From Gemmatimonadota bacterium (lineage in GTDB: Bacteria > Gemmatimonadota > Gemmatimonadetes > Gemmatimonadales > GWC2-71-9): DNA of 64,000 nt. The translations under genes were made by a program, and so were the position numbers. Below the pieces are notes generated by a model that was given only the letters and a program-made list of their open reading frames with translations, was not told where the DNA came from and did not search any database. Of the stretch, positions 1-64,000 are shown piece by piece. Every line of letters begins with the position of its first letter. Within the stretch, counting starts at the first letter, position 1. Location: NCBI GenBank assembly GCA_009692185.1, contig SHZT01000009.1, positions 49,335 through 113,334 of the forward strand, in the 5' to 3' direction.

Positions 1-623
1 CCGCACGACGGGCGCTGACACCACCGCCCCGGTCGGTCCTCGACGTGGGCTGCGGTTCCGGTGTTGTCGCCGTGGTGCTGGCCAGGAACCTGCCGGCCGG
101 CACAACCGTGTGCGCATCGGACTTGAGTGAGGCGGCAGCCCGGCTGGCAGGGCGGAACGCGGCACGAAACGGCGTGACGATTGATTGCCGTTCAGGAAGC
201 CTGTTCGCGCCGTGGGCCGGAAGGCAGTTCGACCTGATTGTTGACGACGTCGCCGGGGTCTCGGAGCCCCTCGCCCGGGCCTCCGGATGGTATCCCTCCC
301 AGGTCCCGAGCGAGGCGGGCCGTGACGGCACGCGCTGGATCCTGAACGTGATCGACCAGGCGCCGGATTATCTCGCTCCGGGCGGGCGGCTGTGCTTTCC
401 GGTGCTGACCCTGTCCCGGGAAAACCTCGTCATCGAGCGGGCGCGGGCTCGATTTGCCACCGTGACCCAGGTCGAAGAGCAATGGTACCCACTGGGCGAG
501 GATCTGCTCGCTCAGTGGACCCTGGTCGAGGAACTCGTCGCTGACGGGAGCATCACCATCGAGAAACACGGGAGCCGGTGGTGCTGGGCGACGAGGGTTT
601 TCCTCGCCGAGCGCGCGTCCTAA
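1..623 (+). CDS. class I SAM-dependent methyltransferase, 5' end outside window
   Basis: The frame of ORF 45..623 stays open back to base 3. It carries LDVGCGSG (SAM motif I) and DLIVDDVAG. The subfamily is not recognisable. Confidence 0.7.
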   Translation, partial: ARRALTPPPRSVLDVGCGSGVVAVVLARNLPAGTTVCASDLSEAAARLAGRNAARNGVTIDCRSGSLFAPWAGRQFDLIVDDVAGVSEPLARASGWYPSQVPSEAGRDGTRWILNVIDQAPDYLAPGGRLCFPVLTLSRENLVIERARARFATVTQVEEQWYPLGEDLLAQWTLVEELVADGSITIEKHGSRWCWATRVFLAERAS

Positions 624-781
624 CCGCCCCGGCGGCCCTTCCCCTTCGAAATCTTTCCCCGCTTCAGCGGGCGCTTCGCCATATCGCGCACCTTCGCCTG
701 TTCGGAAATACGTTCCCGCTCGGCCTTGATCGCCTCGGTCGGGTACTTCTGTCCGTTCGGATACTCCGGCTTGTTCCCCAT
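620..781 (-). CDS. small basic hypothetical protein (53 aa)
   Basis: This is the tail of the 620..1699 minus ORF, starting at the ATG at 781: MGNKPEYPNGQKYPTEAIKAERERISEQAKVRDMAKRPLKRGKISKGKGRRGG. It fills an otherwise empty 250-nt gap. No family recognised. Confidence 0.3.
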   Translation of the reverse strand: MGNKPEYPNGQKYPTEAIKAERERISEQAKVRDMAKRPLKRGKISKGKGRRGG

Positions 782-874
782 GCTGTCCTGCCTTTCAGGG
801 TTAGCTGAAAGGTACCCTTCTGCACCCATCGACCGAGTTTTCATCTGAGCGTTAAGGGTAAGGATCTGCATCGT

Positions 875-3002
875 TTGACCACAGTCATGCTGAGGCACAA
901 GTTCCTGATCATGCGCTGCCCTGCCTGCCAGCAATCCAATCCCAACGAAGCCCAGTTTTGTCTTCACTGTGGGGCCGCAATCGAGACCGCCGCGCCGGCG
1001 ACCGCCGGGCGGGACCCGCAGCGTGCGGCCCTGGAGCGCGCACTGGGTGCCCAGTTCGAAATCGTACGGCTGCTCGGCCGCGGGAGGATGGGGGCCGTCT
1101 ATCTCGCCCGCGAGCGAGCCCTCGAGCGCGCCGTGGCTATCAAGGTCATGCCCTCCGAAATGGCGACCGATGCGGAGAGCCGGGAACGCTTCCGCCGCGA
1201 GGCGCGCACCGCGGCCAAGCTGACTCACCCAAACATCGTGCCGCTTCACACCTTCGGCGACGTAGAGGGGATGCTGTACTTCGTGATGGGCTATGTGCGC
1301 GGCGAATCGTTGGGCCAGCGGATGCATCGAGAGGGAAAGCTTCCGCCGGACGATGTGCGCCGCATCATCGGGGAGCTGGCGGGATCGCTGGACTACGCCC
1401 ACCGGCAGGGCGTCATCCACCGGGACATCAAGCCCGACAACGTGTTGCTGGATGACGAGTCCGGCCGGCCCATGCTCACGGATTTCGGGGTTGCGAAGGC
1501 GCGGGCTTCGGGCACCACGCTCACCGAGGCCGGCGCAGTCGTGGGCACTCCGCATTACATGTCTCCCGAACAGGCTGGCGGCGCCCGGGACCTGGATGGT
1601 CGAAGCGACCTCTACTCCCTCGGCATCATGGCTTACGCGATGCTCGCCGGACGGCTTCCGTTTGAGGGTGACAGCTTCCGAGACGTAATCGTGCAGCACG
1701 TGACCAAGGCGCCGCCCTCACTCAAGGCCTTGGTGCCGGACGTGCCCGCCGAACTTGAAGCGGCGGTGTCGCGTGCACTCGTGAAGGAGCCGGCGGCCCG
1801 GTGGCCTGATGGGCGCACGATGGCGTTGGCGCTCAGTGAGACTGACAGCGACGACGAGGATTCCGCCGTCCGAAAGCTCTCGCTCAGGGGGAATGGCCTG
1901 TTCGTCGGCGGGATGGTGGCCGCGTCGGCCGTGATCGCGCTGCTGAGCAGGATCCTGTTGTTCATGCAGACGCCGGGCCGCTCCGGCCAGCCCGCACCCT
2001 GGCTGGGCATTTGTCTCGTTCTGGGCGGAGTACCAGCGGTCGCAGCGGGGGCCATCGCCCTTCTCGAGCGGGCGCGCGGCGAACCCTGGAAGGACATCAT
2101 CGCGCAGTTCATGCTGCCGCCCCGCTGGTGGAACCTGTGGTGGCCCAAGCTGTGGCGACGCCGCGGCGACGTTTGGCATCGCCTCCCCACGCCGGTGCGG
2201 CGGGCACGCTGGTGGTACGGGGCGTCGATTCTCATTTTCGGCGCGACAGCGATTGTCATAGTGATCGTGTTCGACCGATGGGTTCATGAGATCGTGCCGC
2301 CGCGGTGGCTCACGACCGCTTTGCTCGCTGGCTCTTTCGCATACATGGGCTGCTTCTTCGCCACGGTGATCCAGCTGCGGGCCTGGGGTCGTGCCGCGGG
2401 GCTCGTCGGTGCCGGACCGGTCAAGATCGGGCTCGCACCGACCGGGCAGCTCGACATCTGGAGAAAGCCGAAGTATGCAGCCGTCCTCCTGCCCCCGGCC
2501 GGCGTGGCGGCGTCTGCCGGCCTCGAACCCAAAGCCCCCGAGGACTACATCCGCGCGATCCTGGAACGAACAAGGGACCTCACCGGGCGGGCTCGCGACC
2601 TGGGCAGCGAGGCGGTCGCATCGGCGCGGCACCTGCTTGCCGCGCTCGCGACGCTTGACGCCGAGATCGCGCTGCTCGCCCGCGATGCCAGCCCGGTTGA
2701 GATCGCCGCGCTGGAGCGCAGGCTCGTCGCGCCGCGAGTTGCGACAGGTGCTCACCACCCAGCGCGACCTGCTCACGCGCCTTGCCGACCAACTCGGCGG
2801 GGCGACGAGACGGAGGGATCGCCTCGTGGAGCTCCTGCGCACGCTGTGGCTCCAGGTGGCCAATCTCCGAGCCGAAATTGCGCGTGACACACTGGCAAAC
2901 GACGAGGTCACGGGACGCATTCGGGCACTTTGCCAGGACATCGCCCGCCAAGTGGACGCCGCCGCGACCGTCCGCATGATTGCGCCCGGCTCCCAAGCAT
3001 GA
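875..3002 (+). CDS. Ser/Thr protein kinase with N-terminal zinc-ribbon, TM segments and C-terminal coiled coil; apparent frameshift near 2725
   Basis: Motifs are CPACQQ..CLHCG, GRGRMGAVYLA, HRDIKPDNVLL and DFGVAKA. The ORF as called ends at 2887, but a coiled-coil-like continuation runs in the +1 frame to 3002. The true start may be the ATG at 911 (MRCPAC). Confidence 0.85.
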
Positions 3003-3035
3003 ATCTTCCCCTCATTCCCCCACGCCGAGATACCA

Positions 3036-4676
3036 ATGACCACGAATGATTCGTCCGCGCTGAGCCGCCGCGATTTCATCGAACTGGGATCGTTCGCCGC
3101 CGCCGCGGCCGCATTGCCAAAGGTATCCCACGAGAAAGCCGAGCGCCTGGCCGTCCCGGCGGAGCAGCAGGCCTTCGCGCTCGAGGAAGTGACGATCGCC
3201 CAGCTCCAGGACGACATGAAGTCCGGGAAGCGCACATCGCGCGCCATTGCCCAGGCTTACCTGGGCCGGATTGCCGCGATGGACCGGCAGGGCCCGACGC
3301 TGCGCGCGGTACTCGAGACCAATCCCGACGCGCTCACGATTGCCGACCAGCTGGACGCCGAACGGAAGGCGGGCAAGGTGCGGGGGCCGCTCCACGGCAT
3401 CCCGGTGATCGTGAAGGACAACTGCGACACCCACGACCGCATGCAGACCACGGCCGGCTCGCTGGCGCTCGAAGGCAACATTGCCGAGCAGGACTCGGGC
3501 GTCGTGGCACGGCTCCGCGCCGCGGGAGCCGTGATTCTCGCCAAGGCGAACCTGTCCGAATGGGCCAACTACCGGTCCACTCGCTCCTCGTCCGGATGGT
3601 CGGGCCGCGGGCGGCAGTGCAAGAACCCCTTCGTGCTGGACCGGAACCCGAGCGGCTCGAGTTCCGGGACGGGGTCGGCAGTCAGCGCCAACTTCGCGGC
3701 GGCGGGTGTCGGCACGGAGACGGATGGGTCGGTCATCAGCCCGTCGAACGCGTGCGGGCTCGTGGGCATCAAGCCAACGGTGGGCCTGGTAAGCCGCGCG
3801 GGCATCATTCCGATCGCGCACTCGCAAGACACGGCCGGCCCCATGTGCCGCTCGGTATCCGACGCGGCCATCATGCTGACGGCCATGGCCGGGGTGGACC
3901 CGCGAGACTCGGCCACCGCGGAGGCCGCCGGCCACATCTCGGACTACACCACGGTGCTGGACGCGAATGGGCTCCGCGGCGCGCGTATCGGCATCCCATA
4001 CGTACGTGCCGGTACCAACCCGACGGTGGACCGGATCGTCGAGGACGCCATCCGGGTGCTCAAGTCCCTCGGGGCCGAGGTCATTGACCCTGCGCCGATC
4101 GAAACGGCAGGCCAGTTGGGGAACAACGAGCGGGACGTGCTGCAGTACGAGTTCAAGACAGACCTGAACGCCTACCTCGCCACGATGCCGCCCCACGTGA
4201 AGAACCGCACCCTCGCGGACCTGATCGCGTTCAACGATGCGAACAAGGACCGCGAAATGCCCTACTTCGGCCAGGAGACATTCATCGCGTCGCAGGCCCG
4301 CGGGCCGCTTACCGAGCAGGCGTACATTGACGCGCGAGCCAAGTGCATCGAGCTCACACGGACCAAGGGCATTGATGCGACAATGACCAGGTTCGGTCTC
4401 GACGCCATCATGGGGCCGTCTGGTGGGCCGGCAGGGCTGGTGGATCTCGTCGGCGCGGGCGGTGGCGGAGGCGCTGGCAGCTCCCAGTTCCCCGCGGTAT
4501 CGGGGTACCCCCACATCACCGTGCCAGCCGGTTTCCACTTCGGGCTGCCGATCGGCATCTCGTTCTACGGCAGGGCGTGGAGTGAGGCCGTGCTGGTCAA
4601 GTTCGCGTTTGCATTCGAGCAGGCGACCAAGGTCCGGAAAGCGGCCGGGTTCATTCCGACGCTGGCGTTGAGCTGA
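3036..4676 (+). CDS. amidase (amidase-signature family), Tat-exported
   Basis: It has the Gly/Ser-rich signature GSSSGTGSAVSANFAAAGVGTETDGS and a twin-arginine leader SRRDFIELGSFAAAAAAL. Confidence 0.9.
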   Translation: MTTNDSSALSRRDFIELGSFAAAAAALPKVSHEKAERLAVPAEQQAFALEEVTIAQLQDDMKSGKRTSRAIAQAYLGRIAAMDRQGPTLRAVLETNPDALTIADQLDAERKAGKVRGPLHGIPVIVKDNCDTHDRMQTTAGSLALEGNIAEQDSGVVARLRAAGAVILAKANLSEWANYRSTRSSSGWSGRGRQCKNPFVLDRNPSGSSSGTGSAVSANFAAAGVGTETDGSVISPSNACGLVGIKPTVGLVSRAGIIPIAHSQDTAGPMCRSVSDAAIMLTAMAGVDPRDSATAEAAGHISDYTTVLDANGLRGARIGIPYVRAGTNPTVDRIVEDAIRVLKSLGAEVIDPAPIETAGQLGNNERDVLQYEFKTDLNAYLATMPPHVKNRTLADLIAFNDANKDREMPYFGQETFIASQARGPLTEQAYIDARAKCIELTRTKGIDATMTRFGLDAIMGPSGGPAGLVDLVGAGGGGGAGSSQFPAVSGYPHITVPAGFHFGLPIGISFYGRAWSEAVLVKFAFAFEQATKVRKAAGFIPTLALS

Positions 4677-4683
4677 CCAGCCG

Positions 4684-5499
4684 TTGAAAATCTTTGCCGA
4701 CCAGGCGCTGTCCCGGCGCCTCGAACGAACAGAAGCGACGGCCAACGCGCGGTTCGTCGAGGCACGGGCTTCCCTTTTCCCGAAAAGCGGTGCCACCTGG
4801 ATCGAAGTCGCCGGCGCCTACGCCATGTTCGACGGCGTGGACTCGCCGTGCACCCAGACGTTCGGGCTGGGCGTGTTTCAGGCGCCCACGGTGAGTGACT
4901 TCGAAACCATCGAGCAGTTCTTCCGGGAACTGAAGGCGCCGATGCATCACGAGGTCAGTCCATTGGCTGACCCCGCGACACTTGCCCTGCTCACCCAGCG
5001 GGGGTATCAGCCGATGGAGCTATCCAGCGTGACGTTCTGCCCGATCGAGGAAGCCCTCGCGCTGGCCAATCCGCCGGACACCACGATCAAGACGCGGCTG
5101 ATCCGCAAAGGTGAAGGCCAACTCTGGGCGGAGACGGCGGCGAACGGATGGGCTGACTCGGCGCCGAACGGCGTCCTGACGGACCTGATGCGCGTCACTG
5201 CCGAGCGACCGGAAGCGCTTCCGTTCCTGGCGGAACTGAACGGCGCACCTGTCGCGGCCGGCTCGTTGGCCATTACCGCTGGCGTCGCCTTCCTGGCCGG
5301 GGCGAGCACGATCCCGAGTGCGCGAAGACAAGGCGCCCAGCTGGCGCTATTGAGCGGCCGATTGCGCTACGCGGCGGAACAGGGGTGTGATATCGCGATG
5401 ATGTGCGCGGCCCCCGGGAGTGGTTCCCAGCGCAATGCCGAGCGGAATGGGTTCCGGATCGCCTACACGCGGCTCAAGTGGCAGCTGGCTCCTTGCTAG
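4684..5499 (+). CDS. GNAT family N-acetyltransferase
   Basis: The C-terminal acetyl-CoA motif is ARRQGAQLALLSGRLRYAAEQGCD...RNAERNGFR. Confidence 0.75.
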   Translation: MKIFADQALSRRLERTEATANARFVEARASLFPKSGATWIEVAGAYAMFDGVDSPCTQTFGLGVFQAPTVSDFETIEQFFRELKAPMHHEVSPLADPATLALLTQRGYQPMELSSVTFCPIEEALALANPPDTTIKTRLIRKGEGQLWAETAANGWADSAPNGVLTDLMRVTAERPEALPFLAELNGAPVAAGSLAITAGVAFLAGASTIPSARRQGAQLALLSGRLRYAAEQGCDIAMMCAAPGSGSQRNAERNGFRIAYTRLKWQLAPC

Positions 5500-6670
5500 A
5501 GGGCCCCAGCAACAAGGCCAACGCCAGCACGCCGCCAGCCAGGCCGCTCACGATGAGCGCCGCGGGCCCACCCATCCGCGCATACACCATCCCGAACGTG
5601 ATGCCTCCCAGAAGCCCGGCGATGCCCACGCTTGCGTGGTAGATGCCGAACGTCTTCCCCACGCCCCTGTCTCTCGCCGCGGCGGCCACGAGCGCCCGTT
5701 CCGGTGATTCCGTGAGCGCGGCCACCAGCCCGAACACGAGGAACCAGCCCACGCCGCTCCACGGACTCGTGATCGTGGCCATCGCCATGCACACGAGCCA
5801 GTACGCGAACCACCCGCCGAGCATCACGGACTTCGGGCCCAGGGAATCGGACAGCCGGCCGCCGGGATAACTCAGCGTCGTCCGAATGACATGCAACGCG
5901 GCCCATACGAGAGGGGTGAGGGCCACCGGCAGCCCCAGATCCTTCAGGCGCAGCAGGAACAGCATCTCGGGGAACCGGGCGAAGGCGAACAGGACGATGA
6001 GATAGAGGAGAGAGTTGGGCTGGCGTTTCGCGTTGTTCGGGAAGGGGGAAGCGGGAAGCGGGAAGGGGTTGTCCGCTTCCCCCTTCCCGCTTCCCGCTTC
6101 CCCTCTCACCGCCCAAAACACAGCCAACACCGCAATCAGTCCCGGCACCACGCTCCACACGATCACACGGTCCGGGGAAAGTCCCACCTGGCTCAGCAGG
6201 AGCCACGCCACCAGCGGTCCGACGACCGCGCCCGCGTGGTCCATGGCCCGGTGAAACCCGAACGCACGGCCGCGCATGTCGGGCGTCACGGCATCCGCGA
6301 TCACGGCGTCGCGCGGCGGCGTGCGTAAGCCCTTCCCGACGCGATCTGTCGCGCGGAGCGCGATCACCTGCCACGCGGCCGTGGTCGCGCCGATTACGGG
6401 CCGGGTCACCGCGGCGATGCCGTAGCCGGCGAGGATCAGCGGCCGGCGGAGCCGCGGGCGGTCCGCCAGGAATCCGGACCAGAGCTTGGCGGCGGCGGAC
6501 AGCGCCTCGGAGATCCCGTCGAACAGGCCAAGCGAGAGGGCGCCGCCACCCAGCGACGCCACGAGCGCCGGGATGAGCGGGTAGATCATCTCGCTGGCGA
6601 GATCGTTGAAAAAGGAGACGAGGCCCAGGGATTTGACGACGGGCGGGAGGCCCCGCTCCGATTCACTCAC
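5474..6670 (-). CDS. MFS transporter
   Basis: It has about 12 hydrophobic segments and MFS loop motifs (DRPRLRRPLIL, DRVGKGLRTPPRDA). The central loop carries the repeat-derived insert GEAGSGKGEADNPFPLPASPFP. Confidence 0.85.
   Translation of the reverse strand: MSESERGLPPVVKSLGLVSFFNDLASEMIYPLIPALVASLGGGALSLGLFDGISEALSAAAKLWSGFLADRPRLRRPLILAGYGIAAVTRPVIGATTAAWQVIALRATDRVGKGLRTPPRDAVIADAVTPDMRGRAFGFHRAMDHAGAVVGPLVAWLLLSQVGLSPDRVIVWSVVPGLIAVLAVFWAVRGEAGSGKGEADNPFPLPASPFPNNAKRQPNSLLYLIVLFAFARFPEMLFLLRLKDLGLPVALTPLVWAALHVIRTTLSYPGGRLSDSLGPKSVMLGGWFAYWLVCMAMATITSPWSGVGWFLVFGLVAALTESPERALVAAAARDRGVGKTFGIYHASVGIAGLLGGITFGMVYARMGGPAALIVSGLAGGVLALALLLGPSSKEPAAT
6045..6103. repeat. perfect 24-bp inverted repeat with 11-nt loop, built of GGGAAGC heptamers, inside the MFS CDS
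   Basis: GGGGAAGCGGGAAGCGGGAAGGGG (6045-6068) pairs with CCCCTTCCCGCTTCCCGCTTCCCC (6080-6103). The arms are exact reverse complements (hand-checked). Confidence 0.9.
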
Positions 6671-8285
6671 CGAGTCCCATGCCCCACTTGATCAAACTCA
6701 CCGGCAAGCCACCGTACGCGAGGGCCGCATCGTGGAACCCCCGCAGGGAATAGGCCGAGCCCCGGGCCGCCTTGTACGCCTCGCGGAGCGCCCGGAATTC
6801 CCTCCGCCCCACAGCATAACAGAGCTGGTAGCCTGGAGTCCCGCAGTATCGCCGGACTTCTGCCTCGGCATTGTGGCGGTCGAAGTGCACGCGGTCCACC
6901 AGCATCTGGACCGCCTCGTGAAACGTCATGCCCCGCGTGTGGAGCCCGACGTCCAGCACGATGCGCACCGCCCGCCACATCAGGTGGACCCGCTGGAAGA
7001 AGCGCTCCTCGCGCCCGTAGAACCCTTCCTCGCCCATCATCTCTTCGCAGTACAGCGCCCAGCCTTCGATCGTCAGCGGAGTCCCCACGACGCGCCGAAC
7101 GAGGCGCGGTTGCGCCAGGGCCGTGAGAAACTGGAGGTGGTGACCGGGATACCCCTCGTGGAGCGCGGTGGAGGCCAGCTCGTGCACGCAGTGATCCCGC
7201 AGGATGCGCTCGCTCACCGCCGGGTCGGTGTCCCGGTCCGGAGGAGTCACGAAGAACCTCCCGGTGCGATCCGCGGAAAAAGCCCCCGGCGGCTGATAGG
7301 CCGCGAAGGGCATGAGCGGCTTGAGGAACGCCGGTGTCTCGATGACATCGAGCGGCCCACGCGGAATGGCCACGAGTTTCTCGGCCTCGACGAACTTGCG
7401 GGCCCGGGCCATTTGCCGGCCGTACGCACCGACCAGCTCATTCGCTCCGGGGTGCTCGGCCCGCAACCGGTCCACCAGCTGGGGCCATTTGACGCTGGGG
7501 TCAATCTCCTTCCCCAGGCGCACGAGATCCTGCTCCACCTCTTCGACGAGGTTGGTGCCATACCGCCACAACTCGGGCGCGGTGTCCCGCAAGGCGTGCT
7601 CGTAGTGCAGGCGAAAGTTGAATGCGTCCTCACCGATGGCGAACTCGCCGTTCGCAGACCGCCGGAGGTCATCACCGAGGTAGCGGCCGAACGATGCGAG
7701 TGACGCCTTCGCCTGCGCGACCGTGTCCTGAAAGCCGGGCTCGCTCTTCGGGGCCAGTTGCTCGCTCACCTGGTCCAGCAAGAGTTGCCCACCCCCAACC
7801 ACCGACAGGGCGGTGTCCACGAATACCTGCGGGCAGTCCGCCAGCGTCGCCTTGGCCAACTCGAAGAACTGGGGGACCGCTTCCAGCCGCGCCCGCGCGG
7901 AGCGCGCTCGATGCTCGTGCGGCCGGTCGGTCAGGGCGAGCAGGTGATACAGACCTTCCAGGACGTGGTTGAGCCAGAAACCGGGGTCGGTGACGTGCGG
8001 CTGTTCGATGGTGAACCGCTGGACGGTGACTCGCACGTCGTTGAGCAACGCCGTCCGGTCAATCTCGTCGTCTATGGAGTCGGGTTCCAGCGCCTCGAGC
8101 GAACCGGCGAGCGACTTGAGCGCCACCATGTGCAGCCGGACGCTTTCCTCCGAGTAGTCACCCAGCCGTCCGTCGTGCTCGGTGAGCCCCTGCGCCGTGG
8201 CGAACACCGGGTCCAGGTGCCACCGCAGGTCGAGGTACGAGGGGAAAATCCCCGCGAGACTAGTGTCGTCCGCCAACGCCGGCAC
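6663..8285 (-). CDS. DUF885 family protein (metallopeptidase-like)
   Basis: LHEGYPGHHLQ and GYQLCY motifs, and a size of about 540 aa, are typical of DUF885. Confidence 0.75.
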   Translation of the reverse strand: MPALADDTSLAGIFPSYLDLRWHLDPVFATAQGLTEHDGRLGDYSEESVRLHMVALKSLAGSLEALEPDSIDDEIDRTALLNDVRVTVQRFTIEQPHVTDPGFWLNHVLEGLYHLLALTDRPHEHRARSARARLEAVPQFFELAKATLADCPQVFVDTALSVVGGGQLLLDQVSEQLAPKSEPGFQDTVAQAKASLASFGRYLGDDLRRSANGEFAIGEDAFNFRLHYEHALRDTAPELWRYGTNLVEEVEQDLVRLGKEIDPSVKWPQLVDRLRAEHPGANELVGAYGRQMARARKFVEAEKLVAIPRGPLDVIETPAFLKPLMPFAAYQPPGAFSADRTGRFFVTPPDRDTDPAVSERILRDHCVHELASTALHEGYPGHHLQFLTALAQPRLVRRVVGTPLTIEGWALYCEEMMGEEGFYGREERFFQRVHLMWRAVRIVLDVGLHTRGMTFHEAVQMLVDRVHFDRHNAEAEVRRYCGTPGYQLCYAVGRREFRALREAYKAARGSAYSLRGFHDAALAYGGLPVSLIKWGMGLGE

Positions 8286-9522
8286 CCGTCTCCAACGTGG
8301 CTTCGTTCACGATCCGGTGACACTCGGCCTCCGCCAGCGTGCGATCGGCCGCCTTGGCTGCCGCGAACAGGCGATCGCACACGACCGCGTCGCCAGCATC
8401 GTAGCCATGCTCTTCCAGCCAGCACTTCACGTTCGAGAGTCCCGAGACCGGGGATATCTTGATGCGCTGCTTCAACCCGAACGCCGTGGCCGGGACGGCC
8501 GAGTAGATCCGGTCCGCCAGCCACGCGTCGCCCTTTTTTCGCGCCTTGATGATCGCCGCGGCGTGGACACCGGTGCCCGTGCGGAACGCGTCGGAGCCGA
8601 GCACCGGGTAGTTGGCCGGTAGCGGCACTCCGATCGTGGCCGCGGCCAGCTCGCAGTACTCGCGGAGGCGCGATACGTCGTGCTGATGAGCACCCAGCAG
8701 GTACAGGTTGACGATGAGCAGGTCCATCTCCGCGTTGCCGACCCGCTCGCCCACGCCCAGGGCCGTGCCGTGGATCCGGTTGGCACCGGCGCGAATCGCC
8801 GCGAGGCAGTTGATGAGCCCCAGGCCGCGGTCACGATGCCCGTGCCAGTCAACCTTTACGTCTTCGCCTGAGGGTTTCACGATCTCCTCGATCACGAACC
8901 GCACCAGGCGGTGCGTGCCTTCCGGCGTCGCGTGGCCGACGGTGTCCGCGAGGCAAAGGCGCCGGGCGCCCCAGCGAATGGCGTTGCCGTAGAGCGCCGT
9001 GAGCGTCTCCGGCCGGGCGCGGGTCGAGTCCTCGGCCACGAACATCACCGGGAGGCCTTCGCGCACCGCGAACGTCACGGCCTCTTCGCTGACCCTGAGC
9101 ATCCGCTCCAGCGTCCAGTCCTCGGTGTACTGGCGAATGGGCGATGAGCCGATGAACGTCGCCGCCTCGATGGGGATGCCGACATCGTGGGAAATCTGCG
9201 CGATCGGCTCGACGTCGCTGAGCACCGTGCGCGCGGCGCAGTTCGGCGAAATGGGGATCTTCTCCCGAACGATCTCCTTGGCCAGCGCGCGGACCGAATC
9301 CACCACACGGGGGCCGGCACCCGGCAGGCCGATATCCGCCGAGGCGATCCCCAGGTCGGCCATCAGGTGCAGGAGTTTGAGCTTGACGTCGAGCGGGGGG
9401 TCGATCGCGGAAGGAGACTGGAGGCCGTCGCGCAGGGTCTCGTCATTCAAGTCAATGCGGACGGACTTCCAGTCGAAGCCGGCGTCCGAATTCCAGTCGT
9501 AGATCAGCTGGGATTCGTCCAT
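8260..9522 (-). CDS. isopropylmalate/homocitrate/citramalate synthase family protein (HMGL-like, short form)
   Basis: Motifs are LNDETLRDGLQSP and HGHRDRGLGLINCLAAIRAGANRIHGTALGVGERVGNAEMD. The start is chosen at MDESQLIY (9522) rather than the ORF start 9693. The canonical leuA lies elsewhere (46893..48554). Confidence 0.7.
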   Translation of the reverse strand: MDESQLIYDWNSDAGFDWKSVRIDLNDETLRDGLQSPSAIDPPLDVKLKLLHLMADLGIASADIGLPGAGPRVVDSVRALAKEIVREKIPISPNCAARTVLSDVEPIAQISHDVGIPIEAATFIGSSPIRQYTEDWTLERMLRVSEEAVTFAVREGLPVMFVAEDSTRARPETLTALYGNAIRWGARRLCLADTVGHATPEGTHRLVRFVIEEIVKPSGEDVKVDWHGHRDRGLGLINCLAAIRAGANRIHGTALGVGERVGNAEMDLLIVNLYLLGAHQHDVSRLREYCELAAATIGVPLPANYPVLGSDAFRTGTGVHAAAIIKARKKGDAWLADRIYSAVPATAFGLKQRIKISPVSGLSNVKCWLEEHGYDAGDAVVCDRLFAAAKAADRTLAEAECHRIVNEATLETGAGVGGRH

Positions 9523-9597
9523 TGGCGAAGTCTGCGGCCCGCCCACGGGGGCGTCAAGCTTGCCGGGTGCGCCCGTCGCCCGCCAATTTCCTTCCCC

Positions 9598-10791
9598 ATG
9601 ACCGACACCATTTCCGCTTTGTCCCGCCACCCGGCGCTCACCCGCGGTCACGAACGCCTGATTCGCACAGACGCCCGCACCGTCGCGTGGCAAACGGCGA
9701 TCTGCGAGACGCCCGCGCCAACTGGCCGGGAACAGGCCCGGGGCGCCAAGGTCTCCGGGTTACTGCGCGAGATCGGCTTGACGTCGGTGTCCACTGACGA
9801 CGTCGGCAACGTGATCGCGTGGTGGGGTCCCGCGGACCGGGCCCCGGTGGTCATCGCCGCGCACCTCGACACCGTATTCGGCCCCGGGGTAGATGTGTCA
9901 GTTCGAAAGGACGGCGACCGGCTTATCGGGCCCGGCATTACAGACAATGCGCGCGGCCTGGCCGGCATGCTCGCCCTGGCCGATGTCGTGGCGTCGGGCC
10001 AATGGGCGACCGCGAAGCCCATCGCTTTCGTCGCCACGGTCGGCGAGGAAGGCGCGGGCGACCTGCGTGGCGTGCGGCATCTCTTTGGCGAACGGAAGCT
10101 CGCGGCGGATTCGGTCATCGTGCTGGACGGCGCCGGCGACGACCGCGTGGTCCATGGCGGCCTGGGGTGCCGCCGCTATCGGTTCATGTTCCGTGGCCCC
10201 GGCGGCCACTCGTGGTCCGCATTCGGCGCGCCGAACCCGGCCCACGCGGCGAGTACGCTCACGCAGGCCGTGGCCGAACTGCCCGGCAGGGAAACGCCGC
10301 GTACGACCTGCTCCGTCGTGGGAATCGGCGGCGGAACCAGCCTCAACTCAATACCCGATGAGGCATGGGTCGAAATTGACCTTCGGAGCGAGGGCACCGC
10401 GCCGCTTGAGGAGATCGAACGCGTGCTCCACGCCGCGGCCCGGCTCGGAATGGATCGTGAAAATGCCCGAAAAACGCTGGGGAGCCGAGCGCTCGACCTG
10501 ACCGTGGCGGTCATCGGAGATCGGCCCTCCGGCGTGACACCGGCCGACCACCCGCTGGTGCAGGCTGGTCTGGATGCCACGCGCGCAGTCGGCCGGCGGC
10601 CGGCGCTCGCGACTGCCTCCACGGACGCCAACATTCCGATTTCCCTGGGAATTCCGGCGATCGCGTTGGGGGCCGGCGGCAAAGCCGGAGACACGCACAG
10701 CGCAACGGAGTGGTTTGAGAATGCCGATGGACCGGCGGGAATATTTCGGGCGTTGCTGGTGCTGGCCGCGGCTGCCGGGCTCAACAAATGA
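9598..10791 (+). CDS. M20/M25/M40 family metallopeptidase
   Basis: The sequence shows ..VVIAAHLDTVF..., GITDNARG and GEEGAGDLRG metal-ligand context. The start is chosen at MTDTISAL (9598). Confidence 0.8.
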   Translation: MTDTISALSRHPALTRGHERLIRTDARTVAWQTAICETPAPTGREQARGAKVSGLLREIGLTSVSTDDVGNVIAWWGPADRAPVVIAAHLDTVFGPGVDVSVRKDGDRLIGPGITDNARGLAGMLALADVVASGQWATAKPIAFVATVGEEGAGDLRGVRHLFGERKLAADSVIVLDGAGDDRVVHGGLGCRRYRFMFRGPGGHSWSAFGAPNPAHAASTLTQAVAELPGRETPRTTCSVVGIGGGTSLNSIPDEAWVEIDLRSEGTAPLEEIERVLHAAARLGMDRENARKTLGSRALDLTVAVIGDRPSGVTPADHPLVQAGLDATRAVGRRPALATASTDANIPISLGIPAIALGAGGKAGDTHSATEWFENADGPAGIFRALLVLAAAAGLNK

Positions 10792-10814
10792 GAAGTAAGA
10801 AGTGAGAAGTAAGA
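10789..10814. repeat. left 26-bp terminal inverted repeat of the four-helix-bundle cassette
   Basis: TGAGAAGTAAGAAGTGAGAAGTAAGA. Its first three bases are the stop codon of the M20 peptidase gene. Confidence 0.9.
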
Positions 10815-10819
10815 CGGAG

Positions 10820-11176
10820 TTACTCGCGTCGAACCTTCTTCAGCAAACCCATCACCAACGCCTGACTCTCCCGTGCCGTGGCAACGGCCTTCGCCACCAC
10901 GTCACCCGGCACGAGTTGGGACTCCTCGAGGAGCTCCAAGAGGTCAGATGTTTCCACCGCGGAACCGTAGGCAATCACGAGATGGTTTCTGAAGCGACGC
11001 GATGAGCGTACGGCGTAGCCTTCGGCAATGTTCAATTGCACGGACAGGGCGGCACGCTGAAGCTGGTTGAACACCGCCGACGCCGACGGCTGCCAATGCT
11101 TGCGGCAGAGTTCCAGCACCTGCAGAACCACCGCGTGCGCCCGCTGCCACGCCAAGAGCGTCTTGTGGGTCTGCAT
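10820..11176 (-). CDS. four-helix-bundle protein (23S rRNA intervening-sequence protein / Avd-like family)
   Basis: The translation is MQTHKTLLAWQRAHAVVLQVLELCRK...QLQRAALSVQLNIAEGYAVRSSRRFRNHLVIAYGSAVETSDLLELL. The NIAEGY..R and A.GS..E signatures are typical of this family. Confidence 0.85.
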   Translation of the reverse strand: MQTHKTLLAWQRAHAVVLQVLELCRKHWQPSASAVFNQLQRAALSVQLNIAEGYAVRSSRRFRNHLVIAYGSAVETSDLLELLEESQLVPGDVVAKAVATARESQALVMGLLKKVRRE

Positions 11177-11250
11177 TTCACGAGAGTAATCACCGAGCCG
11201 TGGCAGGAGAGGAGCGAACAAACGCGGGGTGGAGCGAAAAAGCGCGACTT

Positions 11251-11276
11251 TCTTACCTCTCACTTCTTACTTCTTA
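11251..11276. repeat. right 26-bp terminal inverted repeat of the four-helix-bundle cassette
   Basis: TCTTACCTCTCACTTCTTACTTCTTA. Its reverse complement matches the left repeat at 24 of 26 positions. Its last three bases are the stop codon (TAA on the minus strand) of the nucleotidyltransferase gene. Confidence 0.9.
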
Positions 11277-12257
11277 GGGCGCCTTCGCTACCTCGCCCCT
11301 GGTCACGATCATCCGCTTGAGTTTCTGACCAATCACCTCCGAACCTGGTCCCACCAGGCACTCCTCCAGCGTGGAGCCGACGATCTTCGCACCTTCGCCT
11401 ATGATCGTGTCCCGGAGCACGCTGGTCATGACGACCGACCCCGGCTCGATGGACACGTTGGGCCCCAATGTGCAATCCTCCAGTTCGACGCCATCCGCCA
11501 CAAACACAGGGTCGAGTATGCGAACCTGCGCGCGGGGGCTCGGACGCTTCGCACTACCATGGCTCAACAGGTGCAGGTTGGTCTCCAGCACGGTCTCGAT
11601 CTTGCCGCAGTCATACCAGCCGGCGACCGGCGCCGCGAGGATCTTCCGACCGTGATCCACCATGTGCTGGAAGGCCTCGGTGAGGTAGAACTCGCCCTTC
11701 ATGGGCGGCTGTGACCTGGTCCAGGCAATCCCGTCGAACAGCGCCTTCCAATCCTTCATGTAGTAGAGGCCGATGTTGGCGAGCTTGGAAATGGGCTCTT
11801 TCGGCTTCTCGACAATCTTCGTCATGTACCCGTGCGCGTCCGTCACCACCACGCCGAAGCGCTGGTAGTCCTCCACTTCCTTGGCCCAGATGATGCCGTC
11901 GGCCTCGGTGCGCTGGATGAGGGAAAGATCGGCGTCGAAGAGGGTGTCTACGAAAATGATGAGGACGGGCCCGCTGACGTACGAGCGGGCGAGGTCAATC
12001 GCGCTCGCGGTGCCGTCCTGCACCCTCTGCTCGATGAACCGTGCCGGCTGGCGGTAATGCGTCCGGACGTACGCCTCGACCTGCTCCTTCAAGTGCCCGG
12101 TAATAAAAATCAGCTCTTCGACGTCGAGCTGATTCACCTGATCCATGACGTAGTCCATCACCGGGCGCCCGGCGACGCGAATCAGCGGCTTGGGAATCTC
12201 TTTGGTGAGCGGGAGCAGGCGGGTGCCTTTCCCCGCCAGCGGAATAATGACCTTCAC
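11274..12257 (-). CDS. sugar-phosphate nucleotidyltransferase (NTP-transferase domain plus hexapeptide-like C-terminus)
   Basis: N-terminus is MKVIIPLAGKGTRLLPLTKEIPKPLIRVAGRPVMDY. Confidence 0.8.
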   Translation of the reverse strand: MKVIIPLAGKGTRLLPLTKEIPKPLIRVAGRPVMDYVMDQVNQLDVEELIFITGHLKEQVEAYVRTHYRQPARFIEQRVQDGTASAIDLARSYVSGPVLIIFVDTLFDADLSLIQRTEADGIIWAKEVEDYQRFGVVVTDAHGYMTKIVEKPKEPISKLANIGLYYMKDWKALFDGIAWTRSQPPMKGEFYLTEAFQHMVDHGRKILAAPVAGWYDCGKIETVLETNLHLLSHGSAKRPSPRAQVRILDPVFVADGVELEDCTLGPNVSIEPGSVVMTSVLRDTIIGEGAKIVGSTLEECLVGPGSEVIGQKLKRMIVTRGEVAKAP

Positions 12258-12655
12258 TTGCGACCGTAGCGGTCCTTGATGCGGACGACATCTTCGACCT
12301 CGGGCGTGGACACTTCGAGCAAATCCGCCGCGGTGACCGCTTCCATCTGATGGACGGTGGGCGGCGCGATGTGATAGCTCTCGCCCGGGCGCATGCGGCG
12401 CTCGGTCAGTTCCTCACCCACCTTAACCCGGAAGATGATCTCGCCCTTCAGGACGTGAATCGTCTCGTCCTTCTTGTTGTGGTATTGGAGACTCAGGACC
12501 TGTCCCGGCTCGATATGAAGAATCTTGCCGACGTAGCGGTCCGTGCGGGCCCACACCAACTCATAGCCCCAGGGTTTCTCCACGCGGTAGGGCGGCTTGG
12601 CGTCTTCGGCAGAAGGGTGTTCCGCCATGTCAGGCAGGCTGTGTGACTGAGCCAC
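12254..12655 (-). CDS. cupin domain protein (mannose-6-phosphate-isomerase-type cupin)
   Basis: Contains PWGYELVWARTDRYVGKILHIEPGQVLSLQYHNKKDETIHVLKGE. An alternative start at 12628 (MAEHPSA) would remove the overlap with the kinase. Confidence 0.75.
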   Translation of the reverse strand: MAQSHSLPDMAEHPSAEDAKPPYRVEKPWGYELVWARTDRYVGKILHIEPGQVLSLQYHNKKDETIHVLKGEIIFRVKVGEELTERRMRPGESYHIAPPTVHQMEAVTAADLLEVSTPEVEDVVRIKDRYGRK

Positions 12656-14844
12656 TCACGCGCTGGCTGCCCGTCGCCTCGACCCGGACGCCTTCCAGCG
12701 CCTCGTGGAACGCGGCAGCGGTCTGCCAGCGATCTTCCCGCTCCTTGTTCAGCGCCTTGAGAATGATCTCTGCCAGGCGGGCCGGCACACCCGGCTGGAT
12801 CTCGCGCGGATCCACCGGCTTCTCTTCCAGGTGCTTGACCATCAGCGCGGTCACGGTCGGCGCAATGAACACAGGGCGGCCGGTGACGCACTCGAACAGC
12901 ACCGCGCCAGCGGCGTAGAGGTCCGCCCGCACGTCAATCTCCTCGCCCATCAACTGCTCGGGGGCCATGTACTCGGGCGTGCCGATCGCGACGCCCGCCG
13001 CCGTGAGGCCCTTGGCCTCCTGCTGTTTCGATTCCGTCAGCCGCGCGATCCCGAAGTCCATGACCTTGAGGAAGCCGGCCGCATCCACGACCATGTTCTG
13101 CGGCTTGATGTCCCTATGAATCACGCCCTGCTCGTGGGCCACTTCGAGGGCGCGGAGGAGCTGCTTGCCCACGGTGAGAGCCACGGCGGTCGGCAGGTGG
13201 CCCCGCTTCCGGATGAGATCCTTGAGGCTCGTGCCTTCGACGAACTCCATGGTGATGTAGTACATCCCCTGGACCTCGCCCATGTCGTGCGTGCGCACCA
13301 CGTTCCGGTGGGTAATGCGCCGCGCGAGGCGAATTTCCTGCTTGAAACGCTCGAGGGAGGATCCGTCGGCCTGGATCGCGTCGGGCTTGAGCGTCTTGAT
13401 GGCCACGACCTCGTCCAGCTCGCGGTCCACCGCCCGGTACACCACGCCCATACCGCCCACGCCCAGGACCCTCTTGATCTCGTAGCGGTCATCGAGGACG
13501 AACCCGGCCTCGAGCATCTGCCCGCCCGATACGGCCACGGCCCGCGTCGCCATGCCCGGCCCCACCTTCTGCGTGACGTCAGACAGCTGCTGCTGAGTGA
13601 GCGCCTGCGTCGCCGCGGCGCTCGAGGTGCTCATGTACTCGATGAGCGCCTGCTTCTCCTTCAGCTCCTGGAGCATTCTCTGGAACGAGGCCGCCAGCAC
13701 GCCGATCTCGTCGCGCGTCCTGACCTCGATGTTTCCGCTGTACTGCCCTTCGCCGACCTGCCGGGTGACCTCGACCAGCTGCTTGACCGGCCGCGTGATT
13801 TGTCGCGCGAGCACCACGGACGAGAGGATCGCGAGAATGAGCCCGCCGATGAACGCGTAGAGCACCGTCTGCTGCAGCTCGGTGAACACCGCCAGCTCAC
13901 GGCTCCGGGACCGGAACCCGACGTACCCGCCCACCGGCGTGCCAGATGCCGTCACCAGCGGACCGACCACGCCGACCAGCGTCTCGCCGCCGACATCCCA
14001 GCGAACGTGACCACCCGGCTGAAGGCCGGCGAGCGACGTGTCCATGCCGGGCCCGCCGGCCATGGCGTTCGTGACGGCGGCCCGTTCGAGCGTGGACACA
14101 GCGACCTGCGGGACGTTCATCGTGTCGAGCGCGACGATCACGACATCCGAGTTGGTATTCCGCTTCACGTCGGCCACGAACGCGCTGTCAATCGGAACGG
14201 CGGCGACGAGTACGCCGTACAACGCGCGTTGTCCCGCCGTGCCCGGGCTGTAGATCGGCACACCCACGGCCTGGTAGAGAATGAAGCCACCGTCCTCGGT
14301 GGACTCGATCCACGTTCCCTGCGTCGCCTCGCCCTCCAGCGCCTTGCCAACCAGCGCACCTTCGGAAAGGTCAACATCGAACTCATCGCGGCGGTCGGTG
14401 CGGGCCTTGAGCACACCGACGTTGTTGGTGACCGCGGCCCACGACGCGCCGATCTGGCGCTGGAACTCATCCGCCTGGTCCAGGAGATCCGCCCGGTTTC
14501 CCGGCGGCCGCAGTGCCTGTCCGATGCGGGCGAGGTACTGGGGGGACGCGCACGAGCGACCCGGCAACCTGGGACAGGGCATGGGTCCGGCTCTGGAGCG
14601 CGTTCTCGATAGCGGCCCGCGTGGCGGTGAGCGCGCGGTCAATGGACTGGTCGGCCGCGCGGTCCGCGCGCTGCTTGGTGAGGAACAGCGCCCCGCCCAG
14701 CACGACCACGACGACCAGCGCGGTGGCCAGGAAGATCTTGGCGCTGAGGCCGAAGCGGACGCGGGCGCTAATAGCGCGCTCCGCCCCGGGAGTAGGGCTG
14801 TCCGAACTTGTTGAGGTGCTCGACGAACTTGAAACCGCGTGCAT
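12630..14844 (-). CDS. sensor Ser/Thr kinase (TM, periplasmic Cache-like region, TM, HAMP, kinase); apparent frameshift at a G6/C6 run
   Basis: The HAMP segment is ARQITRPVKQLVEVTRQVGEGQYS. The kinase motifs are GVGGMGVVYRA, HRDIKPQNMVV, DFGIARL and GTPEYMAPE. The N-terminal TM and sensor start are read in the frame of ORF 14467..14844, and the rest in the frame of 12630..14924. The exact start is uncertain. Confidence 0.8.
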
Positions 14845-15472
14845 CCAGCTGGAGGTCGAGCCCCGTGAGGCCCTGGGCAGTCACGTCCACGTCCTGCTTC
14901 ATGCCGGCCGCGCGTTCGTGCCACGCGTTGAGGACGTACTTGCCGACCGGAACGCCGGGAATGGAAAACGCCCCGTCACCTCCGGGCTGTCCGTAGTAGG
15001 CACTGCCCATGACGACGATGAATGCGGCCATGTTGGCGTGCACGTTGCAATACACCCGGACGAGCCCGGGCTTGGTGAACTTGGTGCTCTTGGCTTCGCC
15101 GCGCCCGAAAAGTCCCAGGTCAAATGCTCCCTCATCGGAAAGCGAGAAGACATTGTGATTGAAGGGATCGTTGTTGGGGAACCGCACGGTGGACCCGACG
15201 GGCACGATGGTCACGCGCGGGCGGAAATCCTTGCCCTCGGTGATCACGTCGAAGGACTTGGGCGCCGGCGTGCGCACGCCGGGAGCGTCGAGCCACAGGA
15301 CCGCCTGGCCGACGTCCGTCGCCGTCTTGTTGTTCCGTTCCATGACCGTGAGCCGCCCGGCGACGACGGCCACGGGCGCCGAGACCGGCTTGGGGCCGGA
15401 AACCCCCGAAAACAGGGTTGCGACGCAGATCACAGCGTGGCTGGGACGTATCACCGGCATTAATCTACCCAT
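14768..15472 (-). CDS. exported cupredoxin-like (type-1 Cu) protein with carboxypeptidase-regulatory-like C-terminal domain
   Basis: FPNNDPFNHNVFS and VYCNVHANM provide a His...Cys-x2-His-x2-Met ligand pattern. It has an N-terminal hydrophobic leader. Confidence 0.6.
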   Translation of the reverse strand: MGRLMPVIRPSHAVICVATLFSGVSGPKPVSAPVAVVAGRLTVMERNNKTATDVGQAVLWLDAPGVRTPAPKSFDVITEGKDFRPRVTIVPVGSTVRFPNNDPFNHNVFSLSDEGAFDLGLFGRGEAKSTKFTKPGLVRVYCNVHANMAAFIVVMGSAYYGQPGGDGAFSIPGVPVGKYVLNAWHERAAGMKQDVDVTAQGLTGLDLQLDARGFKFVEHLNKFGQPYSRGGARY

Positions 15473-15565
15473 CGTCGCTCATCGGATGTTGTGAAGCGGC
15501 GGAAGCTTACGCGCCGGTTGAACATGCGTCAACCGAACCGGCGTTCGTTCTCAAGGGAGCAAACG

Positions 15566-16821
15566 ATGCGTGTTCCACACTGGTTTCTCCTCGCCGCCCT
15601 CGCCGCGGCCCCGGGCTCATCTGTTTCGGCCCAGCAGGGCGCTCTCACGGACACCTCGATCGCGGCCCGGCTGGAAAAAGCCGAACGCATGATCGAACTG
15701 CTGCGCCAGCAGGTAGCCGAACAGGCGAAGGGACGGGTTGAACCCCGGTCGGGCAACAAGGTCGAGCTGTCGGGAGTGGTCCTGATCAACGGGTTCTTCA
15801 ACAACGCCAAGGTGAACAGCGCCGACAACCCGACGTTCGTACAGGCGCCGGACCCGCCGGGATTCCTGCCGAACTCGAACCTGGGAGGCACCGCCCGCCA
15901 ATCAGAGTTCGGGCTCACGGCCATCGCTCCCAAGGTGATCGGGGCGACATTCACTGGAGAGCTGGACATGGACTTCTACGGCGGCCAGCAGAACTTTGGC
16001 CGCCTGTTTCCCCTGCTCCACCTGAAACGCACCCGTGGGGAGCTCCGCTGGCCGCATGCCTGGCTCGCCTTTGGCGAGGATGCGCCGCCGATCTCGGAGG
16101 TCAACCCGTCTTCCTTCTCGGCTCGCAGCATTCCAGGGTTTACCAACGCGGGGAACCTGTGGTTCTGGATTCCCCAAGTCCGTCTGGGCGCGGACGTGGG
16201 AACCACCGTCAGCGTCGGGCTCGAGGCGACGGCGATGGCGCCGATCTCCACCGAGACGCCGGCCACTTTCAACCCCGCGCCGAGCGCAGCCGCCGGCCGT
16301 CGGCCGAGGGCCGGCTGCTGGTCAAGTGGGACCAGCCCCAGTCCACCGGCGAGATTTCCGTGGGCGGGCACTACGGCTGGATCGCGACGACCGCGCTCGA
16401 CACGTTCATCGTGTCCCGGGCGGTCGCGGCGAGCATCCGCTTCAGCGTCACCGGATTGTTCGAGGTCCGTGGCGAAGCGTTCGCCGGCCAGGCCCTGGCC
16501 GGCCTTGGCGGCGGCGGGATCGGGCAGAACCTCAACGCCGCGGACGCGCCCGTGCGCACCCGGGGCGGCTGGGCCCAACTCAACATCAAGCCAACGCCCG
16601 AATTCGAATTCGGCGGGGGCTACGGATTCGACGATCCGACCGACAGCGACCTGGACCTGGCTACCGGGCGGCTCAGGAACGTGACGATGGAGGGGCACCT
16701 CCACTATACGCCCGGTCCGGTCGTGTTCGCGGTGGAGTTCCGCCGGGTCGAAACGACGTATTCGACGCTCGGGACACTCTTCGTCCATCACTTCAATGTG
16801 GGGATGGGGTTTCGGTTCTAG
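15566..16821 (+). CDS. outer-membrane porin-like beta-barrel with N-terminal coiled coil; apparent frameshift near 16295
   Basis: It has the signal peptide MRVPHWFLLAALAAAPGSSVSAQQ and the coiled coil IAARLEKAERMIELLRQQVAEQ. Alternating beta-strand sequence follows and ends in the terminal ...FNVGMGFRF. The first part is in the frame of 15491..16684 and the second in the frame of 16159..16821. Confidence 0.65.
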
Positions 16822-16823
16822 GG

Positions 16824-16899
16824 TAAGAAGTGAGAGGTGAGAAGTAAGAAGGAGAGCCGCCACCTTCTTGCTTCTCACTTCTTACGTCTTACTTCTCAC
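16824..16899. repeat. cargo-less hairpin of the same GAGAAGT/AAGAAGT repeat family (about 28-bp stem, 11-nt loop)
   Basis: TAAGAAGTGAGAGGTGAGAAGTAAGAAGG-AGAGCCGCCAC-CTTCTTGCTTCTCACTTCTTACGTCTTACTTCTCAC. Hand pairing gives 24 Watson-Crick pairs, 3 G-U pairs and 1 mismatch. It lies between the porin stop and the TPM gene start. Confidence 0.85.
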
Positions 16900-16915
16900 T
16901 ATCTTTCCCGGCGCG

Positions 16916-17716
16916 ATGATCTTCCCCGTACTCGCTCTCGCCATCCAAATCCAGCTCACAGCGCCGTCGGGCTACGTCAACGACTTCGCCGGCGTGCTCG
17001 AAGGCACGTCGCGCGCCGCGATAGTCGCGCTGATCGACGAGGTGCGGCAGAAGTCGGGCGGTGAAATCGTCGTGGTGACCCTCCGGGACCTGGGTGGCCG
17101 CGCTTCGATTGACGTCGCGCGGGACATCGGCCGGCAGTGGAAGGTCGGGGCGATGGGCGGCCCCGGAGACCGCGCCCGGAACGCCGGCGTCGTCCTCCTG
17201 TTCAAGCCCGGCGGGCGACCGGGAGACGGGCAGGCGGACATTGCCATCGCTACCGGCACCGGCACCGAAGGGTTCGTCACCGACGCGCTGGCCGGGCGAA
17301 TACGCGATGCCATCGGCCGGCAATCGGTCGAAGCAGGCAGCTACGCCGAGGGGTTGCCCGTGGGCGTCGCCATGCTCGCCCGGGCCTATGCCACCGAGTT
17401 CGGGTTCGAGTTGACCGGCGCGGCGGCCGAGCAGATTCCGGAAGGTGGTGGAAGAATCACCATCCCCGGTCCGTTCGCCGTTCTGATCGCGCTTTTCGTG
17501 TTCATCATGTTCGTGTCGATTGTCCGGCAACTCGCGCACCAGCGGGGCGGCTCGTTCCTCGGCACGCTTTTCTGGATCGCCATGAGTCAGCAGGGGCGTC
17601 GCGGCGGCTGGGGTGGCGGGCGTGGCTGGGGTGGCGGCGGAGGCGGGGGTGGAGGCTTCGGTGGTTTCGGTGGCGGCGGCGGCTTCGGTGGCGGCGGCGC
17701 ATCGGGGAGGTTCTGA
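16916..17716 (+). CDS. TPM (TLP18.3/Psb32/MOLO-1, YgcG-like) domain protein with Gly-rich tail
   Basis: Contains SGYVNDFAGVLEGTSRAAIVALIDEVRQKSGGEIVVVTL, then a TM segment, then GGWGGGRGWGGGGGGGGGFGGFGGGGGFGGGG. The start at 16916 lies just beyond the hairpin repeat. Confidence 0.8.
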   Translation: MIFPVLALAIQIQLTAPSGYVNDFAGVLEGTSRAAIVALIDEVRQKSGGEIVVVTLRDLGGRASIDVARDIGRQWKVGAMGGPGDRARNAGVVLLFKPGGRPGDGQADIAIATGTGTEGFVTDALAGRIRDAIGRQSVEAGSYAEGLPVGVAMLARAYATEFGFELTGAAAEQIPEGGGRITIPGPFAVLIALFVFIMFVSIVRQLAHQRGGSFLGTLFWIAMSQQGRRGGWGGGRGWGGGGGGGGGFGGFGGGGGFGGGGASGRF

Positions 17717-18429
17717 TGGCTAGCGTGGAAAAAAGGGTCGAGGAGTTCTCGACCCAACTCGAGGCCGCCCTGGGGGGCAGCCTGGTGTCCGTGACCCTCT
17801 ACGGGTCGGCGGCCCGGGACCAGCACCGGAAGGGGAAGTCCGACATCAACCTGCTCATCCTGTTGAAGGACGCCGGGAGCGGGACGATCGCACGGGCTGC
17901 GGAGGCGATGGCCAAATGGGTCAAGTCGGGCGAGCCCGCGCCACTCCTCTTCTCGGAGGCCGAGTGGAAAGCCTCGACCGACGTGTTCCCGCTGGAAATC
18001 GAGGACATGCGGGAGGCGCACAAGGTGATCCGCGGCAGCAGCCCCTTCACCGGGATCACGACCCAGCGCGGCGACCTGCGCCGCCAGCTGGAGCACGAGG
18101 TTCGCGGCAAGCTCCTGCATCTGCGGACGGAGTACGCGGCGCTCGCGACCGATGGCAAGGCGCTCGGCGCCCTGCTGGAAAACTCGCTGGGCACATTCCT
18201 TGTACTATTTCGGGCGACGCTCCGCCTGGCGCGGGACGCGGCGCCGCCGGAACCGGAGGCGGTGATTCGTGCCACGTCCGTGGCGGCCGGCCTCGACGCC
18301 TCCGCGTTCGACTGGCCCCTGGCACGCCGCACGGGAAAGAAAGTGCCAGAGTTGCACTCGTTCGACCCGACGGCGTCGCGCTACGTGGACCAGATCGAGA
18401 AGCTCGCGCTGTTCGTAAACCAGTTGTGA
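17716..18429 (+). CDS. nucleotidyltransferase-domain protein (MNT/KNTase-like)
   Basis: Contains LYGSAARDQHRKGKSDINLLILL (a GS...D.D-type NTase motif). The ATG overlaps the stop of the TPM gene (TGATG). Confidence 0.7.
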   Translation: MASVEKRVEEFSTQLEAALGGSLVSVTLYGSAARDQHRKGKSDINLLILLKDAGSGTIARAAEAMAKWVKSGEPAPLLFSEAEWKASTDVFPLEIEDMREAHKVIRGSSPFTGITTQRGDLRRQLEHEVRGKLLHLRTEYAALATDGKALGALLENSLGTFLVLFRATLRLARDAAPPEPEAVIRATSVAAGLDASAFDWPLARRTGKKVPELHSFDPTASRYVDQIEKLALFVNQL

Positions 18430-18458
18430 CGTCCATCCATTCACGAAGGAGTACGGCA

Positions 18459-19010
18459 ATGCGGTCGCTGACATTCTGGCTCCTGGCGCTCTCCCTGACC
18501 GGCTGCGGCTACAATCGCATCCAGACGCTCGACGAGCAGGTGAACGGGTACAAGGGGCAAATCGAGGTCCAGCTCCAGCGCCGGGGCGACCTGGTACCGA
18601 ACCTGGTCGAAACGGTGAAGGGCTACGCCAAGCACGAGGATTCCGTGTTCACCAAGGTGGCGGAGGCGCGCGCCAAGCTGGGCGGGGCGGTGCAAAGCGG
18701 ATCCCTGTCGCAGATGGCCGAGGCCAACCAGGGACTGACCGGGGCGCTGGGCCGGCTCATCGCGATATCGGAGGCGTATCCCCAGCTTCGGGCCAACGAG
18801 AACTTCAAGTCCCTGCAGGACCAGCTCGAGGGCACCGAGAACCGGATCGCGACGGCGCGGTCGGACTACAACGGCGCGGTCGAGACGTACAACAGCTACA
18901 TCCGACAGTTTCCGCAGGTGCTGACCGCGAAGGCTATCGGCAAACAGCCGCGCGAATACTTCGAGGTCACCGGCGCGGACAAGCGTGAGGCGCCCGCGGT
19001 GAAGTTCTGA
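18459..19010 (+). CDS. lemA: LemA family protein
   Basis: N-terminus is MRSLTFWLLALSLTGCGYNRIQTLDEQV...QLQRRGDLVPNLVETVKGYAKHE, and further in ...AISEAYPQLRANENF. Confidence 0.85.
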   Translation: MRSLTFWLLALSLTGCGYNRIQTLDEQVNGYKGQIEVQLQRRGDLVPNLVETVKGYAKHEDSVFTKVAEARAKLGGAVQSGSLSQMAEANQGLTGALGRLIAISEAYPQLRANENFKSLQDQLEGTENRIATARSDYNGAVETYNSYIRQFPQVLTAKAIGKQPREYFEVTGADKREAPAVKF

Positions 19011-20551
19011 CCAATTACGCCTGGGTCATTGATCAGACCACGTGCATCGGCTGTCACGCGTGCACCACCGCGTGCAAGTCCGAGAACGACGTGCCCCTGG
19101 GCGTATTCCGCACCTGGGTCAAGAACGTCGAGGTCGGCCGGTTCCCTGACGCGCGGCGGCATTTCGCGGTCATGCGGTGCAACCACTGCGCCGAGCCGCC
19201 GTGTGTGGATATCTGCCCCACCAACGCGATGCACCAGCGCCCTGACGGCATCGTGGACATCGCCCAGGACCTCTGCATCGGATGCAAGGCTTGCATGCAG
19301 GCCTGCCCATACGACGCGGTATACATGGATCCGGAAGAGGACACCGCGGCCAAGTGCCACTTCTGCGCGCACCGCGTAGACCAGGGCCTGTTGCCCGCGT
19401 GCGTGGTCGTCTGCCCCACCGAGTCACTCGTCTTCGGCGACATGGACGACCCGGAGTCCCGAGTCTCCCGTGTCCTCGGTACGACCCCGGTCTCCGTCCG
19501 GCGGCCGGACCAGGGCACGCGCCCCAAGGCGTTTTACGTCGGCGCTCATGAAGCCACGCTGAACCCGCTCGCGGCCCGGCATGACAACCGGTACATGTGG
19601 GCCGAACGGCCCGAAGGCACCGCAACCGACAACGCCACCCAGGCAGAGACGTTCGTCCCCGATCCACGACCCGCGGCGCCCGACGCACGGTCCCTCGACG
19701 CACGAGTGGCGTATGACGTGTCCCATCCTATTACGTGGCGCAGCAAGGTTTCAGGTTACCTGTGGACCAAGTCCCTCGCCGCCGGGATCGCGTTCATCGC
19801 GGCCCTGCCCGGCGCGCTCGGCGCACCGACCGGCCCGCTGTTCAACCGGATCGCCCCGATTCTCTCCCTCACGTTCCTGGCGCTGACCGGCATCCTGCTG
19901 ATTTCAGACCTGAAGCGCCCCGAGCGGTTCTGGTTCATCCTGCTCAAGCCGCACTGGAAGTCGTGGCTCACCAAGGGGGCGTACGTTATCACCCTCTTCG
20001 GCTTCCTGCTCACGCTATGGGCGGGTGCCGGCATCCTCGGCCAGGTTCCCAAGGCCGCGTTTGCCGCGGTCATCGCCGTCGCGGCGCTCGCGACGGCCGT
20101 CTACACGGCGTTCCTCTTCGCGCAGTGCGAAGCCCGGGACCTCTGGCAGAGCCCGATCCTCGGACTCCAGCTGGTATTCCAGATGGGCATCGCGGGAGCG
20201 GCGGGACTCCTCCTCGCCGGCGCGCTCATTCCCCACCGCGTGGCTGAGGCGGGCTACCTGACGAGTGCACTCATGTGGGCCCTTATTGGCCAGCTCGCCG
20301 CCACCTGGCTCGGCGAGCTCATGACCCGCCAAGGCTCACCCAACGCCCGCGCCGCCTCCCGGGTCATGACCCACGGCCGGTACGCGGCATGGTACTGGTT
20401 CGGCGTCCTGGGCGGTTGCGTCATTCCGCTCACCATCGTCCTGACCGGTAATCCGCACGGCGAGGCTATCGCGGCGGTATTCGCGCTCTCCGGCCTTTTT
20501 GCCACCGAGCACGCGTTCGTGATGGCAGGACAGGCGGTACCGATCTCATGA
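19007..20551 (+). CDS. fused 4Fe-4S ferredoxin subunit (DmsB/PsrB-like) and NrfD/PsrC-like membrane anchor
   Basis: There are four Cys clusters (CIGCHACTTAC, CNHCAEPPC, CIGCKACMQAC, CHFCAHR...C). About 8 TM helices follow, with the NrfD hallmark DLKRPERFWFILLKPHWKSWLTKGAY. The first cluster lies upstream of the called GTG at 19091. No ATG, GTG or TTG exists between the LemA stop and that cluster, so the start (CTG 19007 or ATT 19028) is uncertain. Confidence 0.75.
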   Translation: MTNYAWVIDQTTCIGCHACTTACKSENDVPLGVFRTWVKNVEVGRFPDARRHFAVMRCNHCAEPPCVDICPTNAMHQRPDGIVDIAQDLCIGCKACMQACPYDAVYMDPEEDTAAKCHFCAHRVDQGLLPACVVVCPTESLVFGDMDDPESRVSRVLGTTPVSVRRPDQGTRPKAFYVGAHEATLNPLAARHDNRYMWAERPEGTATDNATQAETFVPDPRPAAPDARSLDARVAYDVSHPITWRSKVSGYLWTKSLAAGIAFIAALPGALGAPTGPLFNRIAPILSLTFLALTGILLISDLKRPERFWFILLKPHWKSWLTKGAYVITLFGFLLTLWAGAGILGQVPKAAFAAVIAVAALATAVYTAFLFAQCEARDLWQSPILGLQLVFQMGIAGAAGLLLAGALIPHRVAEAGYLTSALMWALIGQLAATWLGELMTRQGSPNARAASRVMTHGRYAAWYWFGVLGGCVIPLTIVLTGNPHGEAIAAVFALSGLFATEHAFVMAGQAVPIS

Positions 20552-23391
20552 CCGAGCATCCCCCGATGCAGCCCGGTTTGTCTGCCTACCCGCCGTTCGC
20601 CCGCTGGGACAACTGGACCGAGCTCGAGTCCAAGGCCTGGCCGCGGCGCGAGGAACACCGCTACGCTCTGGTACCCACGACCTGCTTCAACTGCGAGTCG
20701 GCCTGCGGATTACTGGCGTACGTGGACCGGGATACCGAGGAAATCCGGAAGTTCGAGGGCAACCCACTTCATCCGGCGAGCCGCGGCCGCAACTGCGCCA
20801 AGGGCCCGGCAACGCTCAATCAAACACAGGACCCCGAGCGGATCCTGTACCCACTCAAGCGAAGTGGTGAGCGGGGCAAGGGCAAATGGGAGCGCGTAAC
20901 CTGGGACTCGGCGCTCGACGACATCGCGGGCCGCATCCGCACGGCGATCATCGAGGACCGGAAAAACGAAGTGATGTACCATGTGGGCCGGCCCGGTGAG
21001 GATGGATTCACCGAGCGTGTTCTCGCGGCATGGGGCATAGACGGGCACAACTCGCATACGAATATCTGCTCGTCATCGGCGCGCGCCGGGTATGCCTTCT
21101 GGATGGGCATAGACCGGCCGAGCCCGGACTACGCCAACGCGCGGGTGATCCTGCTCATTTCGGCGCACTTGGAGAGCGGGCATTACTTCAACCCGCACGC
21201 CCAGCGCATCATCGAAGGCAAGAAATCTGGCGCCAAGGTCATCGTGATGGACCCGCGGCTTTCCAACACCGCGACCCATGCCGACCACTGGCTGCCCACG
21301 CGCCCGGGAAGCGAGCCCGCAGTCCTGCTCGCGATCGCGAACCAGCTCATTCAGAACGGCACCTACAACCGTGACTTCCTGAAGAAATGGGTGAACTGGG
21401 AGCAGTTCCTCTCGGTCCGCCACCCGGGCCGGGAGCCACAGTTCGAGGATTTCGAGGCCGCGCTCAAGACCATGTACGCCGAGTACACGCCGGAGTTTGC
21501 GGCGCGAGAAGCCGGTGTGAGGGCGGAATCCATTGTCGAGGTGGCAAGGATCGTTGCGGGAGCGGGCACGGCGCTCGCGGCGCACAACTGGCGGGCGGCG
21601 GCGGCCGGGAACCTCCATGGATGGATGACCACCCGCTGCCTCTTTTTCCTCAACGTGCTCACCGGCAGCGTAGGCACGAAGGGCGGCACGAATCCCAACC
21701 GCACGAACAAGTTCGTGCCGAAGCACCACACCGCCCCCGCGCACCCGGACATGTGGAACGAGCTCACGTGGCCCCGTGAATACCCGCTGGCCTTTTTCGA
21801 GATGTCATTCCTCCTGCCCCACTTCTTGAAGGAAGGGCGCGGGACGCTGGCCATGTACTTCACGCGGGTCTACAACCCGGTCTGGACCAATCCCGACGGG
21901 TTCTCGTGGATCGACATGCTCACCGACCAATCCAAGGTCGAGTGCCACGCAGCCCTGACGCCCGTCTGGAGCGAGACGGCCTGGTTCGCCGACTACGTGT
22001 TGCCGATGGGGTTGGGCGGTGAGCGGCACGACCTCCATTCGTATGAAACCCACGCGGCCCAGTGGCTGGGATTCCGACAGCCGGTTCTCCGCGCCTACCG
22101 CGAGCGCACCGGGCGGCCAGTAAGCGACACGCGCGAAGTGAACCCGGGCGAGGTGTGGGAAGAGAACGAGTTCTGGATCGAGTTGTCCTGGCGGATCGAC
22201 CCCGACGGCGCGCTCGGCATACGCAAGCACTTCGAGTCGCCGTACCGGCCGGGGCAGAAGATCTCGGTGGACGAGTACTACCGCTGGATCTTCGAGAACG
22301 CGGTGCCCGGACTGCCCGAGGCGGCGGCGAAGGAAGGCCTGGAACCGCTGGACTACATGCGGCGGAAAGGATCGTTCGAGGTCGCGCGCGAGACGTACCT
22401 GACGCACGAAGACCTGGTCCCCGAGGCCGAATTGCAGGACGTCGCCGTGGACGCGCTCAACGGTACGGTCTTCACCCGGACGCCGGCGCCCCCTGATCCC
22501 AATGTGGCGCCCCGCCCCGCCCCGCCAGCCGACTCTTCAGGCCGGCGTCACGCCGGGGTCATGGTGGACGGCGTCGTGCGGCGCGGCTTTCCCACGCCCT
22601 CCGGGAAGCTCGAGTTCTACTCGCCGACACTAGCCGACTGGGGCTGGCCCGACCTCGCGGTGCCGTCGTACCCATCGAGCCACGTGGCCCACGCCAAGAT
22701 GGACCTCACGCGCGGCGAGTACTGCCTGGTTCCCACGTTTCGCTTGCCGGTGCTGATTCATACCCGGAGCGGAAACGCGAAATGGCTCAACGAAATCGCG
22801 CACTCGAATCCGCTCTGGCTCCACCCGGAAGATGCCGCCCGGATCGGCGTGACACTGGGGGAGCTGGTGCGAGTATCGACCGAGATCGGGCACTTTGTCG
22901 TCCCGGCGTGGGTCACCGAGGGGATTCAGTCCGGCGTCGTAGCGTGCTCGCACCACATGGGCCGCTGGCGCACGTCCGAAGATGAAGGAACGGATCGATG
23001 GTCATCGGCCCGGGTAAGTCTCGAGCGAAACGGGAGCGGCTGGATGATGCGGCGCGAGCACGGGGTCGAACCGTGGGACTCGACCGACCCCGATTCGGCA
23101 CGGGTCTGGTGGCACGACGCAGGCGTGCACCAGAACCTGACGTTCCCGGTGCACCCGGACCCGGTGTCGGGTCAACACGCATGGCACCAGAAGGTGCGGG
23201 TCGAGGCCGCCCACCCGGACGACCGCGAGGGCGACGTGTTCGCCGACACGGCCCGGGCTCACGCCGTATATAAGGAATGGCTGGCGATGGCCAAGCCGGC
23301 GCCTGGCCCCGGCGGCATGCGCCGGCCGCACTGGCTGCTCCGGCCGCTGAGGCCCACACTCAAGGCCTACACTATTGGGGAGACACCATGA
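20548..23391 (+). CDS. molybdopterin (bis-MGD) oxidoreductase catalytic subunit, no Tat signal
   Basis: The N-terminal FeS motif is CFNCESACGLL...GRNCAKG. The size is 947 aa, and the C-terminal section has a beta-barrel-like MGD cap (WLHPEDAARIGVTLGELVRV). The start forms an ATGA overlap with the upstream gene. Confidence 0.85.
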   Translation: MTEHPPMQPGLSAYPPFARWDNWTELESKAWPRREEHRYALVPTTCFNCESACGLLAYVDRDTEEIRKFEGNPLHPASRGRNCAKGPATLNQTQDPERILYPLKRSGERGKGKWERVTWDSALDDIAGRIRTAIIEDRKNEVMYHVGRPGEDGFTERVLAAWGIDGHNSHTNICSSSARAGYAFWMGIDRPSPDYANARVILLISAHLESGHYFNPHAQRIIEGKKSGAKVIVMDPRLSNTATHADHWLPTRPGSEPAVLLAIANQLIQNGTYNRDFLKKWVNWEQFLSVRHPGREPQFEDFEAALKTMYAEYTPEFAAREAGVRAESIVEVARIVAGAGTALAAHNWRAAAAGNLHGWMTTRCLFFLNVLTGSVGTKGGTNPNRTNKFVPKHHTAPAHPDMWNELTWPREYPLAFFEMSFLLPHFLKEGRGTLAMYFTRVYNPVWTNPDGFSWIDMLTDQSKVECHAALTPVWSETAWFADYVLPMGLGGERHDLHSYETHAAQWLGFRQPVLRAYRERTGRPVSDTREVNPGEVWEENEFWIELSWRIDPDGALGIRKHFESPYRPGQKISVDEYYRWIFENAVPGLPEAAAKEGLEPLDYMRRKGSFEVARETYLTHEDLVPEAELQDVAVDALNGTVFTRTPAPPDPNVAPRPAPPADSSGRRHAGVMVDGVVRRGFPTPSGKLEFYSPTLADWGWPDLAVPSYPSSHVAHAKMDLTRGEYCLVPTFRLPVLIHTRSGNAKWLNEIAHSNPLWLHPEDAARIGVTLGELVRVSTEIGHFVVPAWVTEGIQSGVVACSHHMGRWRTSEDEGTDRWSSARVSLERNGSGWMMRREHGVEPWDSTDPDSARVWWHDAGVHQNLTFPVHPDPVSGQHAWHQKVRVEAAHPDDREGDVFADTARAHAVYKEWLAMAKPAPGPGGMRRPHWLLRPLRPTLKAYTIGETP

Positions 23392-23855
23392 CCAGATCTC
23401 GTCTTGCGGCGTTGTCAGGACTGGCGATTCTCTTCCTCGCGCTCGCCGCGCTCGCCGCGCTCGCGCGCCCGGCGGGGCGCCCGCAGGGGCTCGCGGTCGT
23501 CGTCTACAAGTCGCCCACCTGCGGCTGCTGCGCGAAGTGGGTGGACTACATGAAGGCCCAGGGATACCAGGTGACCGTCCACGACATGGACGACGTCGAT
23601 CCGATCAAGGATCAGCAGCACGTCCCCGGCGACCTCCGCAGCTGCCACACCGCGCTCGTGGGCGGATACGTGATCGAGGGCCACGTCCCGGCCGACCTGA
23701 TCCAGAAGCTCATTAAGGAAAAGTCCACGCTTGCCGGGCTGGCGGTCCCCGGGATGGTCGCCGGCTCGCCGGGAATGGACGGCGGTGCCAAGGAAGCGTA
23801 CGACGTCGTTTCGTTCGACAAGAGCGGAAAGACGGGCGTCTATGCGAAGCGCTGA
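23388..23855 (+). CDS. DUF411 (CopG-like metal-binding) protein, exported
   Basis: Contains KSPTCGCCAKWVDYM and CHTALVGGYVIEGHVP, with a signal-like N-terminus. The start forms an ATGA overlap with the oxidoreductase stop. Confidence 0.8.
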   Translation: MTRSRLAALSGLAILFLALAALAALARPAGRPQGLAVVVYKSPTCGCCAKWVDYMKAQGYQVTVHDMDDVDPIKDQQHVPGDLRSCHTALVGGYVIEGHVPADLIQKLIKEKSTLAGLAVPGMVAGSPGMDGGAKEAYDVVSFDKSGKTGVYAKR

Positions 23856-24576
23856 CGCGCGCCTTGCGCTGGCCATCCTCGCCGCGGCGTCTCCGGTGAT
23901 GGCCCAGACCACGGCGCCTTCTGCTCCTCCGGCCGCGCCCCTGGGGCATCTCGACCCGCGTCGCATCGGCGAGGTCAAGCAGACATACAAGGTCGTTCTC
24001 GTTAACTAGGGCGTAGAGAAGGAAATCGGGCATGTGGTCAACGCCGTGGCGTTCGCGACCGTGGCCGGGTCCCCGTCGGTGGTCTGGGTCCAGTCGGTCA
24101 CCGACCAGAGCGGCGGCACCATGCTGGACTCCAGCATCGCCGACCGGGCGACCCTGCTTCCACGCACCCATCACACCACGAGCGCCGCACGCACCATGCA
24201 GCTCGAGTTTTCTCCAGGAAACGTGGTCGGGCAGTTCGTGGCGCGGGGCGAGGCGCCAGCCGAGATCAAGGAGAAGGTGAGCGAGGGTGTCTTCGACTCC
24301 AGCATGCTGGACGTGCTTGTGGCCGCGTTGCCGCTGGATGCAGGGTACAAGGCCCGACTGCCGGTGTTCCTGTGGGAAGCCGGCGGTGAGATCGACGCGG
24401 AGGTAGTGGTGACCGGCTCGGAAATGGTGGGGACGGACGACACGTGGACGGTCATCGTCACGCTCAAGGGCCGCCCGGCGCGCTACAACGTGACCAAGCG
24501 CCAGCCCAGGGTCGTGCAGATCATATCATCGCCGGCGCTGAACGTGGAAATCAAGTTCGTCCGGACCGGGCCCTGA
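23842..24576 (+). CDS. hypothetical exported protein interrupted by an in-frame TAG (24007..24009)
   Basis: ORF 23731..24009 (signal peptide MRSADARLALAILAAASPVMAQ from 23842) and ORF 24034..24576 are in the same frame. Only one TAG separates them, and the sequence is readable across the gap. Confidence 0.5.
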
Positions 24577-24592
24577 CCCACCGTACAACGCC

Positions 24593-25663
24593 ATGTGGAT
24601 CGCCGTCCGCCTCATCGCCGCGCTGGTCGCGTTTGTGGCGCGCTACGTTCGGAGGTTTTCTCCGCCCAGGGCCGCTGGAGACATCGACGGCACTCCCTAC
24701 TTCCAGGACGTCCACAAGTACAAGGGCCAGATAAGGGGTTTTCGGATCGGCGTCGGCCACAGGATGCCGGTGATTTTCCGGCTCCAGCCCGAAGGCTCCG
24801 GCGACCGGTTCTTCAAGGCCGTAGGACTGTCGAACGAGTTCCAGACCGGTGACGCCGAGTTCGATCGCCACGTCTACATCGCCTGTGACCACGTCGCGCT
24901 CTTCCATCACCTCCGGGCAAACAACGAAGCCCGGGCGAGGATTCGGGAGGTCCTGGCCGCCGGGTTCCGGCGCATCAGCGGCGATGGTGAGGTTATCTGG
25001 ATCGAGAGTACCGCGAAACGCCAGCCGACGATGGAGGAAGTGGAACTGGCGCTCCGGTTGCGGGACGCGATCGCCGCGATCGGCAAGCGATTCCACTACT
25101 ACTCGGACCCGTTTCTCGGGCGAGCGCTCGCGGTCGAGGCGCTCACGTGGTCGATACTCGGCTACGGCGCGGCTGGGGTCGGTGAGTACCTGTCACGACC
25201 GGAGAGCACATACCTGCACGCCAGGCAACTCCTGTGGCCCTCCCTCGCCGCCGCGGCCCTCATGTTCGGGGTCGTCTTCGGCGCGATCGTCCTCTTCCTG
25301 CGCGGCTCGTCCAGGGGCCACCGGCTCCTGATCGAGGGCGCCATCCTCTTGGCGCTTGGCCTGCCGATGACCGGCGCCCAGGTGGTCTCCGACCTGAACC
25401 GCGCGATGGACGTTTCCGGGGAGACGAAGGTCAGTTCACGAATTACGTGGACCGAGCGAATCAGGCACCGGAGCCGCCGGGGCGGCGTGCATTATACGTA
25501 CCACCTGCATCTCTGGTCACCGCCAAACCCGTTCGGCATGCCCGACCGGATCAGCGTGGGTCGAAGCATGTTCGCGGCGGCGTCTGAGGGCCAATTCGTG
25601 GACGTGTACGTGGGAAAGGGGTGGTTGGGCATACCCTGGTTCCGCCGGTTTGCACTGCGGTAG
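24593..25663 (+). CDS. hypothetical membrane protein
   Basis: This is a 356-aa ORF with an N-terminal TM and three to four central TM segments. No family recognised. Confidence 0.55.
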   Translation: MWIAVRLIAALVAFVARYVRRFSPPRAAGDIDGTPYFQDVHKYKGQIRGFRIGVGHRMPVIFRLQPEGSGDRFFKAVGLSNEFQTGDAEFDRHVYIACDHVALFHHLRANNEARARIREVLAAGFRRISGDGEVIWIESTAKRQPTMEEVELALRLRDAIAAIGKRFHYYSDPFLGRALAVEALTWSILGYGAAGVGEYLSRPESTYLHARQLLWPSLAAAALMFGVVFGAIVLFLRGSSRGHRLLIEGAILLALGLPMTGAQVVSDLNRAMDVSGETKVSSRITWTERIRHRSRRGGVHYTYHLHLWSPPNPFGMPDRISVGRSMFAAASEGQFVDVYVGKGWLGIPWFRRFALR

Positions 25664-25720
25664 CACCTACGGGCTGCCCAGCGTATACTCAACCCGTTCC
25701 CACCAAACGGAGTCACGAGA

Positions 25721-26299
25721 ATGAAGAGTGCCGTGGTTCTCCTTGCCGCCGCTTCGCTGGTCGGGTCGGGCACGCTGTCGGCCCAGCAACCGGCCGCCGC
25801 CCCGCCGGCGCCGCCACCGCTCGAGATCGGCGCCGTGGCGCCGGACTTCGCCATGCCGGGCGCCACCCGCTACGGCGTTCTGCGGGACCCGATCAAGCTC
25901 AGCGACTTCAAAGGGAAGACGGTCGTGCTGGCCTTCTTCTTCCGCGCCCGAACGCGTGGCTGAACCATCCAAATGCACGCGTACCGTGATCAGTACGCGC
26001 AGATCTTCAGAGGCGGACAGAACGTCGTCCTCATCGGCATCAGCGTAGACAGTGCCGGGGCGCTGGCTTCATGGGCCAGGGATGACCAGTTCCAGTTCCT
26101 GATGGGATCCGACACCGACCAGGCGGTCGGCAAGGCTTACGGCGCTATTCGCGGTGGCTCCGACAACCGGAACCTCTTCGTGGTGGGACCGGACGGGAAA
26201 ATTGCCTGGCGGGCGACGCCGTTCCGCGAGATAGACCCGCTGGCGTACACCGAGCTGGCAGCGGCGCTCGACAAGATCTCACCGCCCGAGCAGAACTAG
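25721..26299 (+). CDS. exported peroxiredoxin (AhpC/TSA-Bcp/AhpE-like) with TGA at the peroxidatic Cys position (candidate selenocysteine)
   Basis: ORFs 25721..25963 and 25973..26299 share one frame. Joined, they read ...FKGKTVVLAFFFRARTRG[TGA]TIQMHAYRDQYAQIF...VVLIGISVDS...DNRNLFVVGPDGKI. The signal peptide is MKSAVVLLAAASLVGSGTLSAQ. Confidence 0.7.
25978..25999 (+). promoter_or_regulatory. candidate bacterial SECIS-like hairpin
   Basis: CGCGTAC (25978-25984) pairs perfectly with GTACGCG (25993-25999). The loop is CGTGATCA. The stem starts 15 nt after the TGA at 25961-25963. Confidence 0.45.
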
Positions 26300-26394
26300 A
26301 CGGATAGGCGGATAGACAGGTAGAAAAAGGGCGGAGACCGATCTTGGTCCCCGCCCTTTCGTTATCTGTCCATCCGTCTATCCGCCTATCCGTC
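26299..26394. repeat. long inverted repeat built of GGATAGG/CGGATAG units, between convergent genes
   Basis: GACGGATAGGCGGATAGAC at 26299-26317 is the exact reverse complement of 26376-26394. The inner parts pair imperfectly. The right arm encodes the last residues and the stop of TlpA. Confidence 0.9.
26324..26359. terminator. bidirectional intrinsic terminator
   Basis: AAAAAGGGCGGAGACC-GATCTT-GGTCCCCGCCCTTT forms an 11-bp stem with one mismatch. It is flanked by an A-run and a T-run and sits between convergent genes. Confidence 0.7.
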
Positions 26395-26956
26395 CCCCCG
26401 CCTTCTGGACCGCCAGCTCCACGGTCTGTTTGTCCCCCAACCCGGTGTACCTCACCTTGCCCTTGGCGTCCAGCGCGGCGATGTAGGAGGTCGAAGGCGC
26501 CTGGAACGCGCGCGTCGCCGCTCCGGACACGTCAAAGAACACCCGCCCGGGCATCGCATGCTCCGTTGCGTGACGCTTGACCGAGTTGCGGCTCTGCCCC
26601 ACGCCTACCGCGACGATCAGGATCTCAACGTTGTCTCCGTACTTGGCCTTCGCGGCCTCGAACTGGGGCATGAGGGCCTTGCACAGCGCGCACCACGTGG
26701 CCCAGAACTCCACGAGCACGGGTTTCTTTCCAATGAAGGTCGCGAGGTCCACCGCGTTGCCGTCCAGATCCTGCACCGCGATGGGCGACGTCGTGACGAT
26801 CGACGAGCCGACCGCTATGCCGATTGTCTCCTGCGCCAGCGCGGGTGACGCGATGGTGGATAGGGCGATGGTGGATAGGGCGATGGTGAATGAGGCGACG
26901 GTGGGGAAAAGCGATGGCCTCAACACCCGTCCCTCGTCTCGCGTCACTCGTCTCAT
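26378..26956 (-). CDS. TlpA/ResA-type periplasmic thiol:disulfide oxidoreductase
   Basis: The thioredoxin fold has VLVEFWATWCALCKALMP. The start is chosen at MRRVTRDE (26956). The signal region contains the repeat FTIALSTIALSTIA. Confidence 0.8.
   Translation of the reverse strand: MRRVTRDEGRVLRPSLFPTVASFTIALSTIALSTIASPALAQETIGIAVGSSIVTTSPIAVQDLDGNAVDLATFIGKKPVLVEFWATWCALCKALMPQFEAAKAKYGDNVEILIVAVGVGQSRNSVKRHATEHAMPGRVFFDVSGAATRAFQAPSTSYIAALDAKGKVRYTGLGDKQTVELAVQKAGGRIGG
26850..26906. repeat. 15-bp tandem repeat (GCGATGGTGGATAGG x2 plus two degenerate copies) inside the TlpA signal-peptide region
   Basis: 26850-26864 equals 26865-26879. Positions 26880-26894 and 26895-26906 are diverged copies. 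The repeat encodes a STIAL pentapeptide periodicity. Confidence 0.85.
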
Positions 26957-27648
26957 AGAACCTGCCCCATTTGAACGAAGTAGTACTCCGCCATGGCCAG
27001 CATCACCACGCCTGCCGCCCGCTTGATCCACACCATCCAGGGCCCGGACCGGGGCAATGCGGCCAGCGTACCGGATGATACCCCAACCGCGACCAGAATG
27101 GCGGTCATGCCAAGCGAGAACACGAACAGGTAGATGAACCCCATGACCGCGCTGTGCGTCGTCGCGACCCACGTGAGCACCACCCCGAACGCGGGCGCAC
27201 CGCAGGGCGCCGCCACAATGCCCGATGTCGCGCCGAGCACGAAGACCGCCGGGTAGGATCCCCCGCCCAGGCCCCCGGCCCACTGCACCAGCCGTTGCGG
27301 AAGCGTCACCGGAAACACATCCAGCATCGCAAGCCCGAACACCAGCAAGAGATTCCCGACGGCGAACCGCACCCACGGGTTGGCCCCGACCGCGCCAAAC
27401 AGCTCCCCCGTGAGTCCCGCGAGCAGGCCGAGCAGGGCATAGAACAGCGCCAGCCCCAGCACGTAGGCGAGCGTGAGACCAATCGTGCGCTTCCGGGTGG
27501 GCGCCTGCCCGGCCGTGCCGGCGAGAATGCTCGCCGTGATGGGAATCATGGGATAGATGCAGGGCGTGAGGCTGGTGAGCACGCCCGCCCCGAACAGCGT
27601 CAGGAGCGCCAGGAACGGATTATGCGAGAGCGAATCGGTGAGCGACAC
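26953..27648 (-). CDS. ccdA: cytochrome c biogenesis/thiol-reductant transporter CcdA (DsbD transmembrane domain)
   Basis: LTSLTPCIYPMIP and GIVAAPCGAPAF are the two conserved TM cysteines. The GTG start overlaps the upstream stop (TAGTG). Confidence 0.8.
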   Translation of the reverse strand: MSLTDSLSHNPFLALLTLFGAGVLTSLTPCIYPMIPITASILAGTAGQAPTRKRTIGLTLAYVLGLALFYALLGLLAGLTGELFGAVGANPWVRFAVGNLLLVFGLAMLDVFPVTLPQRLVQWAGGLGGGSYPAVFVLGATSGIVAAPCGAPAFGVVLTWVATTHSAVMGFIYLFVFSLGMTAILVAVGVSSGTLAALPRSGPWMVWIKRAAGVVMLAMAEYYFVQMGQVL

Positions 27649-28532
27649 TACTTGATCTCCACTCCCGCCTGCCGCTCGATCTCCTTGATCGCCTCGACGT
27701 GATCCGCCTCTTCGCCCAGCGCCATCCGCGCCCTGGCCATGCAGCGCTTCGCCGCCGCCGTGATGTCGGACGGCACGCCGTTCTGATTGAGCACGTCCAG
27801 CGCGATGCCGACATCCTTGTCCAGCAACGCCAGCCGGAACGTCCTCGGCCACGTCCGGTTCACCACGCGCTGCGGAATCAGGTTCTCCGTGACGTTCGAC
27901 CGGCCACTCGACGCGTTGATCACGTCCAGCGCGGCCTTGGCCGACACACCCAGCTTGACCAAGGCGGCCAGCCCCTCGCCAGCCGCCTGGATATTCACGG
28001 CCAGCAGCATGTTGTTCACCGCCTTGAGCGCGTCCCCCGCCCCAACCGGCCCAACGTGCACCACCTTGCCGGCAAACGCCGCTACAATCTCCTTGGCGGG
28101 CGTCACCCACCGCTCTTCACCACCCAACATGACCGTCAGCGTGCCCGCCTCGGCGCCGGCCGTGCCGCCCGACACGGGCGCGTCCACAAACCCAACCCCT
28201 TTTGCCGCGAGCCACGTCGCAAGCGCACGGGAGTTGGCCGGGTCGCCGGACGTCGCGTCCACCAGGAGCTGGCCGGCGCGCCAGCCGAGGCCTCCCTTCT
28301 CGACCACCGCCCGAACATCCGGCGACGTCGGCAGGCACGTGATCACCACGTCGGCCCAGCCCACCACCTCGGCCACCGTCTTCGCCGACCAGCAGCCCGT
28401 CTCCTTGGCGAACTTCTCGGCGCGCGCCGGGGTCCGGTTCCAGACGGTGGTCTCGAACTTCTTCGTCACGTGCCGCGCCATGGGCCAGCCGATGGCGCCA
28501 AGACCAATGAAGCCGACTTTCGTTGCTGCCAT
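27648..28532 (-). CDS. NAD(P)-dependent oxidoreductase, 3-hydroxyisobutyrate/6-phosphogluconate dehydrogenase family
   Basis: Contains VGFIGLGAIGWPMARH (Rossmann) and DAPVSGGTAGAEAGTLTVMLGG. Confidence 0.8.
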   Translation of the reverse strand: MAATKVGFIGLGAIGWPMARHVTKKFETTVWNRTPARAEKFAKETGCWSAKTVAEVVGWADVVITCLPTSPDVRAVVEKGGLGWRAGQLLVDATSGDPANSRALATWLAAKGVGFVDAPVSGGTAGAEAGTLTVMLGGEERWVTPAKEIVAAFAGKVVHVGPVGAGDALKAVNNMLLAVNIQAAGEGLAALVKLGVSAKAALDVINASSGRSNVTENLIPQRVVNRTWPRTFRLALLDKDVGIALDVLNQNGVPSDITAAAKRCMARARMALGEEADHVEAIKEIERQAGVEIK

Positions 28533-28575
28533 CTCACCCCTCCGTCCTGATGCGAAAAACCGCTGGCTCCCGGCG

Positions 28576-28601
28576 AAAAAACCCCGGGCTTACGCCCGGG
28601 G
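28576..28601 (-). terminator. intrinsic terminator after atpH (CCCCGGGC-GTAA-GCCCGGGG plus T6 on the minus strand)
   Basis: An 8-bp GC stem spans 28582-28601. A run of six A on the plus strand (28576-28581) gives U6 on the transcript. Confidence 0.75.
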
Positions 28602-28616
28602 TTGGTGGTTACTGAC

Positions 28617-28636
28617 CCCCGCGCGTTAGCGCGGGG
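28617..28636 (-). terminator. second GC-clamp tetraloop hairpin (CCCCGCGC-NNNN-GCGCGGGG)
   Basis: This is a perfect 8-bp stem lying between the atpH stop and the terminator above. Confidence 0.5.
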
Positions 28637-28649
28637 AACCACAACACCC

Positions 28650-29189
28650 TCAGCCGCCCAGCATCTGTCTCCGCAGCGAGACCAGCTTCCGACGCAGTGA
28701 ACCGTCCATCACGCGGTCTCCTACCCGCACGATGAGACCGCCCAGGATCGCTCGATCGGTGCGGAAATGCGCCAGCACAGTGGTGCCCAGCACCTCCGAA
28801 AGCCGCTTGCTGATTTCCTGCTTGAGTTTTTCATCGGGCTCGCGGGCGATGGTAACCCCAGCGTGGACCCGGTCCAGCTTGATATCCACCAGGGCGAGGT
28901 ACTCCCGGCTGATGGCGCCGATCATGCCCTGCCGCCCCCGGCGGATCACCGCCCCCAGGAACCGGATAAACGGCTCCGGCGCCCGGCCCTCGAGCGCCTT
29001 GCTCAGAATCGCCTGCTTCTGCGGCTTCGATACCTGCGGCGTTGCCAGCACGGCCTGGACCTTCAAGTCCGACGCAATCGCGCCCGCCACCGCTTCCAGC
29101 AAGAACCCGTATTGCTCGGCCGCGCCGGACTTTTCCCCCGAGGCAAACAGCGCCTCGGCGTAGTTCCGCGCGATCGTGGGCTCCCTCAA
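28650..29189 (-). CDS. atpH: F0F1 ATP synthase subunit delta (OSCP)
   Basis: Starts IARNYAEALF and shows OSCP-like sequence to the C-terminal ...GGLIVRVGDRVMDGSLRRKL. Confidence 0.9.
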   Translation of the reverse strand: MREPTIARNYAEALFASGEKSGAAEQYGFLLEAVAGAIASDLKVQAVLATPQVSKPQKQAILSKALEGRAPEPFIRFLGAVIRRGRQGMIGAISREYLALVDIKLDRVHAGVTIAREPDEKLKQEISKRLSEVLGTTVLAHFRTDRAILGGLIVRVGDRVMDGSLRRKLVSLRRQMLGG

Positions 29190-29758
29190 TGCTTCATCTC
29201 CGGAACGTTTGCGAGATAGTCAGTGACCAGCTTCCGGTTGGCTTCCGTGTCCACTTCTTCTTCCAACAGCTTGGACGCAGCCGCCAGCGACAGGTCCACG
29301 GCCTCCCGACGCAACGACACAATGGCGCGCTCTTTTTCCGACTGGATCTCCTTGCGGGCGCGATCCAGCAGGTGGTCCTGCTCCTCGCGGGTCTTCTTGA
29401 CAGCCAACTCCCGTTCGTCGTGCGCGGCCTGCTTGGCCTCGTTCAGCAACGCGGAAGCCTGCTCGTGCGCGGCGGCCAGCTGGCGCCGGAGTTCCTCGGC
29501 CGACGCCTTGGCTTCGGCATTCAGCCGCTCGGCCTCTTCCAGCTGGAGTTTGATCTTCCGCTCGCGCTCCTCGGTGGCCTTGAGAATCGGCGGCCACGCG
29601 AACTTCCAGAGCACGAGGACCAGGCCGCCAAAAACCAGCCAGGTCCAGAAGAACAGCCCGAAGTTGACCTCGAATGGCGAGGCGGGAGCGCCGGCCGCAT
29701 GCTGCGCGGCCTCCGCCCCCTCCTGCACCATCAACAAGAAAGAATGCATCGCCCGCAA
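29186..29758 (-). CDS. atpF: F0F1 ATP synthase subunit b
   Basis: A single N-terminal TM (FWTWLVFGGLVLVLWKFAWPP) is followed by a long charged helix. Its position between atpE and atpH fits. Confidence 0.85.
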   Translation of the reverse strand: MRAMHSFLLMVQEGAEAAQHAAGAPASPFEVNFGLFFWTWLVFGGLVLVLWKFAWPPILKATEERERKIKLQLEEAERLNAEAKASAEELRRQLAAAHEQASALLNEAKQAAHDERELAVKKTREEQDHLLDRARKEIQSEKERAIVSLRREAVDLSLAAASKLLEEEVDTEANRKLVTDYLANVPEMKH

Positions 29759-29759
29759 C

Positions 29760-30056
29760 TCAGGCGACCAGCTTGAACAGCAACGCGAACACGAGCGCGA
29801 TGATCGTGGCGCCTTCGAGCAGCACCGCGATCAGCAGGGCCGCGCCACGAATTTCCGCGCCGGCTTCCGGCTGCCGGGCAATCGCCTCGGCCGCCTGGCC
29901 ACCGATCCGGCCCAGTCCAAGACCGGCGCCGATGATGGCTAGACCAATACCCACGCCAGCGCCGAGCAGCGCGTTGGTGTTCTTCGCCACGGCGATCTGG
30001 GTCGCGGCATCCGCCGCCTGCTGTACCACTGCCAGTACGTCAATCATGTTCCGCAC
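29760..30056 (-). CDS. atpE: F0F1 ATP synthase subunit c
   Basis: Contains GAGLGLGRIGGQAAEAIARQPEA...LLEGATIIALVFALL, with the proton-binding Glu. The start may be 30047 (MIDV). Confidence 0.9.
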   Translation of the reverse strand: MRNMIDVLAVVQQAADAATQIAVAKNTNALLGAGVGIGLAIIGAGLGLGRIGGQAAEAIARQPEAGAEIRGAALLIAVLLEGATIIALVFALLFKLVA

Positions 30057-30248
30057 CTTTCACGGTGTGAGGAGATGGACTGTGTTGTTGCGCGCTCCCG
30101 AAGGATCAGCCGTCTCTCCCGAACGGCGTCCCCTCGTGGCCCGTCAATGACCCTGTTGGTCAACGGGCTTCCCTGGTCATTCGACCAGGTACGATTCGAA
30201 GCAGCGTGAGCGCTCCGGCCACTCCGATGTAACCAACCGTCCAACCGC

Positions 30249-31103
30249 CTAATGCTCGTGCTGCATCAACCCGATGAACACCGACGTCAGCAGCGCGAAC
30301 ACGTACGCCTGCAGGAACGCCACGAACAGCTCCAGCAGCATGATGCCAAGCACGAGCGCCGCCGTGGTGATCCCGATTGCCCAGTTCCAGATTGCGAGTT
30401 CGCCAAACAGGAAGATGATCCCGAAGAGGGACAAAATCACGAAGTGTCCCGCCGTCATGTTACCGAAGAGTCGCACCGCCAGCGCGAAGGGCTTCACGAA
30501 CTTGCCCAGCACTTCGATCGGCGCCATGGCCACGGACATGACCAGCGCACCCGTGCCGCCCATGCCCGGCACCTTGGGGAAGATCGTGTGCAGGTAGCCC
30601 ACAGGGCCAAGCTTGAAAAACCCGCTGATCTCGATGGTGAGAAACGCCGCGATCGCAAGCGCACCGGTCACCGCCAGGTTGCCGGTGGGCGACGAGCCCC
30701 AGGGCAGCATGCCGAGCAGGTTGCAATAGAGAATGAAGAAGAACAGCGTCATCACGAACGGGGCGAACTTCTCGCCCCCATGCCCGATGTTCGCCGCGAC
30801 AATGTCATTGCGCACGAAGAGGACCAGCGACTCGATGAGGCCGGCGAACCCCTTGGGCGCCTTCTCGTGCGCCCGCTGGCGCTGGAGGCTCCGGCCCGCG
30901 AGCCACATGGTCAGGAACACCAGCACCGCCGCGAGAAGCATGAACACGACGTGCTTGGTGGGGCTCAGGTTGACCGGGTACCCGAACATGTGCACCGGCT
31001 CCCACCGGGGCAGGTGTATCTGGCCCAAGGGGTAGAAGTCGATCGTCCAGGCGTCCGCCGTGTGATGGAGGACGACTTCGCCGATGTCAGGAGCCTGCAT
31101 CAT
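30249..31103 (-). CDS. atpB: F0F1 ATP synthase subunit a
   Basis: Contains LAVRLFGNMTAGH (the essential Arg motif) within a multi-TM protein. Confidence 0.9.
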   Translation of the reverse strand: MMQAPDIGEVVLHHTADAWTIDFYPLGQIHLPRWEPVHMFGYPVNLSPTKHVVFMLLAAVLVFLTMWLAGRSLQRQRAHEKAPKGFAGLIESLVLFVRNDIVAANIGHGGEKFAPFVMTLFFFILYCNLLGMLPWGSSPTGNLAVTGALAIAAFLTIEISGFFKLGPVGYLHTIFPKVPGMGGTGALVMSVAMAPIEVLGKFVKPFALAVRLFGNMTAGHFVILSLFGIIFLFGELAIWNWAIGITTAALVLGIMLLELFVAFLQAYVFALLTSVFIGLMQHEH

Positions 31104-31441
31104 TTCGCGAGCTTCGTCTCCGCAAACAGGAGTGGAACGACCACGCCGAGGTAGCCAAACGCCGCCGGCAGCGGCGGGAACAGTGCCCGGTCAACCAGGA
31201 CCGCGACCACGAACAGGACAACTCCGCCCATTCGCAAACCCAGCCCGACCGCCCAGCGTTTCATCAGCTCCGCGTACGGAGCGTTGAGTCCCTTTTTCAG
31301 CGACCAGACAGCCACCACCTGTATGCCGGTCGCCAGGAGCCCGAAACTCACGGCAGGCACCACCGCTGGCGGGCCCCAGGCCAGGTACTCGATCGTCGAA
31401 ACGACCGCGGTCAGGGCCAACCCAAGGCCCAGGACCTTCAC
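31100..31441 (-). CDS. atpI: ATP synthase protein I-like membrane protein
   Basis: This is a 113-aa four-TM-like protein directly upstream of atpB. The GTG start overlaps the upstream stop (GTGA). Confidence 0.55.
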   Translation of the reverse strand: MKVLGLGLALTAVVSTIEYLAWGPPAVVPAVSFGLLATGIQVVAVWSLKKGLNAPYAELMKRWAVGLGLRMGGVVLFVVAVLVDRALFPPLPAAFGYLGVVVPLLFAETKLAK

Positions 31442-31686
31442 TTTGCGTCCTTCTCCCGCCGCCGCGCATCTTCCTCGGCGTTGAGGCGGAAGTAGACGCT
31501 CAGGAACGAGAGCACCGCACCCGCCAGCGTGCCCGTGATGGTGAAGACGGGCGTGAGCTTGAGCCAGCGGTCCAGGAACCACCCGGCGGCCATGAACATG
31601 ATGATGCCACCGGCGAACTGAAGCCCCAGCGCGACGTACTTGTATCCTTCGCCTAACTCTCGGTGGGAACCGGGGTCTTGGGCCAT
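31438..31686 (-). CDS. AtpZ/AtpR-type small membrane protein of ATP synthase operons
   Basis: YVALGLQFAGGIIMFMAAGWFLDRWLKLTPVFTITGTLAGAVLSFLSVY matches the ATPase_gene1-type pattern. The start is chosen at MAQDPG (31686). Confidence 0.65.
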   Translation of the reverse strand: MAQDPGSHRELGEGYKYVALGLQFAGGIIMFMAAGWFLDRWLKLTPVFTITGTLAGAVLSFLSVYFRLNAEEDARRREKDAK

Positions 31687-31826
31687 CGAACCGGGGAAAA
31701 TGTACCCCCTTGTGAAAAAGTGCACAAGCAAAAAGCTTGTTGTCTGAACGTGTTCGGCGCGAGTAACATTCCAGCTTGTTGCCGTGACCGTCTGCCCGTC
31801 ATCACACGGACCCAGGAACCGCCCGG

Positions 31827-32858
31827 ATGGCCTCATTGAGCGCAGAACCGCTGCGAATCGCGAACGACGACGTAGACCTGTTGGAGCATCTCGCCAAGAG
31901 CCGGAAGGCGCTGATGGACCAGGTCTCACGACGCATTATCGGTCAGCACGACGTGCTGGACGGCATCCTGACCGCCATTCTCTCCGGCGGCCATGCCTTG
32001 CTGGTCGGCGTCCCCGGGCTCGCCAAGACGCTCATGGTCTCAACCATGGCCGAAGCGCTGGCGCTCAAGTTTTCGCGGGTGCAGTTCACGCCCGACCTCA
32101 TGCCGAGCGATATCACCGGCACCGAGATCATCGAGGAAGACCTCACGACCGGCAAGCGGGCGTTCCATTTCGTGCACGGCCCGATCTTCGCGAACATCGT
32201 GCTGGCCGATGAGATCAACCGGACGCCGCCCAAGACCCAGGCGGCCCTCCTCCAGGCCATGCAGGAGCACAACGTGACAGCGGCGGGAACGACGTATCCC
32301 CTGCCCTCGCCGTTCTTCGTCCTTGCCACGCAGAACCCCATCGAGCAGGAAGGCACGTACCCCCTGCCCGAGGCCCAGCTGGACCGGTTCATGCTGGAGC
32401 TCGAGGTGCCTTACCCCAGCAAGGCCGAAGAAGAAGAGATCGTCGAGGAGACCACGGGCGACGACGAGCACACCGTCCGGACCGTGATCAACGCCGAGGA
32501 GTTGCTCCAGATGCAGCACCTGGTGCGACGCATTCCCGCCCCCAAGCCGCTGGTGCGGGCGGCGGTGAAGCTGGCCCGGCAGACGCGGCCCAAGGACGCC
32601 GACGCGCCCGATTTCGTGCGCGAGTATGTGAGCTGGGGGGCAGGACCCCGCGCGTCCCAGTACCTGGTGCTGGGCGCCAAGGCGCGCGCGGCGCTGGACG
32701 GCCGCCCCATGGCCGACATGGACGACGTGAAGAGTGTTGCGCACTCGGTGCTCCGGCACCGCGTGGTGGTCAATTTCGCGGCCGAAGCGGCCGGCCGGTC
32801 CGCACAGGACATCGTGCGCCAGCTGATTGACCAAACCGATTGGGCCGGCGGCGCTTAG
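31827..32858 (+). CDS. MoxR family AAA+ ATPase
   Basis: Contains GHALLVGVPGLAKT (Walker A), IVLADEINRTPPKTQAALLQAMQE (Walker B and sensor) and ATQNPIEQEGTYPLPEAQLDRF. Confidence 0.9.
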   Translation: MASLSAEPLRIANDDVDLLEHLAKSRKALMDQVSRRIIGQHDVLDGILTAILSGGHALLVGVPGLAKTLMVSTMAEALALKFSRVQFTPDLMPSDITGTEIIEEDLTTGKRAFHFVHGPIFANIVLADEINRTPPKTQAALLQAMQEHNVTAAGTTYPLPSPFFVLATQNPIEQEGTYPLPEAQLDRFMLELEVPYPSKAEEEEIVEETTGDDEHTVRTVINAEELLQMQHLVRRIPAPKPLVRAAVKLARQTRPKDADAPDFVREYVSWGAGPRASQYLVLGAKARAALDGRPMADMDDVKSVAHSVLRHRVVVNFAAEAAGRSAQDIVRQLIDQTDWAGGA

Positions 32859-32967
32859 GCACCGAAACTCTCCCCGCACCCCTTCGTATGGCCCCCCGAC
32901 AGTCAGTCACCACGGCGACGTCCGCCGTGTCTTATCTTCTTTCGCAGTCCCCGAGGAGCAGGTCATC

Positions 32968-33735
32968 ATGAAGAAGCGCACCTGGTGGGTGCTGGGCACC
33001 CTGGTGGCCGTCGCCGGCGTGGGGACGTTCGTTGCCGTTCAGAAGTCGCAGGCCGACGGCGCCAAGAACACCGACGGAACGGTCCTGGTATCCAAGAGCA
33101 ACATCGTGGACAAGGCGCTGGCGGTCGGCAAGATCGAGCCCGATGTCGAGGTGAGCGTCAAGTCGCAGGTGTCCGGGGTAGTCCAGAAGCTCTACGCCGA
33201 CGCCGGTGATTTCGTGAAGGCCGGCGACCCCCTCATCGAGATCAAGCCCAACCCCACGCCACTCGAGCTGGTGGAAGGCAAGCGCGCGGTCGAGCTGCGC
33301 GAGATCGAGCTGGACAATCTCAAGCGCGACATCGACCGGAAGAAAACGCTCCAGGCGCAGGGCCTCGTGTCCACCCAGGAATACGAAATGGCCCAGCAGC
33401 GCCTCGCCGAATCCCAGCTCCAGCTCCAGACGTCGAGGGAGCGCCTGTCGCTCCTCGAGCAGGGCCGCGTCACCATCGCCAACGACAAGATCGAAACGGT
33501 CATCAAGTCGCCGATCACGGGCTACGTGCTGGAGAAGTCCGTCCAGATCGGTGACCCGGTGGTGCCGCTCACGTCCTACCAGGAAGGCACCGCGGTCATG
33601 CGGATGTCGGAAATGAAGCGGTCTGGAGACGATCCTGAAGTTCACTCATCCGGGGCCCAATCTACGGACGGTCAGGGTACTCAGACAGGTCAAGCGTTCG
33701 TCTCACCCCTCGTCCGGCCCCTGCATCGGGGCTAG
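32968..33735 (+). pseudogene. efflux periplasmic adaptor (HlyD/MacA-type), C-terminally truncated fragment
   Basis: It has a signal anchor, a lipoyl-like stretch (SQVSGVVQKLYADAGDFVKAGDPLIEI), a coiled-coil hairpin and SPITGYVLEKSVQIGDPV. Family-like sequence is then lost after ...VMRMSEMK. No pump gene follows, and the next gene converges. Confidence 0.6.
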
Positions 33736-34643
33736 GCCGCCCTCTGCATTCGCTTCGACCTCCACAGCGACAGCGCCACCGACAACGCCAGCACCCCCGC
33801 CACCACCCCTAGCGAGACGCCGATCGGAATCCGGACCCAATGTGCCGCGATCATCTTGACCCCGGTGAACACCAGGATCACCGACAACCCGTAGTGGAGA
33901 TACACGAACATCGGCATAATACCGGCCAGCGCGAAGTAGAGTGAGCGGAGGCCGAGGATGGCGAAGATGTTCGACGTGAACACCACGAACGGATCCAGCG
34001 TAATCGAGAGCGCGGCCGGCACCGAGTCAATCGCGAACGCGACATCGGTGGTTTCCACCACCAGCAGGACTACGAACAGCGGGGTCGCAAGGGTCCGCGC
34101 GGCCCGGCGCACGAAAAAACGGTCGCCATCGTAATCGTCGGTGACGGGGAACATCCGCCGGAACAGCCGCAGGACCGGGTTCCGCTCGGGATGGATATCC
34201 TGCTCCTTGTGCACCGCCATGCGGATGCCGGTCACGATCAGCAGGCCGCCCAGCACATAGATCAGCCACGCGAACCGTTCGATGACCGCGACCCCGACCA
34301 CGATGAACACCGCGCGCATGACCACGGCGCCCACGATGCCCCAGAACAGGACCTTGTGATGGAGGTGCTTCGGAACGTTGAAGTAGGAGAAGATGACCAG
34401 GAAGACGAAGAGATTGTCGACCGAGAGCGATTCTTCGATCAGGTAGCAGGTGAGGAACTCCAGTGCCACCCGTTGCCCGCGCCACACGTACACCAGAACC
34501 ATGAACCCGAACGCCAGCCCGATCCACACGGCGCTCCAGGTGAGCGCCTCCCGCAGCTTGACCTCGTGCGGGTTGCGATGCAGGACGCCCAGGTCGAGCG
34601 CCAGCATCGCCAGGACGACGATGGCGAAAACCGTCCAGAGCAT
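33732..34643 (-). CDS. TerC family integral membrane protein
   Basis: Contains FLTCYLIEESLSVDNLFVFLVIF and a second half with FAIDSVPA. The ATG overlaps the stop of the upstream symporter (TGATG). Confidence 0.85.
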   Translation of the reverse strand: MLWTVFAIVVLAMLALDLGVLHRNPHEVKLREALTWSAVWIGLAFGFMVLVYVWRGQRVALEFLTCYLIEESLSVDNLFVFLVIFSYFNVPKHLHHKVLFWGIVGAVVMRAVFIVVGVAVIERFAWLIYVLGGLLIVTGIRMAVHKEQDIHPERNPVLRLFRRMFPVTDDYDGDRFFVRRAARTLATPLFVVLLVVETTDVAFAIDSVPAALSITLDPFVVFTSNIFAILGLRSLYFALAGIMPMFVYLHYGLSVILVFTGVKMIAAHWVRIPIGVSLGVVAGVLALSVALSLWRSKRMQRAA

Positions 34644-35968
34644 CAGGCCCTCGCCGGCGTGCCTCCCGATTCCGCCATTTCGGGCTTCCAACCGCCTTCC
34701 GACCGCGCCACGTACACCGCGGCCGACATGTCCCCGGCCACATTCACCGTCGTCCGCGCCATGTCGAGAATACGGTCGACGCCCAGGATGATCGCGATGC
34801 CCTCAGCCGGCACGCCTACTGTGGCCAAGACCACCATGATGAGCGGCAAGGATCCGCCGGGGACGCCCGCGGCGCCGATCGCCGTGATCACCGAGAGCAC
34901 GACGACGATGACCTGCGTGCCAAGGGAGAGATGCACGCCGAAGACCTGCGCCAGGAACAGCACCGTCACGCCCTCGTACAGCGCCGTGCCATTCATGCAC
35001 ATGGTCGAGCCAATCGGGAGGACGAATCCCGCGATGCGCGCCGGGATCTTCAGCTCCTGCTCCGCCACCGCGAGGTTGGTCGGGAGCGTGGCGTTGCTCG
35101 AGCTGGTGGAAAACGCAGTGACCAGGCTGGCCCGGATCTTCTTCCAGAACACGAGCGGATTCAGTCCTCCCAGCACCCGGACCATGGCGGAGATTCCAAC
35201 AACGGCGTGGATCAGCAGGCCCGCCAGCACGACGACCATGTAGAGACCCAGCGACTCCAGAAGTTCCCAGCCGAACCGCGACGTGGTGAAGAAGATGAGC
35301 CCGAACACGCCGTAGGGGGCCAGCTTCATCGCGAACCCGATGATGATGATCACGATCTCGCCCAGCGCGTCGAGGAACTGCGTAAAGGGCTTGGACTTCG
35401 ATTCCGGCATGAGGGTAAGCGCGGCACCGAACATGACCGAGACGAAGATGATCGCCAGCATGTCCAGGTTCGCAGCCGCCTGCACCGGGTTCCGTGGCAC
35501 GATATTGACGAAAGTGTTGATGCCGAAGCCGGTCGCCATGTTCGACTGGATCCCCTGCGCCTGCGACCGGTACGTGTTGAGCAGCTCCTGCTGCATGGCG
35601 GGGTCGAGCCCCGCCCCCGGCTGGAACAGGTTTACCAGCACCAGGCCGATGGTTGCCGACAGGGTCGTTGACAGGATGAAGTACGCGACGGACTTGCCGC
35701 CGACCTTCCCGATTCTCCGGATGTCGCCCAGCCCGGCCACGCCGAGTGTCAGCGATGCGAAGACCAGGGGAATCACGGTCATGATCAGCATCCGGAGGAA
35801 GACCTGCCCCACCGGATTCATGACGTTGTTGTTGACCCACCCAAGCCAGGCCGCGCCTTCCGCGAAGCGGTTGGCCGTGATGCCGGCGGCCGCGCCGAGG
35901 ACGAGGCCGATGATGATCTTGTTATGGAGTTTCAACGGGCCCCCTTGAGACGGACGGGCGTCTACCAA
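34643..35968 (-). CDS. dicarboxylate/amino acid:cation symporter (DAACS/GltP family)
   Basis: Contains SSSNATLP, GTALYEGVTVLFLAQ, GAAGVPGGSL and DRILDMARTTVNVAGD. Confidence 0.9.
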   Translation of the reverse strand: MVDARPSQGGPLKLHNKIIIGLVLGAAAGITANRFAEGAAWLGWVNNNVMNPVGQVFLRMLIMTVIPLVFASLTLGVAGLGDIRRIGKVGGKSVAYFILSTTLSATIGLVLVNLFQPGAGLDPAMQQELLNTYRSQAQGIQSNMATGFGINTFVNIVPRNPVQAAANLDMLAIIFVSVMFGAALTLMPESKSKPFTQFLDALGEIVIIIIGFAMKLAPYGVFGLIFFTTSRFGWELLESLGLYMVVVLAGLLIHAVVGISAMVRVLGGLNPLVFWKKIRASLVTAFSTSSSNATLPTNLAVAEQELKIPARIAGFVLPIGSTMCMNGTALYEGVTVLFLAQVFGVHLSLGTQVIVVVLSVITAIGAAGVPGGSLPLIMVVLATVGVPAEGIAIILGVDRILDMARTTVNVAGDMSAAVYVARSEGGWKPEMAESGGTPARA

Positions 35969-35977
35969 CGGACAGTG

Positions 35978-38428
35978 TCAATCCACTCGGCGATGTGCCC
36001 CGCCGATTCGCATCCCGTAGAACGAACGGTAGACGAAGACGACCGACACAGCAAAAAACAGCGCGGCCAGCGAATGGGTGACGCCGGTACCCATCTCGGT
36101 GCTGAGCCGCACCGCCAGCGACACCGCCAGCAACCCGAACAGCGTCGTGAACTTGATCACCGGATTGAGCGCCACCGAGGACGTGTCCTTGTACGGGTCG
36201 CCGACCGTGTCGCCGACGACCGTCGCCGCATGCAGCGGCGTGTTTTTCATCTTGAGCTCGGTCTCCACGATCTTCTTCGCATTGTCCCAGGCGCCGCCGG
36301 CGTTGGCCATGAACACGGCCTGGTACAGCCCGAACAGCGCGATCGAGATGAGGTACCCGATGAAGAAGAAGGGCTCGGCAAAGGCAAATGACAGCGTGGA
36401 GAAGAACACGACCAGGAAGATGTTGAACATGCCCTTCTGCGCGTACTGCGTGCAGATCTCGACGACCTTCTTGCTGTCCTCCACCGACGCCTTCACCGCG
36501 CCTTCGAGCTTGATGTTGGCCTTGATGAACTCGACCGCGCGATAGGCACCGGTCGTCACCGCCTGGATCGACGCGCCGGTGAACCAGTAGATGATCGCCC
36601 CGCCGGTCACCAGGCCGAGGAGAAACGGCGCGTGCAGCATGGAGAGCTTGTCGAGGTTCACGGTGAGCTTCTCCGTCAGCTCCACGATAATCGAAAAGAT
36701 CATCGTCGTCGCGCCGACCACCGCCGTGCCGATCAGCACCGGCTTGGCCGTGGCCTTGAACGTGTTGCCCGCCCCGTCGTTCTCCTCCAGCAGGTCCTTC
36801 GCCTTGCCGAACTGGGCGTCCAGGCCAAAGTCCTTCTTCAGCTCCTGCTGGATACCCGGGACCGTCTCGATCAGGGAGAGCTCGTATACCGACTGCGCAT
36901 TGTCGGTGACCGGGCCGTACGAGTCCACGGCGATCGTCACCGGACCCATGCCGAGGAAGCCGAACGCGACGAGCCCGAACGCGAACACCGCGGGCGCCAG
37001 CATTTCGCTCGACATCGCCGTGCTCGACGCGCTCACGAAATAGGCGATGGCCATCAGGGCCATGATGCTCAGGCCGATCCAGTACCCGCTGAAGTTGCCG
37101 GCCACGAGTCCCGAGAGGATGTTGAGCGACGCCCCGCCCTCCCTCGACGAGGCGACGACTTCCCTGACGTGGCTCGATTCCACCGACGTGAAGACCTTCA
37201 CCAGCTCGGGGATGATGGCGCCAGCCAGCGTGCCGCAGGTGATGATGGTCGAGAGCTTCCACCAGAGCGTCCCGTCGCCCATTTCGGCAATGAGCGCATA
37301 GGACACGATGTAGGTCAGGACCACCGAGACGATCGACGTCAGCCAGACCAGCGAGGTCAGCGGCGCCTCGAAGTTCATCTTCGCGGCGTTCCCGTACCGG
37401 GCCTTGGCAATCGCTTCGTTGAGCAGGTACGAACCCGCGCTGGCGATGATCATCATGACGCGCATGACGAAGATCCAGACCAGCAACTGGACCTGCGTCG
37501 CCGCCTCCGGCACCGCCAGCATGATGAACGTGATCAGCGCCACGCCGGTGACACCGTAGGTCTCGAAACCGTCCGCGCTGGGCCCGACGGAGTCCCCGGC
37601 ATTGTCGCCGACGCAGTCCGCGATCACGCCCGGGTTCCGCGCGTCGTCCTCCTTGATGTTGAAGACGATCTTCATCAGGTCGGCGCCGATGTCGGCAATC
37701 TTGGTGAAGATGCCGCCCGCGATGCGGAGCGCCGCGGCGCCGAGCGACTCCCCGATGGCGAACCCGATGAAGCACGGGCCCGCGTAATCACCGGGGATGA
37801 AGAGCAGGATGAACAGCATGATCAGCAGCTCGACGCTGATGAGCAGCATGCCGATGCTCATGCCGGCGCGCAGCGGAATGGAGTACACCGGGTACGGCTT
37901 CCCTTCCAGGCTCGCAAACGCCGTGCGCGAGTTGGCATAGGTGTTCACCCGTATGCCGAACCACGCCACGCTGTAGCTGCCGAGAATGCCGACGACGCTG
38001 AACAGGAGAATGATGCCGACCCGCGCCGCCTCGAGCCCGGAGAGCACTCCGAAGTACAGCACGATGACAACGGCGATGAAGATCTCGAGAATCGCGATGA
38101 AGCGGCCCTGGGTGACCAGGTAGGTCTTGCAGGTCTCGTAGATCAGCTCGGAGACCTCGCGCATCGAACGATGCACGGGCAGGTTCTTCAGCTGATTCAG
38201 GATGATGAGGCCGAACATGATGCCAAGGACGGACACCCCGAGGCCGATGAACAGCAGCATGCGGCTGTTGAACCCGCCGACGTCCACGAGACTCAGGTCC
38301 GGCAGCACGAGGTTGGCTTCCCCGCCTTGCCCCTGGGCGGCGGCTTGTGCGAAGACGTTCCCCGGGAGGGCCATCAAGAGGGCCGCGACACGTGCAAGGT
38401 TTTTCATCGACTCGGACATCAGAGGCAT
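35978..38428 (-). CDS. hppA: membrane-bound proton/sodium-translocating pyrophosphatase
   Basis: This is an 816-aa polytopic protein with GDNAGDSVGPSADGFETY, DNAKK and GDTVGDPYKDTSSVALNPVIKF. Confidence 0.95.
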   Translation of the reverse strand: MPLMSESMKNLARVAALLMALPGNVFAQAAAQGQGGEANLVLPDLSLVDVGGFNSRMLLFIGLGVSVLGIMFGLIILNQLKNLPVHRSMREVSELIYETCKTYLVTQGRFIAILEIFIAVVIVLYFGVLSGLEAARVGIILLFSVVGILGSYSVAWFGIRVNTYANSRTAFASLEGKPYPVYSIPLRAGMSIGMLLISVELLIMLFILLFIPGDYAGPCFIGFAIGESLGAAALRIAGGIFTKIADIGADLMKIVFNIKEDDARNPGVIADCVGDNAGDSVGPSADGFETYGVTGVALITFIMLAVPEAATQVQLLVWIFVMRVMMIIASAGSYLLNEAIAKARYGNAAKMNFEAPLTSLVWLTSIVSVVLTYIVSYALIAEMGDGTLWWKLSTIITCGTLAGAIIPELVKVFTSVESSHVREVVASSREGGASLNILSGLVAGNFSGYWIGLSIMALMAIAYFVSASSTAMSSEMLAPAVFAFGLVAFGFLGMGPVTIAVDSYGPVTDNAQSVYELSLIETVPGIQQELKKDFGLDAQFGKAKDLLEENDGAGNTFKATAKPVLIGTAVVGATTMIFSIIVELTEKLTVNLDKLSMLHAPFLLGLVTGGAIIYWFTGASIQAVTTGAYRAVEFIKANIKLEGAVKASVEDSKKVVEICTQYAQKGMFNIFLVVFFSTLSFAFAEPFFFIGYLISIALFGLYQAVFMANAGGAWDNAKKIVETELKMKNTPLHAATVVGDTVGDPYKDTSSVALNPVIKFTTLFGLLAVSLAVRLSTEMGTGVTHSLAALFFAVSVVFVYRSFYGMRIGGAHRRVD

Positions 38429-38532
38429 GACTCCAGGATCTATAGGGGGATTTCTGGCCTGATTCGGCGCCAGAATATAACAAGGAAGGGCATGCGTTTG
38501 ACACCACTCGCCCCGCCCGTAGCTTCGCTCGG

Positions 38533-40080
38533 ATGACTAATCGCCTGTTTGCCCGGAAACCCGTCTCCACACTCCTCGCTGAGGCGGCCGACACCGAGCA
38601 CGGCCTCAAACGCGCCCTCGGTCCGCTCAACCTCGTCACCCTCGGCATCGGCGCGATCATCGGGGCGGGCATCTTCGTCCTGACCGGAACCGCCGCCTCA
38701 CAATACGCTGGTCCCGCGGTCGTCCTGTCGTTCATCCTGGCGGGCATCGGGTGCGCCTTCGCAGGGCTCTGCTACGCCGAGATGGTGGCGATGATCCCGG
38801 TCGCCGGGAGCGCCTACACCTACGCCTACGCTACGCTCGGCGAATTGGTCGCCTGGATCATCGGGTGGGACCTGATCCTCGAGTACTCGGTGGGAACAGT
38901 CGCGGTGTCCGTCGGCTGGTCGGGGTTCTTCGTGGGTCTCCTGCACGACTTGGGGCTCAATTTCCCCGCCGCGCTCTCCGCCGCTCGTGGGACGCAACTG
39001 ATCGAGGTGCCTGGCCAGGGCTGGCAACAGTTGTCGGACCAGATCTCGATGACACTCCTGGCCAGCGGCGTGGACCCGGCGAGCCTGCCACACGCCACCG
39101 CCCTGCTCAACATCCCGGCCATGCTCGTGGTCGCTGCGGTCACCGCGCTCCTCGTCATCGGGGTCCGCGAGTCCGCCAACGTCAACTCGGTCATCGTCAT
39201 TCTCAAGGTGGGCGCGCTGCTCGCATTCATCGTCGCAGGCATCGCGTTCCTGCTCCGCCATCCGGATGTGCTGAAAGCCAACTGGAGCGATTTCATTCCG
39301 GCGAACAAGGGAACGTTCGGGGCGTTCGGCTGGAGCGGGATACTGCGGGGCGCCGGGGTGATCTTCTTCGCCTATATCGGATTCGACGCTATCTCGACCG
39401 AGGCCCAGGAAGCGAAGAACCCCCAGCGCGACATGCCGATCGGCATCCTGGGCAGCCTGGTCATCTGTACGATCATCTATATCCTGGTGGGCGCGGTGCT
39501 CACCGGCCTGGTGCACTATGACCGGCTCAACGTCCCCAACCCGGTCGGCGTCGGCCTCGACGTCATCGGCACCCGCTGGCTCTCCGTGGCAGTCGGGATC
39601 GCGGCGATTGGCGCCCTGTCCTCGGCCATGCTGGTCATGCTCATGAGCCAGCCGCGGGTCTTCTGGGCCATGGCGAAGGACGGCCTTCTGCCCCCGATGT
39701 TCGCGAAGATCCACCCGCGGTTCCGCACCCCGTACGTCACCACCATCGTAACCGGGCTCATCATCGCGCTGTTCGCAGGGATCACGACCATCGCCGACGC
39801 GGGACAACTTGTGAGTATCGGGACGCTGCTGGCGTTCGTCCTGGTGTGCCTCGGCGTCCTGGTTTTGCGCCGCACGCACCCCGATACGCCGCGCCCGTTC
39901 CGCGCGCCGCTCGGCTGGTTCACCCCGGTCATGGGTATTGTCATCTGCCTCGCCCAAATGGTCGGACTGCCTGGACGGACGTGGTTGAGACTCGTCGGAT
40001 GGCTGGCGGTGGGGCTGGTGATCTACTTCCTCTACGGGATGAAGCGGAGCAAGCTGGCAGGGGTTCGTAAGGCGGGTTGA
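38533..40080 (+). CDS. APC-superfamily amino acid permease (cationic amino acid transporter-like)
   Basis: Contains LGIGAIIGAGIFVLTG and FFAYIGFDAISTEAQEAKNPQRDMP, with about 13 TM segments. Confidence 0.9.
   Translation: MTNRLFARKPVSTLLAEAADTEHGLKRALGPLNLVTLGIGAIIGAGIFVLTGTAASQYAGPAVVLSFILAGIGCAFAGLCYAEMVAMIPVAGSAYTYAYATLGELVAWIIGWDLILEYSVGTVAVSVGWSGFFVGLLHDLGLNFPAALSAARGTQLIEVPGQGWQQLSDQISMTLLASGVDPASLPHATALLNIPAMLVVAAVTALLVIGVRESANVNSVIVILKVGALLAFIVAGIAFLLRHPDVLKANWSDFIPANKGTFGAFGWSGILRGAGVIFFAYIGFDAISTEAQEAKNPQRDMPIGILGSLVICTIIYILVGAVLTGLVHYDRLNVPNPVGVGLDVIGTRWLSVAVGIAAIGALSSAMLVMLMSQPRVFWAMAKDGLLPPMFAKIHPRFRTPYVTTIVTGLIIALFAGITTIADAGQLVSIGTLLAFVLVCLGVLVLRRTHPDTPRPFRAPLGWFTPVMGIVICLAQMVGLPGRTWLRLVGWLAVGLVIYFLYGMKRSKLAGVRKAG
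40018..40063 (+). repeat. direct repeat copy A (functional 3' end of the permease)
   Basis: GTGATCTACTTCCTCTACGGGATGAAGCGGAGCAAGCTGGCAGGGG is about 80% identical by hand alignment to 40611-40656. Confidence 0.75.
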
Positions 40081-40102
40081 AGCGTGAGGGGCGGGGAGCC
40101 CC

Positions 40103-40273
40103 TTATGGTGTGGACAGTTCCTGCTTCCGCGCCTGAGCGGCCCTCGCTTCGGCATCCGCCCGTGCCTTATCTTGATCGCGGCGCACCATAGGGACCAACA
40201 TCATCCCGATAGTGAACGCGACGCCCCCGATGATGGCTAATCCCAGGAAAGCAAGCTGCAGGCTAGTTCTCAT
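40103..40273 (-). CDS. small single-TM hypothetical protein
   Basis: MRTSLQLAFLGLAIIGGVAFTIGMMLVPMV is followed by a charged tail. The start is uncertain (40273, 40291 or 40312). Confidence 0.35.
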   Translation of the reverse strand: MRTSLQLAFLGLAIIGGVAFTIGMMLVPMVRRDQDKARADAEARAAQARKQELSTP

Positions 40274-40502
40274 CACCGTCCCCCATGCCATAGACGCCGA
40301 CGAACCATTCAATTATCACGGAACCGGTCCAGAACAGCAAGCCAAGCCCGAAGGCTGCGCCCAATGCGATCACGGCTTCTACTTGTTCACTTATCAGGAC
40401 AGCATCGAGGGGCGCAAAGGCCATCAGAAGAGCACCCACCTCACGCATCAGTTCAACGAACCTGCGTAGTAATACCCGTCGTAGTCGCTCTGGTTGCCGC
40501 AT
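40263..40502 (-). CDS. small two-TM hypothetical protein
   Basis: MRQPERLRRVLLRRFVELMREVGALLMAFAPLDAVL...ALGAAFGLGLLFWTGSVIIEWFVGV. No family recognised. Confidence 0.35.
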   Translation of the reverse strand: MRQPERLRRVLLRRFVELMREVGALLMAFAPLDAVLISEQVEAVIALGAAFGLGLLFWTGSVIIEWFVGVYGMGDGDEN

Positions 40503-40515
40503 GACGACCGCAGTA

Positions 40516-41103
40516 TCACGCGCCGAAAAGGAAAACCCGCATCGTTTCGACGCGGGCTGTGGCGGATCGTTGCGGGACTCCCAAGGCTGCTGCTTTACCT
40601 CCACCGTCCCGTGTTCTACTTCCTGCATGGAATGAGGCGGAGTAAACTGGCGGGGGCAGCTCGGGGTACTCCGCCCGCACCTTCTCAACGACCACGGGAC
40701 ACGTGGACCGGATCATCGTGCCCCAGTCCGGGTCGGTCAGCAGGCGCTGGTACTCGGCCGCGACCAGTTCGTCCCCCATCACGCCGCGATGCACCGTGCG
40801 AAACCCCGCCCGATAGCTCGCGTTCACCACCTGCTCCGGCAACAACGGGTGGAAATGCACACCCGCTTCGACGGACAGGATCAGCGCCGCGTCACCCTGG
40901 GATACCAGCGCAAGCGCGCGCTCCAGGTCACCAGTCGCATCAATCGCATCATGCGGACAGGCGGGCACGCAGATCCCGCACCTGATACAGGACTCGTCAA
41001 CAATCTTTACGGATGTGCCGTCAACCGAAACGGCCTCGGCAGGGCACACCCGGGCACACGCAAGACAGGACATGCACTTCTCTGGGTTGATCGAGAAGAG
41101 CAC
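40516..41103 (-). pseudogene. N-terminal fragment of a 4Fe-4S / [FeFe]-hydrogenase-large-subunit-like protein
   Basis: It has two ferredoxin clusters (CMSCLACARVCP, CIRCGICVPACP) followed by ...IRSTCPVVVEKVRAEYPEL. Family-like sequence ends where the permease remnant begins (about 40660), and full-length relatives are much longer. Confidence 0.55.
40611..40656 (+). repeat. direct repeat copy B (decayed permease 3' end remnant)
   Basis: GTGTTCTACTTCCTGCATGGAATGAGGCGGAGTAAACTGGCGGGGG would encode VFYFLHGMRRSKLAG, against VIYFLYGMKRSKLAG in the live gene. Confidence 0.75.
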
Positions 41104-41253
41104 CTGTACACCGCCTGCCGGCCCGGGCGCATTAAGGCCGTTGTTTGAGACGCCACAACAATGTGACCTGGCTCACATCGTGTCAAGCAACCGGACAAGT
41201 CTCAACACATGCGGATCTAATCACTTAGGGCCCCGCCGCGTTAAATTTGGACC

Positions 41254-42087
41254 ATGAACTCAAACGCTCTCAAAACCGCCGCCCTACTCGGCCTCCTGTC
41301 CGGTCTCCTGCTGGTGATCGGCGGCGCGCTCGGCGGGCAACAGGGCCTGGTCCTTGCCTTTGGCTTCGCCGCCCTGATGAACTTCGTGTCCTACTGGTTC
41401 TCCGACCGCATCGTGCTCGCCATGTACGGCGCCAAGCAGGTCGGGCAGAACCACGTGCTGTACCAAACCGTCGAACGCCTCGCTGCCCGGGCGGAACTGC
41501 CGATGCCAAAGGTCTACATCATCGCATCGGAGTCTCCGAACGCCTTCGCCACCGGGCGGAACCCCCAGCACGCATCCGTTGCCGCCACCGAGGGAATCCT
41601 CAAGATCCTCGATCAGAAGGAACTCGACGGCGTCATGGCCCACGAGCTGGCCCACGTGAAGCACCGCGACATCCTGATCAGCTCCATCGCCGCCACGATC
41701 GCGGCGGCGATCATGATGCTCGCCCGGCTGGCGTTCTTCTTCGGGGGCTCGCGGGACAATGACCGCGGCGGCAGCAACCCGATCGTCATGCTCCTGACGC
41801 TGATCCTGGCGCCCATCGCCTCCATGCTCATCCAGGCCGCTATCTCGCGGTCCCGGGAGTTCGAGGCGGATGCCGGCGGGGCGGAGATTGCGGGAAGCCC
41901 GAAAGGACTCGCCACCGCGCTCCGGAAACTCGAGGCGGCGGGCAAGCGGGTGCCGCTCCCGGCCAATGCTGCAACCGCACACATGTTCATCGTGAAGCCG
42001 TTCAGTGGCCGCGGCGTAATTGGGCTGTTCAGTACCCATCCACCCACCGAGCAGCGAATCGAAAAGCTCCTCACGGCGCGAATCTGA
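41254..42087 (+). CDS. htpX: zinc metalloprotease HtpX
   Basis: Contains HELAHVKHRD, a downstream REFEAD, TM segments and a C-terminal FSTHPPTEQRI. Confidence 0.9.
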   Translation: MNSNALKTAALLGLLSGLLLVIGGALGGQQGLVLAFGFAALMNFVSYWFSDRIVLAMYGAKQVGQNHVLYQTVERLAARAELPMPKVYIIASESPNAFATGRNPQHASVAATEGILKILDQKELDGVMAHELAHVKHRDILISSIAATIAAAIMMLARLAFFFGGSRDNDRGGSNPIVMLLTLILAPIASMLIQAAISRSREFEADAGGAEIAGSPKGLATALRKLEAAGKRVPLPANAATAHMFIVKPFSGRGVIGLFSTHPPTEQRIEKLLTARI

Positions 42088-42148
42088 CCCCGGTGAGGCG
42101 CTTGCGCACCGGGCATTTCAGGTGCAATGTTTCAGGCAGAACCCACTC

Positions 42149-42655
42149 ATGAACCGCGCCCTCGCGTTCACGTTCATCGCCGTGCTGATCGCGGCGCCGC
42201 TCGCGGCGGATCAGGAAACACCCTCGCTGCTCGAGCCCGGCGCGCGCGTGCGCCTGACGAGCTGCCTCGGCCCTGTCCTCTGGAACTGCCGCTGGTCCGG
42301 CACAGTCTCATCCTGGAATCGTGACTCCGTGCTTGTCCGCCCCGAAGGCCGCGACGCAACCGTCCGCCTGCCCGCCGCGTCCCTCACGCGGATCGAGTTG
42401 AGCCGGGGCCGAGTCGGCCACGCGGGCCACGGTGCGTTGATCGGGTTCATCCCGGGGCTCCTGCTCATGGCCTCATCTGCCGTATCGTGGCCCGAGGATT
42501 TTGAACCGCCGTTGACCACGGACCTCTGCGCCAAGGCGTGCGACGTCACCACCAGCTTCGGCTTCGCCGTCTTTGGCGGCGCCCTCGGAGCGCTTATCGG
42601 CTCAGCCGTCAAGACCGAGCAGTGGGAGTCCCTCCCGCTTCCGCTACCCCGATAG
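42149..42655 (+). CDS. hypothetical exported/membrane protein
   Basis: The signal is MNRALAFTFIAVLIAAPLAA, with hydrophobic segments towards the C-terminus. No family recognised. Confidence 0.45.
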   Translation: MNRALAFTFIAVLIAAPLAADQETPSLLEPGARVRLTSCLGPVLWNCRWSGTVSSWNRDSVLVRPEGRDATVRLPAASLTRIELSRGRVGHAGHGALIGFIPGLLLMASSAVSWPEDFEPPLTTDLCAKACDVTTSFGFAVFGGALGALIGSAVKTEQWESLPLPLPR

Positions 42656-43514
42656 TCCGGTCGTAGCTCCCTAGCACCCGCAGCATCCGGCACCGCTTGC
42701 GCGCGTCCTCCAGCGCGACATGCGCATTCGGCGTTGCCGCATCGACATCGATCTCCAGGAAAAACCGGTAGGTCCACGGCTCACCCGTCGGGCGAGATTC
42801 GAGCTTGGACAGGTTGATGCCCCGTTCCGCAAACGCGAGCAGGGTCTTCACCAGCGCGCCCGGCTCGTTCGCGGTCTCCAGCACCACCGCGCTTTTCCGC
42901 CCGCCCGAACCAGCCATTCTCGGCGGGCGCGGCGCGCCCCGGCGCGCCACGACCAGGAACCGCGTCTGGTTATCCGGCCGGTCCTCCACGTCGGCGGCGA
43001 GAATGTCGAGCCCGTAGCGCTCGGCGGCGCCCCGGCTGGCAATGGCTGCGGTGTCGGATTTGCCCAGCGTGCGCACCTCGAGGGCGGCACCCGCCGTGTC
43101 GTACGTGGCGACCGGCCGGATCTGCACATGCCCGGCGAAAAACCGTTCGCACTGCGCGAGCGCCACGGGGTGGGAGAGGACGCTCTGGATGGACTCAAGC
43201 GTGGAGCCCGGGACACCGAGCACGCAGAGGTGAATCGGAACGACCACCTCGCCCATGACCTCGAGATCCGCGTCCGACAGTACGTCCAGGCTGGGCCCCA
43301 CGCCGCCTGCCAGCGTGTTCTCAATTGGCAGCGTGCCATAGTCCACCGCCTTGGACTTGACCGCTGCGCCCACGTCCCGGAATTCGCGGCTGGGCACCGG
43401 CTCGGCGCCCGGGCCGAAGAACAGCCGCACCGCCTCCTCGCTGTACGCGCCCAACTCTCCCTGGAACGCCACCCGTAGACCCCGACGAGCCTCGACCATG
43501 CCAGCCTCCTCCAA
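42609..43514 (-). CDS. pheA: prephenate dehydratase
   Basis: Contains RVAFQGELGAYSEEA and TRFLVV, plus a C-terminal ACT domain (ESRPTGEPWTYRFFLE). Confidence 0.9.
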   Translation of the reverse strand: MEEAGMVEARRGLRVAFQGELGAYSEEAVRLFFGPGAEPVPSREFRDVGAAVKSKAVDYGTLPIENTLAGGVGPSLDVLSDADLEVMGEVVVPIHLCVLGVPGSTLESIQSVLSHPVALAQCERFFAGHVQIRPVATYDTAGAALEVRTLGKSDTAAIASRGAAERYGLDILAADVEDRPDNQTRFLVVARRGAPRPPRMAGSGGRKSAVVLETANEPGALVKTLLAFAERGINLSKLESRPTGEPWTYRFFLEIDVDAATPNAHVALEDARKRCRMLRVLGSYDRTIGVAEAGGTPTARS

Positions 43515-43552
43515 GCTCCCTCCCTCGCGGGAGAGGTTCCCTCACCCCCTGT

Positions 43553-43607
43553 CCCCCTCTCCCATACGAGAGAGGGGGAACGCAAAACGGCTCCCGGGGC
43601 GGGGAGC
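43553..43607 (-). terminator. two tandem GC-rich hairpins downstream of leuB
   Basis: CCCCCTCTC (43553-43561) pairs with GAGAGGGGG (43570-43578). GGCTCCC (43589-43595) pairs with GGGAGCC (43601-43607). There is no clear U-tract. Confidence 0.45.
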
Positions 43608-43709
43608 CGTCGAAGAATCAATCCGCGTTACCTACTTACTGCGCGCGCTGACCCTCCCGGCCCCCGTTGGGGAAGCCGAAGAAAAAGAAGGCAAACGTAA
43701 ATGCGCGCG

Positions 43710-44840
43710 TCACGGGTGCAACATGGAGACAGGCGTGGGACAAGTCAACCGGTCGACTATCGAGGCAACGATCCGCCGGGTCACATCACCCGTCCGCGCC
43801 GCCGCCCCATTGGCCGCCAAGTCGGGCGTCACCACGCCCTCGGCCACGGCCGCGCGGGCGGCCCGTTCGACGACCGCCGCCTCTTCATCGAGCCCCAGCG
43901 AATACCGAAGCAACATCGCCGCACTCAAGATGGTCCCCACCGGGTTCGCCACGCCCTTCCCTGCGATGTCTGGCGCGGACCCGTGAATCGGTTCATACAG
44001 GCCGCGAACCGGCCGGATGCCGGCACCCTCCCCCAGTGACGCCGAGGGCAGGAGGCCGATCGAGCCGGCGAGCATCGCGGCCTCATCGGTGAGAATGTCA
44101 CCGAACATGTTCTCGGTCAGGATCACGTCGAACGCAGCCGGCCACCGCACGAGGTCCATGGCGCAGGTGTCCACCAGCAAGTGATCGAGCGCGACGTGAG
44201 GGAACTCCGATCTTACCACCTCAGTCACGACGCGACGCCACAGCCGTGATGTTTCCAGCACATTGGCCTTGTCCACCGACGTGAGGCGGCCCCGCCGGGC
44301 CTGCGCGAACGCGGCGGCCACGCGGGTGACCCGCGCGATCTCGTCCGTGGTATACACGCAGAGATCGGTTGCCCGCTCCGCGCCTGCCGCACCGGTGAGC
44401 GTCTTTTCGCCGAAGTAGATCCCCCCCGTGAGCTCGCGAACGACCACGAGATCAACGCCCGCCAGCCGGTCCGCCTTGATCGGCGACGACCCGGAAGACT
44501 CGGGCCACACAACGACGGGCCGGATGTTGGCGAACACGCCGAGCCCCCGGCGGAGACCCAGCAGTCCCTGCTCCGGCCGCACGGCACCCGTCCAACGAGG
44601 ACCTCCGACCGCTCCGAGCAGGACGGCGTCGGCGCTCCGGCAGAGCGCGAGGGTATCGGGCGGCAGCGGCTGGCCGGTCGCGTCAATCGCGGCCCCGCCG
44701 ATCCCCGCCTCCACGAACGTGAATTCGTGTCCGAAGGCGCGCGCCACGGCCTCGAGCGTGTCCCTGCCCGCGGCTACCACTTCGGGACCGATGCCGTCTC
44801 CCGGCAGCAAAGCAATCCTGGCGCTTCGGGGCGCGGTCAC
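43710..44840 (-). CDS. leuB: 3-isopropylmalate dehydrogenase
   Basis: Contains RIALLPGDGIGPEV, LLGAVGGPRW and NMFGDILTDEAAMLAGSIGLLPSASL. The GTG start overlaps the leuD stop (GTGA). Confidence 0.95.
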   Translation of the reverse strand: MTAPRSARIALLPGDGIGPEVVAAGRDTLEAVARAFGHEFTFVEAGIGGAAIDATGQPLPPDTLALCRSADAVLLGAVGGPRWTGAVRPEQGLLGLRRGLGVFANIRPVVVWPESSGSSPIKADRLAGVDLVVVRELTGGIYFGEKTLTGAAGAERATDLCVYTTDEIARVTRVAAAFAQARRGRLTSVDKANVLETSRLWRRVVTEVVRSEFPHVALDHLLVDTCAMDLVRWPAAFDVILTENMFGDILTDEAAMLAGSIGLLPSASLGEGAGIRPVRGLYEPIHGSAPDIAGKGVANPVGTILSAAMLLRYSLGLDEEAAVVERAARAAVAEGVVTPDLAANGAAARTGDVTRRIVASIVDRLTCPTPVSMLHP

Positions 44841-45463
44841 GCGTCGCTGCGGGAAACGGCGAGGGTCGAAATGCGGGCAGCGTGCGCGCTCTCGAATGCG
44901 GCAATGTCGGGCTCCGCGCCCGCGAGGAAATCCAGCTCGTCCACGCCCTTGAGGAGGCCGTACCGCGAGAAGGGCGGAAGGGAAAACGACGTCGTCCGGC
45001 CATCGGCCAACTCGATCGTCTCGTTCGCCAGGTCCACCGTCAGCTCGGTGCCCGGCACCGCCGACACGAGCACGCCGTGGAACCCGGGCTCCACCTGTAT
45101 CGGGAGGAGCCCGTTGGCCAGCGCGTTGGCGCGGAATATGTCGGCGAAACGAGTGCTGATAACGGCGCGAAACCCGGCATCCTGGAGCGCCCACACCGCG
45201 TGCTCGCGCGAAGAGCCGCAACCGAAATTGTGGCCCGCCAGGAGGATCTCGGCACCGGCCGCCCCGGGCTGATTGAGCGGGAATTCCACCTTCTGCGCCC
45301 CGTCGGCCTGGTAACGCCAGTCATGAAACGCATGAGGGCCGAGACCGGTTCGTTCCGTGGTCTTCAGGAACCGGGCCGGAATGATCTGATCCGTATCAAT
45401 GTCATTGCCAGGAATGAGCACCCAGTGAGATGTGAACCGTCCTATCGGCGCGCGCGGACTCAT
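44837..45463 (-). CDS. leuD: 3-isopropylmalate dehydratase small subunit
   Basis: Contains [13 protein letters not shown] and [17 protein letters not shown]. The start forms an ATGA overlap with the leuC stop. Confidence 0.95.
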
Positions 45464-46893
45464 GCGGCCACGCGCGCCAGTATGGTGCGGGGGTCGGTCA
45501 CCACTCCGGTCACCGCAGTAGCGGCGGCGGTCAGCGGGCTCGCCAGCAGCGTCCGTGCGCCAGGCCCCTGCCGCCCCTCGAAGTTCCGGTTGCTGGTCGA
45601 GACTGCCAGCCGCCCCGGTCCCACCCGGTCGTCGTTCATAGCGATGCACATCGAACAGCCCGCCTCGCGCCACTCGGCGCCGGCGTCCCGGAACACGCGA
45701 TCGAGACCCTGCAACTCCGCCGCCCGTTTCACCTGTTGAGAGCCGGGAACCACCAGCATGCGGACGCCATTTGCGACCCGGTTTCCCCGCAGGACTCGAG
45801 CGGCCGCCGCGAGATCGGACAGCCGCGAGTTCGTGCAGCTGCCGAGGAATACAATGTCCACCGGCGTGCCGGCCAGCGCCTGGCCGGGCCGGAATCCCAT
45901 GTAGGTGAGTGCGCGTGACAGGCTCTCCCGCTCCCGTTCATCCTTTGCCTCGGCCGGATCGGGAATGAGCCCGTTCACCGGAATACTCATGCCGGGATTC
46001 GTCCCCCACGTGATCATCGGCGCCAGGGCCTTGGCATCCAGGTGGACGTGCCGGTCGTACACCGTGCCGGCGTCGGTGGACAGCAGGCGCCAGTCCGTCA
46101 CGGCCCGCTCGAACGCCGCGCCCTTCGGCGCGGCAGGGCGGCTCGCCAGGTACTCGAACGTCGTATCGTCCGGGGCGACCATGCCCGCCCGTGCGCCCGC
46201 CTCGATGGACATGTTGCAGAGGGTCATCCGCTCTTCCATCGAAAGCGACCGGATGGCTTCCCCGTTGTACTCCAGCACGTGACCCGTGCCGCCGCCCACG
46301 CCGAGCCGGCCGATGATCGCGAGAATCAGGTCCTTGGCGGTGACGCCGGGGGCGAGCCGCCCGTCCACCCGGATCTCCATGGTCTTCGGACGGGTCTGCA
46401 AAAGGCACTGCGTTGCCAGGACGTGCGCCACCTGGGACGTGCCGATGCCGAACGCGAGCGCGCCGAATGCGCCGTGCGTGCTCGTGTGGCTGTCGCCGCA
46501 CACCACCACCATCCCTGGCTGTGTGAGGCCAAGCTCCGGGCCTATGACGTGCACGATTCCCTGGCGATCATCTCCCAGCGGGAAGAGCGGAATGCCGTGC
46601 TCGGAACAGTTCCGCGCGAGGTGATCGAGTTGAGACCTGGCGGCGTCATCCACCACTGTCAGGCGGCTAGCCCCCGGGGTGGTGGGCGTCGAATGGTCCA
46701 TCGTGGCGAGCGTTTGATCGGGTCGGCGAACCTTGAGACCGCGGGCCGCCAACTCGGCGAACGCCTGGGCGGACGTGACCTCGTGCACGAGGTGGAGGTC
46801 CACGTACAGCACGGCCGGCGTGTCCCTTGTCTCCGGCCGCACCAGATGGGCGTCCCACACCTTGTCGAACAGCGTTCGCGGTGCCGCGCCCAT
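45460..46893 (-). CDS. leuC: 3-isopropylmalate dehydratase large subunit
   Basis: The aconitase-family motifs are [30 protein letters not shown] and CSMCIAMN. Confidence 0.95.
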
Positions 46894-48554
46894 TACGGTG
46901 CGGCGGCCGGCGCGGGGACCCCGGGAGCCCCGGGCTCACGCCCGGGGTTAGCTGGACTCACCCCGGGGCTGGCTGACCCCGGGCGTAAGCCCGGGGCTTG
47001 CGAGGATCCCGCAGCCGCGTCCCGCGCGGCCAGCAGGTGGTTCAGCGCCGATACGTACGCCTCCGCCGACGCGGTCACAATGTCTGCCTGAACCCCGTGC
47101 CCCAGGTACACCACCCCGGTATGGAAATCGCGCACCCGCACGGTCACCCGTCCCACGGCATCGATACCCTCGGTCACCGCGTGCACCTGGAACTCGCACA
47201 GTTGTCCCAGCTCACCCAGCACGCCGTTGACCGCGCGGCACACGGCATCCACCGGCCCATCCCCCGTTCCCGAGGCCGTGGCCAGCGACCCGTCGGGGCA
47301 ACGCATGCGCACCGTTGCCGTCGGGATTGTATGTGTGCCGCACGTGACCTGGGCCTGGTCCAGTTCATAGCGGCCGGAAGACCCCTCCGGCGCGCCGCCC
47401 GCGAGCGCGCGAAGGTCGCGGTCGTCGAGCACCTTCTTCCGGTCGGCGAGCGCCTTGAACCGGTCGAACACCGCGCGAAACGGCTCGTCGTCCAATTCGA
47501 TACCAAGCTCACACAGCCGTTTCCGGAGCGCGGCGCGGCCGGAGTGCTTGCCCAGGACCAGCAGGCTCCCGTCTCCCCCCACTGATTCCGCCGTCATGAT
47601 TTCGTAGGTCGCGCGGTGCTTGATCACCCCATCCTGGTGAATCCCGGCCTCGTGGGCAAAAGCGTTGGAGCCGACCACGGCCTTGTTGGGCGGCACGTAC
47701 ACGCCCGTGCACGCCGACACGAGGCGGGACGTCCGGGCGATTTCCTGCGTCGCGATACCCGTGTCCACGCTGAAGTAGTCCGGCCGCGTGGCAATCGCCA
47801 TGACGACTTCCTCGAGTGAGGCGTTGCCGGCGCGCTCCCCGATCCCATTCACGGTACACTCCACCTGGCGGGCACCCGCCCGCACACCGGCCAGTGAATT
47901 AGCGACGGCCATGCCAAGGTCGTCGTGGCAATGGGTGGACACCACCACGCCGGGGTGCTTCGATGCCTGCGCCACCACGCGCTCGATGAGGAAACCGTAC
48001 TCGGCGGGAGTCAGGTAGCCCACCGTGTCCGGAATGTTGAGCGTCGTCGCGCCGGCCTCGATTACCGCCGCCAAGACCTCCGACACAAACCCCCAATCGC
48101 TGCGGCCGGCATCCTCCGGCGAGAACTCCACGTCATCAACGAACGTGCGAGCCAGCGTCACGGCGTCCGCCGCACGCCGGAGCACTTCTTCCCGGGTCAG
48201 GCGCAGCTTGTGCTTGAGGTGAATATCGGAAGTGGCAATGAACGTGTGGATGCGCCGCCGGCTGGCATCGCGGATGGCGGCCGCGCAGGTCGCGATGTCT
48301 CTCTCGGCCGTACGGGCGAGGCCGCACACGATGGGCCCGCGAGCGGAACCCACCCGCTGGGCGACGGCGCTGACCGCGTCCACCTCCCCGGCCGACGCCG
48401 CCGGAAACCCAGCCTCGATCACATCTACGCCCAGCCGCGCCAACTGCTCAGCCACTTTCAGCTTTTCCGGCAGGGTCATGGTGCAGCCCGGGGCTTGCTC
48501 CCCGTCCCGCAGGCTCGTGTCGAAAATCCGGACTCGGCCCCGCACTTCGCTCAT
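46893..48554 (-). CDS. leuA: 2-isopropylmalate synthase with repeat-encoded C-terminal extension
   Basis: Contains [35 protein letters not shown] and a LeuA dimerisation/regulatory domain. The last 40 or so residues (..[38 protein letters not shown]) are read through palindromic repeats. Confidence 0.9.
46919..46996. repeat. cluster of CCCCGGGC-NNNN-GCCCGGGG palindromic hairpins (REP-like)
   Basis: The hairpins are at 46928-46947 (loop TCAC) and 46977-46996 (loop GTAA), with a CCCCGGGG palindrome at 46961-46968. The 46977-46996 copy is the exact reverse complement of 28582-28601. Confidence 0.85.
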
Positions 48555-48755
48555 GGAACGCCGTCTGCCTGGGAGAGGCCCGTTTCCGAAACGGGGAACT
48601 CCGTGGGTTGGTCGTGCTGGGCCGGGCGCCCGGATGCCGGCCTCGGGCGAGGGGCATTTCGTTCCGGCGCGCGCTCGGTGCCATGCTCGGGCGGATCATC
48701 AAACGGTGAATTCGGTTTCATCGCATGCCTCATTGAGCGTGGTGACGAAACGAAG

Positions 48756-48786
48756 CGGCCCCCCTCACGATTGCCGTGGGAGGGGC
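48756..48786 (-). promoter_or_regulatory. hairpin in the leuA leader (possible attenuator/terminator)
   Basis: A 12-bp stem (one mismatch, one G-U) is followed on the minus strand by GCTTCGTTTCGTC. It lies about 200 nt upstream of the leuA ATG. Confidence 0.3.
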
Positions 48787-48955
48787 CGCAGGAAGCTCGA
48801 AGATTATCGCGCTACTCGGACCGTCCTCCCAAGCGAGGTGTTCCCAGCAGGCCCAAGGCGTTCCCCGGCAGGACGATTCGAAGGTTGTTCATATAGACCG
48901 AACTGGACGATGGCCAGGGGGCCGCCCGGTGTCAATGACCGGACCCCCTTAGGAC

Positions 48956-49927
48956 TTACGGTACGAGCAGGACCTTCCCGGTTGTCAGCCGGCCCTCCAG
49001 CGCCCGGTGCGCCTCGGCGGCCTTGCCCAGCGGGAACTCGGCGCCGATCCGGATCTTCAGTTTCCGGTCCCTCACCCAGCCCAGGACCTCGTCCGCCCGC
49101 TGGACCAGTTCCTCCCGCTCGGCGGTGTACGCATGCAACGTCGGACGGGTCAAGAACAACGAACCCTTGGTGTTGAGAATGCCCGGATCCAGCGGCGGCA
49201 CCGGGCCGCTCGACTGGCCGAAGAGGACCATCATGCCGCGGCGCCGGAGGGAACTCAGACTCTTGTCGAACGTGGTCTTGCCGACGCCGTCGTAGACGAC
49301 GTTCACGCCCTTCCCGCCGGTGATGCGCTTCACCTCGGCTTCGAAGTCCTGCTCGGTATAGCGAATCACGTGATCCGCGCCGGCTTCCCTCGCGAGCGCT
49401 TCCTTCTCGGCGGTCGAGACCGTCCCGATGACGGTTGCGCCCTTGAGCTTCGCGACCTGGCAGAGGAGCAGTCCCACACCGCCGGCGGCGGCATGAACCA
49501 GGCACGTGTCTCCAGGCTTGAGCGGATAGGTGGACACGGCGAGATAATGAGCGGTCATGCCCTGGAGCATGACGGCGGCACCGTCCCGGTATGAGAGCCC
49601 GTTCGGCAACTTCACCACGCGGTCTGCCGGCACCGCCTGCATCCCGGCATACGATCCCTGGACGCCGGTGTAGGCCACGCGGTCACCGGCGGCGAAGCCC
49701 GTCACGCCCTCGCCGACGCCAACGACGTCGCCGGCGCCTTCCTGCCCGGGAATAAACGGAAGCTCCTTGGCCTTGTAGAGCCCGGTGCGGAAATACGTGT
49801 CAATGAAATTCACGCCAATCGCGTGGAGCTTCACCACCACGTTCCCGGGGCCCACCGTGGGATCGGGAAGGTCCTCGAACCGAAGCGCCTCCGGCCCGCC
49901 GGTCTCGTGAACCCGAACTGCCTTCAT
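48956..49927 (-). CDS. qor: NADPH:quinone oxidoreductase (zinc-type ADH superfamily)
   Basis: Contains MKAVRVHETGGPEALRFEDLP and the Rossmann stretch AAGGVGLLLCQVAKLKGATVIGT. Confidence 0.85.
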   Translation of the reverse strand: MKAVRVHETGGPEALRFEDLPDPTVGPGNVVVKLHAIGVNFIDTYFRTGLYKAKELPFIPGQEGAGDVVGVGEGVTGFAAGDRVAYTGVQGSYAGMQAVPADRVVKLPNGLSYRDGAAVMLQGMTAHYLAVSTYPLKPGDTCLVHAAAGGVGLLLCQVAKLKGATVIGTVSTAEKEALAREAGADHVIRYTEQDFEAEVKRITGGKGVNVVYDGVGKTTFDKSLSSLRRRGMMVLFGQSSGPVPPLDPGILNTKGSLFLTRPTLHAYTAEREELVQRADEVLGWVRDRKLKIRIGAEFPLGKAAEAHRALEGRLTTGKVLLVP

Positions 49928-50131
49928 CTATTGGAGCGTGTCGAGTCGCGCATTGCGCGCCGCAGCCGAGTCCTGCACCCGAAGCGCGCCCTTCACGCCC
50001 GGGGCCCCCGGCAGCCGCGTTTCGCCGATCGCGCTGTCGCGCTGCCGCTGGGTCATCACCTTCTTCGGGTCCGCCTTCCCTGCATCGGAGCAGGCGGTGA
50101 CCAACGCCAGGACTGCCAGAATGCGTCTCAT
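49928..50131 (-). CDS. small lipoprotein, hypothetical
   Basis: MRRILAVLALVTAC carries a lipobox. The protein is 67 aa and abuts the qor start. Confidence 0.45.
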   Translation of the reverse strand: MRRILAVLALVTACSDAGKADPKKVMTQRQRDSAIGETRLPGAPGVKGALRVQDSAAARNARLDTLQ

Positions 50132-50147
50132 AGTCCTCCTTGCATGG

Positions 50148-51707
50148 TCAGTCTAAGCCAAATTCCTTCAGCTTGCGATACAACGTTCTCTCGCCAATCT
50201 CGAGCTTCTGCGCCGCCCGCCGCCGGTTCCCCCGGGACTCCCGGAGCGCCGCCTCGATCGCCGCCCGTTCCACCTCGCTCATCTTCATCCCGGGCCGATA
50301 CACCACCTCGCCGCTTGCGGCCGCGAGAGCCCCGTCCGTCCTGCCCGTCCCGTCCGTCTGGTCGGACTCATCCACCCTGACTCCCACCTCGTACGCCGGC
50401 ACCCGCCCCATGTCGATCACTTCGACGCGTTGGGGCGATTCGTCGATTCGGTGACGCAACTGCTCGATCTGGAGCTTGAGCTCAACCAGCGACCGGAATA
50501 TGAACTCCAGTTCGTGACCCTGGAGCCCCGCGCCCCCACCCGCGCCCGGCCCAGGCACGCGCATCGGAAGGAGGCGTGTCCCGCCTTCCTTCACATCCCG
50601 CGGAATGTCGTTCGCCGTGACCTCGCGCCCGTGCGCCAGCACGACCATGGACTCGATGAGATTCCTGAGCTCGCGTACATTGCCCGGCCAGTGCGCGTTC
50701 ACCAGGATCTGCATCGCTTCGGCCGTGAGCCCCACGAACTGACGCCCATGCTGTGCGGAAAGCTCACGCACGAATTTGCGGATCAGGAGCGGGATGTCGC
50801 CCTTCCGCTCGCGAAGCGGCGGCAGGTAGATGGACAGGACGTTCAGCCGGTAGAACAGGTCGTCGCGGAACTGCCCGATCGACACCTGCTCCTTGAGCGA
50901 CCGGTTGGTTGCCGCGACCACCCGTACATCTACCCGGATCGCCTCGGCGCCGCCCACCCGGAAGAACGACTGGCTCTCGAGGACGCGGAGCAGCTTGACC
51001 TGCGTCGAGAGCGGCATCTCACCGACCTCGTCGAGGAACAGCGTCCCGCCGTTGGCCAACTCGAAACGCCCCAGCCGCCGCTCGGCCGCGCCGGTGAACG
51101 AGCCCTTTTCGTGGCCGAAGAGCTCGGACTCTAGAAGTGTCTCAGGCAGGGCCGCGCAATTGACCGCGACGAACGGCTTGGCGCGCCGGGGCGAGAGCGC
51201 GTGGATACCCTGCGCCACCAGTTCCTTGCCCGTGCCGGACTCCCCCTCGACCAGCACCGTCGAGGACACGGGCGCCATCTGCTCGATCTTGACCAGCACT
51301 TCCTGGATCGCCGGGCCTTCGCCGATGATGCCGGTCCGCTCCTGGAGCCGGCGGCGTTCGATGAGCCGCCGCGCCCGGGCGACGACATCGGCGGGGTCCA
51401 CCGGTTTCACCGCCCAAGCGGTGAGGCCGAGCCGCTGGGCGACCCGTGGCGGGTCTGCCTCGGTCGGCTCGAACAGGCCCAGCGTGGACACCGAACGGTC
51501 CCGTGCCATGGCGATGAGATCGGCAGCCGGCCGCTCATGGACCGCGCCACTCAGGATGACTACGTCGGGATCGGCGCCCGTGAGCACCGCGCGCACGTCG
51601 TCCATGGACGAAACCATCGTGGTGGCAAGACCGTCCTTCTCGAACGCCGCGTTGGCCCGCACGGCGGTCTCGAGGTCGTCCATGGTCAGCAGGACGCGGT
51701 CCGTCAT
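50148..51707 (-). CDS. sigma-54-dependent response regulator (receiver, AAA+, Fis-type HTH)
   Basis: Contains [11 protein letters not shown] (Walker A), the GSFTGA loop (GAFTGA type), FLDEVGEM and a C-terminal HTH ([20 protein letters not shown]). Confidence 0.9.
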
Positions 51708-52240
51708 TTGTGGTCCGTGGGAGCGCCGGCCAGCAACTGAACGGCGTGCTCGATGAGCGGCTCGAGGACGGTCAGCCCTTCCTTCACGCCTGACGGACTT
51801 CCGGGGAGGTTGACGATGAGCGCCTGGGCCCGCGTTCCCGCCAGCCCGCGGGACAACGCGCTGCGCGGCGTGTTCGCCTGCCCCGCCGCCCGAATGGCCT
51901 CGGCAATGCCGGGGGCCTCGCGCTCGATCACCGCCCGGGTGGCTTCGGGCGTGACGTCCCTGGGAGACAATCCGGTACCGCCAGTGGTCAGGATCACCTG
52001 CGCCACGTCGTCATCCGCCCAGCGGGAAATAACGGAGGCGATGCGGTCGGTTTCATCCGGCACGACTTCGCGGGCGGATACCTCGTAGCCGCGGGCGGCC
52101 ACCCAGTCGGCGATGGCCTTGCCGGACGTGTCCTCTCGCTTCCCCTGGAAGCCGAGGTCGGAAATGGTGAGCACAGCTACTCGAACCGGAGGGCGTCGCA
52201 CGGCCGCCGTACTTTTCCCTTTTCCCTTTTCCCTTTTCAC
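51704..52240 (-). CDS. mog: molybdopterin adenylyltransferase / MoaB-Mog family
   Basis: Contains [27 protein letters not shown] and NLPGSPSGV. The called GTG start (52240) reads [10 protein letters not shown] from the heptamer repeat. The real start may be an internal GTG (..AVRRPP). Confidence 0.8.
52212..52239. repeat. (CTTTTCC)n heptamer tract, which reads (GGGAAAA)n on the coding strand, at the gcvT/mog junction
   Basis: There are three exact heptamers and one partial copy. Confidence 0.9.
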
Positions 52241-53352
52241 GCCTTTGAAGCTTTCGCTTTCCTCGCACTTCCCTGCCGGTAGAACGGCATCCGTACCACC
52301 TCGGCTTCGATCCGCTTCCCGCGCGAGTCCACCTGGAAGCGCGTGCCTGGCTCAACCGAATGCGTGGGAAGGAACGTGGTGCCGATGCCTTCCTTGAGCG
52401 AGGGGCTGAATCCGCCGCTCCGGACGACGTCGATCTTGGTATCCCGCAGGTACACGTCGTACCCGTGGCGCGGAATCGCGCCCCGGTCGATCATCCGGAA
52501 CCCCACGAGCTTCCGCGTGACGCCCTTTTCCTTGATCGCGCGCAGGGCCTCCTGGCCCACGAACGGCTCGGCCTTGTTGAGCTTCACGATCCAGCCGAGC
52601 CCGGCCTCGTACGGGTTGATCGTGTCGTCGATGTCATTGCCGTAGAGCGCGTACCCCATTTCCAGCCGCAACGAATCCCGGGCACCCAGGCCGATCGGTG
52701 TCGCCCCGCCGGCTTCCACCAACGCCTTCCACATCACCCCCGCGTCGCGGTTCCGGAAATACAGTTCGAATCCGTCTTCCCCGGTGTAGCCCGTGCGGGA
52801 GACGAAGCACTGCACGCCGGCGATATCGCCGACCTTGAAGTGGTAGTACCCGATGTCATGCAGCGGGACCTGGGTGAGCGAACGCAGCAGCGTCTCCGCC
52901 TTGGGGCCCTGCACGGCGAGGAGTGACACCTCGTCCGAAATATTCCGGAGGCGTACGTCTCCCGACCGCCGTGAAGAGATGTGGGCCCAGTCCTTCTCGA
53001 TATTCGACGCGTTGACGACCATCATCAGCTTGTCGCCGAACTGGTAGACGATGCAGTCGTCCACCACGGTTCCCTGGTCGTTCAGAATGGCCGAGTACTG
53101 CGCCTGCCCGATATCGAGTGTCGAAACGTCGTTCGAGGTCATCCGGTTTACGAAGTCATTCCGCTCGCGGCCGGTCACTTCGAACTCGCCCATGTGGGAC
53201 ACGTCGAACACGCCGACCCCCGTGCGCACGGCCTCGTGCTCCTTTGTAATGCCGGTTGGGTACTGTACCGGCATCTCGTACCCGGCGAACGGGACGATCT
53301 TGCCCCCGGCCGCCACATGGAAGTCGTAGAAGGGCGTGCGTTTGAGTGTCAT
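52237..53352 (-). CDS. gcvT: glycine cleavage system aminomethyltransferase T
   Basis: Contains MTLKRTPFYDFHVAAGGKIVPFAGYEMPVQY and FDVSHMGEF. The start is chosen at 53352 (ATGA overlap with the argF stop). Confidence 0.95.
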   Translation of the reverse strand: MTLKRTPFYDFHVAAGGKIVPFAGYEMPVQYPTGITKEHEAVRTGVGVFDVSHMGEFEVTGRERNDFVNRMTSNDVSTLDIGQAQYSAILNDQGTVVDDCIVYQFGDKLMMVVNASNIEKDWAHISSRRSGDVRLRNISDEVSLLAVQGPKAETLLRSLTQVPLHDIGYYHFKVGDIAGVQCFVSRTGYTGEDGFELYFRNRDAGVMWKALVEAGGATPIGLGARDSLRLEMGYALYGNDIDDTINPYEAGLGWIVKLNKAEPFVGQEALRAIKEKGVTRKLVGFRMIDRGAIPRHGYDVYLRDTKIDVVRSGGFSPSLKEGIGTTFLPTHSVEPGTRFQVDSRGKRIEAEVVRMPFYRQGSARKAKASKA

Positions 53353-54299
53353 CGTGTTTTGCTTTTCCCTTTTCCCTTTTCCCTTTTCCCGCTTCTCGAT
53401 CCGCCCATCAACGTCGCCATCAACGCTTTCTGCACGTGAAGCCTGTTCTCCGCCTGGTCCCACACCCGGGAATGCGAACCTTCCATTACCTCGTCGGTGA
53501 CTTCCTCCCCACGGTGTGCGGGCAGGCAGTGAAGAAAAATGGCGTTCTTTGCGGCGAGCCCCATGAGATTGTCGTCCACCATGTATCCGTGAAACGCCAG
53601 CCGCCGTGCTTCGGCTTCCGCTTCCTGGCCCATCGAAGCCCAGACATCCGTGTTGATCACGTGCGCTCCCCTGGCTGCCTCTTCGGGCTCCTCGGTCACG
53701 GATACGTCGGCTCGAGACTTGGCCCACTCGAAAATCTCCCGGTTGGGCTCATAGCCCTCCGGGCAGGCGATGCGCAGGGTAAACCCCAGCTGGCCGGCCG
53801 CCTGCAACCACGTGTTGGCCATGTTGTTCCCGTCGCCGATCCACGCCACGACCTTGCCCTTCCAGCCGCCCAGGCATTCGCGCACCGTCAGGAGATCCGC
53901 GAGCACCTGGCAGGGGTGCAAGAGGTCCGTGAGTCCGTTGATGACCGGTACGGCCGCGTGACGGGCTAGGTCCTCGACCTCGTCGTGCGCATACGTCCGG
54001 ATGACGATCCCGTTCAGGTAGCGTGAGAGCACCCGCGCGGTGTCACGGATCGGCTCTCCCCGGCCCAGCTGGAGGTCACGAGACGAGAGGAACATGGGGT
54101 GCCCGCCGAGCTGATAGGTGCCCACCTCGAACGACACCCGGGTCCGCGTGCTGCTCTTGGCGAACAGCATCCCCACGGCCTTGCCGGCCAGTGGCCTGGC
54201 CAGGTACTTCCCCGCCTTCATCGCGGCCGCCATGTCCAGCACGGCCCCGATTTCCTTCGGGGAAAAGTCCGTCAGTGCGAGAAAGTCCCGTTTAGGCAT
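53349..54299 (-). CDS. argF: ornithine carbamoyltransferase
   Basis: Contains STRTRVSFE, HPCQVLAD, DVWASMGQE and HCLPAHRGEEV. The start is chosen at MPKRDF (54299). Confidence 0.9.
   Translation of the reverse strand: MPKRDFLALTDFSPKEIGAVLDMAAAMKAGKYLARPLAGKAVGMLFAKSSTRTRVSFEVGTYQLGGHPMFLSSRDLQLGRGEPIRDTARVLSRYLNGIVIRTYAHDEVEDLARHAAVPVINGLTDLLHPCQVLADLLTVRECLGGWKGKVVAWIGDGNNMANTWLQAAGQLGFTLRIACPEGYEPNREIFEWAKSRADVSVTEEPEEAARGAHVINTDVWASMGQEAEAEARRLAFHGYMVDDNLMGLAAKNAIFLHCLPAHRGEEVTDEVMEGSHSRVWDQAENRLHVQKALMATLMGGSRSGKREKGKGKSKTR
53354..53397. repeat. (CTTTTCC)4 heptamer tract, which reads (GGGAAAA)4 on the coding strand, at the argF/gcvT junction
   Basis: Four exact heptamers span 53362-53389, flanked by degenerate copies. 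They are translated as the argF tail [14 protein letters not shown]. Confidence 0.9.
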
Positions 54300-54437
54300 G
54301 ATTGAGCGTCCAAGTACGTCAAAATGACAGGGAAACATAACCACGAAGTGGGGGGGTGGCACCAAGTAGCGAGATTGGGCGACCCTGCTGGCTCCCACGG
54401 CATCTCTATGGCAACGTACGACCCCACAGGAGCACCC

Positions 54438-54945
54438 ATGCTACGGCAGACAGCAGTCGCACTCATCGGGGTTGGCCCTTTACGGAAACAGGGCCTACTC
54501 CCAGGAACATGCGCACACCGCCGGAATGGCCCACCCCGCCGAGGATTCCACCTTCACGGCGCTCAAGGAGCGCGGCGGCAAGGCCATGCGGGTTGACCAG
54601 GACGCGTCTGCCCACGTGTTCGATGCGTTGCCGGACGGCGGACGGATAGAGCTGCAGGCAACCGATGACGACCGTGCGGCCATCGACGGAATCCGCGAGC
54701 ATTTCAAGGAGATCGAGACGGCGTTCCGGAAAGGGGACTTCGCGATACCGATGTTCGTCCACGACGGGGAGGTTCCGGGAACCGCGGTCATGGCTGCGGG
54801 GAGGAACAAGATCGTGTATGTCCGGCGAGACCTGCCACGGGGCGCCGAGCTACTCCTTCAAACGAGCGATTCGGAAGTCGTCAACGCGATCAGGGGATTC
54901 ATGAACTTTCAGCGCTCGGAGCATCGCGCCGGAGGACAGCCGTAA
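54438..54945 (+). CDS. hypothetical exported protein; apparent frameshift at 54468-54472
   Basis: AGGAG sits 6 nt before the ATG at 54438. MLRQTAVALIGVG is then out of frame with the long ORF 54472..54945, and a 1-nt change in a GGGG run would join them. Confidence 0.45.
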
Positions 54946-55005
54946 TCCCGCCATGGCGCCCGGAACCCCCACCTGTAAGTTCTGGTGTCCGCTTGCAGGG
55001 GTCCC

Positions 55006-55458
55006 ATGGGGGAACTGGCTGATCGACTGCGCGCCGCATTAGGCGACGCCTATCGTCTCGACCGCGAATTAGGCGGCGGGGGGATGAGCCGGCTGTTCCT
55101 CGCCACCGAGGCCTCGCTCGACCGCCGGGTCGTCATCAAGCTCCTGCCACCCGAATTCACCAGCGACGTGAGCGCTGCCCGGTTCGAGCAGGAGATCCGG
55201 CTCGCGGCCCACTTGCAGCATCCGCACATACTCCCCGTCCTCACCGCCGGCGCAAAGGACGGACTGCTCTACTACGTCATGCCCTATGTGCCCGGCGAGT
55301 CCCTGCGGCATCTCGCAGCCCTGACCGGGGACACCACCGGGGCCGTCAAGGCATACTCTCACTACCTCGCGCTGCGCTACGACCCGGAGCCGTCCATCAA
55401 GCCCGAGGTGGACCGGATTCGCGCCGAGCTGGCGAGATTGGTGGCGGAAAGAAACTGA
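55006..55458 (+). pseudogene. Ser/Thr kinase remnant (N-lobe fused to a C-terminal tail, catalytic loop deleted)
   Basis: It reads LGGGGMSRLFLA...VVIKLL...ARFEQEIRLAAHLQHPHILPV...YYVMPYVPGESLRH, then jumps directly to LAALTGDTTGAVKAYSHYLALRYDPEPSIKPEVDRIRAEL. There are no HRD or DFG motifs. Confidence 0.6.
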
Positions 55459-55496
55459 ATGGCTTGCCTTTCTCCCGCCAGGGAGAGGGGTGAGGC

Positions 55497-55859
55497 TCAG
55501 GCCGCGAGGGGGATGCGTTTCGAGCGGCGGAGCCGACGATCGCGGGTCACCAGCGGTACGCCGTGCACCACACTCGTAGCGCCAATCAGCTCGTCGGCCG
55601 GGTCTCCCTTGATATCGAGCCGGCAGCTCTCCCGGCACACTTCCCAGCTCAGCGGCCACGTGTGAATGCGCGCGAGCGCCCGGGTAACGTCGGCGTCGTC
55701 CACGTCCAGGACGATTCGCCCCAGCTGGTGCAACTTGCAGATCTCCCACCGAACGATGGCGGAAATACTCCAGGTATCCCCGGACAACAGCGCCCGCTCC
55801 CGGGCGGTCAACCGGCCGCCCAGGGCATGCAACAAGATGTGGGTATCAAGATTCAGCAT
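55497..55859 (-). CDS. vapC: type II toxin, PIN-domain (VapC family)
   Basis: MLNLDTHILLHAL...ISAIVRWEI...DPADELIGATSVVHGVPLVTRD shows a PIN acidic-residue pattern. Confidence 0.8.
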   Translation of the reverse strand: MLNLDTHILLHALGGRLTARERALLSGDTWSISAIVRWEICKLHQLGRIVLDVDDADVTRALARIHTWPLSWEVCRESCRLDIKGDPADELIGATSVVHGVPLVTRDRRLRRSKRIPLAA

Positions 55860-56070
55860 TCCAGGAGGCCCCGGTAAAAACAACATCTCCGGTAATCTTC
55901 AGCTTGCCCTCGAGCGATCCCAGGAGACCGCGGGACTCGCCATGGACCGGGATGAGCTTCGCCACCGGTTTCCCATGCTTGGTGATCACAATGCCATCCG
56001 GGCCGACGGCGTCCAGCAACGCCAGGCACTGCTGCTTGAACTGGGCCGCCCCGATGATCTTTGGTGGCAT
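55846..56070 (-). CDS. type II antitoxin (Phd/YefM-like)
   Basis: This 74-aa protein reads ..GAAQFKQQCLALLDAVGPDGIVITKHGKPVAKLIP. It overlaps the vapC start by 14 nt. Confidence 0.7.
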   Translation of the reverse strand: MPPKIIGAAQFKQQCLALLDAVGPDGIVITKHGKPVAKLIPVHGESRGLLGSLEGKLKITGDVVFTGASWNAES

Positions 56071-56093
56071 GATATAGTGTCCTGATTATGTGT

Positions 56094-56114
56094 CTGGACG
56101 TAATTTACGTCCAG
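56094..56114. promoter_or_regulatory. perfect 10-bp palindrome CTGGACGTAA-T-TTACGTCCAG upstream of the antitoxin gene (putative TA operator)
   Basis: The arms are exact reverse complements (hand-checked). The palindrome lies 24-44 nt upstream of the antitoxin ATG, next to a CATAAT -10-like hexamer on the minus strand. Confidence 0.55.
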
Positions 56115-56134
56115 TATGGCCACGGCGCCAGCGC

Positions 56135-57610
56135 CTACAGGATGTATTTCCGCAGGTCTTCGTCCTCGACGATCTTCATCAGGCGATTCCGGACGCTCTC
56201 GGCGTCAAACACCGCCTTCTTTTCCGCCACGTTCGGCAAGTCGAACAGCAAGTCTTCCAACAGCGTGGTCATGATCGTGTGCAGCCGGCGGGCGCCGATG
56301 TTCTCCAGCCGCTCGTTGACCAGCGTCGCGATGCGGGCGATTTCGTCAATGCCATCCTTGGTGAACTCGAGCGTCGCGCCGTCCGCCGCCACCAGTGCCT
56401 GGTACTGCTTGGTGAGCGCGTTCTCCGGCTCGGTCATGATGCGGACAAAGTCTTCCCGGGTCAGCGGCAGCAGTTCCACGCGAATCGGGAAGCGTCCCTG
56501 GAGTTCGGGAATCAGGTCGGACGGCTTTGCCACCGAAAACGCGCCGGCCGCGATGAACAGCACGTGGTCCGTGCGCACGTAGCCATAGCGGGTCTGGACA
56601 GTTGACCCTTCCACGATGGGGAGCAGGTCCCGCTGTACGCCCTCGCGGGACACATCGGGCCCTACCGTCCCCCGCTCACCGGCGATCTTGTCCAGCTCGT
56701 CAATGAAAATCACGCCGTGGTTCTCGACCCGGTCGAGGGCCTCGTTCACCACGTCGTCCATGTCCACCAGCTTCTTGAGTTCTTCGTCCACCAAAATGCG
56801 CCGGGCCTCGGTCACGCGCACCGTACGGCGCTTCTTCCGCCGGGGCAGCATGTCCTGCATCCACTCGGTGAAAGTGAAATCGGGGCCCTCGGAACCCTGG
56901 GGCGGCTGCATCATCTCGAACATGGGCGGCATGTTCTGCTGGGTGACCTCGATCTCGATTTCTTTTTCCTCCAGCTTGCCGTCCTTGAGCAACGCCCGGA
57001 GTTTTTCGCGCGTCCGGCCCCGGCGCTCACCCTGCTGCTTGTCCTCCTGGTCGTCTACCACCAGCTCGGGCTTGGCCTTGTCCCTTGGTTCGTCCTTCGG
57101 CTTGTCACCGGCCGCGATCTCCACCGGCGGCAGGAGGAGATCCAGCAGGCGCTCCTCGGCGCGCTGTTCGGCCGTGGGGTACACGTCATCTTCCCGCTCG
57201 CCGCGGACCATGTTGATGGACGCGTCCACCAGGTCGCGCACCATGGACTCCACGTCCCGGCCCACGTAGCCCACCTCGGTGAACTTGGACGCTTCCACCT
57301 TGATAAACGGGGCGCCGGCGAGGCGCGCCAGCCGCCGGGCGATCTCCGTTTTCCCGACGCCGGTCGGGCCGATCATGATAATGTTGTTGGGCAGGATCTC
57401 GTCCCGGATCGCCTCGGGCGCCTGCGCGCGCCGCCACCGGTTTCGCACTGCGATGGCAACCGCCTTCTTCGCCGCCTGCTGGCCCACGATATAGCGGTCC
57501 AGCTCCGCCACGATCTGCCGGGGCGGAAGTTCCTCCAGCCATGGCAGCGCCGGCGGCGCTACCGGTGTGGCAGCGTCAGTGTCTGCCTGCTTCGCAACCG
57601 GTTCGGTCAT
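56135..57610 (-). CDS. hslU: ATP-dependent protease ATPase subunit HslU
   Basis: Contains [37 protein letters not shown] and IFIDELDKI, with the C-terminus ...EDLRKYIL. The start forms an ATGA overlap with hslV. Confidence 0.95.
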
Positions 57611-58149
57611 GTCAGCTCGACGATCGTCACGTTCTCGTTGGTAAAAACGCAAATGTCCGCGGCGATCTTGAGGCTCCGCTCCACGACTTCGCGCACGGTG
57701 AGTGTCGAATTGGCCACGAGGGCCCGCGCCGCGGCCAGGGCGAAGTTGCCGCCGCTGCCGATCGCGAGCATCCCGTCGTCGGGCTCGATCAGCTCGCCGG
57801 ACCCGGAGATGACGAACCCGTTTTCCTTGTTGGCCACCACCAGGAGCGCCTCGAGCCGCCGCAACACGCGGTCACTCCGCCAGTCCTTGGCCAGCTCGAC
57901 CGCCGCGCGGGGCAGGTTGCCGGGAAAGCGCTGGAGCTTTTCCTCGAACTTCTCGAACAGCGTGAACGCGTCAGCCGCGGCGCCGGCGAACCCCGCCAGC
58001 ACGGTTCCACCCGCGAGCAGGCGGACCTTGTTGGCGTGGGACTTCATCACGGTCTCACCCACCGTGACCTGCCCATCGCCGCCCATGGCGACTTTGCCGT
58101 CGCGGCGGACGGCGAGGATCGTCGTGGCTCGAATGCGTTCGCGTGTCAT
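57607..58149 (-). CDS. hslV: ATP-dependent protease subunit HslV
   Basis: Contains [21 protein letters not shown] (N-terminal Thr nucleophile) and [14 protein letters not shown]. Confidence 0.95.
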
Positions 58150-58171
58150 CTCTCTCCCGTAAGCATAACCG

Positions 58172-59119
58172 CTATGCCCGTGGGTGCGCCTGATGATAGA
58201 CCTTTTTCAGGCGCTCCACGCTCGTGTGTGTATAGATCTGGGTCGTCGAAAGCGATGCGTGTCCGAGAAGCTCCTGCACGGCACGCAGGTCGGCCCCGGC
58301 ATCGAGCATGTGGGTCGCGAAACTATGCCGCAGGCTGTGCACCCGGAGCCCCGCGCTGTCCGCGAGCCCCTCCAGCATGTGGCGCACGATCGCCTGCACG
58401 CCCCGGACAGAGAGGCGCCTGCCTCTTTGCGAAAGAAACAGCGCCCGTGGGTCGGCTTTCCCCTGCTCCACATCATGCGCGAGCACTTGTCGTTCCCCGT
58501 GGTACGCCCGGAGGGCCTGCACTGCCCTGCTCCCAAGAGGCAGGATGCGTTCTTTCCGGCCCTTGCCACGCACCTTCACCTGGTCCGACACCAGGTCAAG
58601 ATCGGCGAGGCTGATCCCCGCCAGCTCGGACAGTCGCATGCCGGTTCCATAGAACAGCTCGAGCATGGCCAGGTCCCGGGTGCCCCGGAATCCGCCGCCC
58701 ATGGCCCTGGTTTCCGCCGAGTGGAATAACGCATCGACCTGGTTCCGGTCCATGAGCACGGGCAGGCGCCGTTCGAGCTTGGGTGTCCGAACCGCCAGGG
58801 CCGGGTTCACGCTCACACCATGCCGCACGGCCAGGAACCGGTAAAACGTCCGCAGGGCCGACAACGCCCGCGCAACCGATCGCTTGGCCAAGCCCTGGCG
58901 CTGGAGCTCACCCATGAAGCTCCGCACCGCCAAGCGGTCCACGGTGGGCCACTGCCACGCGGGCCCGCCGAAGTAGCCGTCACAAAACGCCTGGAAGTGT
59001 CCCAGGTCTCTACCGTAAGCAGCGACCGTGTTCGGCGAGTCGTTCCGCTCCTTCGCGAGAAACGCTATGAACTCGAGGATCTCTCCCCGGGGCTCCGCCG
59101 CCGTCGCCCCCGGGCTCAT
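58172..59119 (-). CDS. xerC: tyrosine recombinase XerC/XerD
   Basis: Contains [35 protein letters not shown]. Its position in a conserved topA-trmFO-xerC-hslVU context fits. Confidence 0.9.
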
Positions 59120-60504
59120 GCGGGTACCGCCCCGGCCTGTTCGACGAACGAGCGCATCGCGGCGAGCGCCCGGTCTGCGAAACGCTCCCGTTTCTTGTCC
59201 TTGTCCTTCACGCGCTCGGGCAGGTCGGGCAGCAGGCCGAAGTTTGCATTCATCGGCTGAAAATGCGCCGGATCCGCCTCGTGTACGTACCGGAGTAGTG
59301 CGCCCAGCATCGTCTCGGGCGGCGGGACCACGGCCGGGACGCCCGAGAGCATTCGCGAGAGATTGATCCCCGCGAGCAGCCCCGTACCCAGCGACTCGGT
59401 GTACCCCTCTACCCCCACCAACTGGCCGGCGAACAGCACCCGGTCGTCATCGCGCGTGGAGAGGTGGGCCGTCAGCGCGGCTGGCGAATTCACGTACGTG
59501 TTCCGGTGAATGCTGCCGTACCGCAGAAACTCGGCATTGGCCAATCCTGGAACCATGGCCAACACGCGCCTCTGCTCGGGAATCTTCAGCCGCGTCTGGA
59601 ACCCAACGAGGTTCCACATCTGCCCCGCCCGGTCATCCTGACGGAGCTGCACGACCGCATAGGGCTCCCGTCCCGTGCGCGGGTCGGGCAGGCCCACCGG
59701 CTTCATCGGCCCGAACCGGAGCGTTTCCCTGCCTCGCCGCGCCATTTCTTCGACCGGAAGGCATCCTTCGAAGTAGGGGATAGCGGGAGAGGCAGCGGTG
59801 GCAGGTGGGGCAGAAGATGCCTGCCCCTGCTGCCTCACCTGCCCCTCCTGCGGCAGTTCGTCGAAATCGTGTCCTTCGAATTGGTCAGCCGCAATCAACG
59901 CGTTAACGAACGCCTCGTACTCATCCTTCGAAAAGGGCGCGTTGATGTAGTCGTCTCCGCCGCCTTTGCCGTAGCGCGACAGGCGGTACACCCGGTCCAG
60001 GTCGAGCGATTCGTGGGAGACAATCGGGGCGATCGCGTCGTAAAACGCGAGGGCGTCCAGGCCGAGGCGCGCGCGAATCACCTGCGCCAGCCGATCTGAC
60101 GTAAGCGGCCCCGTCGCGATGACCGCGGGAGACGGAAGTTCGGCTATTTCCCCCCGGACAATCTCGATGTTAGGGTGACCCGAGATCCGCTTCGTCACGT
60201 CGAGACTGAACACGTCGCGGTCCACCGCCAGGGCCGACCCCCCGGGCACTCGCGCGCGGTCCGCCGCGTCGAGGAGGAAACTCCCGAGCAGGCGCAACTC
60301 GGCCTTGAGCAGGCCGTGCGCGTTGGTCAGCTCGACGGACTTGAACGTGTTGCTGCAGACGATCTCGGCGAGATGGTCAGTCTGGTGCGCGGGCGTCCGG
60401 ACAAGCGGACGCATTTCGTGCAGCGTAACCCTGTGCCCCCTGGTGGCCAGGGCCCAGGCGGCCTCGCAGCCCGCCAGCCCCCCACCCACGACGGCCACCC
60501 TCAC
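59116..60504 (-). CDS. trmFO: methylenetetrahydrofolate--tRNA-(uracil-5-)-methyltransferase TrmFO
   Basis: Contains VAVVGGGLAGCEAAWALA and FAGQLVGVEGYTESLGTGLLAG. It holds a low-complexity insert, PQEGQVRQQGQASSAPPATAASPAIP. Confidence 0.9.
   Translation of the reverse strand: MRVAVVGGGLAGCEAAWALATRGHRVTLHEMRPLVRTPAHQTDHLAEIVCSNTFKSVELTNAHGLLKAELRLLGSFLLDAADRARVPGGSALAVDRDVFSLDVTKRISGHPNIEIVRGEIAELPSPAVIATGPLTSDRLAQVIRARLGLDALAFYDAIAPIVSHESLDLDRVYRLSRYGKGGGDDYINAPFSKDEYEAFVNALIAADQFEGHDFDELPQEGQVRQQGQASSAPPATAASPAIPYFEGCLPVEEMARRGRETLRFGPMKPVGLPDPRTGREPYAVVQLRQDDRAGQMWNLVGFQTRLKIPEQRRVLAMVPGLANAEFLRYGSIHRNTYVNSPAALTAHLSTRDDDRVLFAGQLVGVEGYTESLGTGLLAGINLSRMLSGVPAVVPPPETMLGALLRYVHEADPAHFQPMNANFGLLPDLPERVKDKDKKRERFADRALAAMRSFVEQAGAVPA
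59789..59855. repeat. imperfect inverted/direct repeats of GGGGCAG/CTGCCCC units inside trmFO
   Basis: The sequence is AGGCAGCGGTGGCAGGTGGGGCAG ... CTGCCCCTGCTGCCTCACCTGCCCCTCCTGCGGCAG. CAGGTGGGGCAG against CTGCCCCTCCTG pairs at 11 of 12 positions. Confidence 0.7.
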
Positions 60505-62933
60505 GTCGTTACCGTGGCCTCCGCACCTTCAGGGGCGCCCCATTCGGTCTGGCACTTGAGGCACCGACGATACTCACCGCGACCCTTGGTGTAGCGCTTC
60601 TCCGCACCAAGGTAACTGCACTCGGGGCAGGTGTCGGGCACGGGCCGGTACCAGGTTGAGAAATCGCACGCCGGGTAGTTCCCGCATCCGAAGAAAGACC
60701 GCCCGCGCTTCGTGCGCCGCTCCGCGAGCTCGCCGTCGCCGCACTTGGGGCACTTCACGCCCAGCGGAATCGGCCGCGTGTGCTTGCATTCCGGGTACTT
60801 CGTGCACGCCAGGAACTCGCCGTAACGCCCCGTCTTGATGACCATGGGCGCGCTACAGACCTTGCAGATCTGGTCCGTGGGACGATCCGGCGGTTTGTCC
60901 CGCTTGAGCGGCTTGGTGTACTTGCAGGTGGGGTAGTTCACGCAGGCGATGAACGGCCCGAACCGGCCGCTTCGCACCCGCAGTTGGCCACCGTCCTCGG
61001 GGCACTTCTCGAGGTCCAGCGAATCAAGACCGTGGGCTTCCTTGATCAGCTCGTCGGTATCCACCGCGGCGAGGGCCTTCTCGAACGGCGTGTAGAAATC
61101 AGACAGCACCGTGCGCCACTTGAGCTCACCTTCCTCGACCTTGTCCAGCTCGTCTTCCATGGCCGACGTGAACGCCACGTTGAAGATGTCGGGGAAGCGG
61201 CTCACCATGACCTTGGTGACCGTCTCGCCGAGATCCGTTGGGTGAAAACGCCGGTCCTTGGCGTCCACGTACTCCCGGGCCCGCAGCGTGCCGATGATGG
61301 AACTGTAGGTCGATGGCCGCCCGATCCCCAGGCGCTCCAGCTCCTTCACCAGGCTCGCTTCCGAAAAGCGTGGCGGCGGCTCGGTGAAATGCTGGCTGGG
61401 CTTCACTTCGTGCACGGCGGCGGAATTGCCCTTCTCCAGCGGCGGGACCGGAGCCAGGTCGTCCAGCGTCTTGCCATCTTCCGCCTCGCGCCCTTCGCGG
61501 TAGACCGCGTGATAGCCGTCGAAAATGACGACGGAACCGGTAGCCCGGAACAGGTATTTTCCGACCTCGAAGTCGATCGTCGTGGTGTCGTAGACCGTGG
61601 CCGCCATTTGCGAAGCGACAAACCGGCGCCAGATGAGCTCGTACAGCCTGAACTGCTCGGGCGACAGGTACTGCTTCACCGATTCGGGCCGGCGGTTCAC
61701 ATCACTGGGGCGAATGGCCTCGTGGGCGTCCTGCACCCGCGACGATTTCTTGGCCGCAAACGTGTTGGGCTTCTCGGGGAGATACCGGGGATCCTCAAAG
61801 TACGCCTTGATGTACGCCCGCACCGCGTCGATCGCCACCGGCGCGACGCGGGTCGAGTCCGTTCGCATATACGTGATGAGACCGACGGCCCCCTCGCTGC
61901 CAATTTCAATACCTTCGTAAAGATCCTGCGCCAGGCGCATGGTGCGGCGGGACGAATACCCCAACTGCTTCGCCGATTCCTGCTGGAGCGTGCTGGTGGT
62001 AAACGGCGGAACGGGGTGCTTCCGTCGCTCCTTCCGCTGGACCTCCGAAACGACGAACGGTTTCCCGGTAACATCGGTGATGACGCCGGTTGCCGCGTCC
62101 GCGTTGGGCAGCTCGGGCTTCTTGCCGTCGATCTTGGCAAGCTTGGCCGTGAACTTCTTACCCTGCGCCTCGAGCAGGGCCTCGATCGTCCAGTATTCCT
62201 GCGGCTTGAACGCGCGAATCTCGTTCTCACGCTCCACGATGAGGCGCAACGCCACGGTCTGCACCCGCCCCGCCGACAAGCCGGTCTTCACCGACTTCCA
62301 GAGGAGCGGACTCGCCTTGTAGCCCACCAGGCGGTCCAGGATACGGCGGGCCTGCTGCGCCTCGACCTTGTGGTCGTCTATGACTCCCGCCGACGCGATC
62401 GCCTCGGCGACCGCATCCTTGGTGATCTCGCGCAGCAGCACGCGGTGGAACCGGGGGCCGGGCGCTACCGGTGCCTCAACTTCGGGTTCCGCTTCCTTTG
62501 CGCCCTTCTTGGATCTCTTCGCGCCCTTCCTGGCCTTCGGCTTCTTCTTTTCGGCCTTGGCCGACAATGCCGCCGCGGCTTCCCGCAACCGGTCCGCACC
62601 CTGGCTCGGCTCGGACGCGTTGTCTCCCGTGAGATGCTGGGTCACGTGCCATGCGATGGCCTCTCCCTCACGATCTGGATCGGTCGCGAGGTAGATGTCG
62701 GACGCCGCTTTCGCCGCCTTCCGGAGCTCGGCGAGCGTCTTTCCCTTGCCCCGGATGGTGATGTACTTGGGAATGAACCCGCCCTCGACATCTACGCCCA
62801 ACTCGCGCTGGGGCAAATCCCGGACGTGCCCCACGGTGGCCTTCACCGTGAAACCCTTGCCGAGATACTTCTCGATGGTCTTCGCCTTGGTCGGCGATTC
62901 CACGACCACCAGAAAGCCTTTGACTTTGGCCAT
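60501..62933 (-). CDS. topA: type I DNA topoisomerase
   Basis: Contains LVVVESPTKAKTIEKYLG (Toprim) and the active-site region YMRTDSTRV, plus C-terminal zinc ribbons (CPEDGG.., CKVCSAPM.., CPKCGDG.., CPECS). The start is chosen at 62933. Confidence 0.95.
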   Translation of the reverse strand: MAKVKGFLVVVESPTKAKTIEKYLGKGFTVKATVGHVRDLPQRELGVDVEGGFIPKYITIRGKGKTLAELRKAAKAASDIYLATDPDREGEAIAWHVTQHLTGDNASEPSQGADRLREAAAALSAKAEKKKPKARKGAKRSKKGAKEAEPEVEAPVAPGPRFHRVLLREITKDAVAEAIASAGVIDDHKVEAQQARRILDRLVGYKASPLLWKSVKTGLSAGRVQTVALRLIVERENEIRAFKPQEYWTIEALLEAQGKKFTAKLAKIDGKKPELPNADAATGVITDVTGKPFVVSEVQRKERRKHPVPPFTTSTLQQESAKQLGYSSRRTMRLAQDLYEGIEIGSEGAVGLITYMRTDSTRVAPVAIDAVRAYIKAYFEDPRYLPEKPNTFAAKKSSRVQDAHEAIRPSDVNRRPESVKQYLSPEQFRLYELIWRRFVASQMAATVYDTTTIDFEVGKYLFRATGSVVIFDGYHAVYREGREAEDGKTLDDLAPVPPLEKGNSAAVHEVKPSQHFTEPPPRFSEASLVKELERLGIGRPSTYSSIIGTLRAREYVDAKDRRFHPTDLGETVTKVMVSRFPDIFNVAFTSAMEDELDKVEEGELKWRTVLSDFYTPFEKALAAVDTDELIKEAHGLDSLDLEKCPEDGGQLRVRSGRFGPFIACVNYPTCKYTKPLKRDKPPDRPTDQICKVCSAPMVIKTGRYGEFLACTKYPECKHTRPIPLGVKCPKCGDGELAERRTKRGRSFFGCGNYPACDFSTWYRPVPDTCPECSYLGAEKRYTKGRGEYRRCLKCQTEWGAPEGAEATVTT

Positions 62934-63099
62934 CCAACTCCCGTGTCTTTCGTATTCCTTCTTATTACTGCCGCTTTTTCTTCGACTACCCTGGGTCAAA
63001 TCGCCGCGGGCAAGGTCCCACGCCGGCGTCAACCCGGCGTCAACAGCTACTCACTTAACACGCCAGGGTTCCCGAGGGTCTCCCTTCGGGGGGGCATTA

Positions 63100-63630
63100 T
63101 TACCACCCGCCTGCGGACCGCGCAAGCGCAACCACTTCCATGGCAACCGCTTCCGGCGTCCTCTCGTCCGTCTTGACGACGCCGTCCGCCCGTTCGTAGA
63201 ACGCCCGTCTTGCCGCAAACAAGGCGCGCATCGTCTCGTAGGGGTCGCCGCCAACAAGCAGGGGCCGGTGGCCCTGGGACGCCGTGCGCTGGCCTGCCGT
63301 CTCGGGCGCTGTGTCGAGATACACCGTCAGGACCAGGCCCTGCACCTGTTCCAACGCGCCCGCCTGGGCCGCCCAGCCCCCACCCGGCGCGATCACTCCG
63401 GGCGCCGCTTCCATGAGTCGCTCCACCTGCGCCCGCTCCAGCAGCCGGAATGCCGTTTCGCCGCGTTCCGCGAAGAGTTTCGAAACCGTTCGGTGCTCGT
63501 CCCGCTCGATCAGCTCGTCAACGTCCGAGAACGCCGCGCCCAACGACCGGGCCACCAACGCTCCCACCGTCGTCTTTCCCGCTCCGGGAAGCCCCACAAG
63601 CATTACGTGTCGCCGTGGTGTCTTCTGCAC
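63100..63630 (-). CDS. aroK: shikimate kinase
   Basis: Contains VMLVGLPGAGKTTVG (Walker A), DVDELIE and GGG. GTG 63630 or ATG 63603 is the start. Confidence 0.85.
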   Translation of the reverse strand: MQKTPRRHVMLVGLPGAGKTTVGALVARSLGAAFSDVDELIERDEHRTVSKLFAERGETAFRLLERAQVERLMEAAPGVIAPGGGWAAQAGALEQVQGLVLTVYLDTAPETAGQRTASQGHRPLLVGGDPYETMRALFAARRAFYERADGVVKTDERTPEAVAMEVVALARSAGGW

Positions 63631-63664
63631 TTGTTCCCTGTCCCTCGTCCCTTGTCCCCTCTTG
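63631..63664. repeat. heptamer tract, GGGACAA/GGGACGA/GGGACAG/GGAACAA on the coding strand, filling the aroC-aroK spacer
   Basis: The plus strand reads TTGTTCC CTGTCCC TCGTCCC TTGTCCC CTCTTG. It lies exactly between the aroC stop (63665-63667) and the aroK GTG (63630). Confidence 0.85.
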
Positions 63665-64000
63665 CTACTTCCCACCGCCGCCCTCTCCGAGGGAGTCCCA
63701 GCGCCGGTTGAGCTGCTGTACATACTGATCGTAGTTGGTGCGCATTTCTCCCAGCGAATCTCCACCGAACTTTTCGGCCATCGCATCCGCCAGCACCAGG
63801 CCCGTCATCGCCTCAGCGATGACGCCCATGGCCGGCACCGCCGTTACGTCGGATCGCTCCGATTGTGCCCGCGCCTCGCCGCCGGTTCGCAAGTCCACCG
63901 TGCCGAGCGGCTTCATGAGCGTCGAGATCGGCTTCATGGCAACGTGCAGGACCAGCGGCTCGCCAGTGGTCATGCCGCCTTCGAGGCCGCCGGCTCGATT
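63665..64000 (-). CDS. aroC: chorismate synthase, 5' end outside window
   Basis: The frame is open to the window edge. It reads ..[33 protein letters not shown]...[26 protein letters not shown]. Confidence 0.85.

Follow-up and report, generated by a model that had tools for sequence, protein, structure and literature searches.

The 77-nt palindrome at 16823-16899 of the window, by which we mean the whole 64,000-nucleotide stretch analyzed here, is a solo member of a family of palindromes that we delimit by their arms of tandem GTRAGNN heptamers. Judging from its sequence, fold and position, we consider with moderate confidence that it most likely serves as the 3' end RNA hairpin of the gene upstream, acting in termination or stabilization and possibly as an RNase III substrate. 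In Gemmatimonadota the family occurs in two forms, namely solo hairpins, which are short and lie at the 3' ends of genes, and cassettes of ~0.5 kb that carry a PF05635 gene, and the window contains both (Table 1).

Sequence, fold and flanking genes of the solo hairpin

The hairpin sequence quoted in the original prediction was recovered at 16824-16899. The palindrome comprises four GTRAGAA heptamers followed by their complement; each of the four GTRAGNN heptamers of the left arm contains TGA or TAA, and 8/9 heptamers of the element fit the pattern G-T-R-A-G-[CAG]-[GA]. The left arm on the + strand and the right arm on the - strand both read GTRAGAA. Folded alone, 16824-16899 forms 29 pairs, of which 26 are Watson-Crick and 3 are G-U, and has one internal mismatch, which is close to the earlier hand count of a stem of about 28 bp (24 Watson-Crick, 3 G-U, 1 mismatch). 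The anticipated 11-nt loop, AGAGCCGCCAC, lies between the arms, and the minimum free energy (MFE) structure places one additional A-C-flanked pair inside it. The final heptamer at the 3' end of the right arm is left unpaired in the best register, and when the register is moved by 7 nt, 26/30 and 22/23 positions remain paired. As + strand RNA, the interval 16815-16910 folds with -47.2 kcal/mol, compared with -23.5 +/- 3.0 kcal/mol for 200 dinucleotide shuffles of the same interval, none of which reached the native energy (z = -7.9). The opposite strand yields -39.7 kcal/mol; the advantage of the + strand is due to just three G-U pairs. Since the hairpin lies inside a 416-kb contig and has equivalents in independent JGI, ENA, NCBI and Logan assemblies, it is not an assembly artefact.

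The hairpin adjoins the stop codon of the upstream gene as predicted, at a distance of 1-2 nt rather than 3 nt (the array starts at 16823 and the T of the first TAAGAAG is 16824). This gene had been labeled a porin, a name that we replaced with outer-membrane-like, as it has no Pfam or NCBIfam match. It is frameshifted in this assembly near 16276-16312, with its N-terminal part in another frame from ~15566 and its C-terminal part at 16276-16821; accordingly, tblastn with the L005 ortholog aligned residues 32-253 in frame 2 and residues 244-424 in frame 1. The hairpin ends 16 nt upstream of the start of the TPM gene, which is co-directional with the outer-membrane-like gene, and 94 nt separate the two genes.

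Table 1. Positions of the solo hairpin, the neighboring cassette and their flanking features in the window.
Feature	Position	Strand	Details
Left arm, cassette	10788..10816	+	TGAGAAG TAAGAAG TGAGAAG TAAGACG
Four-helix-bundle gene, cassette cargo	10820..11176	-	118 aa; Pfam PF05635, E = 1e-19; NCBIfam TIGR02436, E = 3e-21
Interval between four-helix-bundle gene and right arm	11177..11248	-	
Right arm, cassette	11249..11277	-	TAAGAAG TAAGAAG TGAGAGG TAAGAAA (- strand)
TAG stop, upstream outer-membrane-like gene	16819..16821	+	tblastn with intact L005 ortholog
Left arm, solo hairpin	16823..16852	+	GTAAGAA GTGAGAG GTGAGAA GTAAGAA GG; sequence, TRF period 7, pattern matches, fold
Loop AGAGCCGCCAC	16853..16863	+	11 nt; sequence and fold
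Right arm, solo hairpin	16864..16899	+	Complement of five heptamers, CTTCTTG CTTCTCA CTTCTTA CGTCTTA CTTCTCA C; sequence, TRF, fold
TATCTTTC box, candidate promoter element	16900..16907	+	Directly 3' of hairpin, 8 nt upstream of TPM ATG; alignment, inference
TPM-domain gene	16916..17716	+	Pfam PF04536, E = 8e-21; exact protein on 416-kb ENA contig

Two forms of the family and the 23S rRNA intervening sequences

The cassette of the window lies 5.5 kb from the hairpin and is fitted between two gene ends: the first TGA of its left arm is the stop codon of an M20 peptidase gene (9187-10791), and the outermost TAA of its right arm is that of an NTP-transferase gene (11274-12257, - strand). The arms enclose an interior of 436 nt, compared with 11 nt in the solo hairpin, and related cassettes carry a -10-like TAnnnT that ends 5-6 nt upstream of the start codon. 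A search of the window with the pattern GTGAGAAGTAAGAAG, allowing up to three mismatches, returned 14 matches versus 0.39 expected, 13 of them within the solo hairpin or the arrays around the PF05635 gene (10788-10816 on the + strand and 11249-11277 on the - strand). In addition, the hairpin and the cassette have in common two exact 15-mers that contain variant units. Together with the fit of the units to G-T-R-A-G-N-R, these matches bear out the proposal that the hairpin is a cargo-less relative of the cassette repeats. Elsewhere in the window, a palindrome at 26297-26394 contains the stop codons of both flanking genes, as do the cassette arms, and encloses a textbook bidirectional terminator. 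An in-frame hairpin of an MFS gene (6038-6103) was considered as proof of insertion but does not provide it: in 11 homologs the central loop is of similar length, and its sequence is hypervariable.

Among four-helix-bundle genes sampled from metagenome contigs, 69/76 are flanked by significant inverted arrays. The 143 cassette arms yield the unit consensus G-T-R-A-G-[CAG]-[GA], in which the GTRAG core is nearly invariant; the same core recurs in unlinked solos of many genomes. Units vary among cassettes, and within a cassette the two arms agree within one mismatch (63/65 cases). Polarity is the same throughout, the 5' arm on either strand reading GTRAGNN in all cassettes. Interior lengths are bimodal, with solos at 9-181 nt, elements with the four-helix-bundle gene at 423-586 nt and one case in between. 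At non-syntenic loci, arm type and open reading frame are inherited together, and where a solo lies within 3 kb of a cassette, the two have the same unit type in 7/12 cases versus 2.3 expected (P = 0.0005). Mismatches in the cassette arms comprise 77 G-U and 63 A-C (p = 0.27). We therefore discarded strand-specific RNA selection on the cassette stems; the lack of strand bias suggests that arm pairing may be kept by DNA-level copying instead of selection on one RNA strand.

Scanning a genome collection for (TRAGAAG)3 returned at least 120 loci, against ~2 expected by our own estimate. The matches listed include 24 Gemmatimonadota loci, at least 15 of which have close convergent pairs, that is, hairpins. 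Among all the matches listed, solos far outnumber cassettes. We rejected (TRAGAAG)n arrays as general cassette markers across phyla: an HMM of 120 homologs and an nhmmer cassette profile found the gene in only 3/120 matches listed (L018, L084 and L103), and the more widely spaced array pairs of other phyla have ordinary genes between them (L020, L025). The elements of the family adjoin the 3' ends of protein genes or follow tRNA clusters. According to crude GC3-based gene calls, solos neighbor 26 gene 3' ends versus 6 5' ends; nearly all of the 26 lie at -18 to +11 nt, and two or three are farther away, up to 229 nt. Several solos enclose a GC-rich inner stem-loop. A plasmid collection contained only two S23-protein genes, both from Calothrix, tightly packed and without arrays, and so carries no weight here.

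As far as its sequence goes, the cassette form has the classical architecture of 23S rRNA intervening sequences (IVSs), placed here between protein genes. IVSs are inserted in helix 9, 25 or 45 of the 23S rRNA. They and their S23p genes have been known for more than 30 years, and to our knowledge their origin, mobility and function are still unexplained. The 428-nt IVS of Coxiella burnetii, which RNase III excises, contains an open reading frame for S23p and combines tandem heptameric repeats with a stem of 28 bp formed by inverted repeats; the repeat of its 5' arm, GACAGAT (TGACAGA in another phase), varies in copy number among strains (PMC4990558). Similarly, the window cassette has a PF05635/S23p gene between inverted repeats, which form a closing stem of 24 bp when the cassette as a whole is folded to its MFE structure, and TGACAGA resembles the TGACAGG units of L171 and L182. 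IVS hairpins without an open reading frame, reported from Salmonella, Yersinia and Campylobacter (PMC4990558), parallel the solo hairpin, whose 29-pair stem is closed by inverted repeats. The solo itself has no open reading frame in its 11-nt loop, the S23p/PF05635 gene being confined to the neighboring cassette, and, unlike those of IVSs, the flanks in the window are protein genes, with no rRNA and no Rfam family match anywhere in the 64 kb. Furthermore, none of 20 cassettes with long flanks lies in rRNA. Our literature search for PF05635, TIGR02436 or S23p together with repeats, or for palindromic repeats of Gemmatimonadetes, found only the Coxiella IVS paper.

The solo hairpin led to hundreds of elements of the same architecture that adjoin the ends of ordinary genes and lie outside rRNA. 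If they are truly linked to IVSs, the rRNA cases would be the small, visible part of a far larger family, a large unannotated class of 3' end structures would be named in Gemmatimonadota and other soil phyla, and arm covariation, unit turnover at orthologous sites and gene-arm co-inheritance could be used to test how the elements spread.

Possible role of the hairpin and the TPM promoter-like box

In the reading we favor, the hairpin would be transcribed as the 3' end of the outer-membrane-like gene, and the transcript would fold into an RNA stem of ~29 bp followed by UAUCUUUC. This stem would end the upstream transcript, protect it, or both, and insulate it from the TPM gene, whose transcription would start from a promoter-like box of its own immediately 3' of the hairpin. 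Because each 7-nt unit contains a TGA or TAA, translation entering either arm meets stops in all three frames, and the element would be harmless on or next to stop codons. Likewise, REP/BIME elements, extragenic palindromes dispersed among gene ends, stabilize upstream mRNA; their sequence is fixed, whereas the arms here are tandem arrays with a variable number of units. Correia/NEMIS and ERIC-type elements are short inverted-repeat elements co-transcribed with their neighbors, and as RNA their hairpins undergo RNase III cleavage or alter mRNA stability. Their copies are near-identical, with a conserved interior and target-site duplications, whereas here only the type of arm repeat is common and no duplication was seen. 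Units of 7 nt that contain stop codons and provide stops in three frames are also shared with cyanobacterial STRRs and with the TAACTGA repeats of Beggiatoaceae, cyanobacteria and Bacteroidetes. The latter are intergenic, often overlap the upstream stop codon and are patchily distributed across phyla, but they form direct arrays upstream of start codons and are almost never inverted (PMC4679880).

With intrinsic terminators the hairpin shares a stable stem directly 3' of the stop codon followed by the T-rich TATCTTTC, and related palindromes (26297-26394) enclose canonical terminator hairpins. It differs from them in its far longer, A/G-rich and repetitive stem, its 11-nt loop and its weak T tract. 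Intrinsic terminators have a GC-rich stem of 5-20 bp, a loop of 3-8 nt and then a T run, and a simple scan for them did not call the focal hairpin, owing to its loop of more than 8 nt and a tail with only 5/8 T. The junction hairpin of the relative L212 is decayed, and two others, L001 and L207, manage without one, which counts against the role we favor.

The TATCTTTC that forms the T-rich tail may at the same time be the -10/-7 element of a TPM promoter. In an alignment of eight orthologous TPM upstream regions, the box aligned with TATCTTTC is kept in relatives both with and without the hairpin, 8-10 nt before the TPM ATG. Its version in L003, L004 and L208 is TACGATAC, with TTGAAA 19 nt upstream, giving a promoter-like TTGAAA-N19-TACGAT arrangement ahead of TPM in relatives. 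In L003, L004, L207 and L208 the gene preceding TPM is on the opposite strand, and TPM therefore has its own promoter there. The original prediction had suggested that the hairpin could act as an intra-operon terminator or processing site; the two genes are indeed co-directional, but co-direction alone does not make an operon, and the conserved promoter-like box directly behind the hairpin renders an operon doubtful. Termination or processing by the hairpin is still a plausible role. The minus-strand genes of 116-117 aa that L207 and L208 have between TPM and the outer-membrane-like gene were examined as possible cassettes and rejected, as neither has repeats; that of L207 is Ion_trans_2-like and that of L208 has no family.

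A possible but rather unlikely alternative is that the hairpin is an RNase III site in a polycistronic transcript, where cutting of the ~29-bp stem would separate the messages of the upstream gene and TPM and leave them with different stabilities. The stem exceeds two helical turns, its architecture is shared with IVS stems that are cleaved by RNase III, which in Coxiella cuts at the first heptameric repeat (PMC4990558), and the genes are co-directional and closely spaced. Moreover, the hairpin sits where the -35/-33 element of TPM would be, so that TPM may depend on read-through here. However, conservation of the box in L003, L004, L207 and L208, where co-transcription of TPM with its upstream neighbor is impossible, favors a promoter of its own, and RNase III substrates are not predictable from sequence.

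Turnover of the arms and origin of the hairpin

Comparison of the orthologous junctions indicates that the site of the hairpin is old and its arm sequence, which matches the cassette 5.5 kb away, is young. Strong hairpins with other repeat units occupy the junction in L005 (z = -6.4), L206 (z = -8.5) and L211 (z = -3.2), the one in L212 has decayed (z = -0.6), and no hairpin was found at the junction of L001 or L207. Units measure 7, 8 or about 10 nt within the clade. In each of the four sampled close relatives with repeat-armed junction hairpins, the units are unrelated to those of the window and the junction lacks a four-helix-bundle gene, from which we infer that the site predates the present arm sequence. 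Slippage of units, together with copying from arm to arm and among the elements of one genome, may have rewritten the arms; alternatively, elements may have re-inserted repeatedly at one site.

It is also conceivable, though we regard it as unlikely, that the palindrome is home-grown, i.e., an ordinary terminator hairpin made repetitive in place by 7-nt slippage and templated correction between arms. Its likeness to the cassette arms would then reflect convergence or occasional gene conversion instead of common descent as an element. The presence of a junction hairpin across the clade, with its differing unit sizes, agrees with this account, as do the lack of strand bias in the arm mismatches and the register shifts that keep the stem paired. 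Also in line with it, no long simple-sequence repeats are commoner in bacteria than those with heptameric units, and GGGAATC heptamers of Xanthomonas form close, convergent inverted pairs that can fold into stem-loops, are mostly intergenic and keep their position while varying in length and sequence (Rehm et al. 2015, PMC4692102). The focal hairpin is similar in consisting of two convergent, intergenic 7-nt arrays, conserved in position and variable in length and sequence among relatives. GGGAATC, however, is G-rich and quadruplex-forming, whereas the units here have a GTRAG core with a stop codon and no G tracts, and no link to a four-helix-bundle gene is reported for Xanthomonas (PMC4692102). 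In-place drift, furthermore, does not predict a GTRAG core that is nearly invariant in 143 cassette arms and unlinked solos, and the variant 15-mers common with the neighboring cassette and the significant sharing of units within neighborhoods also speak against it.

The original prediction had regarded the hairpin as the two joined ends of the cassette, be it a solo element, an excision footprint or a MITE-like derivative. As a footprint or MITE-like derivative it would be a neutral remnant of a four-helix-bundle cassette that was once present at the junction, or transposed to it, and lost its interior. Several observations fit such an origin: the unit type and the two identical variant 15-mers shared with the cassette, the two discrete size classes of interiors with one case in between, the behavior of open reading frame and arms as a single heritable unit, and the unit types that solos share with nearby cassettes. 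An nhmmer profile of leader and open reading frame nevertheless had no match in loci lacking the four-helix-bundle gene, so that no remnant of a cassette interior was found outside the three gene-bearing loci, and the hairpins of the four close relatives have unrelated units and no such gene. Solo interiors, in addition, look unrelated by eye, and no direct repeat was seen in the flanks of either the solo (TTCTAGG ... TATCTTT) or the cassette (CAACAAA ... GGGCGCC). With solos outnumbering cassettes and the gene present in so few of the (TRAGAAG)n matches listed, neither excision footprint nor MITE-like derivative is supported, and we consider a functionless remnant very improbable.

A family of the kind favored here resembles REPIN-RAYT systems, in which a Y1 transposase gene is flanked by inverted repeats that are found elsewhere as cargo-less hairpins. 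Both comprise a single gene flanked by inverted copies and the same repeats as cargo-less hairpins at other sites; the enclosed gene here encodes a small four-helix bundle (PF05635) in place of the Y1 transposase. One could speculate, with low probability in our estimation, that a single system comprises the GTRAGNN arrays and the four-helix-bundle protein, which we take to be related to Avd, a nucleic-acid-binding protein of diversity-generating retroelements. The four-helix-bundle protein would recognize its own arrays and promote their copying or maintenance, with cassettes as autonomous and solos as non-autonomous members of a new class of mobile palindromes that colonizes tRNA clusters and the ends of genes and, on occasion, 23S rRNA helices. 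Were this true, the origin of the ribosomal intervening sequences would be explained. Many of the contigs that carry the four-helix-bundle gene are only 0.5-1.5 kb long, which suggests that heptamer arrays probably break metagenome assemblies.

Sequence, fold and setting of the hairpin

The sequence given in the original prediction is present at 16824–16899. As plus-strand RNA, 16815–16910 folds with −47.2 kcal/mol against −23.5 ± 3.0 in 200 dinucleotide-preserving shuffles, none of which was as good (z = −7.9), and 16824–16899 folded alone forms 29 pairs, so the claimed hairpin is confirmed. The predicted stem of about 28 bp was correct in its three G-U pairs and one internal mismatch, with 26 rather than 24 Watson–Crick pairs; one extra unit at the 3′ end is unpaired. 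The arms are tandem heptamers: the left one has four GTRAGAA units (R = A/G), and the right one is complementary to five. Their repetitive make-up lets the stem also form in registers offset by one 7-nt unit, with 26/30 and 22/23 positions paired. The array does start right after the upstream stop codon, although 1–2 nt rather than 3 nt past the TAG (16819–16821), and its far end lies 16 nt from the ATG that opens the TPM-domain gene. The hairpin is less stable as minus-strand RNA (−39.7 kcal/mol), since the wobble pairs, three in all, are G-U in the plus-strand form; this difference is weak evidence only. It was not called by a consensus terminator scan, and an Rfam search of the window gave no matches.

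The upstream outer-membrane-like gene (15566–16821) matched no family in Pfam or NCBIfam, so its earlier label, porin, is unverified. Compared with the intact 424-aa ortholog in the syntenic relative L005, it is split over two frames, switching near 16276–16312; either the sequence has an error here or this is a pseudogene. The TPM protein is encoded on a 416-kb ENA metagenome contig; its homologs are labelled Gemmatimonadales, the best only ~66% identical. The hairpin is followed by TATCTTTC, in which five of eight bases are T. All eight orthologous regions keep a box at this position, 8–10 nt before the TPM ATG, even where the upstream gene lies on the other strand; it reads TACGATAC in three of them (L003, L004, L208), forming TTGAAA-N19-TACGAT. 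This conservation argues that the TPM gene very probably has its own promoter. The upstream transcription unit has the hairpin at its 3′ end, and the right arm covers the position expected of a −35/−33 element.

Coordinates and properties of features in the window and of junction hairpins in relatives
Feature	Position	Strand	Details
Cassette left arm array	10788–10816	+	
Cassette right arm array	11249–11277	−	
TPM-domain gene	16916–17716		PF04536
GGGAAGC-heptamer hairpin, near-perfect	6038–6103		−65 kcal/mol, z = −8.5
TAGRCGGA octamer-repeat palindrome	26297–26394		between convergent AhpC-like (25973–26299, +) and Redoxin (26378–26956, −) genes
gcvT	52237–53352	−	Pfam GCV_T
L005, L206 junction hairpins			GCGGATRA octamers = TRAGCGG + one base; z = −6.4 and −8.5
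L211 junction hairpin			~10-nt units GGCGGCAGRM; z = −3.2
L212 junction hairpin			GGGAACG heptamers, right arm decayed; z = −0.6

Heptamer-armed palindromes with and without a gene

With up to three mismatches, GTGAGAAGTAAGAAG has 14 matches in the window (0.39 expected), 13 of them in the hairpin or in two inverted arrays, 436 nt apart, that flank the four-helix-bundle gene of a cassette about 5.5 kb away. Two exact 15-mers with variant units, GTGAGAAGTAAGACG and GTAAGAAGTGAGAGG, also occur in both hairpin and cassette, so the arms of the two are made of the same heptamers, as proposed. The cassette gene (118 aa, minus strand) matches PF05635 ('23S rRNA-intervening sequence protein', E = 1e-19) and TIGR02436 ('four helix bundle protein'), and in the fold of the whole cassette the two arms form a 24-bp closing stem. 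An M20 peptidase gene has its stop codon in the left arm's outermost TGA, and a convergent NTP-transferase gene in the right arm's outermost TAA. Among short-period arrays in the window only period 7 is over-represented (four at a stringent setting, 0 in shuffles), and the GTRAGAA arrays are additional to these four.

Metagenomes scanned with 40 aligned four-helix-bundle homologs yielded 80 loci, 76 of which had enough flank to compare the 200 nt upstream with the 200 nt downstream of the gene. A significant inverted repeat surrounds the gene in 69 of the 76, its arms almost always being tandem heptamers. Over 143 arms the unit consensus is G(142) T(141) R(142) A(143) G(126) [C/A/G] [G/A], with positions 5–7 varying (GCG, GAG, GAA, GGA, GAC, GCA, AAA, CAG, ACG, GAT), and the units of the two arms of one cassette are within one mismatch in 63/65. 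Polarity is uniform, the 5′ arm being GTRAGNN on either strand; every unit thus contains TGA or TAA, and the 7-nt period places stops in three frames facing translation from both sides. Interior lengths of all inverted pairs in cassette sequences are bimodal (9–181 and 423–586 nt). Arms are ~90% complementary over 39 bp on average, and their mismatches show no strand bias (77 G-U vs 63 A-C, p = 0.27); what keeps the arms paired could thus be selection on structure or plain arm-to-arm copying. The fraction of non-syntenic cassette pairs with a shared unit type rises from 0.04 below 50% protein identity to 1.0 at ≥80%, the latter bin comprising 7 pairs from few groups, few of them independent. 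Gene and arms therefore travel together.

Of 52 non-redundant cassettes, 25 (7.4 expected) have a −10-like TAnnnT ending 5–6 nt ahead of the start codon (12 nt upstream of the start codons in four-helix-bundle loci L126–L205; 11177–11248 in the window). A Shine-Dalgarno sequence is not evident, and the leader upstream of TAnnnT contains a semi-conserved ATTCGG ... GATTTGATGAC. These features suggest that the gene has a promoter inside the cassette and that its mRNA is leaderless. None of the 20 cassettes with long flanks lies in rRNA, and four follow a tRNA cluster. These four (L144, L154, L156, L158) are one lineage downstream of a three-tRNA gene cluster, the upstream arm beginning 24–43 nt past the last tRNA in L156 and L158 and the gap being ~1.75 kb in L144 and ~2.1 kb in L154. 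A more distant four-helix-bundle gene (locus L084, 2268–2785) lies between inverted CGCGGAA heptamer arrays lacking the stop-codon core, so GTRAG units are not used by all cassettes; CGCGGAA resembles GGGAACG of the L212 junction and GGGAAGC at 6038 in the window. Most contigs with close homologs are only 0.5–1.5 kb long, as expected if flanking arrays break short-read assemblies.

An exact-pattern scan for (TRAGAAG)3, using one genome per species, found at least 120 loci against ~2 expected by chance by our estimate. The matches listed span many phyla; Gemmatimonadota MAGs account for 24/120, and at least 15 of these 24 have their arrays in close convergent pairs, or hairpins, with 12–180 nt between arms. 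Only 3 of the 120 listed loci have the four-helix-bundle gene, so the solo is the common form among (TRAGAAG)n loci and not a rare derivative. GTGAGGA, GTGAGCA, GTGAGAC and GTGACAG variants occur in the same genomes, sometimes nested. Many matches in Bacteroidota, Shewanella and others, outside Gemmatimonadota and Acidobacteriota, are long one-sided arrays of 15–23 units (e.g. L016, L022, L050, L073, L122), and two loci (L020, L025) have inverted arrays around ordinary membrane-protein genes.

Within 3 kb of a cassette, 10 of 15 solos have its unit type; leaving out three that form part of that cassette's downstream arm gives 7/12 (2.3 expected, P = 0.0005), and the solo and cassette of the window fit the unit-sharing trend. 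The hairpin is, as the original prediction held, a cargo-less member of the cassette's repeat family, a family of palindromes with heptamer arms, the larger of which surround a PF05635 gene.

REP/REPIN-RAYT and Correia elements are functional analogies. The closest described system is the 23S rRNA intervening sequence (IVS). The IVS of Coxiella has 428 nt, an S23p open reading frame, a 28-bp terminal stem cut by RNase III and, in its 5′ arm, tandem GACAGAT heptamers whose number varies between strains (PMC4990558). The window cassette has the same design but lies between protein genes, and the solo parallels ORF-less IVSs without their defining location in 23S rRNA. Xanthomonas GGGAATC heptameric repeats form convergent inverted pairs of conserved position and variable length (PMC4692102), and heptamer direct repeats containing a stop codon occur in Beggiatoaceae and cyanobacteria (PMC4679880). 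Our literature search, incomplete in coverage, found no link of non-rRNA four-helix-bundle genes with heptamer arms and solo hairpins.

Gene ends, relatives and possible roles

Crude, heuristic GC3-based gene calls place 26 3′ ends next to solos, nearly all at −18 to +11 nt relative to the array, and six 5′ ends at 10–198 nt; the family sits at gene 3′ ends, and its solo arrays often provide the neighbouring gene's stop codon. Several Gemmatimonadales solos contain inner GC-rich stem-loops. We infer that the hairpin is most likely an RNA 3′-end structure of the upstream gene, which could act in termination, protection from 3′ exonucleases or insulation from the TPM promoter. The main alternative draws on the analogy of IVS stems: RNase III would cleave the hairpin's stem.

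The four closest syntenic relatives sampled (TPM 61–66% identical; orthologous metagenome contigs that are not independent samples) have a tandem-repeat-armed hairpin at the same junction, flanked by the upstream gene's conserved TTC TAG on one side and a conserved TATCTTTCCC on the other, with units that vary among them. A repeat-armed hairpin has stood here since before the sampled relatives diverged, so that both site and structure predate the arm sequence now present. Such a hairpin is absent from this junction in more distant syntenic relatives, L001 having 100 nt of ordinary spacer (z = +0.3) and L207 a convergent small membrane-protein gene. An old site with young arms argues against the suggested recent excision footprint, and none of the syntenic relatives sampled has a four-helix-bundle gene at this junction. 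Nor does a MITE-like derivative fit, since no cassette-interior remnant was detected in any locus lacking the gene, solo interiors show no likeness by eye and no target-site duplication is visible. The pattern argues for a retained function of the structure with fast unit turnover or for a strongly preferred insertion site. Spread and arm rewriting might result from unit slippage combined with templated correction, both between arms and among the elements of a genome; repeated insertion is the other candidate.

Other palindromes and repeats in the window

The GGGAAGC hairpin lies in frame (66 nt, 22 codons) within a minus-strand MFS_1 transporter gene (5474–6670) and codes for part of the central cytoplasmic loop (GEAGSGKGEADNPFPLPASPFP), which recalls Rickettsia palindromic elements. 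The hairpin does not by itself demonstrate insertion into this gene, as the hypervariable loop of homologs is just as long. The two convergent thioredoxin-fold genes both have their stop codons in the arms of the TAGRCGGA palindrome, which encloses a classic bidirectional terminator made of an A tract, a GC stem-loop and a T tract. Two perfect (CTTTTCC)4 arrays, directly oriented (52212–52238 and 53362–53390), bracket gcvT, one touching its stop codon and the other ending 10 nt before its ATG; their GAAAAGG unit is one base off the GTGAAAA arm type and has no stop codon. At 46912–47012, the junction of two minus-strand genes, lies a GC-rich inverted repeat not built of heptamers (41-nt arms, 83% complementary, 19 nt apart).

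What the first reader, a model, noticed from the sequence alone, without database searches (positions are those of the whole stretch)
25721..26299. Exported peroxiredoxin with an in-frame TGA at the peroxidatic-Cys position, a candidate selenocysteine enzyme
ORFs 25721..25963 and 25973..26299 are in the same frame. They are separated only by TGA (25961-25963) and three sense codons. The joined product is a complete signal-peptide-bearing AhpC/TSA-type peroxiredoxin.

It reads ...SDFKGKTVVLAFFFRARTRG-[TGA]-TIQMHAYRDQYAQIF..VVLIGISVDS...SDNRNLFVVGPDGKI. The TGA falls exactly where this family carries the catalytic Cys (T-x-x-C-T-x-E/Q after the VVL-FFP strand). The conserved downstream Arg is also present.

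A random nonsense mutation would not be expected to land on that one residue. A perfect 7-bp stem with an 8-nt G/U-containing loop begins 15 nt after the TGA (25978-25999), which is the spacing expected for a bacterial SECIS. Prx-like selenoproteins are known from metagenomic surveys. An exported (Sec-pathway signal) example paired with a CcdA/TlpA reductant system would still be unusual.
Basis: partly seen in the sequence, partly recalled or inferred. Interest (0 to 1): 0.8.

Follow-up and report, generated by a model that had tools for sequence, protein, structure and literature searches.

The report
Exported selenocysteine peroxiredoxin gene in Gemmatimonadota
The "stop codon" that splits this gene almost certainly encodes selenocysteine at the catalytic site of a secreted peroxide-destroying enzyme; the enzyme type is known, but this large Gemmatimonadota branch is mis-annotated as two small genes and lacks a proline thought to be universal in such enzymes.

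Summary
Window 25721-26299 (+) is one reading frame with a single in-frame TGA (25961-25963), and the joined product is a complete AhpC/TSA peroxiredoxin.

The selenocysteine reading is strongly supported by comparison with relatives. All 88 close relatives found carry TGA at this column: the window, 6 Gemmatimonadota genomes from two classes, and 81 metagenome contigs. 111 more distant homologues carry Cys there. Purifying selection acts on both sides of the TGA (dN/dS 0.16 and 0.27).

The hairpin at 25978-25999 meets every published bacterial SECIS criterion. Its codons are frozen in 77 of 78 non-redundant sequences, including rare CGT and GAT, but vary in 6 of 6 Cys-form genes encoding the same peptide. 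Its closing pair covaries: C-G 43, U-A 34, with about 11 switches.

Extra features: a signal peptide, no Cys in the mature protein, Phe/Tyr replacing the canonical Prx proline in every TGA form, and convergent TlpA-like and CcdA genes in 46 of 50 loci.

Not shown: selA, selB, selC and selD in the genome, which these tools could not test.

Sec-peroxiredoxins have been known since 2001, so I rate this a new variant of a known kind, of moderate interest.

The parts
25709..25712 (+). Shine-Dalgarno-like GGAG, 8 nt upstream of the ATG at 25721
   Evidence: Read directly from the sequence. No comparable motif precedes the internal ATG at 25973.
25721..26299 (+). Complete selenoprotein gene: 192 codons (191 sense codons plus UGA read as Sec) followed by the TAG stop at 26297-26299. 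Encodes a BCP/PrxQ-like 1-Sec peroxiredoxin precursor.
25721..25783 (+). Predicted signal peptide, residues 1-21 (MKSAVVLLAAASLVGSGTLSA|QQ)
   Evidence: All 45 relative leaders inspected show a basic n-region, an A/L/V-rich h-region and an A-x-A|Q site; median peak hydropathy over all 87 is 2.38. The N-terminal ~25 residues have low pLDDT in the model. This is a heuristic call; no signal-peptide predictor was available.
25940..25942 (+). F74 codon, at the position of the 'absolutely conserved' Pro of the Prx PxxxTxxC motif
   Evidence: In reconstructed proteins it is Phe (67) or Tyr (20) in 87 of 87 TGA forms, and Pro in 111 of 112 Cys forms
25952..25954 (+). T78 codon, the active-site Thr of the TxxU motif
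   Evidence: Thr or Ser in all relatives; aligned to the Thr of 2ywn
25961..25963 (+). UGA read as selenocysteine 81, the peroxidatic residue
   Evidence: TGA in 88 of 88 close relatives and Cys in 111 homologues
25964..26002 (+). Zone of suppressed synonymous variation, codons +1 to +13 after the UGA
   Evidence: pS is 0.28 here against 0.52-0.55 in the flanks. CAA at codon +3 is used in 73 of 78 sequences although CAA is 5% of Gln codons elsewhere. CGT is used in 78 of 78 (8% background) and GAT in 77 of 78 (28% background)
25978..25999 (+). SECIS hairpin: 7-bp stem (25978-25984 with 25993-25999) and 8-nt apical loop CGUGAUCA (25985-25992)
   Evidence: Meets the bSECIS criteria in 78 of 78 sequences. 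Closing pair is C-G 43, U-A 34, mismatch 1. RNAalifold predicts the same helix. The exact 20-nt core is in 87 loci and in none of the Cys-form loci
26168..26170 (+). R150 codon, the conserved catalytic Arg of peroxiredoxins
   Evidence: An invariant column in the alignment; aligned to the Arg of 2ywn
26378..26956 (-). Convergent TlpA-like exported thioredoxin (192 aa, WCALC motif), the proposed direct reductant
   Evidence: Pfam Redoxin, AhpC-TSA and Thioredoxin. Gene bounds from the public gene call. Adjacent in 46 of 50 TGA-form loci with enough flank
26953..27648 (-). CcdA (DsbD_TM) membrane electron transporter (231 aa), proposed to re-reduce the TlpA-like protein
   Evidence: Pfam DsbD_TM, E 3.6e-46. 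Gene bounds. Adjacent in 46 of 50 loci

Best explanation
This is one gene for a secreted, selenocysteine-dependent peroxiredoxin.

Decoding. During translation, the hairpin 21 nt downstream of UGA-81 acts as a bacterial SECIS. It recruits SelB-GTP-Sec-tRNA(Sec), so the UGA is read as selenocysteine rather than stop.

Export. The 192-residue precursor is exported through its N-terminal signal peptide, which is cleaved near A21|Q22.

Catalysis. In the cell envelope the selenolate of U81 attacks H2O2 or an organic hydroperoxide and forms a selenenic acid. It sits in a Prx active site that keeps Thr78 and Arg150 but has Phe74 in place of the canonical Pro.

Recycling. The mature protein has no Cys, so an external thiol must recycle the enzyme. 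The most likely donor is the TlpA-like thioredoxin encoded next door, through a selenenylsulfide intermediate. CcdA would keep that thioredoxin reduced using cytoplasmic thioredoxin electrons.

Shown here: conservation of the TGA, continued coding selection past it, an RNA-level constraint and covariation in a hairpin that meets the SECIS criteria, the Prx fold and the residue assignments, absence of Cys, and the synteny.

Inferred: actual Sec insertion, export, peroxidase activity and the electron route.
For: TGA conservation. It is at the same column in 88 of 88 close relatives: the window, 6 GTDB Gemmatimonadota genomes spanning Gemmatimonadia and Longimicrobiia, and 81 metagenome contigs. 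The frame is open on both sides. 111 homologues have Cys there.

Selection. dN/dS is 0.16 upstream and 0.27 downstream, at pS of about 0.52-0.55.

bSECIS criteria from PMC13188914, all met in 78 of 78 sequences: 8-nt loop, 7-bp stem, G at loop position 2 followed by U, 21-nt spacing, MFE -7.8 to -9.4 kcal/mol.

Frozen codons. GCG TAC CGT GAT CAG TAC is identical in 77 of 78 sequences although CGT is 8% and GAT 28% of their codon families elsewhere in these genes; the chance for one gene is 0.007. Six distinct Cys-form genes encoding the same AYRDQY peptide all vary at these sites.

Covariation. The closing pair is C-G 43, U-A 34, mismatch 1, with no C-A or U-G. Both are synonymous third positions, and there are about 11 changes on a tree.

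Genetic code. TGA is an ordinary stop elsewhere in the window, and no other gene has an in-frame TGA.

Fold. Pfam AhpC-TSA full length. AF2 model of a clade member at pLDDT 89.5, matching peroxiredoxins: AhpE TMt 0.87, Bcp4 0.84.

One-Sec type and export. No Cys in the mature part of 87 of 87 proteins; every leader inspected is signal-peptide-like.

Synteny and precedent. TlpA-like plus CcdA are adjacent in 46 of 50 loci. The ScsB-TlpA-PprX pathway is characterised in Caulobacter (PMC3322552).
Against: No selA, selB, selD or tRNA-Sec was found in the 64-kb window or the 546 kb of DNA held. The SelA and SelD queries were written from memory, and these genes are rarely linked to selenoprotein genes, so this is weak evidence either way.

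I found no publication reporting the Sec-decoding trait in Gemmatimonadota.

On the single window sequence the fold is not better than shuffles. No Rfam family matches.

Part of the hairpin potential comes from the conserved AY..QYA peptide itself. Two of six Cys-form genes can still fold a similar hairpin.

The Pro that Prx reviews call absolutely conserved is missing, so peroxidase activity cannot be taken for granted.

The signal peptide was judged by eye and by hydropathy, not with a predictor.
Confidence: 0.85

Rival explanations
1. The UGA is recoded, but not to selenocysteine. The hairpin would stimulate read-through by a near-cognate or dedicated tRNA, inserting Trp or Cys. A SelB-dependent UGA-to-Cys route through a tRNA-Sec-like Cys-tRNA has been proposed in some Actinobacteria (from my own knowledge, not checked here).
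For: The Sec machinery was not demonstrated. The comparative signals, namely the conserved TGA, downstream selection and the constrained hairpin, prove recoding but do not identify the inserted residue.
Against: The codon sits exactly on the catalytic Cys column of 111 homologues, which is the classic Sec/Cys pair. The hairpin satisfies the SelB-type bSECIS consensus in loop size, G-U position and spacing. Trp at the peroxidatic site would kill the enzyme, yet the rest of the active site stays conserved. If Cys were wanted, a single TGA-to-TGC/TGT change would do, and none of the 88 loci shows it.
Confidence: 0.06
2. It is a pseudogene, a Cys-type peroxiredoxin inactivated by a nonsense mutation, or the TGA is a sequencing or assembly error.
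For: Public annotation calls two ORFs of 80 and 108 aa. No sel genes are visible in the window.
Against: The same TGA is found in 88 independent assemblies at 70-80% nucleotide identity. There are no further stops or frameshifts. Downstream dN/dS is 0.27 at near-saturated synonymous divergence. The hairpin is under nucleotide-level constraint with compensatory change.
Confidence: 0.01
3. Two separate small proteins are made: an exported 80-residue N-terminal fragment and a 108-residue C-terminal fragment started at ATG 25973. They would work separately or re-associate.
For: An ATG lies four codons after the TGA. Gene callers accept it.
Against: That Met is an internal, conserved residue of the TIQM motif in the full-length Cys forms too. 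No Shine-Dalgarno motif precedes it, whereas GGAG precedes 25721. The split would cut the thioredoxin fold at the active-site helix and leave the C-terminal half without a signal peptide. The stop is invariably TGA, never TAA or TAG.
Confidence: 0.02
4. It is a genuine exported selenoprotein but not a peroxidase. For example, it could be a selenol-based thiol:disulfide or sulfenic-acid reductase, or a redox sensor working with TlpA and CcdA.
For: The canonical Pro is lost in every TGA form. There is no resolving Cys. The tight TlpA-CcdA linkage is seen in 46 of 50 TGA-form loci but in only one of five Cys-form loci inspected, and that one has only a DsbD_TM gene, upstream. No NCBIfam peroxiredoxin model reaches its cut-off.
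Against: The Thr/Ser and Arg of the Prx catalytic set are retained, and the protein has a full-length Prx fold most similar to 1-Cys and BCP-type peroxidases. About a third of PrxQ members naturally lack a resolving Cys (PMC4749874).
Confidence: 0.12

Closest known systems
Selenocysteine-containing peroxiredoxins: PrxU of Eubacterium acidaminophilum (Sohling et al. 2001) and the 'Prx, COG1225, TxxU' selenoprotein family of Zhang and Gladyshev
   Same: AhpC/TSA fold with Sec replacing the peroxidatic Cys in a T-x-x-U motif and a SECIS hairpin just downstream. The family is common (43 sequences in the Sargasso Sea) and arose by repeated Cys-to-Sec conversions (PMC1088965, PMC1794560, PMC13188914).
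   Different: This is not the PrxU equivalog: NF040737 scores 49 bits against a cut-off of 270. The review describes a conserved PxxxTxxU motif, but this clade has [F/Y]xxxTxxU. It also has a signal peptide, no other Cys, a Gemmatimonadota host and fixed TlpA-CcdA neighbours.
Caulobacter crescentus PprX with TlpA and ScsB, the cell-envelope peroxide reduction pathway (Cho et al. 2012, PMC3322552)
   Same: An exported BCP/PrxQ-type peroxiredoxin reduced by a TlpA thioredoxin. A DsbD-family membrane electron transporter in turn reduces TlpA.
   Different: PprX uses Cys, keeps the PxxxTxxC Pro and has a resolving Cys. Its transporter is ScsB, not CcdA. Here the catalytic residue is Sec, the Pro is Phe or Tyr, there is no resolving residue, and the three genes are physically linked.
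BCP/PrxQ and AhpE 1-Cys peroxiredoxins with solved structures (2ywn/4g2e, 3hjp, 1xxu)
   Same: Best sequence and structure matches. Thr, the peroxidatic residue and Arg align, and the peroxidatic position is at the start of helix alpha-2.
   Different: These are cytoplasmic, Cys-based, and contain the Pro. Identity is only 23-31%.
E. coli fdhF-type bacterial SECIS and the general bSECIS consensus
   Same: A short hairpin in the coding region immediately 3' of the UGA, with G-U near the start of a small apical loop and spacing within the 16-37 nt range.
   Different: There is no sequence similarity and no Rfam match. No conserved lower stem is present. The element is built on a conserved peptide (AYRDQYA) whose codons already tend to form the hairpin in some Cys forms.

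Membership tests
Peroxiredoxin (AhpC/TSA, PF00578; BCP/PrxQ-like) | Thioredoxin-like Prx fold, full-length domain | tested here: met
   Pfam profile positions 1-123 of 124, E 6.8e-26. AF2 model of a clade member at pLDDT 89.5, with top PDB matches all peroxiredoxins.
Peroxiredoxin (AhpC/TSA, PF00578; BCP/PrxQ-like) | Pro of the PxxxTxxC motif, called 'absolutely conserved' in PMC3322552 | tested here: not met
   F74 in the window. Phe or Tyr in all 88 TGA forms (87 of 87 in the alignment). Pro in 111 of 112 Cys forms.
Peroxiredoxin (AhpC/TSA, PF00578; BCP/PrxQ-like) | Active-site Thr (or Ser) three residues before the peroxidatic residue | tested here: met
   T78; Thr or Ser in all relatives.
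Peroxiredoxin (AhpC/TSA, PF00578; BCP/PrxQ-like) | Peroxidatic Cys (or Sec) at the N-terminus of helix alpha-2 | tested here: met
   The TGA codon occupies the Cys column of 111 homologues and of 2ywn. In the model, helix 76-87 starts just before the site at residue 78 in P0007 numbering. That the residue is Sec is inferred.
Peroxiredoxin (AhpC/TSA, PF00578; BCP/PrxQ-like) | Conserved catalytic Arg | tested here: met
   R150 is an invariant column and aligns to the Arg of 2ywn.
Peroxiredoxin (AhpC/TSA, PF00578; BCP/PrxQ-like) | Thiol-dependent peroxidase activity | not testable with these tools
   Needs an enzyme assay.
Bacterial selenoprotein gene | In-frame UGA conserved among orthologues and aligned with Cys in homologues | tested here: met
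   88 of 88 TGA; 111 Cys homologues.
Bacterial selenoprotein gene | Translation continues past the UGA (coding selection downstream) | tested here: met
   Downstream dN/dS 0.27 at pS 0.52. The ORF is intact for 108-120 codons in all loci.
Bacterial selenoprotein gene | bSECIS hairpin: loop 3-9 nt, stem 4-16 bp, G in the first two loop positions, 16-37 nt from the UGA, MFE no higher than -7.5 kcal/mol | tested here: met
   8-nt loop CGUGAUCA, 7-bp stem, 21-nt spacing, -7.8 to -9.4 kcal/mol in 78 of 78 sequences. Frozen synonymous sites and a covarying closing pair.
Bacterial selenoprotein gene | selA, selB, selD and tRNA-Sec present in the same genome | not testable with these tools
Bacterial selenoprotein gene | Selenium actually incorporated | not testable with these tools
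   Needs 75Se labelling or mass spectrometry.
PrxU (NCBIfam NF040737, equivalog) | Score at or above the curated cut-off | tested here: not met
   49.1 bits against a cut-off of 270. The best NCBIfam hit is BCP NF006960, at 59 bits against 140.
PprX-type envelope peroxide-reduction pathway (DsbD-family to TlpA to exported PrxQ) | Exported PrxQ-type peroxiredoxin | tested here: inconclusive
   A signal-peptide-like leader in every one of the 45 leaders inspected, by heuristic only. The BCP/PrxQ assignment rests on best-hit similarity below the curated cut-offs.
PprX-type envelope peroxide-reduction pathway (DsbD-family to TlpA to exported PrxQ) | TlpA-like thioredoxin and DsbD-family transporter as electron donors | tested here: inconclusive
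   Both genes are adjacent in 46 of 50 loci. That is genomic association only; electron transfer is untested. The transporter is CcdA, not ScsB.

The most novel reading that the evidence does not exclude
This is a distinct extracytoplasmic class of 1-Sec peroxidase. The Cys-to-Sec switch came together with loss of the 'absolutely conserved' active-site proline (to Phe or Tyr) and with fixed recruitment of a TlpA-CcdA reducing module. It is widespread across Gemmatimonadota, a phylum for which I found no report of selenocysteine decoding. Its SECIS evolved from a hairpin already latent in the codons of a conserved peptide. If so, natural Sec/[F/Y] and Cys/Pro orthologue pairs would offer a direct test of what selenium buys a peroxiredoxin and what the conserved proline is for.
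Probability: 0.4. Interest if true: 0.6.

Novelty: new variant of a known kind. Interest (0 to 1): 0.5.

Why it matters
First, annotation. Public annotation splits the gene into 80-aa and 108-aa ORFs, and no NCBIfam model captures it. At least 88 relatives, probably hundreds, are therefore mis-called, and Gemmatimonadota would be overlooked as users of selenocysteine.

Second, enzymology. The clade breaks the PxxxTxxC rule exactly where Sec replaces Cys, while close Cys/Pro relatives exist. That gives a natural matched pair for the long-standing question of why some enzymes use selenium.

Third, cell biology. It would be a selenium-dependent version of the envelope peroxide-reduction pathway (DsbD-family to TlpA to PrxQ). 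It is genetically hard-wired as a three-gene neighbourhood, in a phylum found in many environmental metagenomes.

Fourth, evolution. The SECIS looks like a frozen version of a hairpin that the conserved AYRDQYA peptide already encodes in some Cys forms. This illustrates how easily bacterial SECIS elements can arise.

Tried and rejected
- Single-sequence folding of 25955-26030 gave z = -0.37, so it is not informative alone.
- Rfam at gathering and at permissive thresholds gave no SECIS or other real match.
- tRNA scans of the window and of all loci found no tRNA-Sec.
- phmmer with E. coli SelA and SelD, written from memory, against six-frame ORFs of 546 kb found nothing.
- Pfam scans of about 40 window genes found no selenium-related gene.
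- Scans for other in-frame TGAs with coding signal on both sides, in the window and in all loci, gave only same-frame gene junctions and antisense artefacts.
- Seven literature searches found nothing on a Sec trait in Gemmatimonadota. The BSepDB supplements are not held.
- Monophyly of the TGA clade is unresolved. All 91 F/Y-type sequences lie on one side of an NJ split, but 16 Pro/Cys sequences lie there too. The Sec-[F/Y] coupling may therefore reflect a single historical event and cannot be called statistically independent.
- Apparent 'W' and 'L' full-length variants were checked. P0006 'W' is a TGA called with another genetic code. P0002 'L' is TTA on a 1.6x-coverage contig with the SECIS intact.
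- A conserved lower SECIS stem was looked for and not found.
Full report
**1. The observation**

Window 25721-26299 (+) is one reading frame of 193 codons including the TAG stop. It is interrupted only by TGA at 25961-25963. The second listed ORF starts at an ATG four codons later.

With Cys substituted for the TGA, the product matches Pfam AhpC-TSA across the whole profile (positions 1-123 of 124, E 6.8e-26). The proposed stem-loop exists: a perfect 7-bp stem at 25978-25984 and 25993-25999 with the loop CGUGAUCA. Taken alone, though, the region folds no better than shuffled sequence (z = -0.37). A GGAG lies 8 nt upstream of the first ATG, and nothing comparable precedes the internal ATG.

The window is 66% G+C. 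It comes from a Gemmatimonadota MAG: the 108-aa C-terminal ORF is 100% identical to an NCBI 'Gemmatimonadetes bacterium' protein on a 416-kb contig, where the gene is called as 80-aa and 108-aa ORFs.

**2. Is the TGA an accident?**

No. A scan of one genome per GTDB species returned six Gemmatimonadota genomes at 62-75% amino-acid identity. They cover Gemmatimonadaceae, Gemmatimonadales and Longimicrobiales, which is two classes. All six carry TGA at the same column, with the frame open on both sides.

A metagenome scan returned 554 relatives. The best 80 were kept, and all 80 carry the TGA. One database protein with 'W' at the site turned out to be a TGA translated with another genetic code. 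That makes 88 TGA loci, 78 of them non-redundant at less than 97% nucleotide identity and 70-80% identical to the window.

By contrast, 111 full-length homologues at roughly 55-70% identity have Cys in that column. Across the TGA forms, dN/dS is 0.16 upstream and 0.27 downstream of the TGA, with synonymous divergence near saturation (pS 0.52-0.55). The downstream part is therefore translated in this frame.

TGA is an ordinary stop for many other genes in the window, and no other gene shows an in-frame TGA. A lineage-wide reassignment of TGA is therefore excluded. Pseudogene, sequencing-error and two-gene readings are effectively ruled out.

**3. The SECIS**

The per-codon synonymous analysis is the strongest single result. 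Codons +6 to +11 after the TGA are GCG TAC CGT GAT CAG TAC in 77 of 78 sequences. In the rest of these same genes, CGT is 8% of Arg codons and GAT is 28% of Asp codons. CAA, fixed at codon +3 in 73 of 78, is 5% of Gln codons. The chance that one gene uses the six-codon block is about 0.007. Synonymous divergence over codons +1 to +13 is half that of the flanks.

Six distinct Cys-form genes encoding the same QM.AYRDQY peptide all vary at these sites. None keeps the block (for the first four, Fisher p = 3e-6). The exact 20-nt core is found once in the window, in 87 loci (86 TGA forms plus the TTA variant), and in none of the Cys-form or distant loci.

The one variable pair of the stem (25978:25999) joins two synonymous third positions 21 nt apart. 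It is C-G in 43 sequences, U-A in 34 and mismatched in one, and it is never C-A or U-G. There are about 11 changes on a neighbour-joining tree. RNAalifold predicts exactly this helix.

The element meets every criterion of the published bSECIS consensus in 78 of 78 sequences. Those criteria are a loop of 3-9 nt, a stem of 4-16 bp, G in the first two loop positions, 16-37 nt from the UGA, and an MFE no higher than -7.5 kcal/mol. Here the values are 8 nt, 7 bp, C-G-U..., 21 nt and -7.8 to -9.4.

No conserved lower stem exists, and no Rfam family matches. Two of the six Cys forms can still fold a similar hairpin, because the AY..QYA peptide is nearly palindromic at codon level. The SECIS looks like a frozen version of a pre-existing coding hairpin.

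**4. The protein**

The closest solved relative by sequence is the archaeal BCP-type Prx 2ywn/4g2e. That alignment puts T78 on the motif Thr, U81 on the peroxidatic Cys and R150 on the catalytic Arg. It puts F74 on the Pro of PxxxTxxC.

An AlphaFold model of a clade member has mean pLDDT 89.5 and a Prx fold. The best target TM-scores are to the 1-Cys Prx AhpE (0.87) and to Bcp4 (0.84).

No NCBIfam model reaches its cut-off: BCP scores 59 against 140, and the characterised Sec-peroxiredoxin PrxU scores 49 against 270.

Across 202 aligned sequences the Pro column and the catalytic column are almost perfectly linked:

| Pro column | Catalytic column | Count |
|---|---|---|
| Pro | Cys | 111 |
| Phe or Tyr | Sec | 87 |
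| Phe | TGA or TTA miscalled as W or L | 3 |
| Tyr | Cys | 1 |
| Pro | Sec | 0 |

The F/Y-type sequences cluster together, with 72% mean identity within the group against 61% to the Cys forms. Strict monophyly was not resolved, so the linkage may record a single event.

None of the 87 reconstructed mature proteins contains a Cys. All 45 leaders inspected have a basic-hydrophobic-AxA|Q layout.

**5. Context**

Immediately downstream and convergent lie a TlpA-like thioredoxin (26378-26956, WCALC motif) and CcdA/DsbD_TM (26953-27648). The same pair follows the gene in 46 of 50 TGA-form loci with more than 1.8 kb of downstream sequence. Of five Cys-form loci inspected, only one has a DsbD_TM gene nearby.

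**6. Mechanism**

Decoding and export. SelB with Sec-tRNA(Sec) docks on the hairpin and inserts Sec at codon 81. The precursor is exported and its leader is removed.

Catalysis and recycling. The selenolate reduces peroxide and becomes a selenenic acid. With no resolving residue in the protein, the TlpA-like thioredoxin resolves it through a selenenylsulfide. CcdA then re-reduces the thioredoxin using cytoplasmic reducing power.

Shown and not shown. The recoding signals are shown here. Sec identity, export, activity and the electron route are inferred.

Gaps. The main gap is the Sec machinery. A residue other than Sec at the recoded UGA therefore remains formally possible, at about 6%.

**7. 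Comparison with what is known**

Sec-peroxiredoxins are an old and common selenoprotein family. PrxU was described in 2001. There were 43 TxxU Prx genes (COG1225/Bcp) in the Sargasso Sea and 12 in genomes by 2006, with five inferred Cys-to-Sec conversions.

An exported Cys-type PrxQ reduced through TlpA and a DsbD-family protein is characterised in Caulobacter. The paper describing it calls Pro, Thr, Cys and Arg absolutely conserved.

The kind is therefore known. Several things appear new: the lineage, the combination of Sec with export and a hard-wired TlpA-CcdA module, the replacement of the Pro by Phe or Tyr in every Sec form, and the fact that annotation and curated models miss the gene.

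**8. Verdict**

- Observation: confirmed.
- Interpretation: supported.
- Novelty: new variant of a known kind.
- Interest: about 0.5.

Noticed in passing
window 26297-26388: A long imperfect inverted repeat (43-nt arms, 81% complementary, 6 nt apart) fills the whole space between the convergent Prx and TlpA-like stop codons. It contains GGATAG(G/A)C sub-repeats and a GC-rich core flanked by A and T runs. It is probably a bidirectional terminator or a REP-like element.
   Followed up: partly
L095:331-333 (protein P0002): One relative has TTA (Leu) instead of TGA while keeping the exact 20-nt SECIS core and the rare CAA codon. The contig has 1.6x coverage. It is either a read error or a very recent inactivating or altering mutation.
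   Followed up: partly
L094:748-750 (protein P0006): A JGI gene call reports a full-length 'thioredoxin-dependent peroxiredoxin' with Trp at the catalytic site. The DNA has TGA, so the caller used a code in which TGA means Trp. Such entries hide selenoproteins in protein databases.
   Followed up: yes
protein P0047 (database homologue): This is the only sequence combining Tyr at the Pro position with Cys at the catalytic position. Its nearest neighbours are TGA forms, and its peptide (DTYRDRY) no longer encodes the hairpin. It could be a Sec-to-Cys reversion or a pre-Sec intermediate.
   Followed up: partly
L097 (Cys-form gene, protein P0015): A Cys-form gene carries CGCGUAUCGUGAUCAGUACGCG, one base away from the SECIS hairpin of the TGA forms and still foldable at -7.8 kcal/mol. 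The conserved AYRDQYA peptide seems to pre-adapt the mRNA for SECIS formation.
   Followed up: partly
window 25958-25972: Synonymous constraint extends outside the hairpin: GGC at codon -1 in 72 of 78 sequences, ACG at +1 in 67 of 78, and CAA at +3 in 73 of 78 against a 5% background. This suggests that the immediate UGA context is also selected.
   Followed up: no
window 18989-23855: A fused 4Fe-4S ferredoxin plus NrfD membrane subunit (18989-20551) overlaps, through ATGA, a 947-aa molybdopterin oxidoreductase (20548-23391) that has Cys, not Sec. A DUF411 protein with a CxxC motif follows (23277-23855). This looks like a Psr/Nrf-like respiratory module just upstream of the redox gene cluster.
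   Followed up: no
window 54979-55455: This ORF encodes only the first ~90 positions of a protein-kinase domain and ends in TGA. It may be a truncated kinase or pseudogene. It did not pass the coding-continuity scan for a selenoprotein.
   Followed up: no
L100-L102 (Cys-form P0048 neighbourhood): A Cys/Pro homologue found on many contigs sits near SCO1/SenC and Caa3_CtaG cytochrome-oxidase assembly genes rather than TlpA-CcdA. The Cys and Sec forms may serve different envelope pathways.
   Followed up: no
window 35978-35980: The H+-pyrophosphatase gene (35978-38536, minus strand) and the sodium:dicarboxylate symporter gene (34643-35977, minus strand) lie in the same frame, separated only by a TGA. 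The selenoprotein scan flagged this, but it is simply a gene junction.
   Followed up: yes

Follow-up and report, generated by a model that had tools for sequence, protein, structure and literature searches.

The window analysed here, a 64,000-nucleotide stretch of a Gemmatimonadota metagenome-assembled genome, carries on its minus strand an operon with the gene order argF-gcvT-mog-sigma54 regulator (Table 1). ATGA-type coupling without an SD sequence is common within this operon, and a canonical SD is found neither before gcvT nor before mog. The AAGGG closest to the gcvT ATG ends 14 nt away; in the SD-bearing genes of the window, GGGAG or AAGGAGG lies at 4-6 nt. Promoter and terminator prediction on the operon strand between 50 and 56 kb returned nothing, including between the genes.

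Table 1. Genes and heptamer or octamer arrays discussed in the text (positions within the window).
Feature	Position	Strand	Remarks
argF, ornithine carbamoyltransferase, 316 aa	53349-54299	minus	Pfam
Upstream array, (GGGAAAA)x4 plus G	53362-53390	minus	Purine-only; inside the extended argF ORF, at its 3' end
gcvT, aminomethyltransferase, 371 aa	52237-53352	minus	Pfam; start overlaps argF stop (ATGA); no canonical SD
Downstream array, GTGAAAA(GGGAAAA)x3 plus G	52240-52212	minus	First unit contains the gcvT TGA
mog, MogA/MoaB family	51704-52201	minus	Start most likely GTG 52201, 165 aa
Hairpin, GGGAAGC x4 / GCTTCCC x4	6039-6102		In frame inside an MFS transporter gene
Two inverted arrays, GTAAGAA/GTGAGAA	10789-10814, 11250-11276 (span 10789-11276)		Each starting at a convergent neighbour's stop codon
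PF05635 four-helix-bundle gene	10823-11263	minus	Enclosed by the inverted arrays 10789-11276; Pfam
Hairpin, arms of about four GTAAGAA/GTGAGAG heptamers and complement	16822-16900	plus	Directly after the TAG of the upstream gene
Hairpin, 8-nt periodic arms (ACGGATAG, GCGGATAG ...)	26297-26392	plus	Begins at the TAG of the upstream gene

Both junctions of gcvT are occupied by a heptamer tract of four units. The upstream tract with its edges reads GC(GGGAAAA)x4G (53392-53362, minus strand), and the gcvT ATG (53352-53350), which the argF TGA (53351-53349) overlaps, lies 10 nt past it. At the downstream tract a GTG overlaps the gcvT TGA (52239-52237), and 11 nt separate the end of the array from the in-frame GTG 52201. 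TRF assigns period 7 to both tracts, with 3.9 and 4.1 copies and 100% matches, and the two copies including flanks are identical at 31 of 33 nt (AAGCGGGAAAA... versus AGGCGTGAAAA...). At 29 and 27 nt they are the longest homopurine/homopyrimidine runs of the window; the next such run has only 14 nt, and the maximum across 200 Markov simulations was 22. Searching the whole window for GGGAAAAGGGAAAA with up to two mismatches gave 7 matches compared to 0.19 in shuffled sequences. Six of these overlap one another inside the gcvT tracts and the seventh, with two mismatches, is a two-unit trace at 4768-4781, which together with the two tracts makes up the GGGAAAA loci of the 64-kb window. Gene calls on two separate contigs of one sample give the same ArgF of 316 aa, so the upstream tract is not a one-off assembly artefact. 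The minus-strand sequence and TRF thus bear out the preliminary description in its account of the two tracts, of the ATGA and GTGA overlaps and of the bracketing of gcvT. It was equally right that the argF ORF, translated to 316 aa, reads through the upstream tract and that an ORF opening at GTG 52240 has the translated tract as its N-terminus.

The start of mog bears on how much of the downstream tract is translated. Besides GTG 52201, there are two candidate starts: GTG 52240, which gives 178 aa and includes the tract in the protein, and GTG 52174 (156 aa, chosen by one gene caller). The Pfam domain begins at residue 22 of the 178-aa form, relatives begin 3-7 residues ahead of RVAVLT, and the NCBI record of a 99%-identical protein, P0121, has 165 aa, equivalent to a start at GTG 52201; mog therefore most likely starts there. 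Concerning gcvT itself, the preliminary description had drawn attention to the lack of its usual glycine riboswitch. An Rfam search at gathering score indeed matched no riboswitch, leader or known RNA in the window, but the locus is not special in this respect: the same search of 16 related Gemmatimonadota gcvT loci was likewise negative, and a missing glycine riboswitch is normal in this lineage.

The window contains five further arrays at four loci, and these have hairpin partner arms, unlike the gcvT tracts. The predicted RNA structures have an MFE of -46.8 kcal/mol (z -7.4) for the hairpin at 16822-16900 and of -63.4 kcal/mol (z -8.6) for the one in the MFS transporter gene. A clean insertion of the latter was considered and rejected, as MFS orthologues have a loop of like length. 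For the gcvT tracts, no TTTTCCC-type partner arm on the same strand is found anywhere in the window, and Watson-Crick folding gives an MFE of 0 (upstream) and -2.1 kcal/mol (downstream) with an unpaired probability of 0.7-0.8. Having no hairpin-forming inverted-repeat partner in the window, they are not elements of the REP/MITE type.

Related genomes place these arrays in a wider population. In 473 kb of Gemmatimonadota DNA, TRF reports 35 arrays of period 7 and 24 of period 8 versus 2-9 each for periods 5, 6 and 10. The arrays have about four copies whatever the unit, including units free of G-runs such as GTAAGAA, as a rule begin no more than about 20 nt from a stop codon and present the purine-richer arm first. 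Most of those at gene junctions are hairpins starting at the stop codon. Families of arrays sharing one unit occur kilobases apart on the same contig (loci L005, L012, L038 and L086, three families in L088 and two in the window), and in L088 the unit GGCGGGTC stands on both sides of gcvT, in parallel to GGGAAAA here. At the argF-gcvT junction the unit is GGGAAAA in L081, GGGAAGA in L082 and GGCGGCCC in L083, and hairpins are present in L085, L086 and L088. The gcvT-mog junction carries G5A2 x4 in L209 and G4A3 x4 in L210, that is, arrays uniform inside but different between genomes. Arrays were absent from eight more distant syntenic loci with GcvT identities of 52-68% (L001, L002, L004, L013, L015, L032, L035 and L038).

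A second sample consisted of 122 independent metagenomic (GGGAAAA)n tracts. On the purine strand, 27 of 76 tracts directly follow the stop of a long ORF, versus 11 of 76 on the other strand and 11% of random positions. Start codons 3' of the tracts are not enriched, with 22 in sense and 24 in antisense orientation among 87 informative tracts. No partner arm was detected for 74% of the metagenomic tracts.

The closest described counterpart is a class of G-rich heptameric SSRs, with GGGAATC in Xanthomonas and GGGGA(C/T)T in Nostoc (Rehm et al., 2015, PLoS One, PMC4692102). In that class four units are modal, one unit occurs in dispersed copies, and the repeats lie mostly in intergenic DNA between co-oriented ORFs, nearer to the 5' than to the 3' neighbour. 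The G-rich strand is on the coding strand, 0-50 bp past or overlapping the stop codon, convergent inverted pairs are frequent, and related species keep a junction occupied while length and sequence vary. The gcvT tracts share the head-to-tail heptamer with a G3 run in near-perfect copies (by TRF), the length of four units, around which the arrays of the lineage also cluster, and the stop-proximal coding-strand placement between co-oriented ORFs. They differ in the purine-only unit GGGAAAA, in the phylum and in being squeezed into overlapping-gene junctions, so that the flanking ORFs read through them; many sister arrays in this lineage differ further in having units without a G-run. We conclude that the gcvT tracts belong to this described class of stop-proximal seven-base tandem repeats, which is poorly understood and is now extended to Gemmatimonadota.

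Other known repeats resemble the tracts in single respects. The STRR (short tandemly repeated repetitive heptanucleotides) of filamentous cyanobacteria are tandem heptanucleotides as well; reportedly described by Mazel and colleagues in 1990, as cited in PMC4692102, they are said to comprise more than one unit family in a genome, to be scattered through non-coding DNA and to have been treated only as fingerprinting repeats. STRR are not known to be linked with stop codons or operon junctions. REP/BIME and REPIN elements are, like the arrays of this lineage, short, dispersed, located in 3' intergenic DNA and at operon junctions and subject to concerted evolution within a genome, and their hairpins are matched by the paired array members only. 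They differ from the arrays in lacking internal periodicity, in a conserved family sequence and in the link to RAYT transposases; the gcvT tracts, for their part, are non-palindromic. Rickettsia palindromic elements (RPE) are 100-150-bp palindromic mobile elements that lie in frame within ORFs. They offer a parallel for in-frame repeat DNA that is tolerated and adds a non-conserved peptide, as in the ArgF tail, the Mog extension of L209 and the hairpin in the MFS loop; the gcvT tracts differ from them in being heptamer arrays.

We consider it fairly probable that the gcvT tracts represent a single unit family of a class of short arrays found across the lineage, and that they are copies without a partner ('solo', one-armed). 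Arrays of this class, with about four units of 7-8 nt each, occupy gene junctions in Gemmatimonadota and also in Bacteroidota, cyanobacteria and Xanthomonas, the G- or purine-rich strand being on the mRNA directly past the stop codon. The arrays would arise and stay uniform through slippage or gene conversion and would spread within a genome as same-unit families, which is the proposed reason why the same heptamer stands on both sides of gcvT. A purine-only array is free of stop codons in all frames. In this tightly packed, translationally coupled operon the argF ORF therefore continues as far as the ATGA at the gcvT start, and coupling is kept. The downstream array would serve as a 39-nt spacer, or as an optional N-terminal extension, ahead of mog, and the 'translated tails' would be by-products. 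On the mRNA both tracts are expected to act as pairing-incompetent, C-free purine spacers, and any effect on expression is probably small. A gcvT-specific regulatory role is not needed to explain the tracts, and no new regulatory mechanism for glycine cleavage is revealed. Two observations are hard to reconcile with purely neutral DNA: perfect arrays persist at the same junctions in relatives with 70-85% protein identity, and the gcvT-mog arrays are strictly purine-only. Together they suggest nucleotide-level selection or very active homogenisation.

Selection on the junction itself is the core of a different reading, in which a pairing-incompetent, C-free and weakly SD-like (AAAGGG) sequence is maintained as an adaptive spacer that keeps the re-initiation region open in an mRNA of 65% GC. 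The spacer might in addition keep Rho off the sense transcript, the antisense RNA presenting a pyrimidine-rich Rho-loading site. The lack of predicted structure in both tracts fits this reading, as do the lack of a canonical SD before gcvT and mog, the end of each tract 10-11 nt ahead of a plausible start codon, and the composition of the gcvT-mog arrays of L209, L210 and the window (92-97% purine), which is accompanied by extensions of only G, K, R and E in at least 12 Mog homologues. Against it, the arrays are anchored at the upstream stop codon rather than at the downstream start, the last GGG is, at 14 nt from the ATG, too distant for a normal SD, and the L209 tract comes after the sole in-frame start codon. 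The metagenomic tracts, with no excess of start codons on their 3' side, speak against it too and led us to reject a translation-enhancer role. We regard an adaptive spacer as rather unlikely.

The preliminary description had instead proposed that an RNA G-quadruplex in the upstream tract, at the argF/gcvT coupling point, tunes the translation of gcvT and, via the second tract, that of mog. With four G3 runs separated by A4 loops, the upstream tract fits the pattern (G>=3 N1-7)x4, and it scores 1.29-1.50 in G4Hunter. ViennaRNA places a three-tier quadruplex in its MFE structure only when G4 terms are allowed, at -11.7 kcal/mol for the isolated tract and with a change of the context MFE from -58.7 to -72.3 kcal/mol. 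The arrays of L209, L210 and L082 have at least four G-runs, and the related Xanthomonas and Nostoc heptamers form G4 in vitro (PMC4692102). The downstream tract, however, has three G3 runs only, a G4Hunter score of 1.04 and no G4 in its predicted MFE structure, and the argF-gcvT tract of L081, the nearest relative, also has only three. In other relatives the same site is occupied by hairpins or by G4-incapable units (GTGAGCG, GTGAACG), and the preference for four units holds even for units that cannot form a quadruplex. The upstream tract moreover lies inside a translated ORF, where ribosomes would unwind it at each pass. A variant, in which a G4 replaces the missing hairpin arm, was rejected: in a set of 105 metagenomic (GGGAAAA)n tracts, G4 competence (at least four G-runs) is equally frequent in arrays without a partner arm and in hairpin arrays (52/75 versus 22/30, p = 0.81). 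Folding predictions thus support the quadruplex only partly, for the upstream motif, and G4 competence is not the shared denominator of the arrays in this lineage. As an explanation of the tracts, the quadruplex model seems unlikely to us.

The PF05635 genes nested inside arrays are the only lead with larger potential. The family is of the four-helix-bundle, 23S rRNA-IVS type, and apart from the gene enclosed at 10823-11263, such a gene lies in the loop in 7 of 120 loci retrieved with (GGGAAAA)3. Conceivably, the arrays are cis-elements of a dispersed, possibly mobile hairpin family whose full members carry a PF05635 gene in the loop; the gcvT tracts would then be partnerless arms, and the four-helix-bundle protein would bind, process or propagate the arrays. 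We give this proposal a slim chance of being correct. If true, a very large family of orphan proteins would gain a function, and the excess of heptamer repeats that has long been noticed in bacteria would be accounted for. Literature searches on heptanucleotide repeats in Gemmatimonadetes and on a link between PF05635 and repeats gave nothing relevant, and the same applies to Huang and Mrazek 2014.

A function at the protein level is very improbable for the two Lys/Gly/Glu/Arg-rich extensions, the tail of ArgF and the N-terminus of Mog. The conserved core of ArgF stops at ..ATLMG(G); the upstream tract begins 12-15 nt (4-5 codons) beyond this end, and the final 16 or so codons (53352-53399) are the array and its flanks read through. 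The preliminary description had named conservation of such extensions among orthologues as the finding that would speak against it. Extensions do recur, with heterogeneous tails of at least 13 aa in 36 of 120 ArgF orthologues and extensions of only G, K, R and E in at least 12 of 120 Mog homologues despite differing DNA units. In L209 the tract must even be translated, because no in-frame start is available besides the GTG overlapping the gcvT stop. What recurs, however, is translated repeat DNA varying with the unit and not a conserved peptide. Most ArgF orthologues (81/120) are tailless and end at ..LMG(G/GA), and the tails that exist differ wholly in sequence and length, tracking the underlying repeat unit. 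The Mog extensions differ by E/G, K/R and R/G swaps; these reflect A/G transitions within codons made of purines only and are not conservative replacements. The Pfam domains leave out both extensions. On this comparison, both the tail of ArgF and the putative N-terminal extension of Mog are read-through of stop-free purine DNA, not conserved protein. Repeats in overlapping-gene junctions can thus be mistaken for protein tails, which matters for the annotation of C- and N-termini in these genomes.

Equally poor prospects attach to recoding or phase variation, a model of switchable expression in which ArgF and GcvT would become fused or uncoupled through a -1 ribosomal frameshift or through gain or loss of one 7-nt unit. 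GGGAAAA is an X_XXY_YYZ slippery heptamer whose third unit falls into the argF register (AAG_GGA_AAA) as G_GGA_AAA; the -1 frame is that of gcvT and open across the tract (ORF 52237-53727), and a 7-nt change would shift the reading frame. An in-register unit is arithmetically inevitable, though, for one in three units of any heptamer array, the units of relatives are non-slippery (those of L082 and L083), and folding predicts no stimulatory structure 3' of the slippery site. None of the 120 closest homologues of ArgF has the length of an ArgF-GcvT fusion, the longest being 402 aa. The tracts are unlikely to be phase-variable contingency SSRs: ArgF is identical on the two contigs of the sample, and housekeeping genes with only four units are atypical of contingency loci, as is also stated for the described class (PMC4692102).

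Finally, the near-identity of the flanking direct repeats might indicate that gcvT is a cassette that was inserted recently or can be excised, the repeats being a target-site duplication or recombination sites, but this is extremely unlikely: the order argF-gcvT-mog is kept in the eight array-free loci named above as well as in L088 and L209, no recombinase or transposase gene adjoins the unit, and same-unit arrays at neighbouring junctions are general in the lineage.

The arrays beside gcvT are real, and the preliminary description of a gene flanked by direct GGGAAAA tracts with ATGA and GTG overlaps was accurate, being seen in full in the sequence. The argF TGA overlaps the gcvT start (ATG at 53352), while the first unit of the downstream tract contains the gcvT TGA, which a GTG overlaps. 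TRF reports the upstream and downstream tracts as perfect period-7 arrays (3.9 and 4.1 copies, respectively), and with their flanks they are identical at 31 of 33 nt. A two-unit probe (at most 2 mismatches) matched 7 times in the window compared to 0.19 in shuffles; six overlapping matches fall within the two tracts, and the remaining one is weak (2 mismatches, 4768-4781). The tracts are also the longest homopurine runs of the window (29 and 27 nt; the next is 14 nt), exceeding the simulated maximum of 22 nt, and RNA folding gave no Watson-Crick structure for either.

Arrays and associated features in the window and in compared loci (L handles)
Locus	Feature	Position	Strand	Content	RNA fold
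Window	Upstream tract	53390-53363	minus	..AGAAGC(GGGAAAA)x4GCAAAACACGATGACA..	
Window	Downstream tract	52240-52213	minus	..AAAGGC GTGAAAA(GGGAAAA)x3 GTACGGCGGCCGTG..	
Window	Hairpin	6039-6102		GGGAAGC x4 / GCTTCCC x4	-63.4 kcal/mol, z -8.6
Window	Inverted arrays	10789-10814 and 11250-11276		GTAAGAA/GTGAGAA	
Window	Hairpin	16822-16900		GTAAGAA/GTGAGAA units	-46.8 kcal/mol, z -7.4
Window	Hairpin	26297-26392		8-mer	
Window	PF05635 gene between inverted arrays	10789-11276			
Window	PhdYeFM/PIN pair	55497-56070			
L081	argF-gcvT junction			GGAAAAA GGGAAAA GGGAAAA GGGAAAC	
L082	argF-gcvT junction			GGGAAGA x3 plus x4	
L083	argF-gcvT junction			GGCGGCCC x4, partly complementary array past ATG	
L085, L086	argF-gcvT junction			heptamer hairpins	
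L088	argF-gcvT junction			GGCGGGTC hairpin	
L209	gcvT-mog junction			GGGGGAA x4	
L210	gcvT-mog junction			GGGGAAA-type x4	
L088	Array-rich region	1934-12880		7-/8-mer arrays or hairpins	
L088	Long array	12154-12255		~12 units	
L163	Composite repeat, two direct copies	1-1750		AATTAGC-type array, (GGGAAAA)3-4, GTACGACAACGT, CCTTTCA array	

Pfam confirmed ArgF, GcvT and a MogA/MoaB protein, with a sigma-54 activator next in order. Because no promoter-like or terminator-like site was found between these four genes, and several adjacent genes are linked through SD-less ATGA overlaps, this unit looks like a translationally coupled operon. Flanking ORFs read through the tracts. In the public gene annotation (ENA ERZ1305449, a 416-kb contig of a Gemmatimonadota metagenome-assembled genome), the 316-aa argF ORF continues across the upstream tract, in agreement with its earlier reading as an ArgF C-terminal tail before the ATGA. 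The parallel proposal for the Mog N-terminus holds in part: the ORF from GTG 52240 does begin with tract-encoded residues, but a different start is likelier. One gene caller selects GTG 52174 (156 aa), a 99%-identical NCBI protein of 165 aa corresponds to GTG 52201, the Pfam domain begins at residue 22 of the 178-aa form, and Mog proteins of relatives begin 3-7 residues ahead of RVAVLT. Although the start is uncertain, GTG 52201 is most likely, and the downstream tract would therefore be an untranslated 39-nt spacer in the window genome. Upstream of argF, hslU and a kinase-like gene are separated by a PhdYeFM antitoxin/PIN toxin pair, which is missing at the corresponding position in the syntenic relatives L085-L088.

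In eight more distant syntenic loci, drawn from those with GcvT 52-68% identity, ArgF ends in ..LMG and gcvT follows a few nt later with no array. Metagenomic relatives that are closer (ArgF identity 70-85%) have arrays at the argF-gcvT junction, with varying content. L088 (GCA_016209985.1) also carries about 12 direct copies of GGCGGGTC, the unit of its argF-gcvT hairpin, at the gcvT-mog junction, so that in a second genome gcvT is bracketed by one unit, there a different one. Comparison of ArgF C-termini and Mog N-termini with orthologues, as the preliminary description had suggested, showed that extensions recur yet are heterogeneous rather than conserved protein. In at least 12 of 120 Mog homologues the called N-terminal extension consists entirely of G, K, R and E, which are the residues that purine-only codons specify; of the closest 120 ArgF homologues, 81 lack a tail and 36 carry heterogeneous ones of at least 13 aa. 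Each array is uniform internally, but the arrays differ from genome to genome, a pattern that marks concerted evolution of repeats rather than conservation of a peptide.

By sequence and position, the gcvT tracts can be assigned to a known class of repeats. In this class, described for Xanthomonas (unit GGGAATC) and Nostoc (unit GGGGA(C/T)T), copies are dispersed, most often four units long, and located mainly between co-oriented ORFs; the G-rich strand lies 0-50 bp from, or overlaps, a stop codon, and the 5' ORF is on average 28 nt away, compared to 160 nt for the 3' ORF (Rehm et al., 2015; PMC4692102). Convergent pairs are frequent, related species occupy the same junctions with variable content, and the heptamers form G-quadruplexes (G4) in vitro, with no function identified; the same paper cites earlier reports that heptamer repeats are in excess in bacterial genomes, with polymerase slippage as an idea to explain it (PMC4692102). 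Within the 64-kb window, the gcvT tracts agree with this class in every sequence-level feature tested.

Comparable arrays are common in the lineage: 473 kb of Gemmatimonadota DNA contained 35 arrays of period 7 and 24 of period 8, and 2 to 9 each of periods 5, 6 and 10. Copy number is about four regardless of unit, and most form inverted pairs whose start is no more than about 20 nt from a stop codon. The other window arrays have about four units of 7-8 nt each, and the two hairpins covered by RNA folding are extremely stable. One unit is repeated kilobases apart within a single contig in L005, L012, L038, L086, L088 and the window, and similar period-7 arrays occur in Bacteroidota and Ignavibacteriota loci.

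Scanning metagenomes for (GGGAAAA)3 yielded at least 120 stretches on contigs of 34-72% GC. Among the matches listed (L089-L208), the tracts often adjoin other heptamer arrays (GGGACAA, GGGAACA, GGGGATA, GGCAGAA, GTGACTA). On the purine strand, 27 of the 76 informative tracts listed have the stop of a long ORF between -60 and +8 nt relative to their 5' end; on the opposite strand the count is 11 of 76, and at random positions the rate is 11%. Start codons 3' of the listed tracts are not enriched. No partner arm was detected for about 74% of these listed tracts. A complementary TTTTCCC arm follows the tract (3') in 32 cases and precedes it (5') in only 3; the purine arm thus comes first whichever strand is read. 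The duplicated composite repeat of L163, with copies 1.65 kb apart, suggests duplication of entire multi-array blocks.

Same-unit families are present inside contigs, and units turn over at orthologous junctions; we propose that arrays arise and stay homogeneous through slippage or gene conversion. The argF-gcvT junction may tolerate the array because purine-only sequence is free of stop codons in all frames; argF could then end at the gcvT ATG, and coupling would be preserved. Any regulatory effect of the gcvT tracts would be small or absent. An adaptive role for the purine spacer, or a structural role, is a less probable alternative, for which the persistence of perfect arrays at one junction across deep divergence speaks.

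Regulation of gcvT by a G4 in the upstream tract, as initially proposed, is weakly supported. That part of the proposal concerning the motif stands: the upstream tract fits the formal G4 motif, and folding with G4 energies included predicts a quadruplex there, making G4 formation by this one tract possible. However, the downstream tract and the orthologous L081 tract have three G-runs, relatives carry G4-incapable units or hairpins, and the four-unit preference extends to units without G-runs. G4-competent arrays are no commoner among partnerless (52 of 75) than among hairpin arrays (22 of 30) in the matches listed, and G4 is not a property common to the array class. A -1 frameshift would exploit GGGAAAA as a slippery X_XXY_YYZ heptamer, the -1 frame leading into gcvT, but an in-register slippery heptamer is inevitable in any heptamer array, the site is not conserved in relatives, and the 120 closest ArgF homologues include no fusion-length protein. 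A mobile gcvT cassette is very unlikely, gene order being kept in genomes without arrays.

Several further features accompany the arrays. The 6039-6102 hairpin lies in frame within an MFS transporter gene, encoding ..GEAGSGKGEADNPFPLPASPFP..; a simple insertion was rejected, as orthologues have a similar-length segment there, often GxGKRExG. In L088, most co-directional gene junctions over 12 kb hold an array or hairpin, with three unit families each repeated 1-6 kb apart. A PF05635 (23S rRNA-intervening-sequence/four-helix-bundle) gene occupies the loop between the inverted window arrays, both of which begin at stop codons of convergent neighbour genes. PF05635 genes are likewise nested between arrays in seven of the listed loci, fished with (GGGAAAA)3 alone (L104, L123, L136, L160, L197, L203 and L204; 36-62% GC), and our literature search found no paper tying this family to heptamer repeats.

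The reported lack of a glycine riboswitch at gcvT was borne out, as scans of the window and of 16 Gemmatimonadota gcvT loci detected none. In Gemmatimonadaceae loci without argF before gcvT (L011, L014, L017, L024, L027, L028, L030, L031 and L033), a conserved TGGCA-N6-7-TGCCA-N6-7-CATATT motif lies about 40-100 nt upstream of gcvT and might serve as operator and promoter at the place that the glycine riboswitch takes in other phyla.
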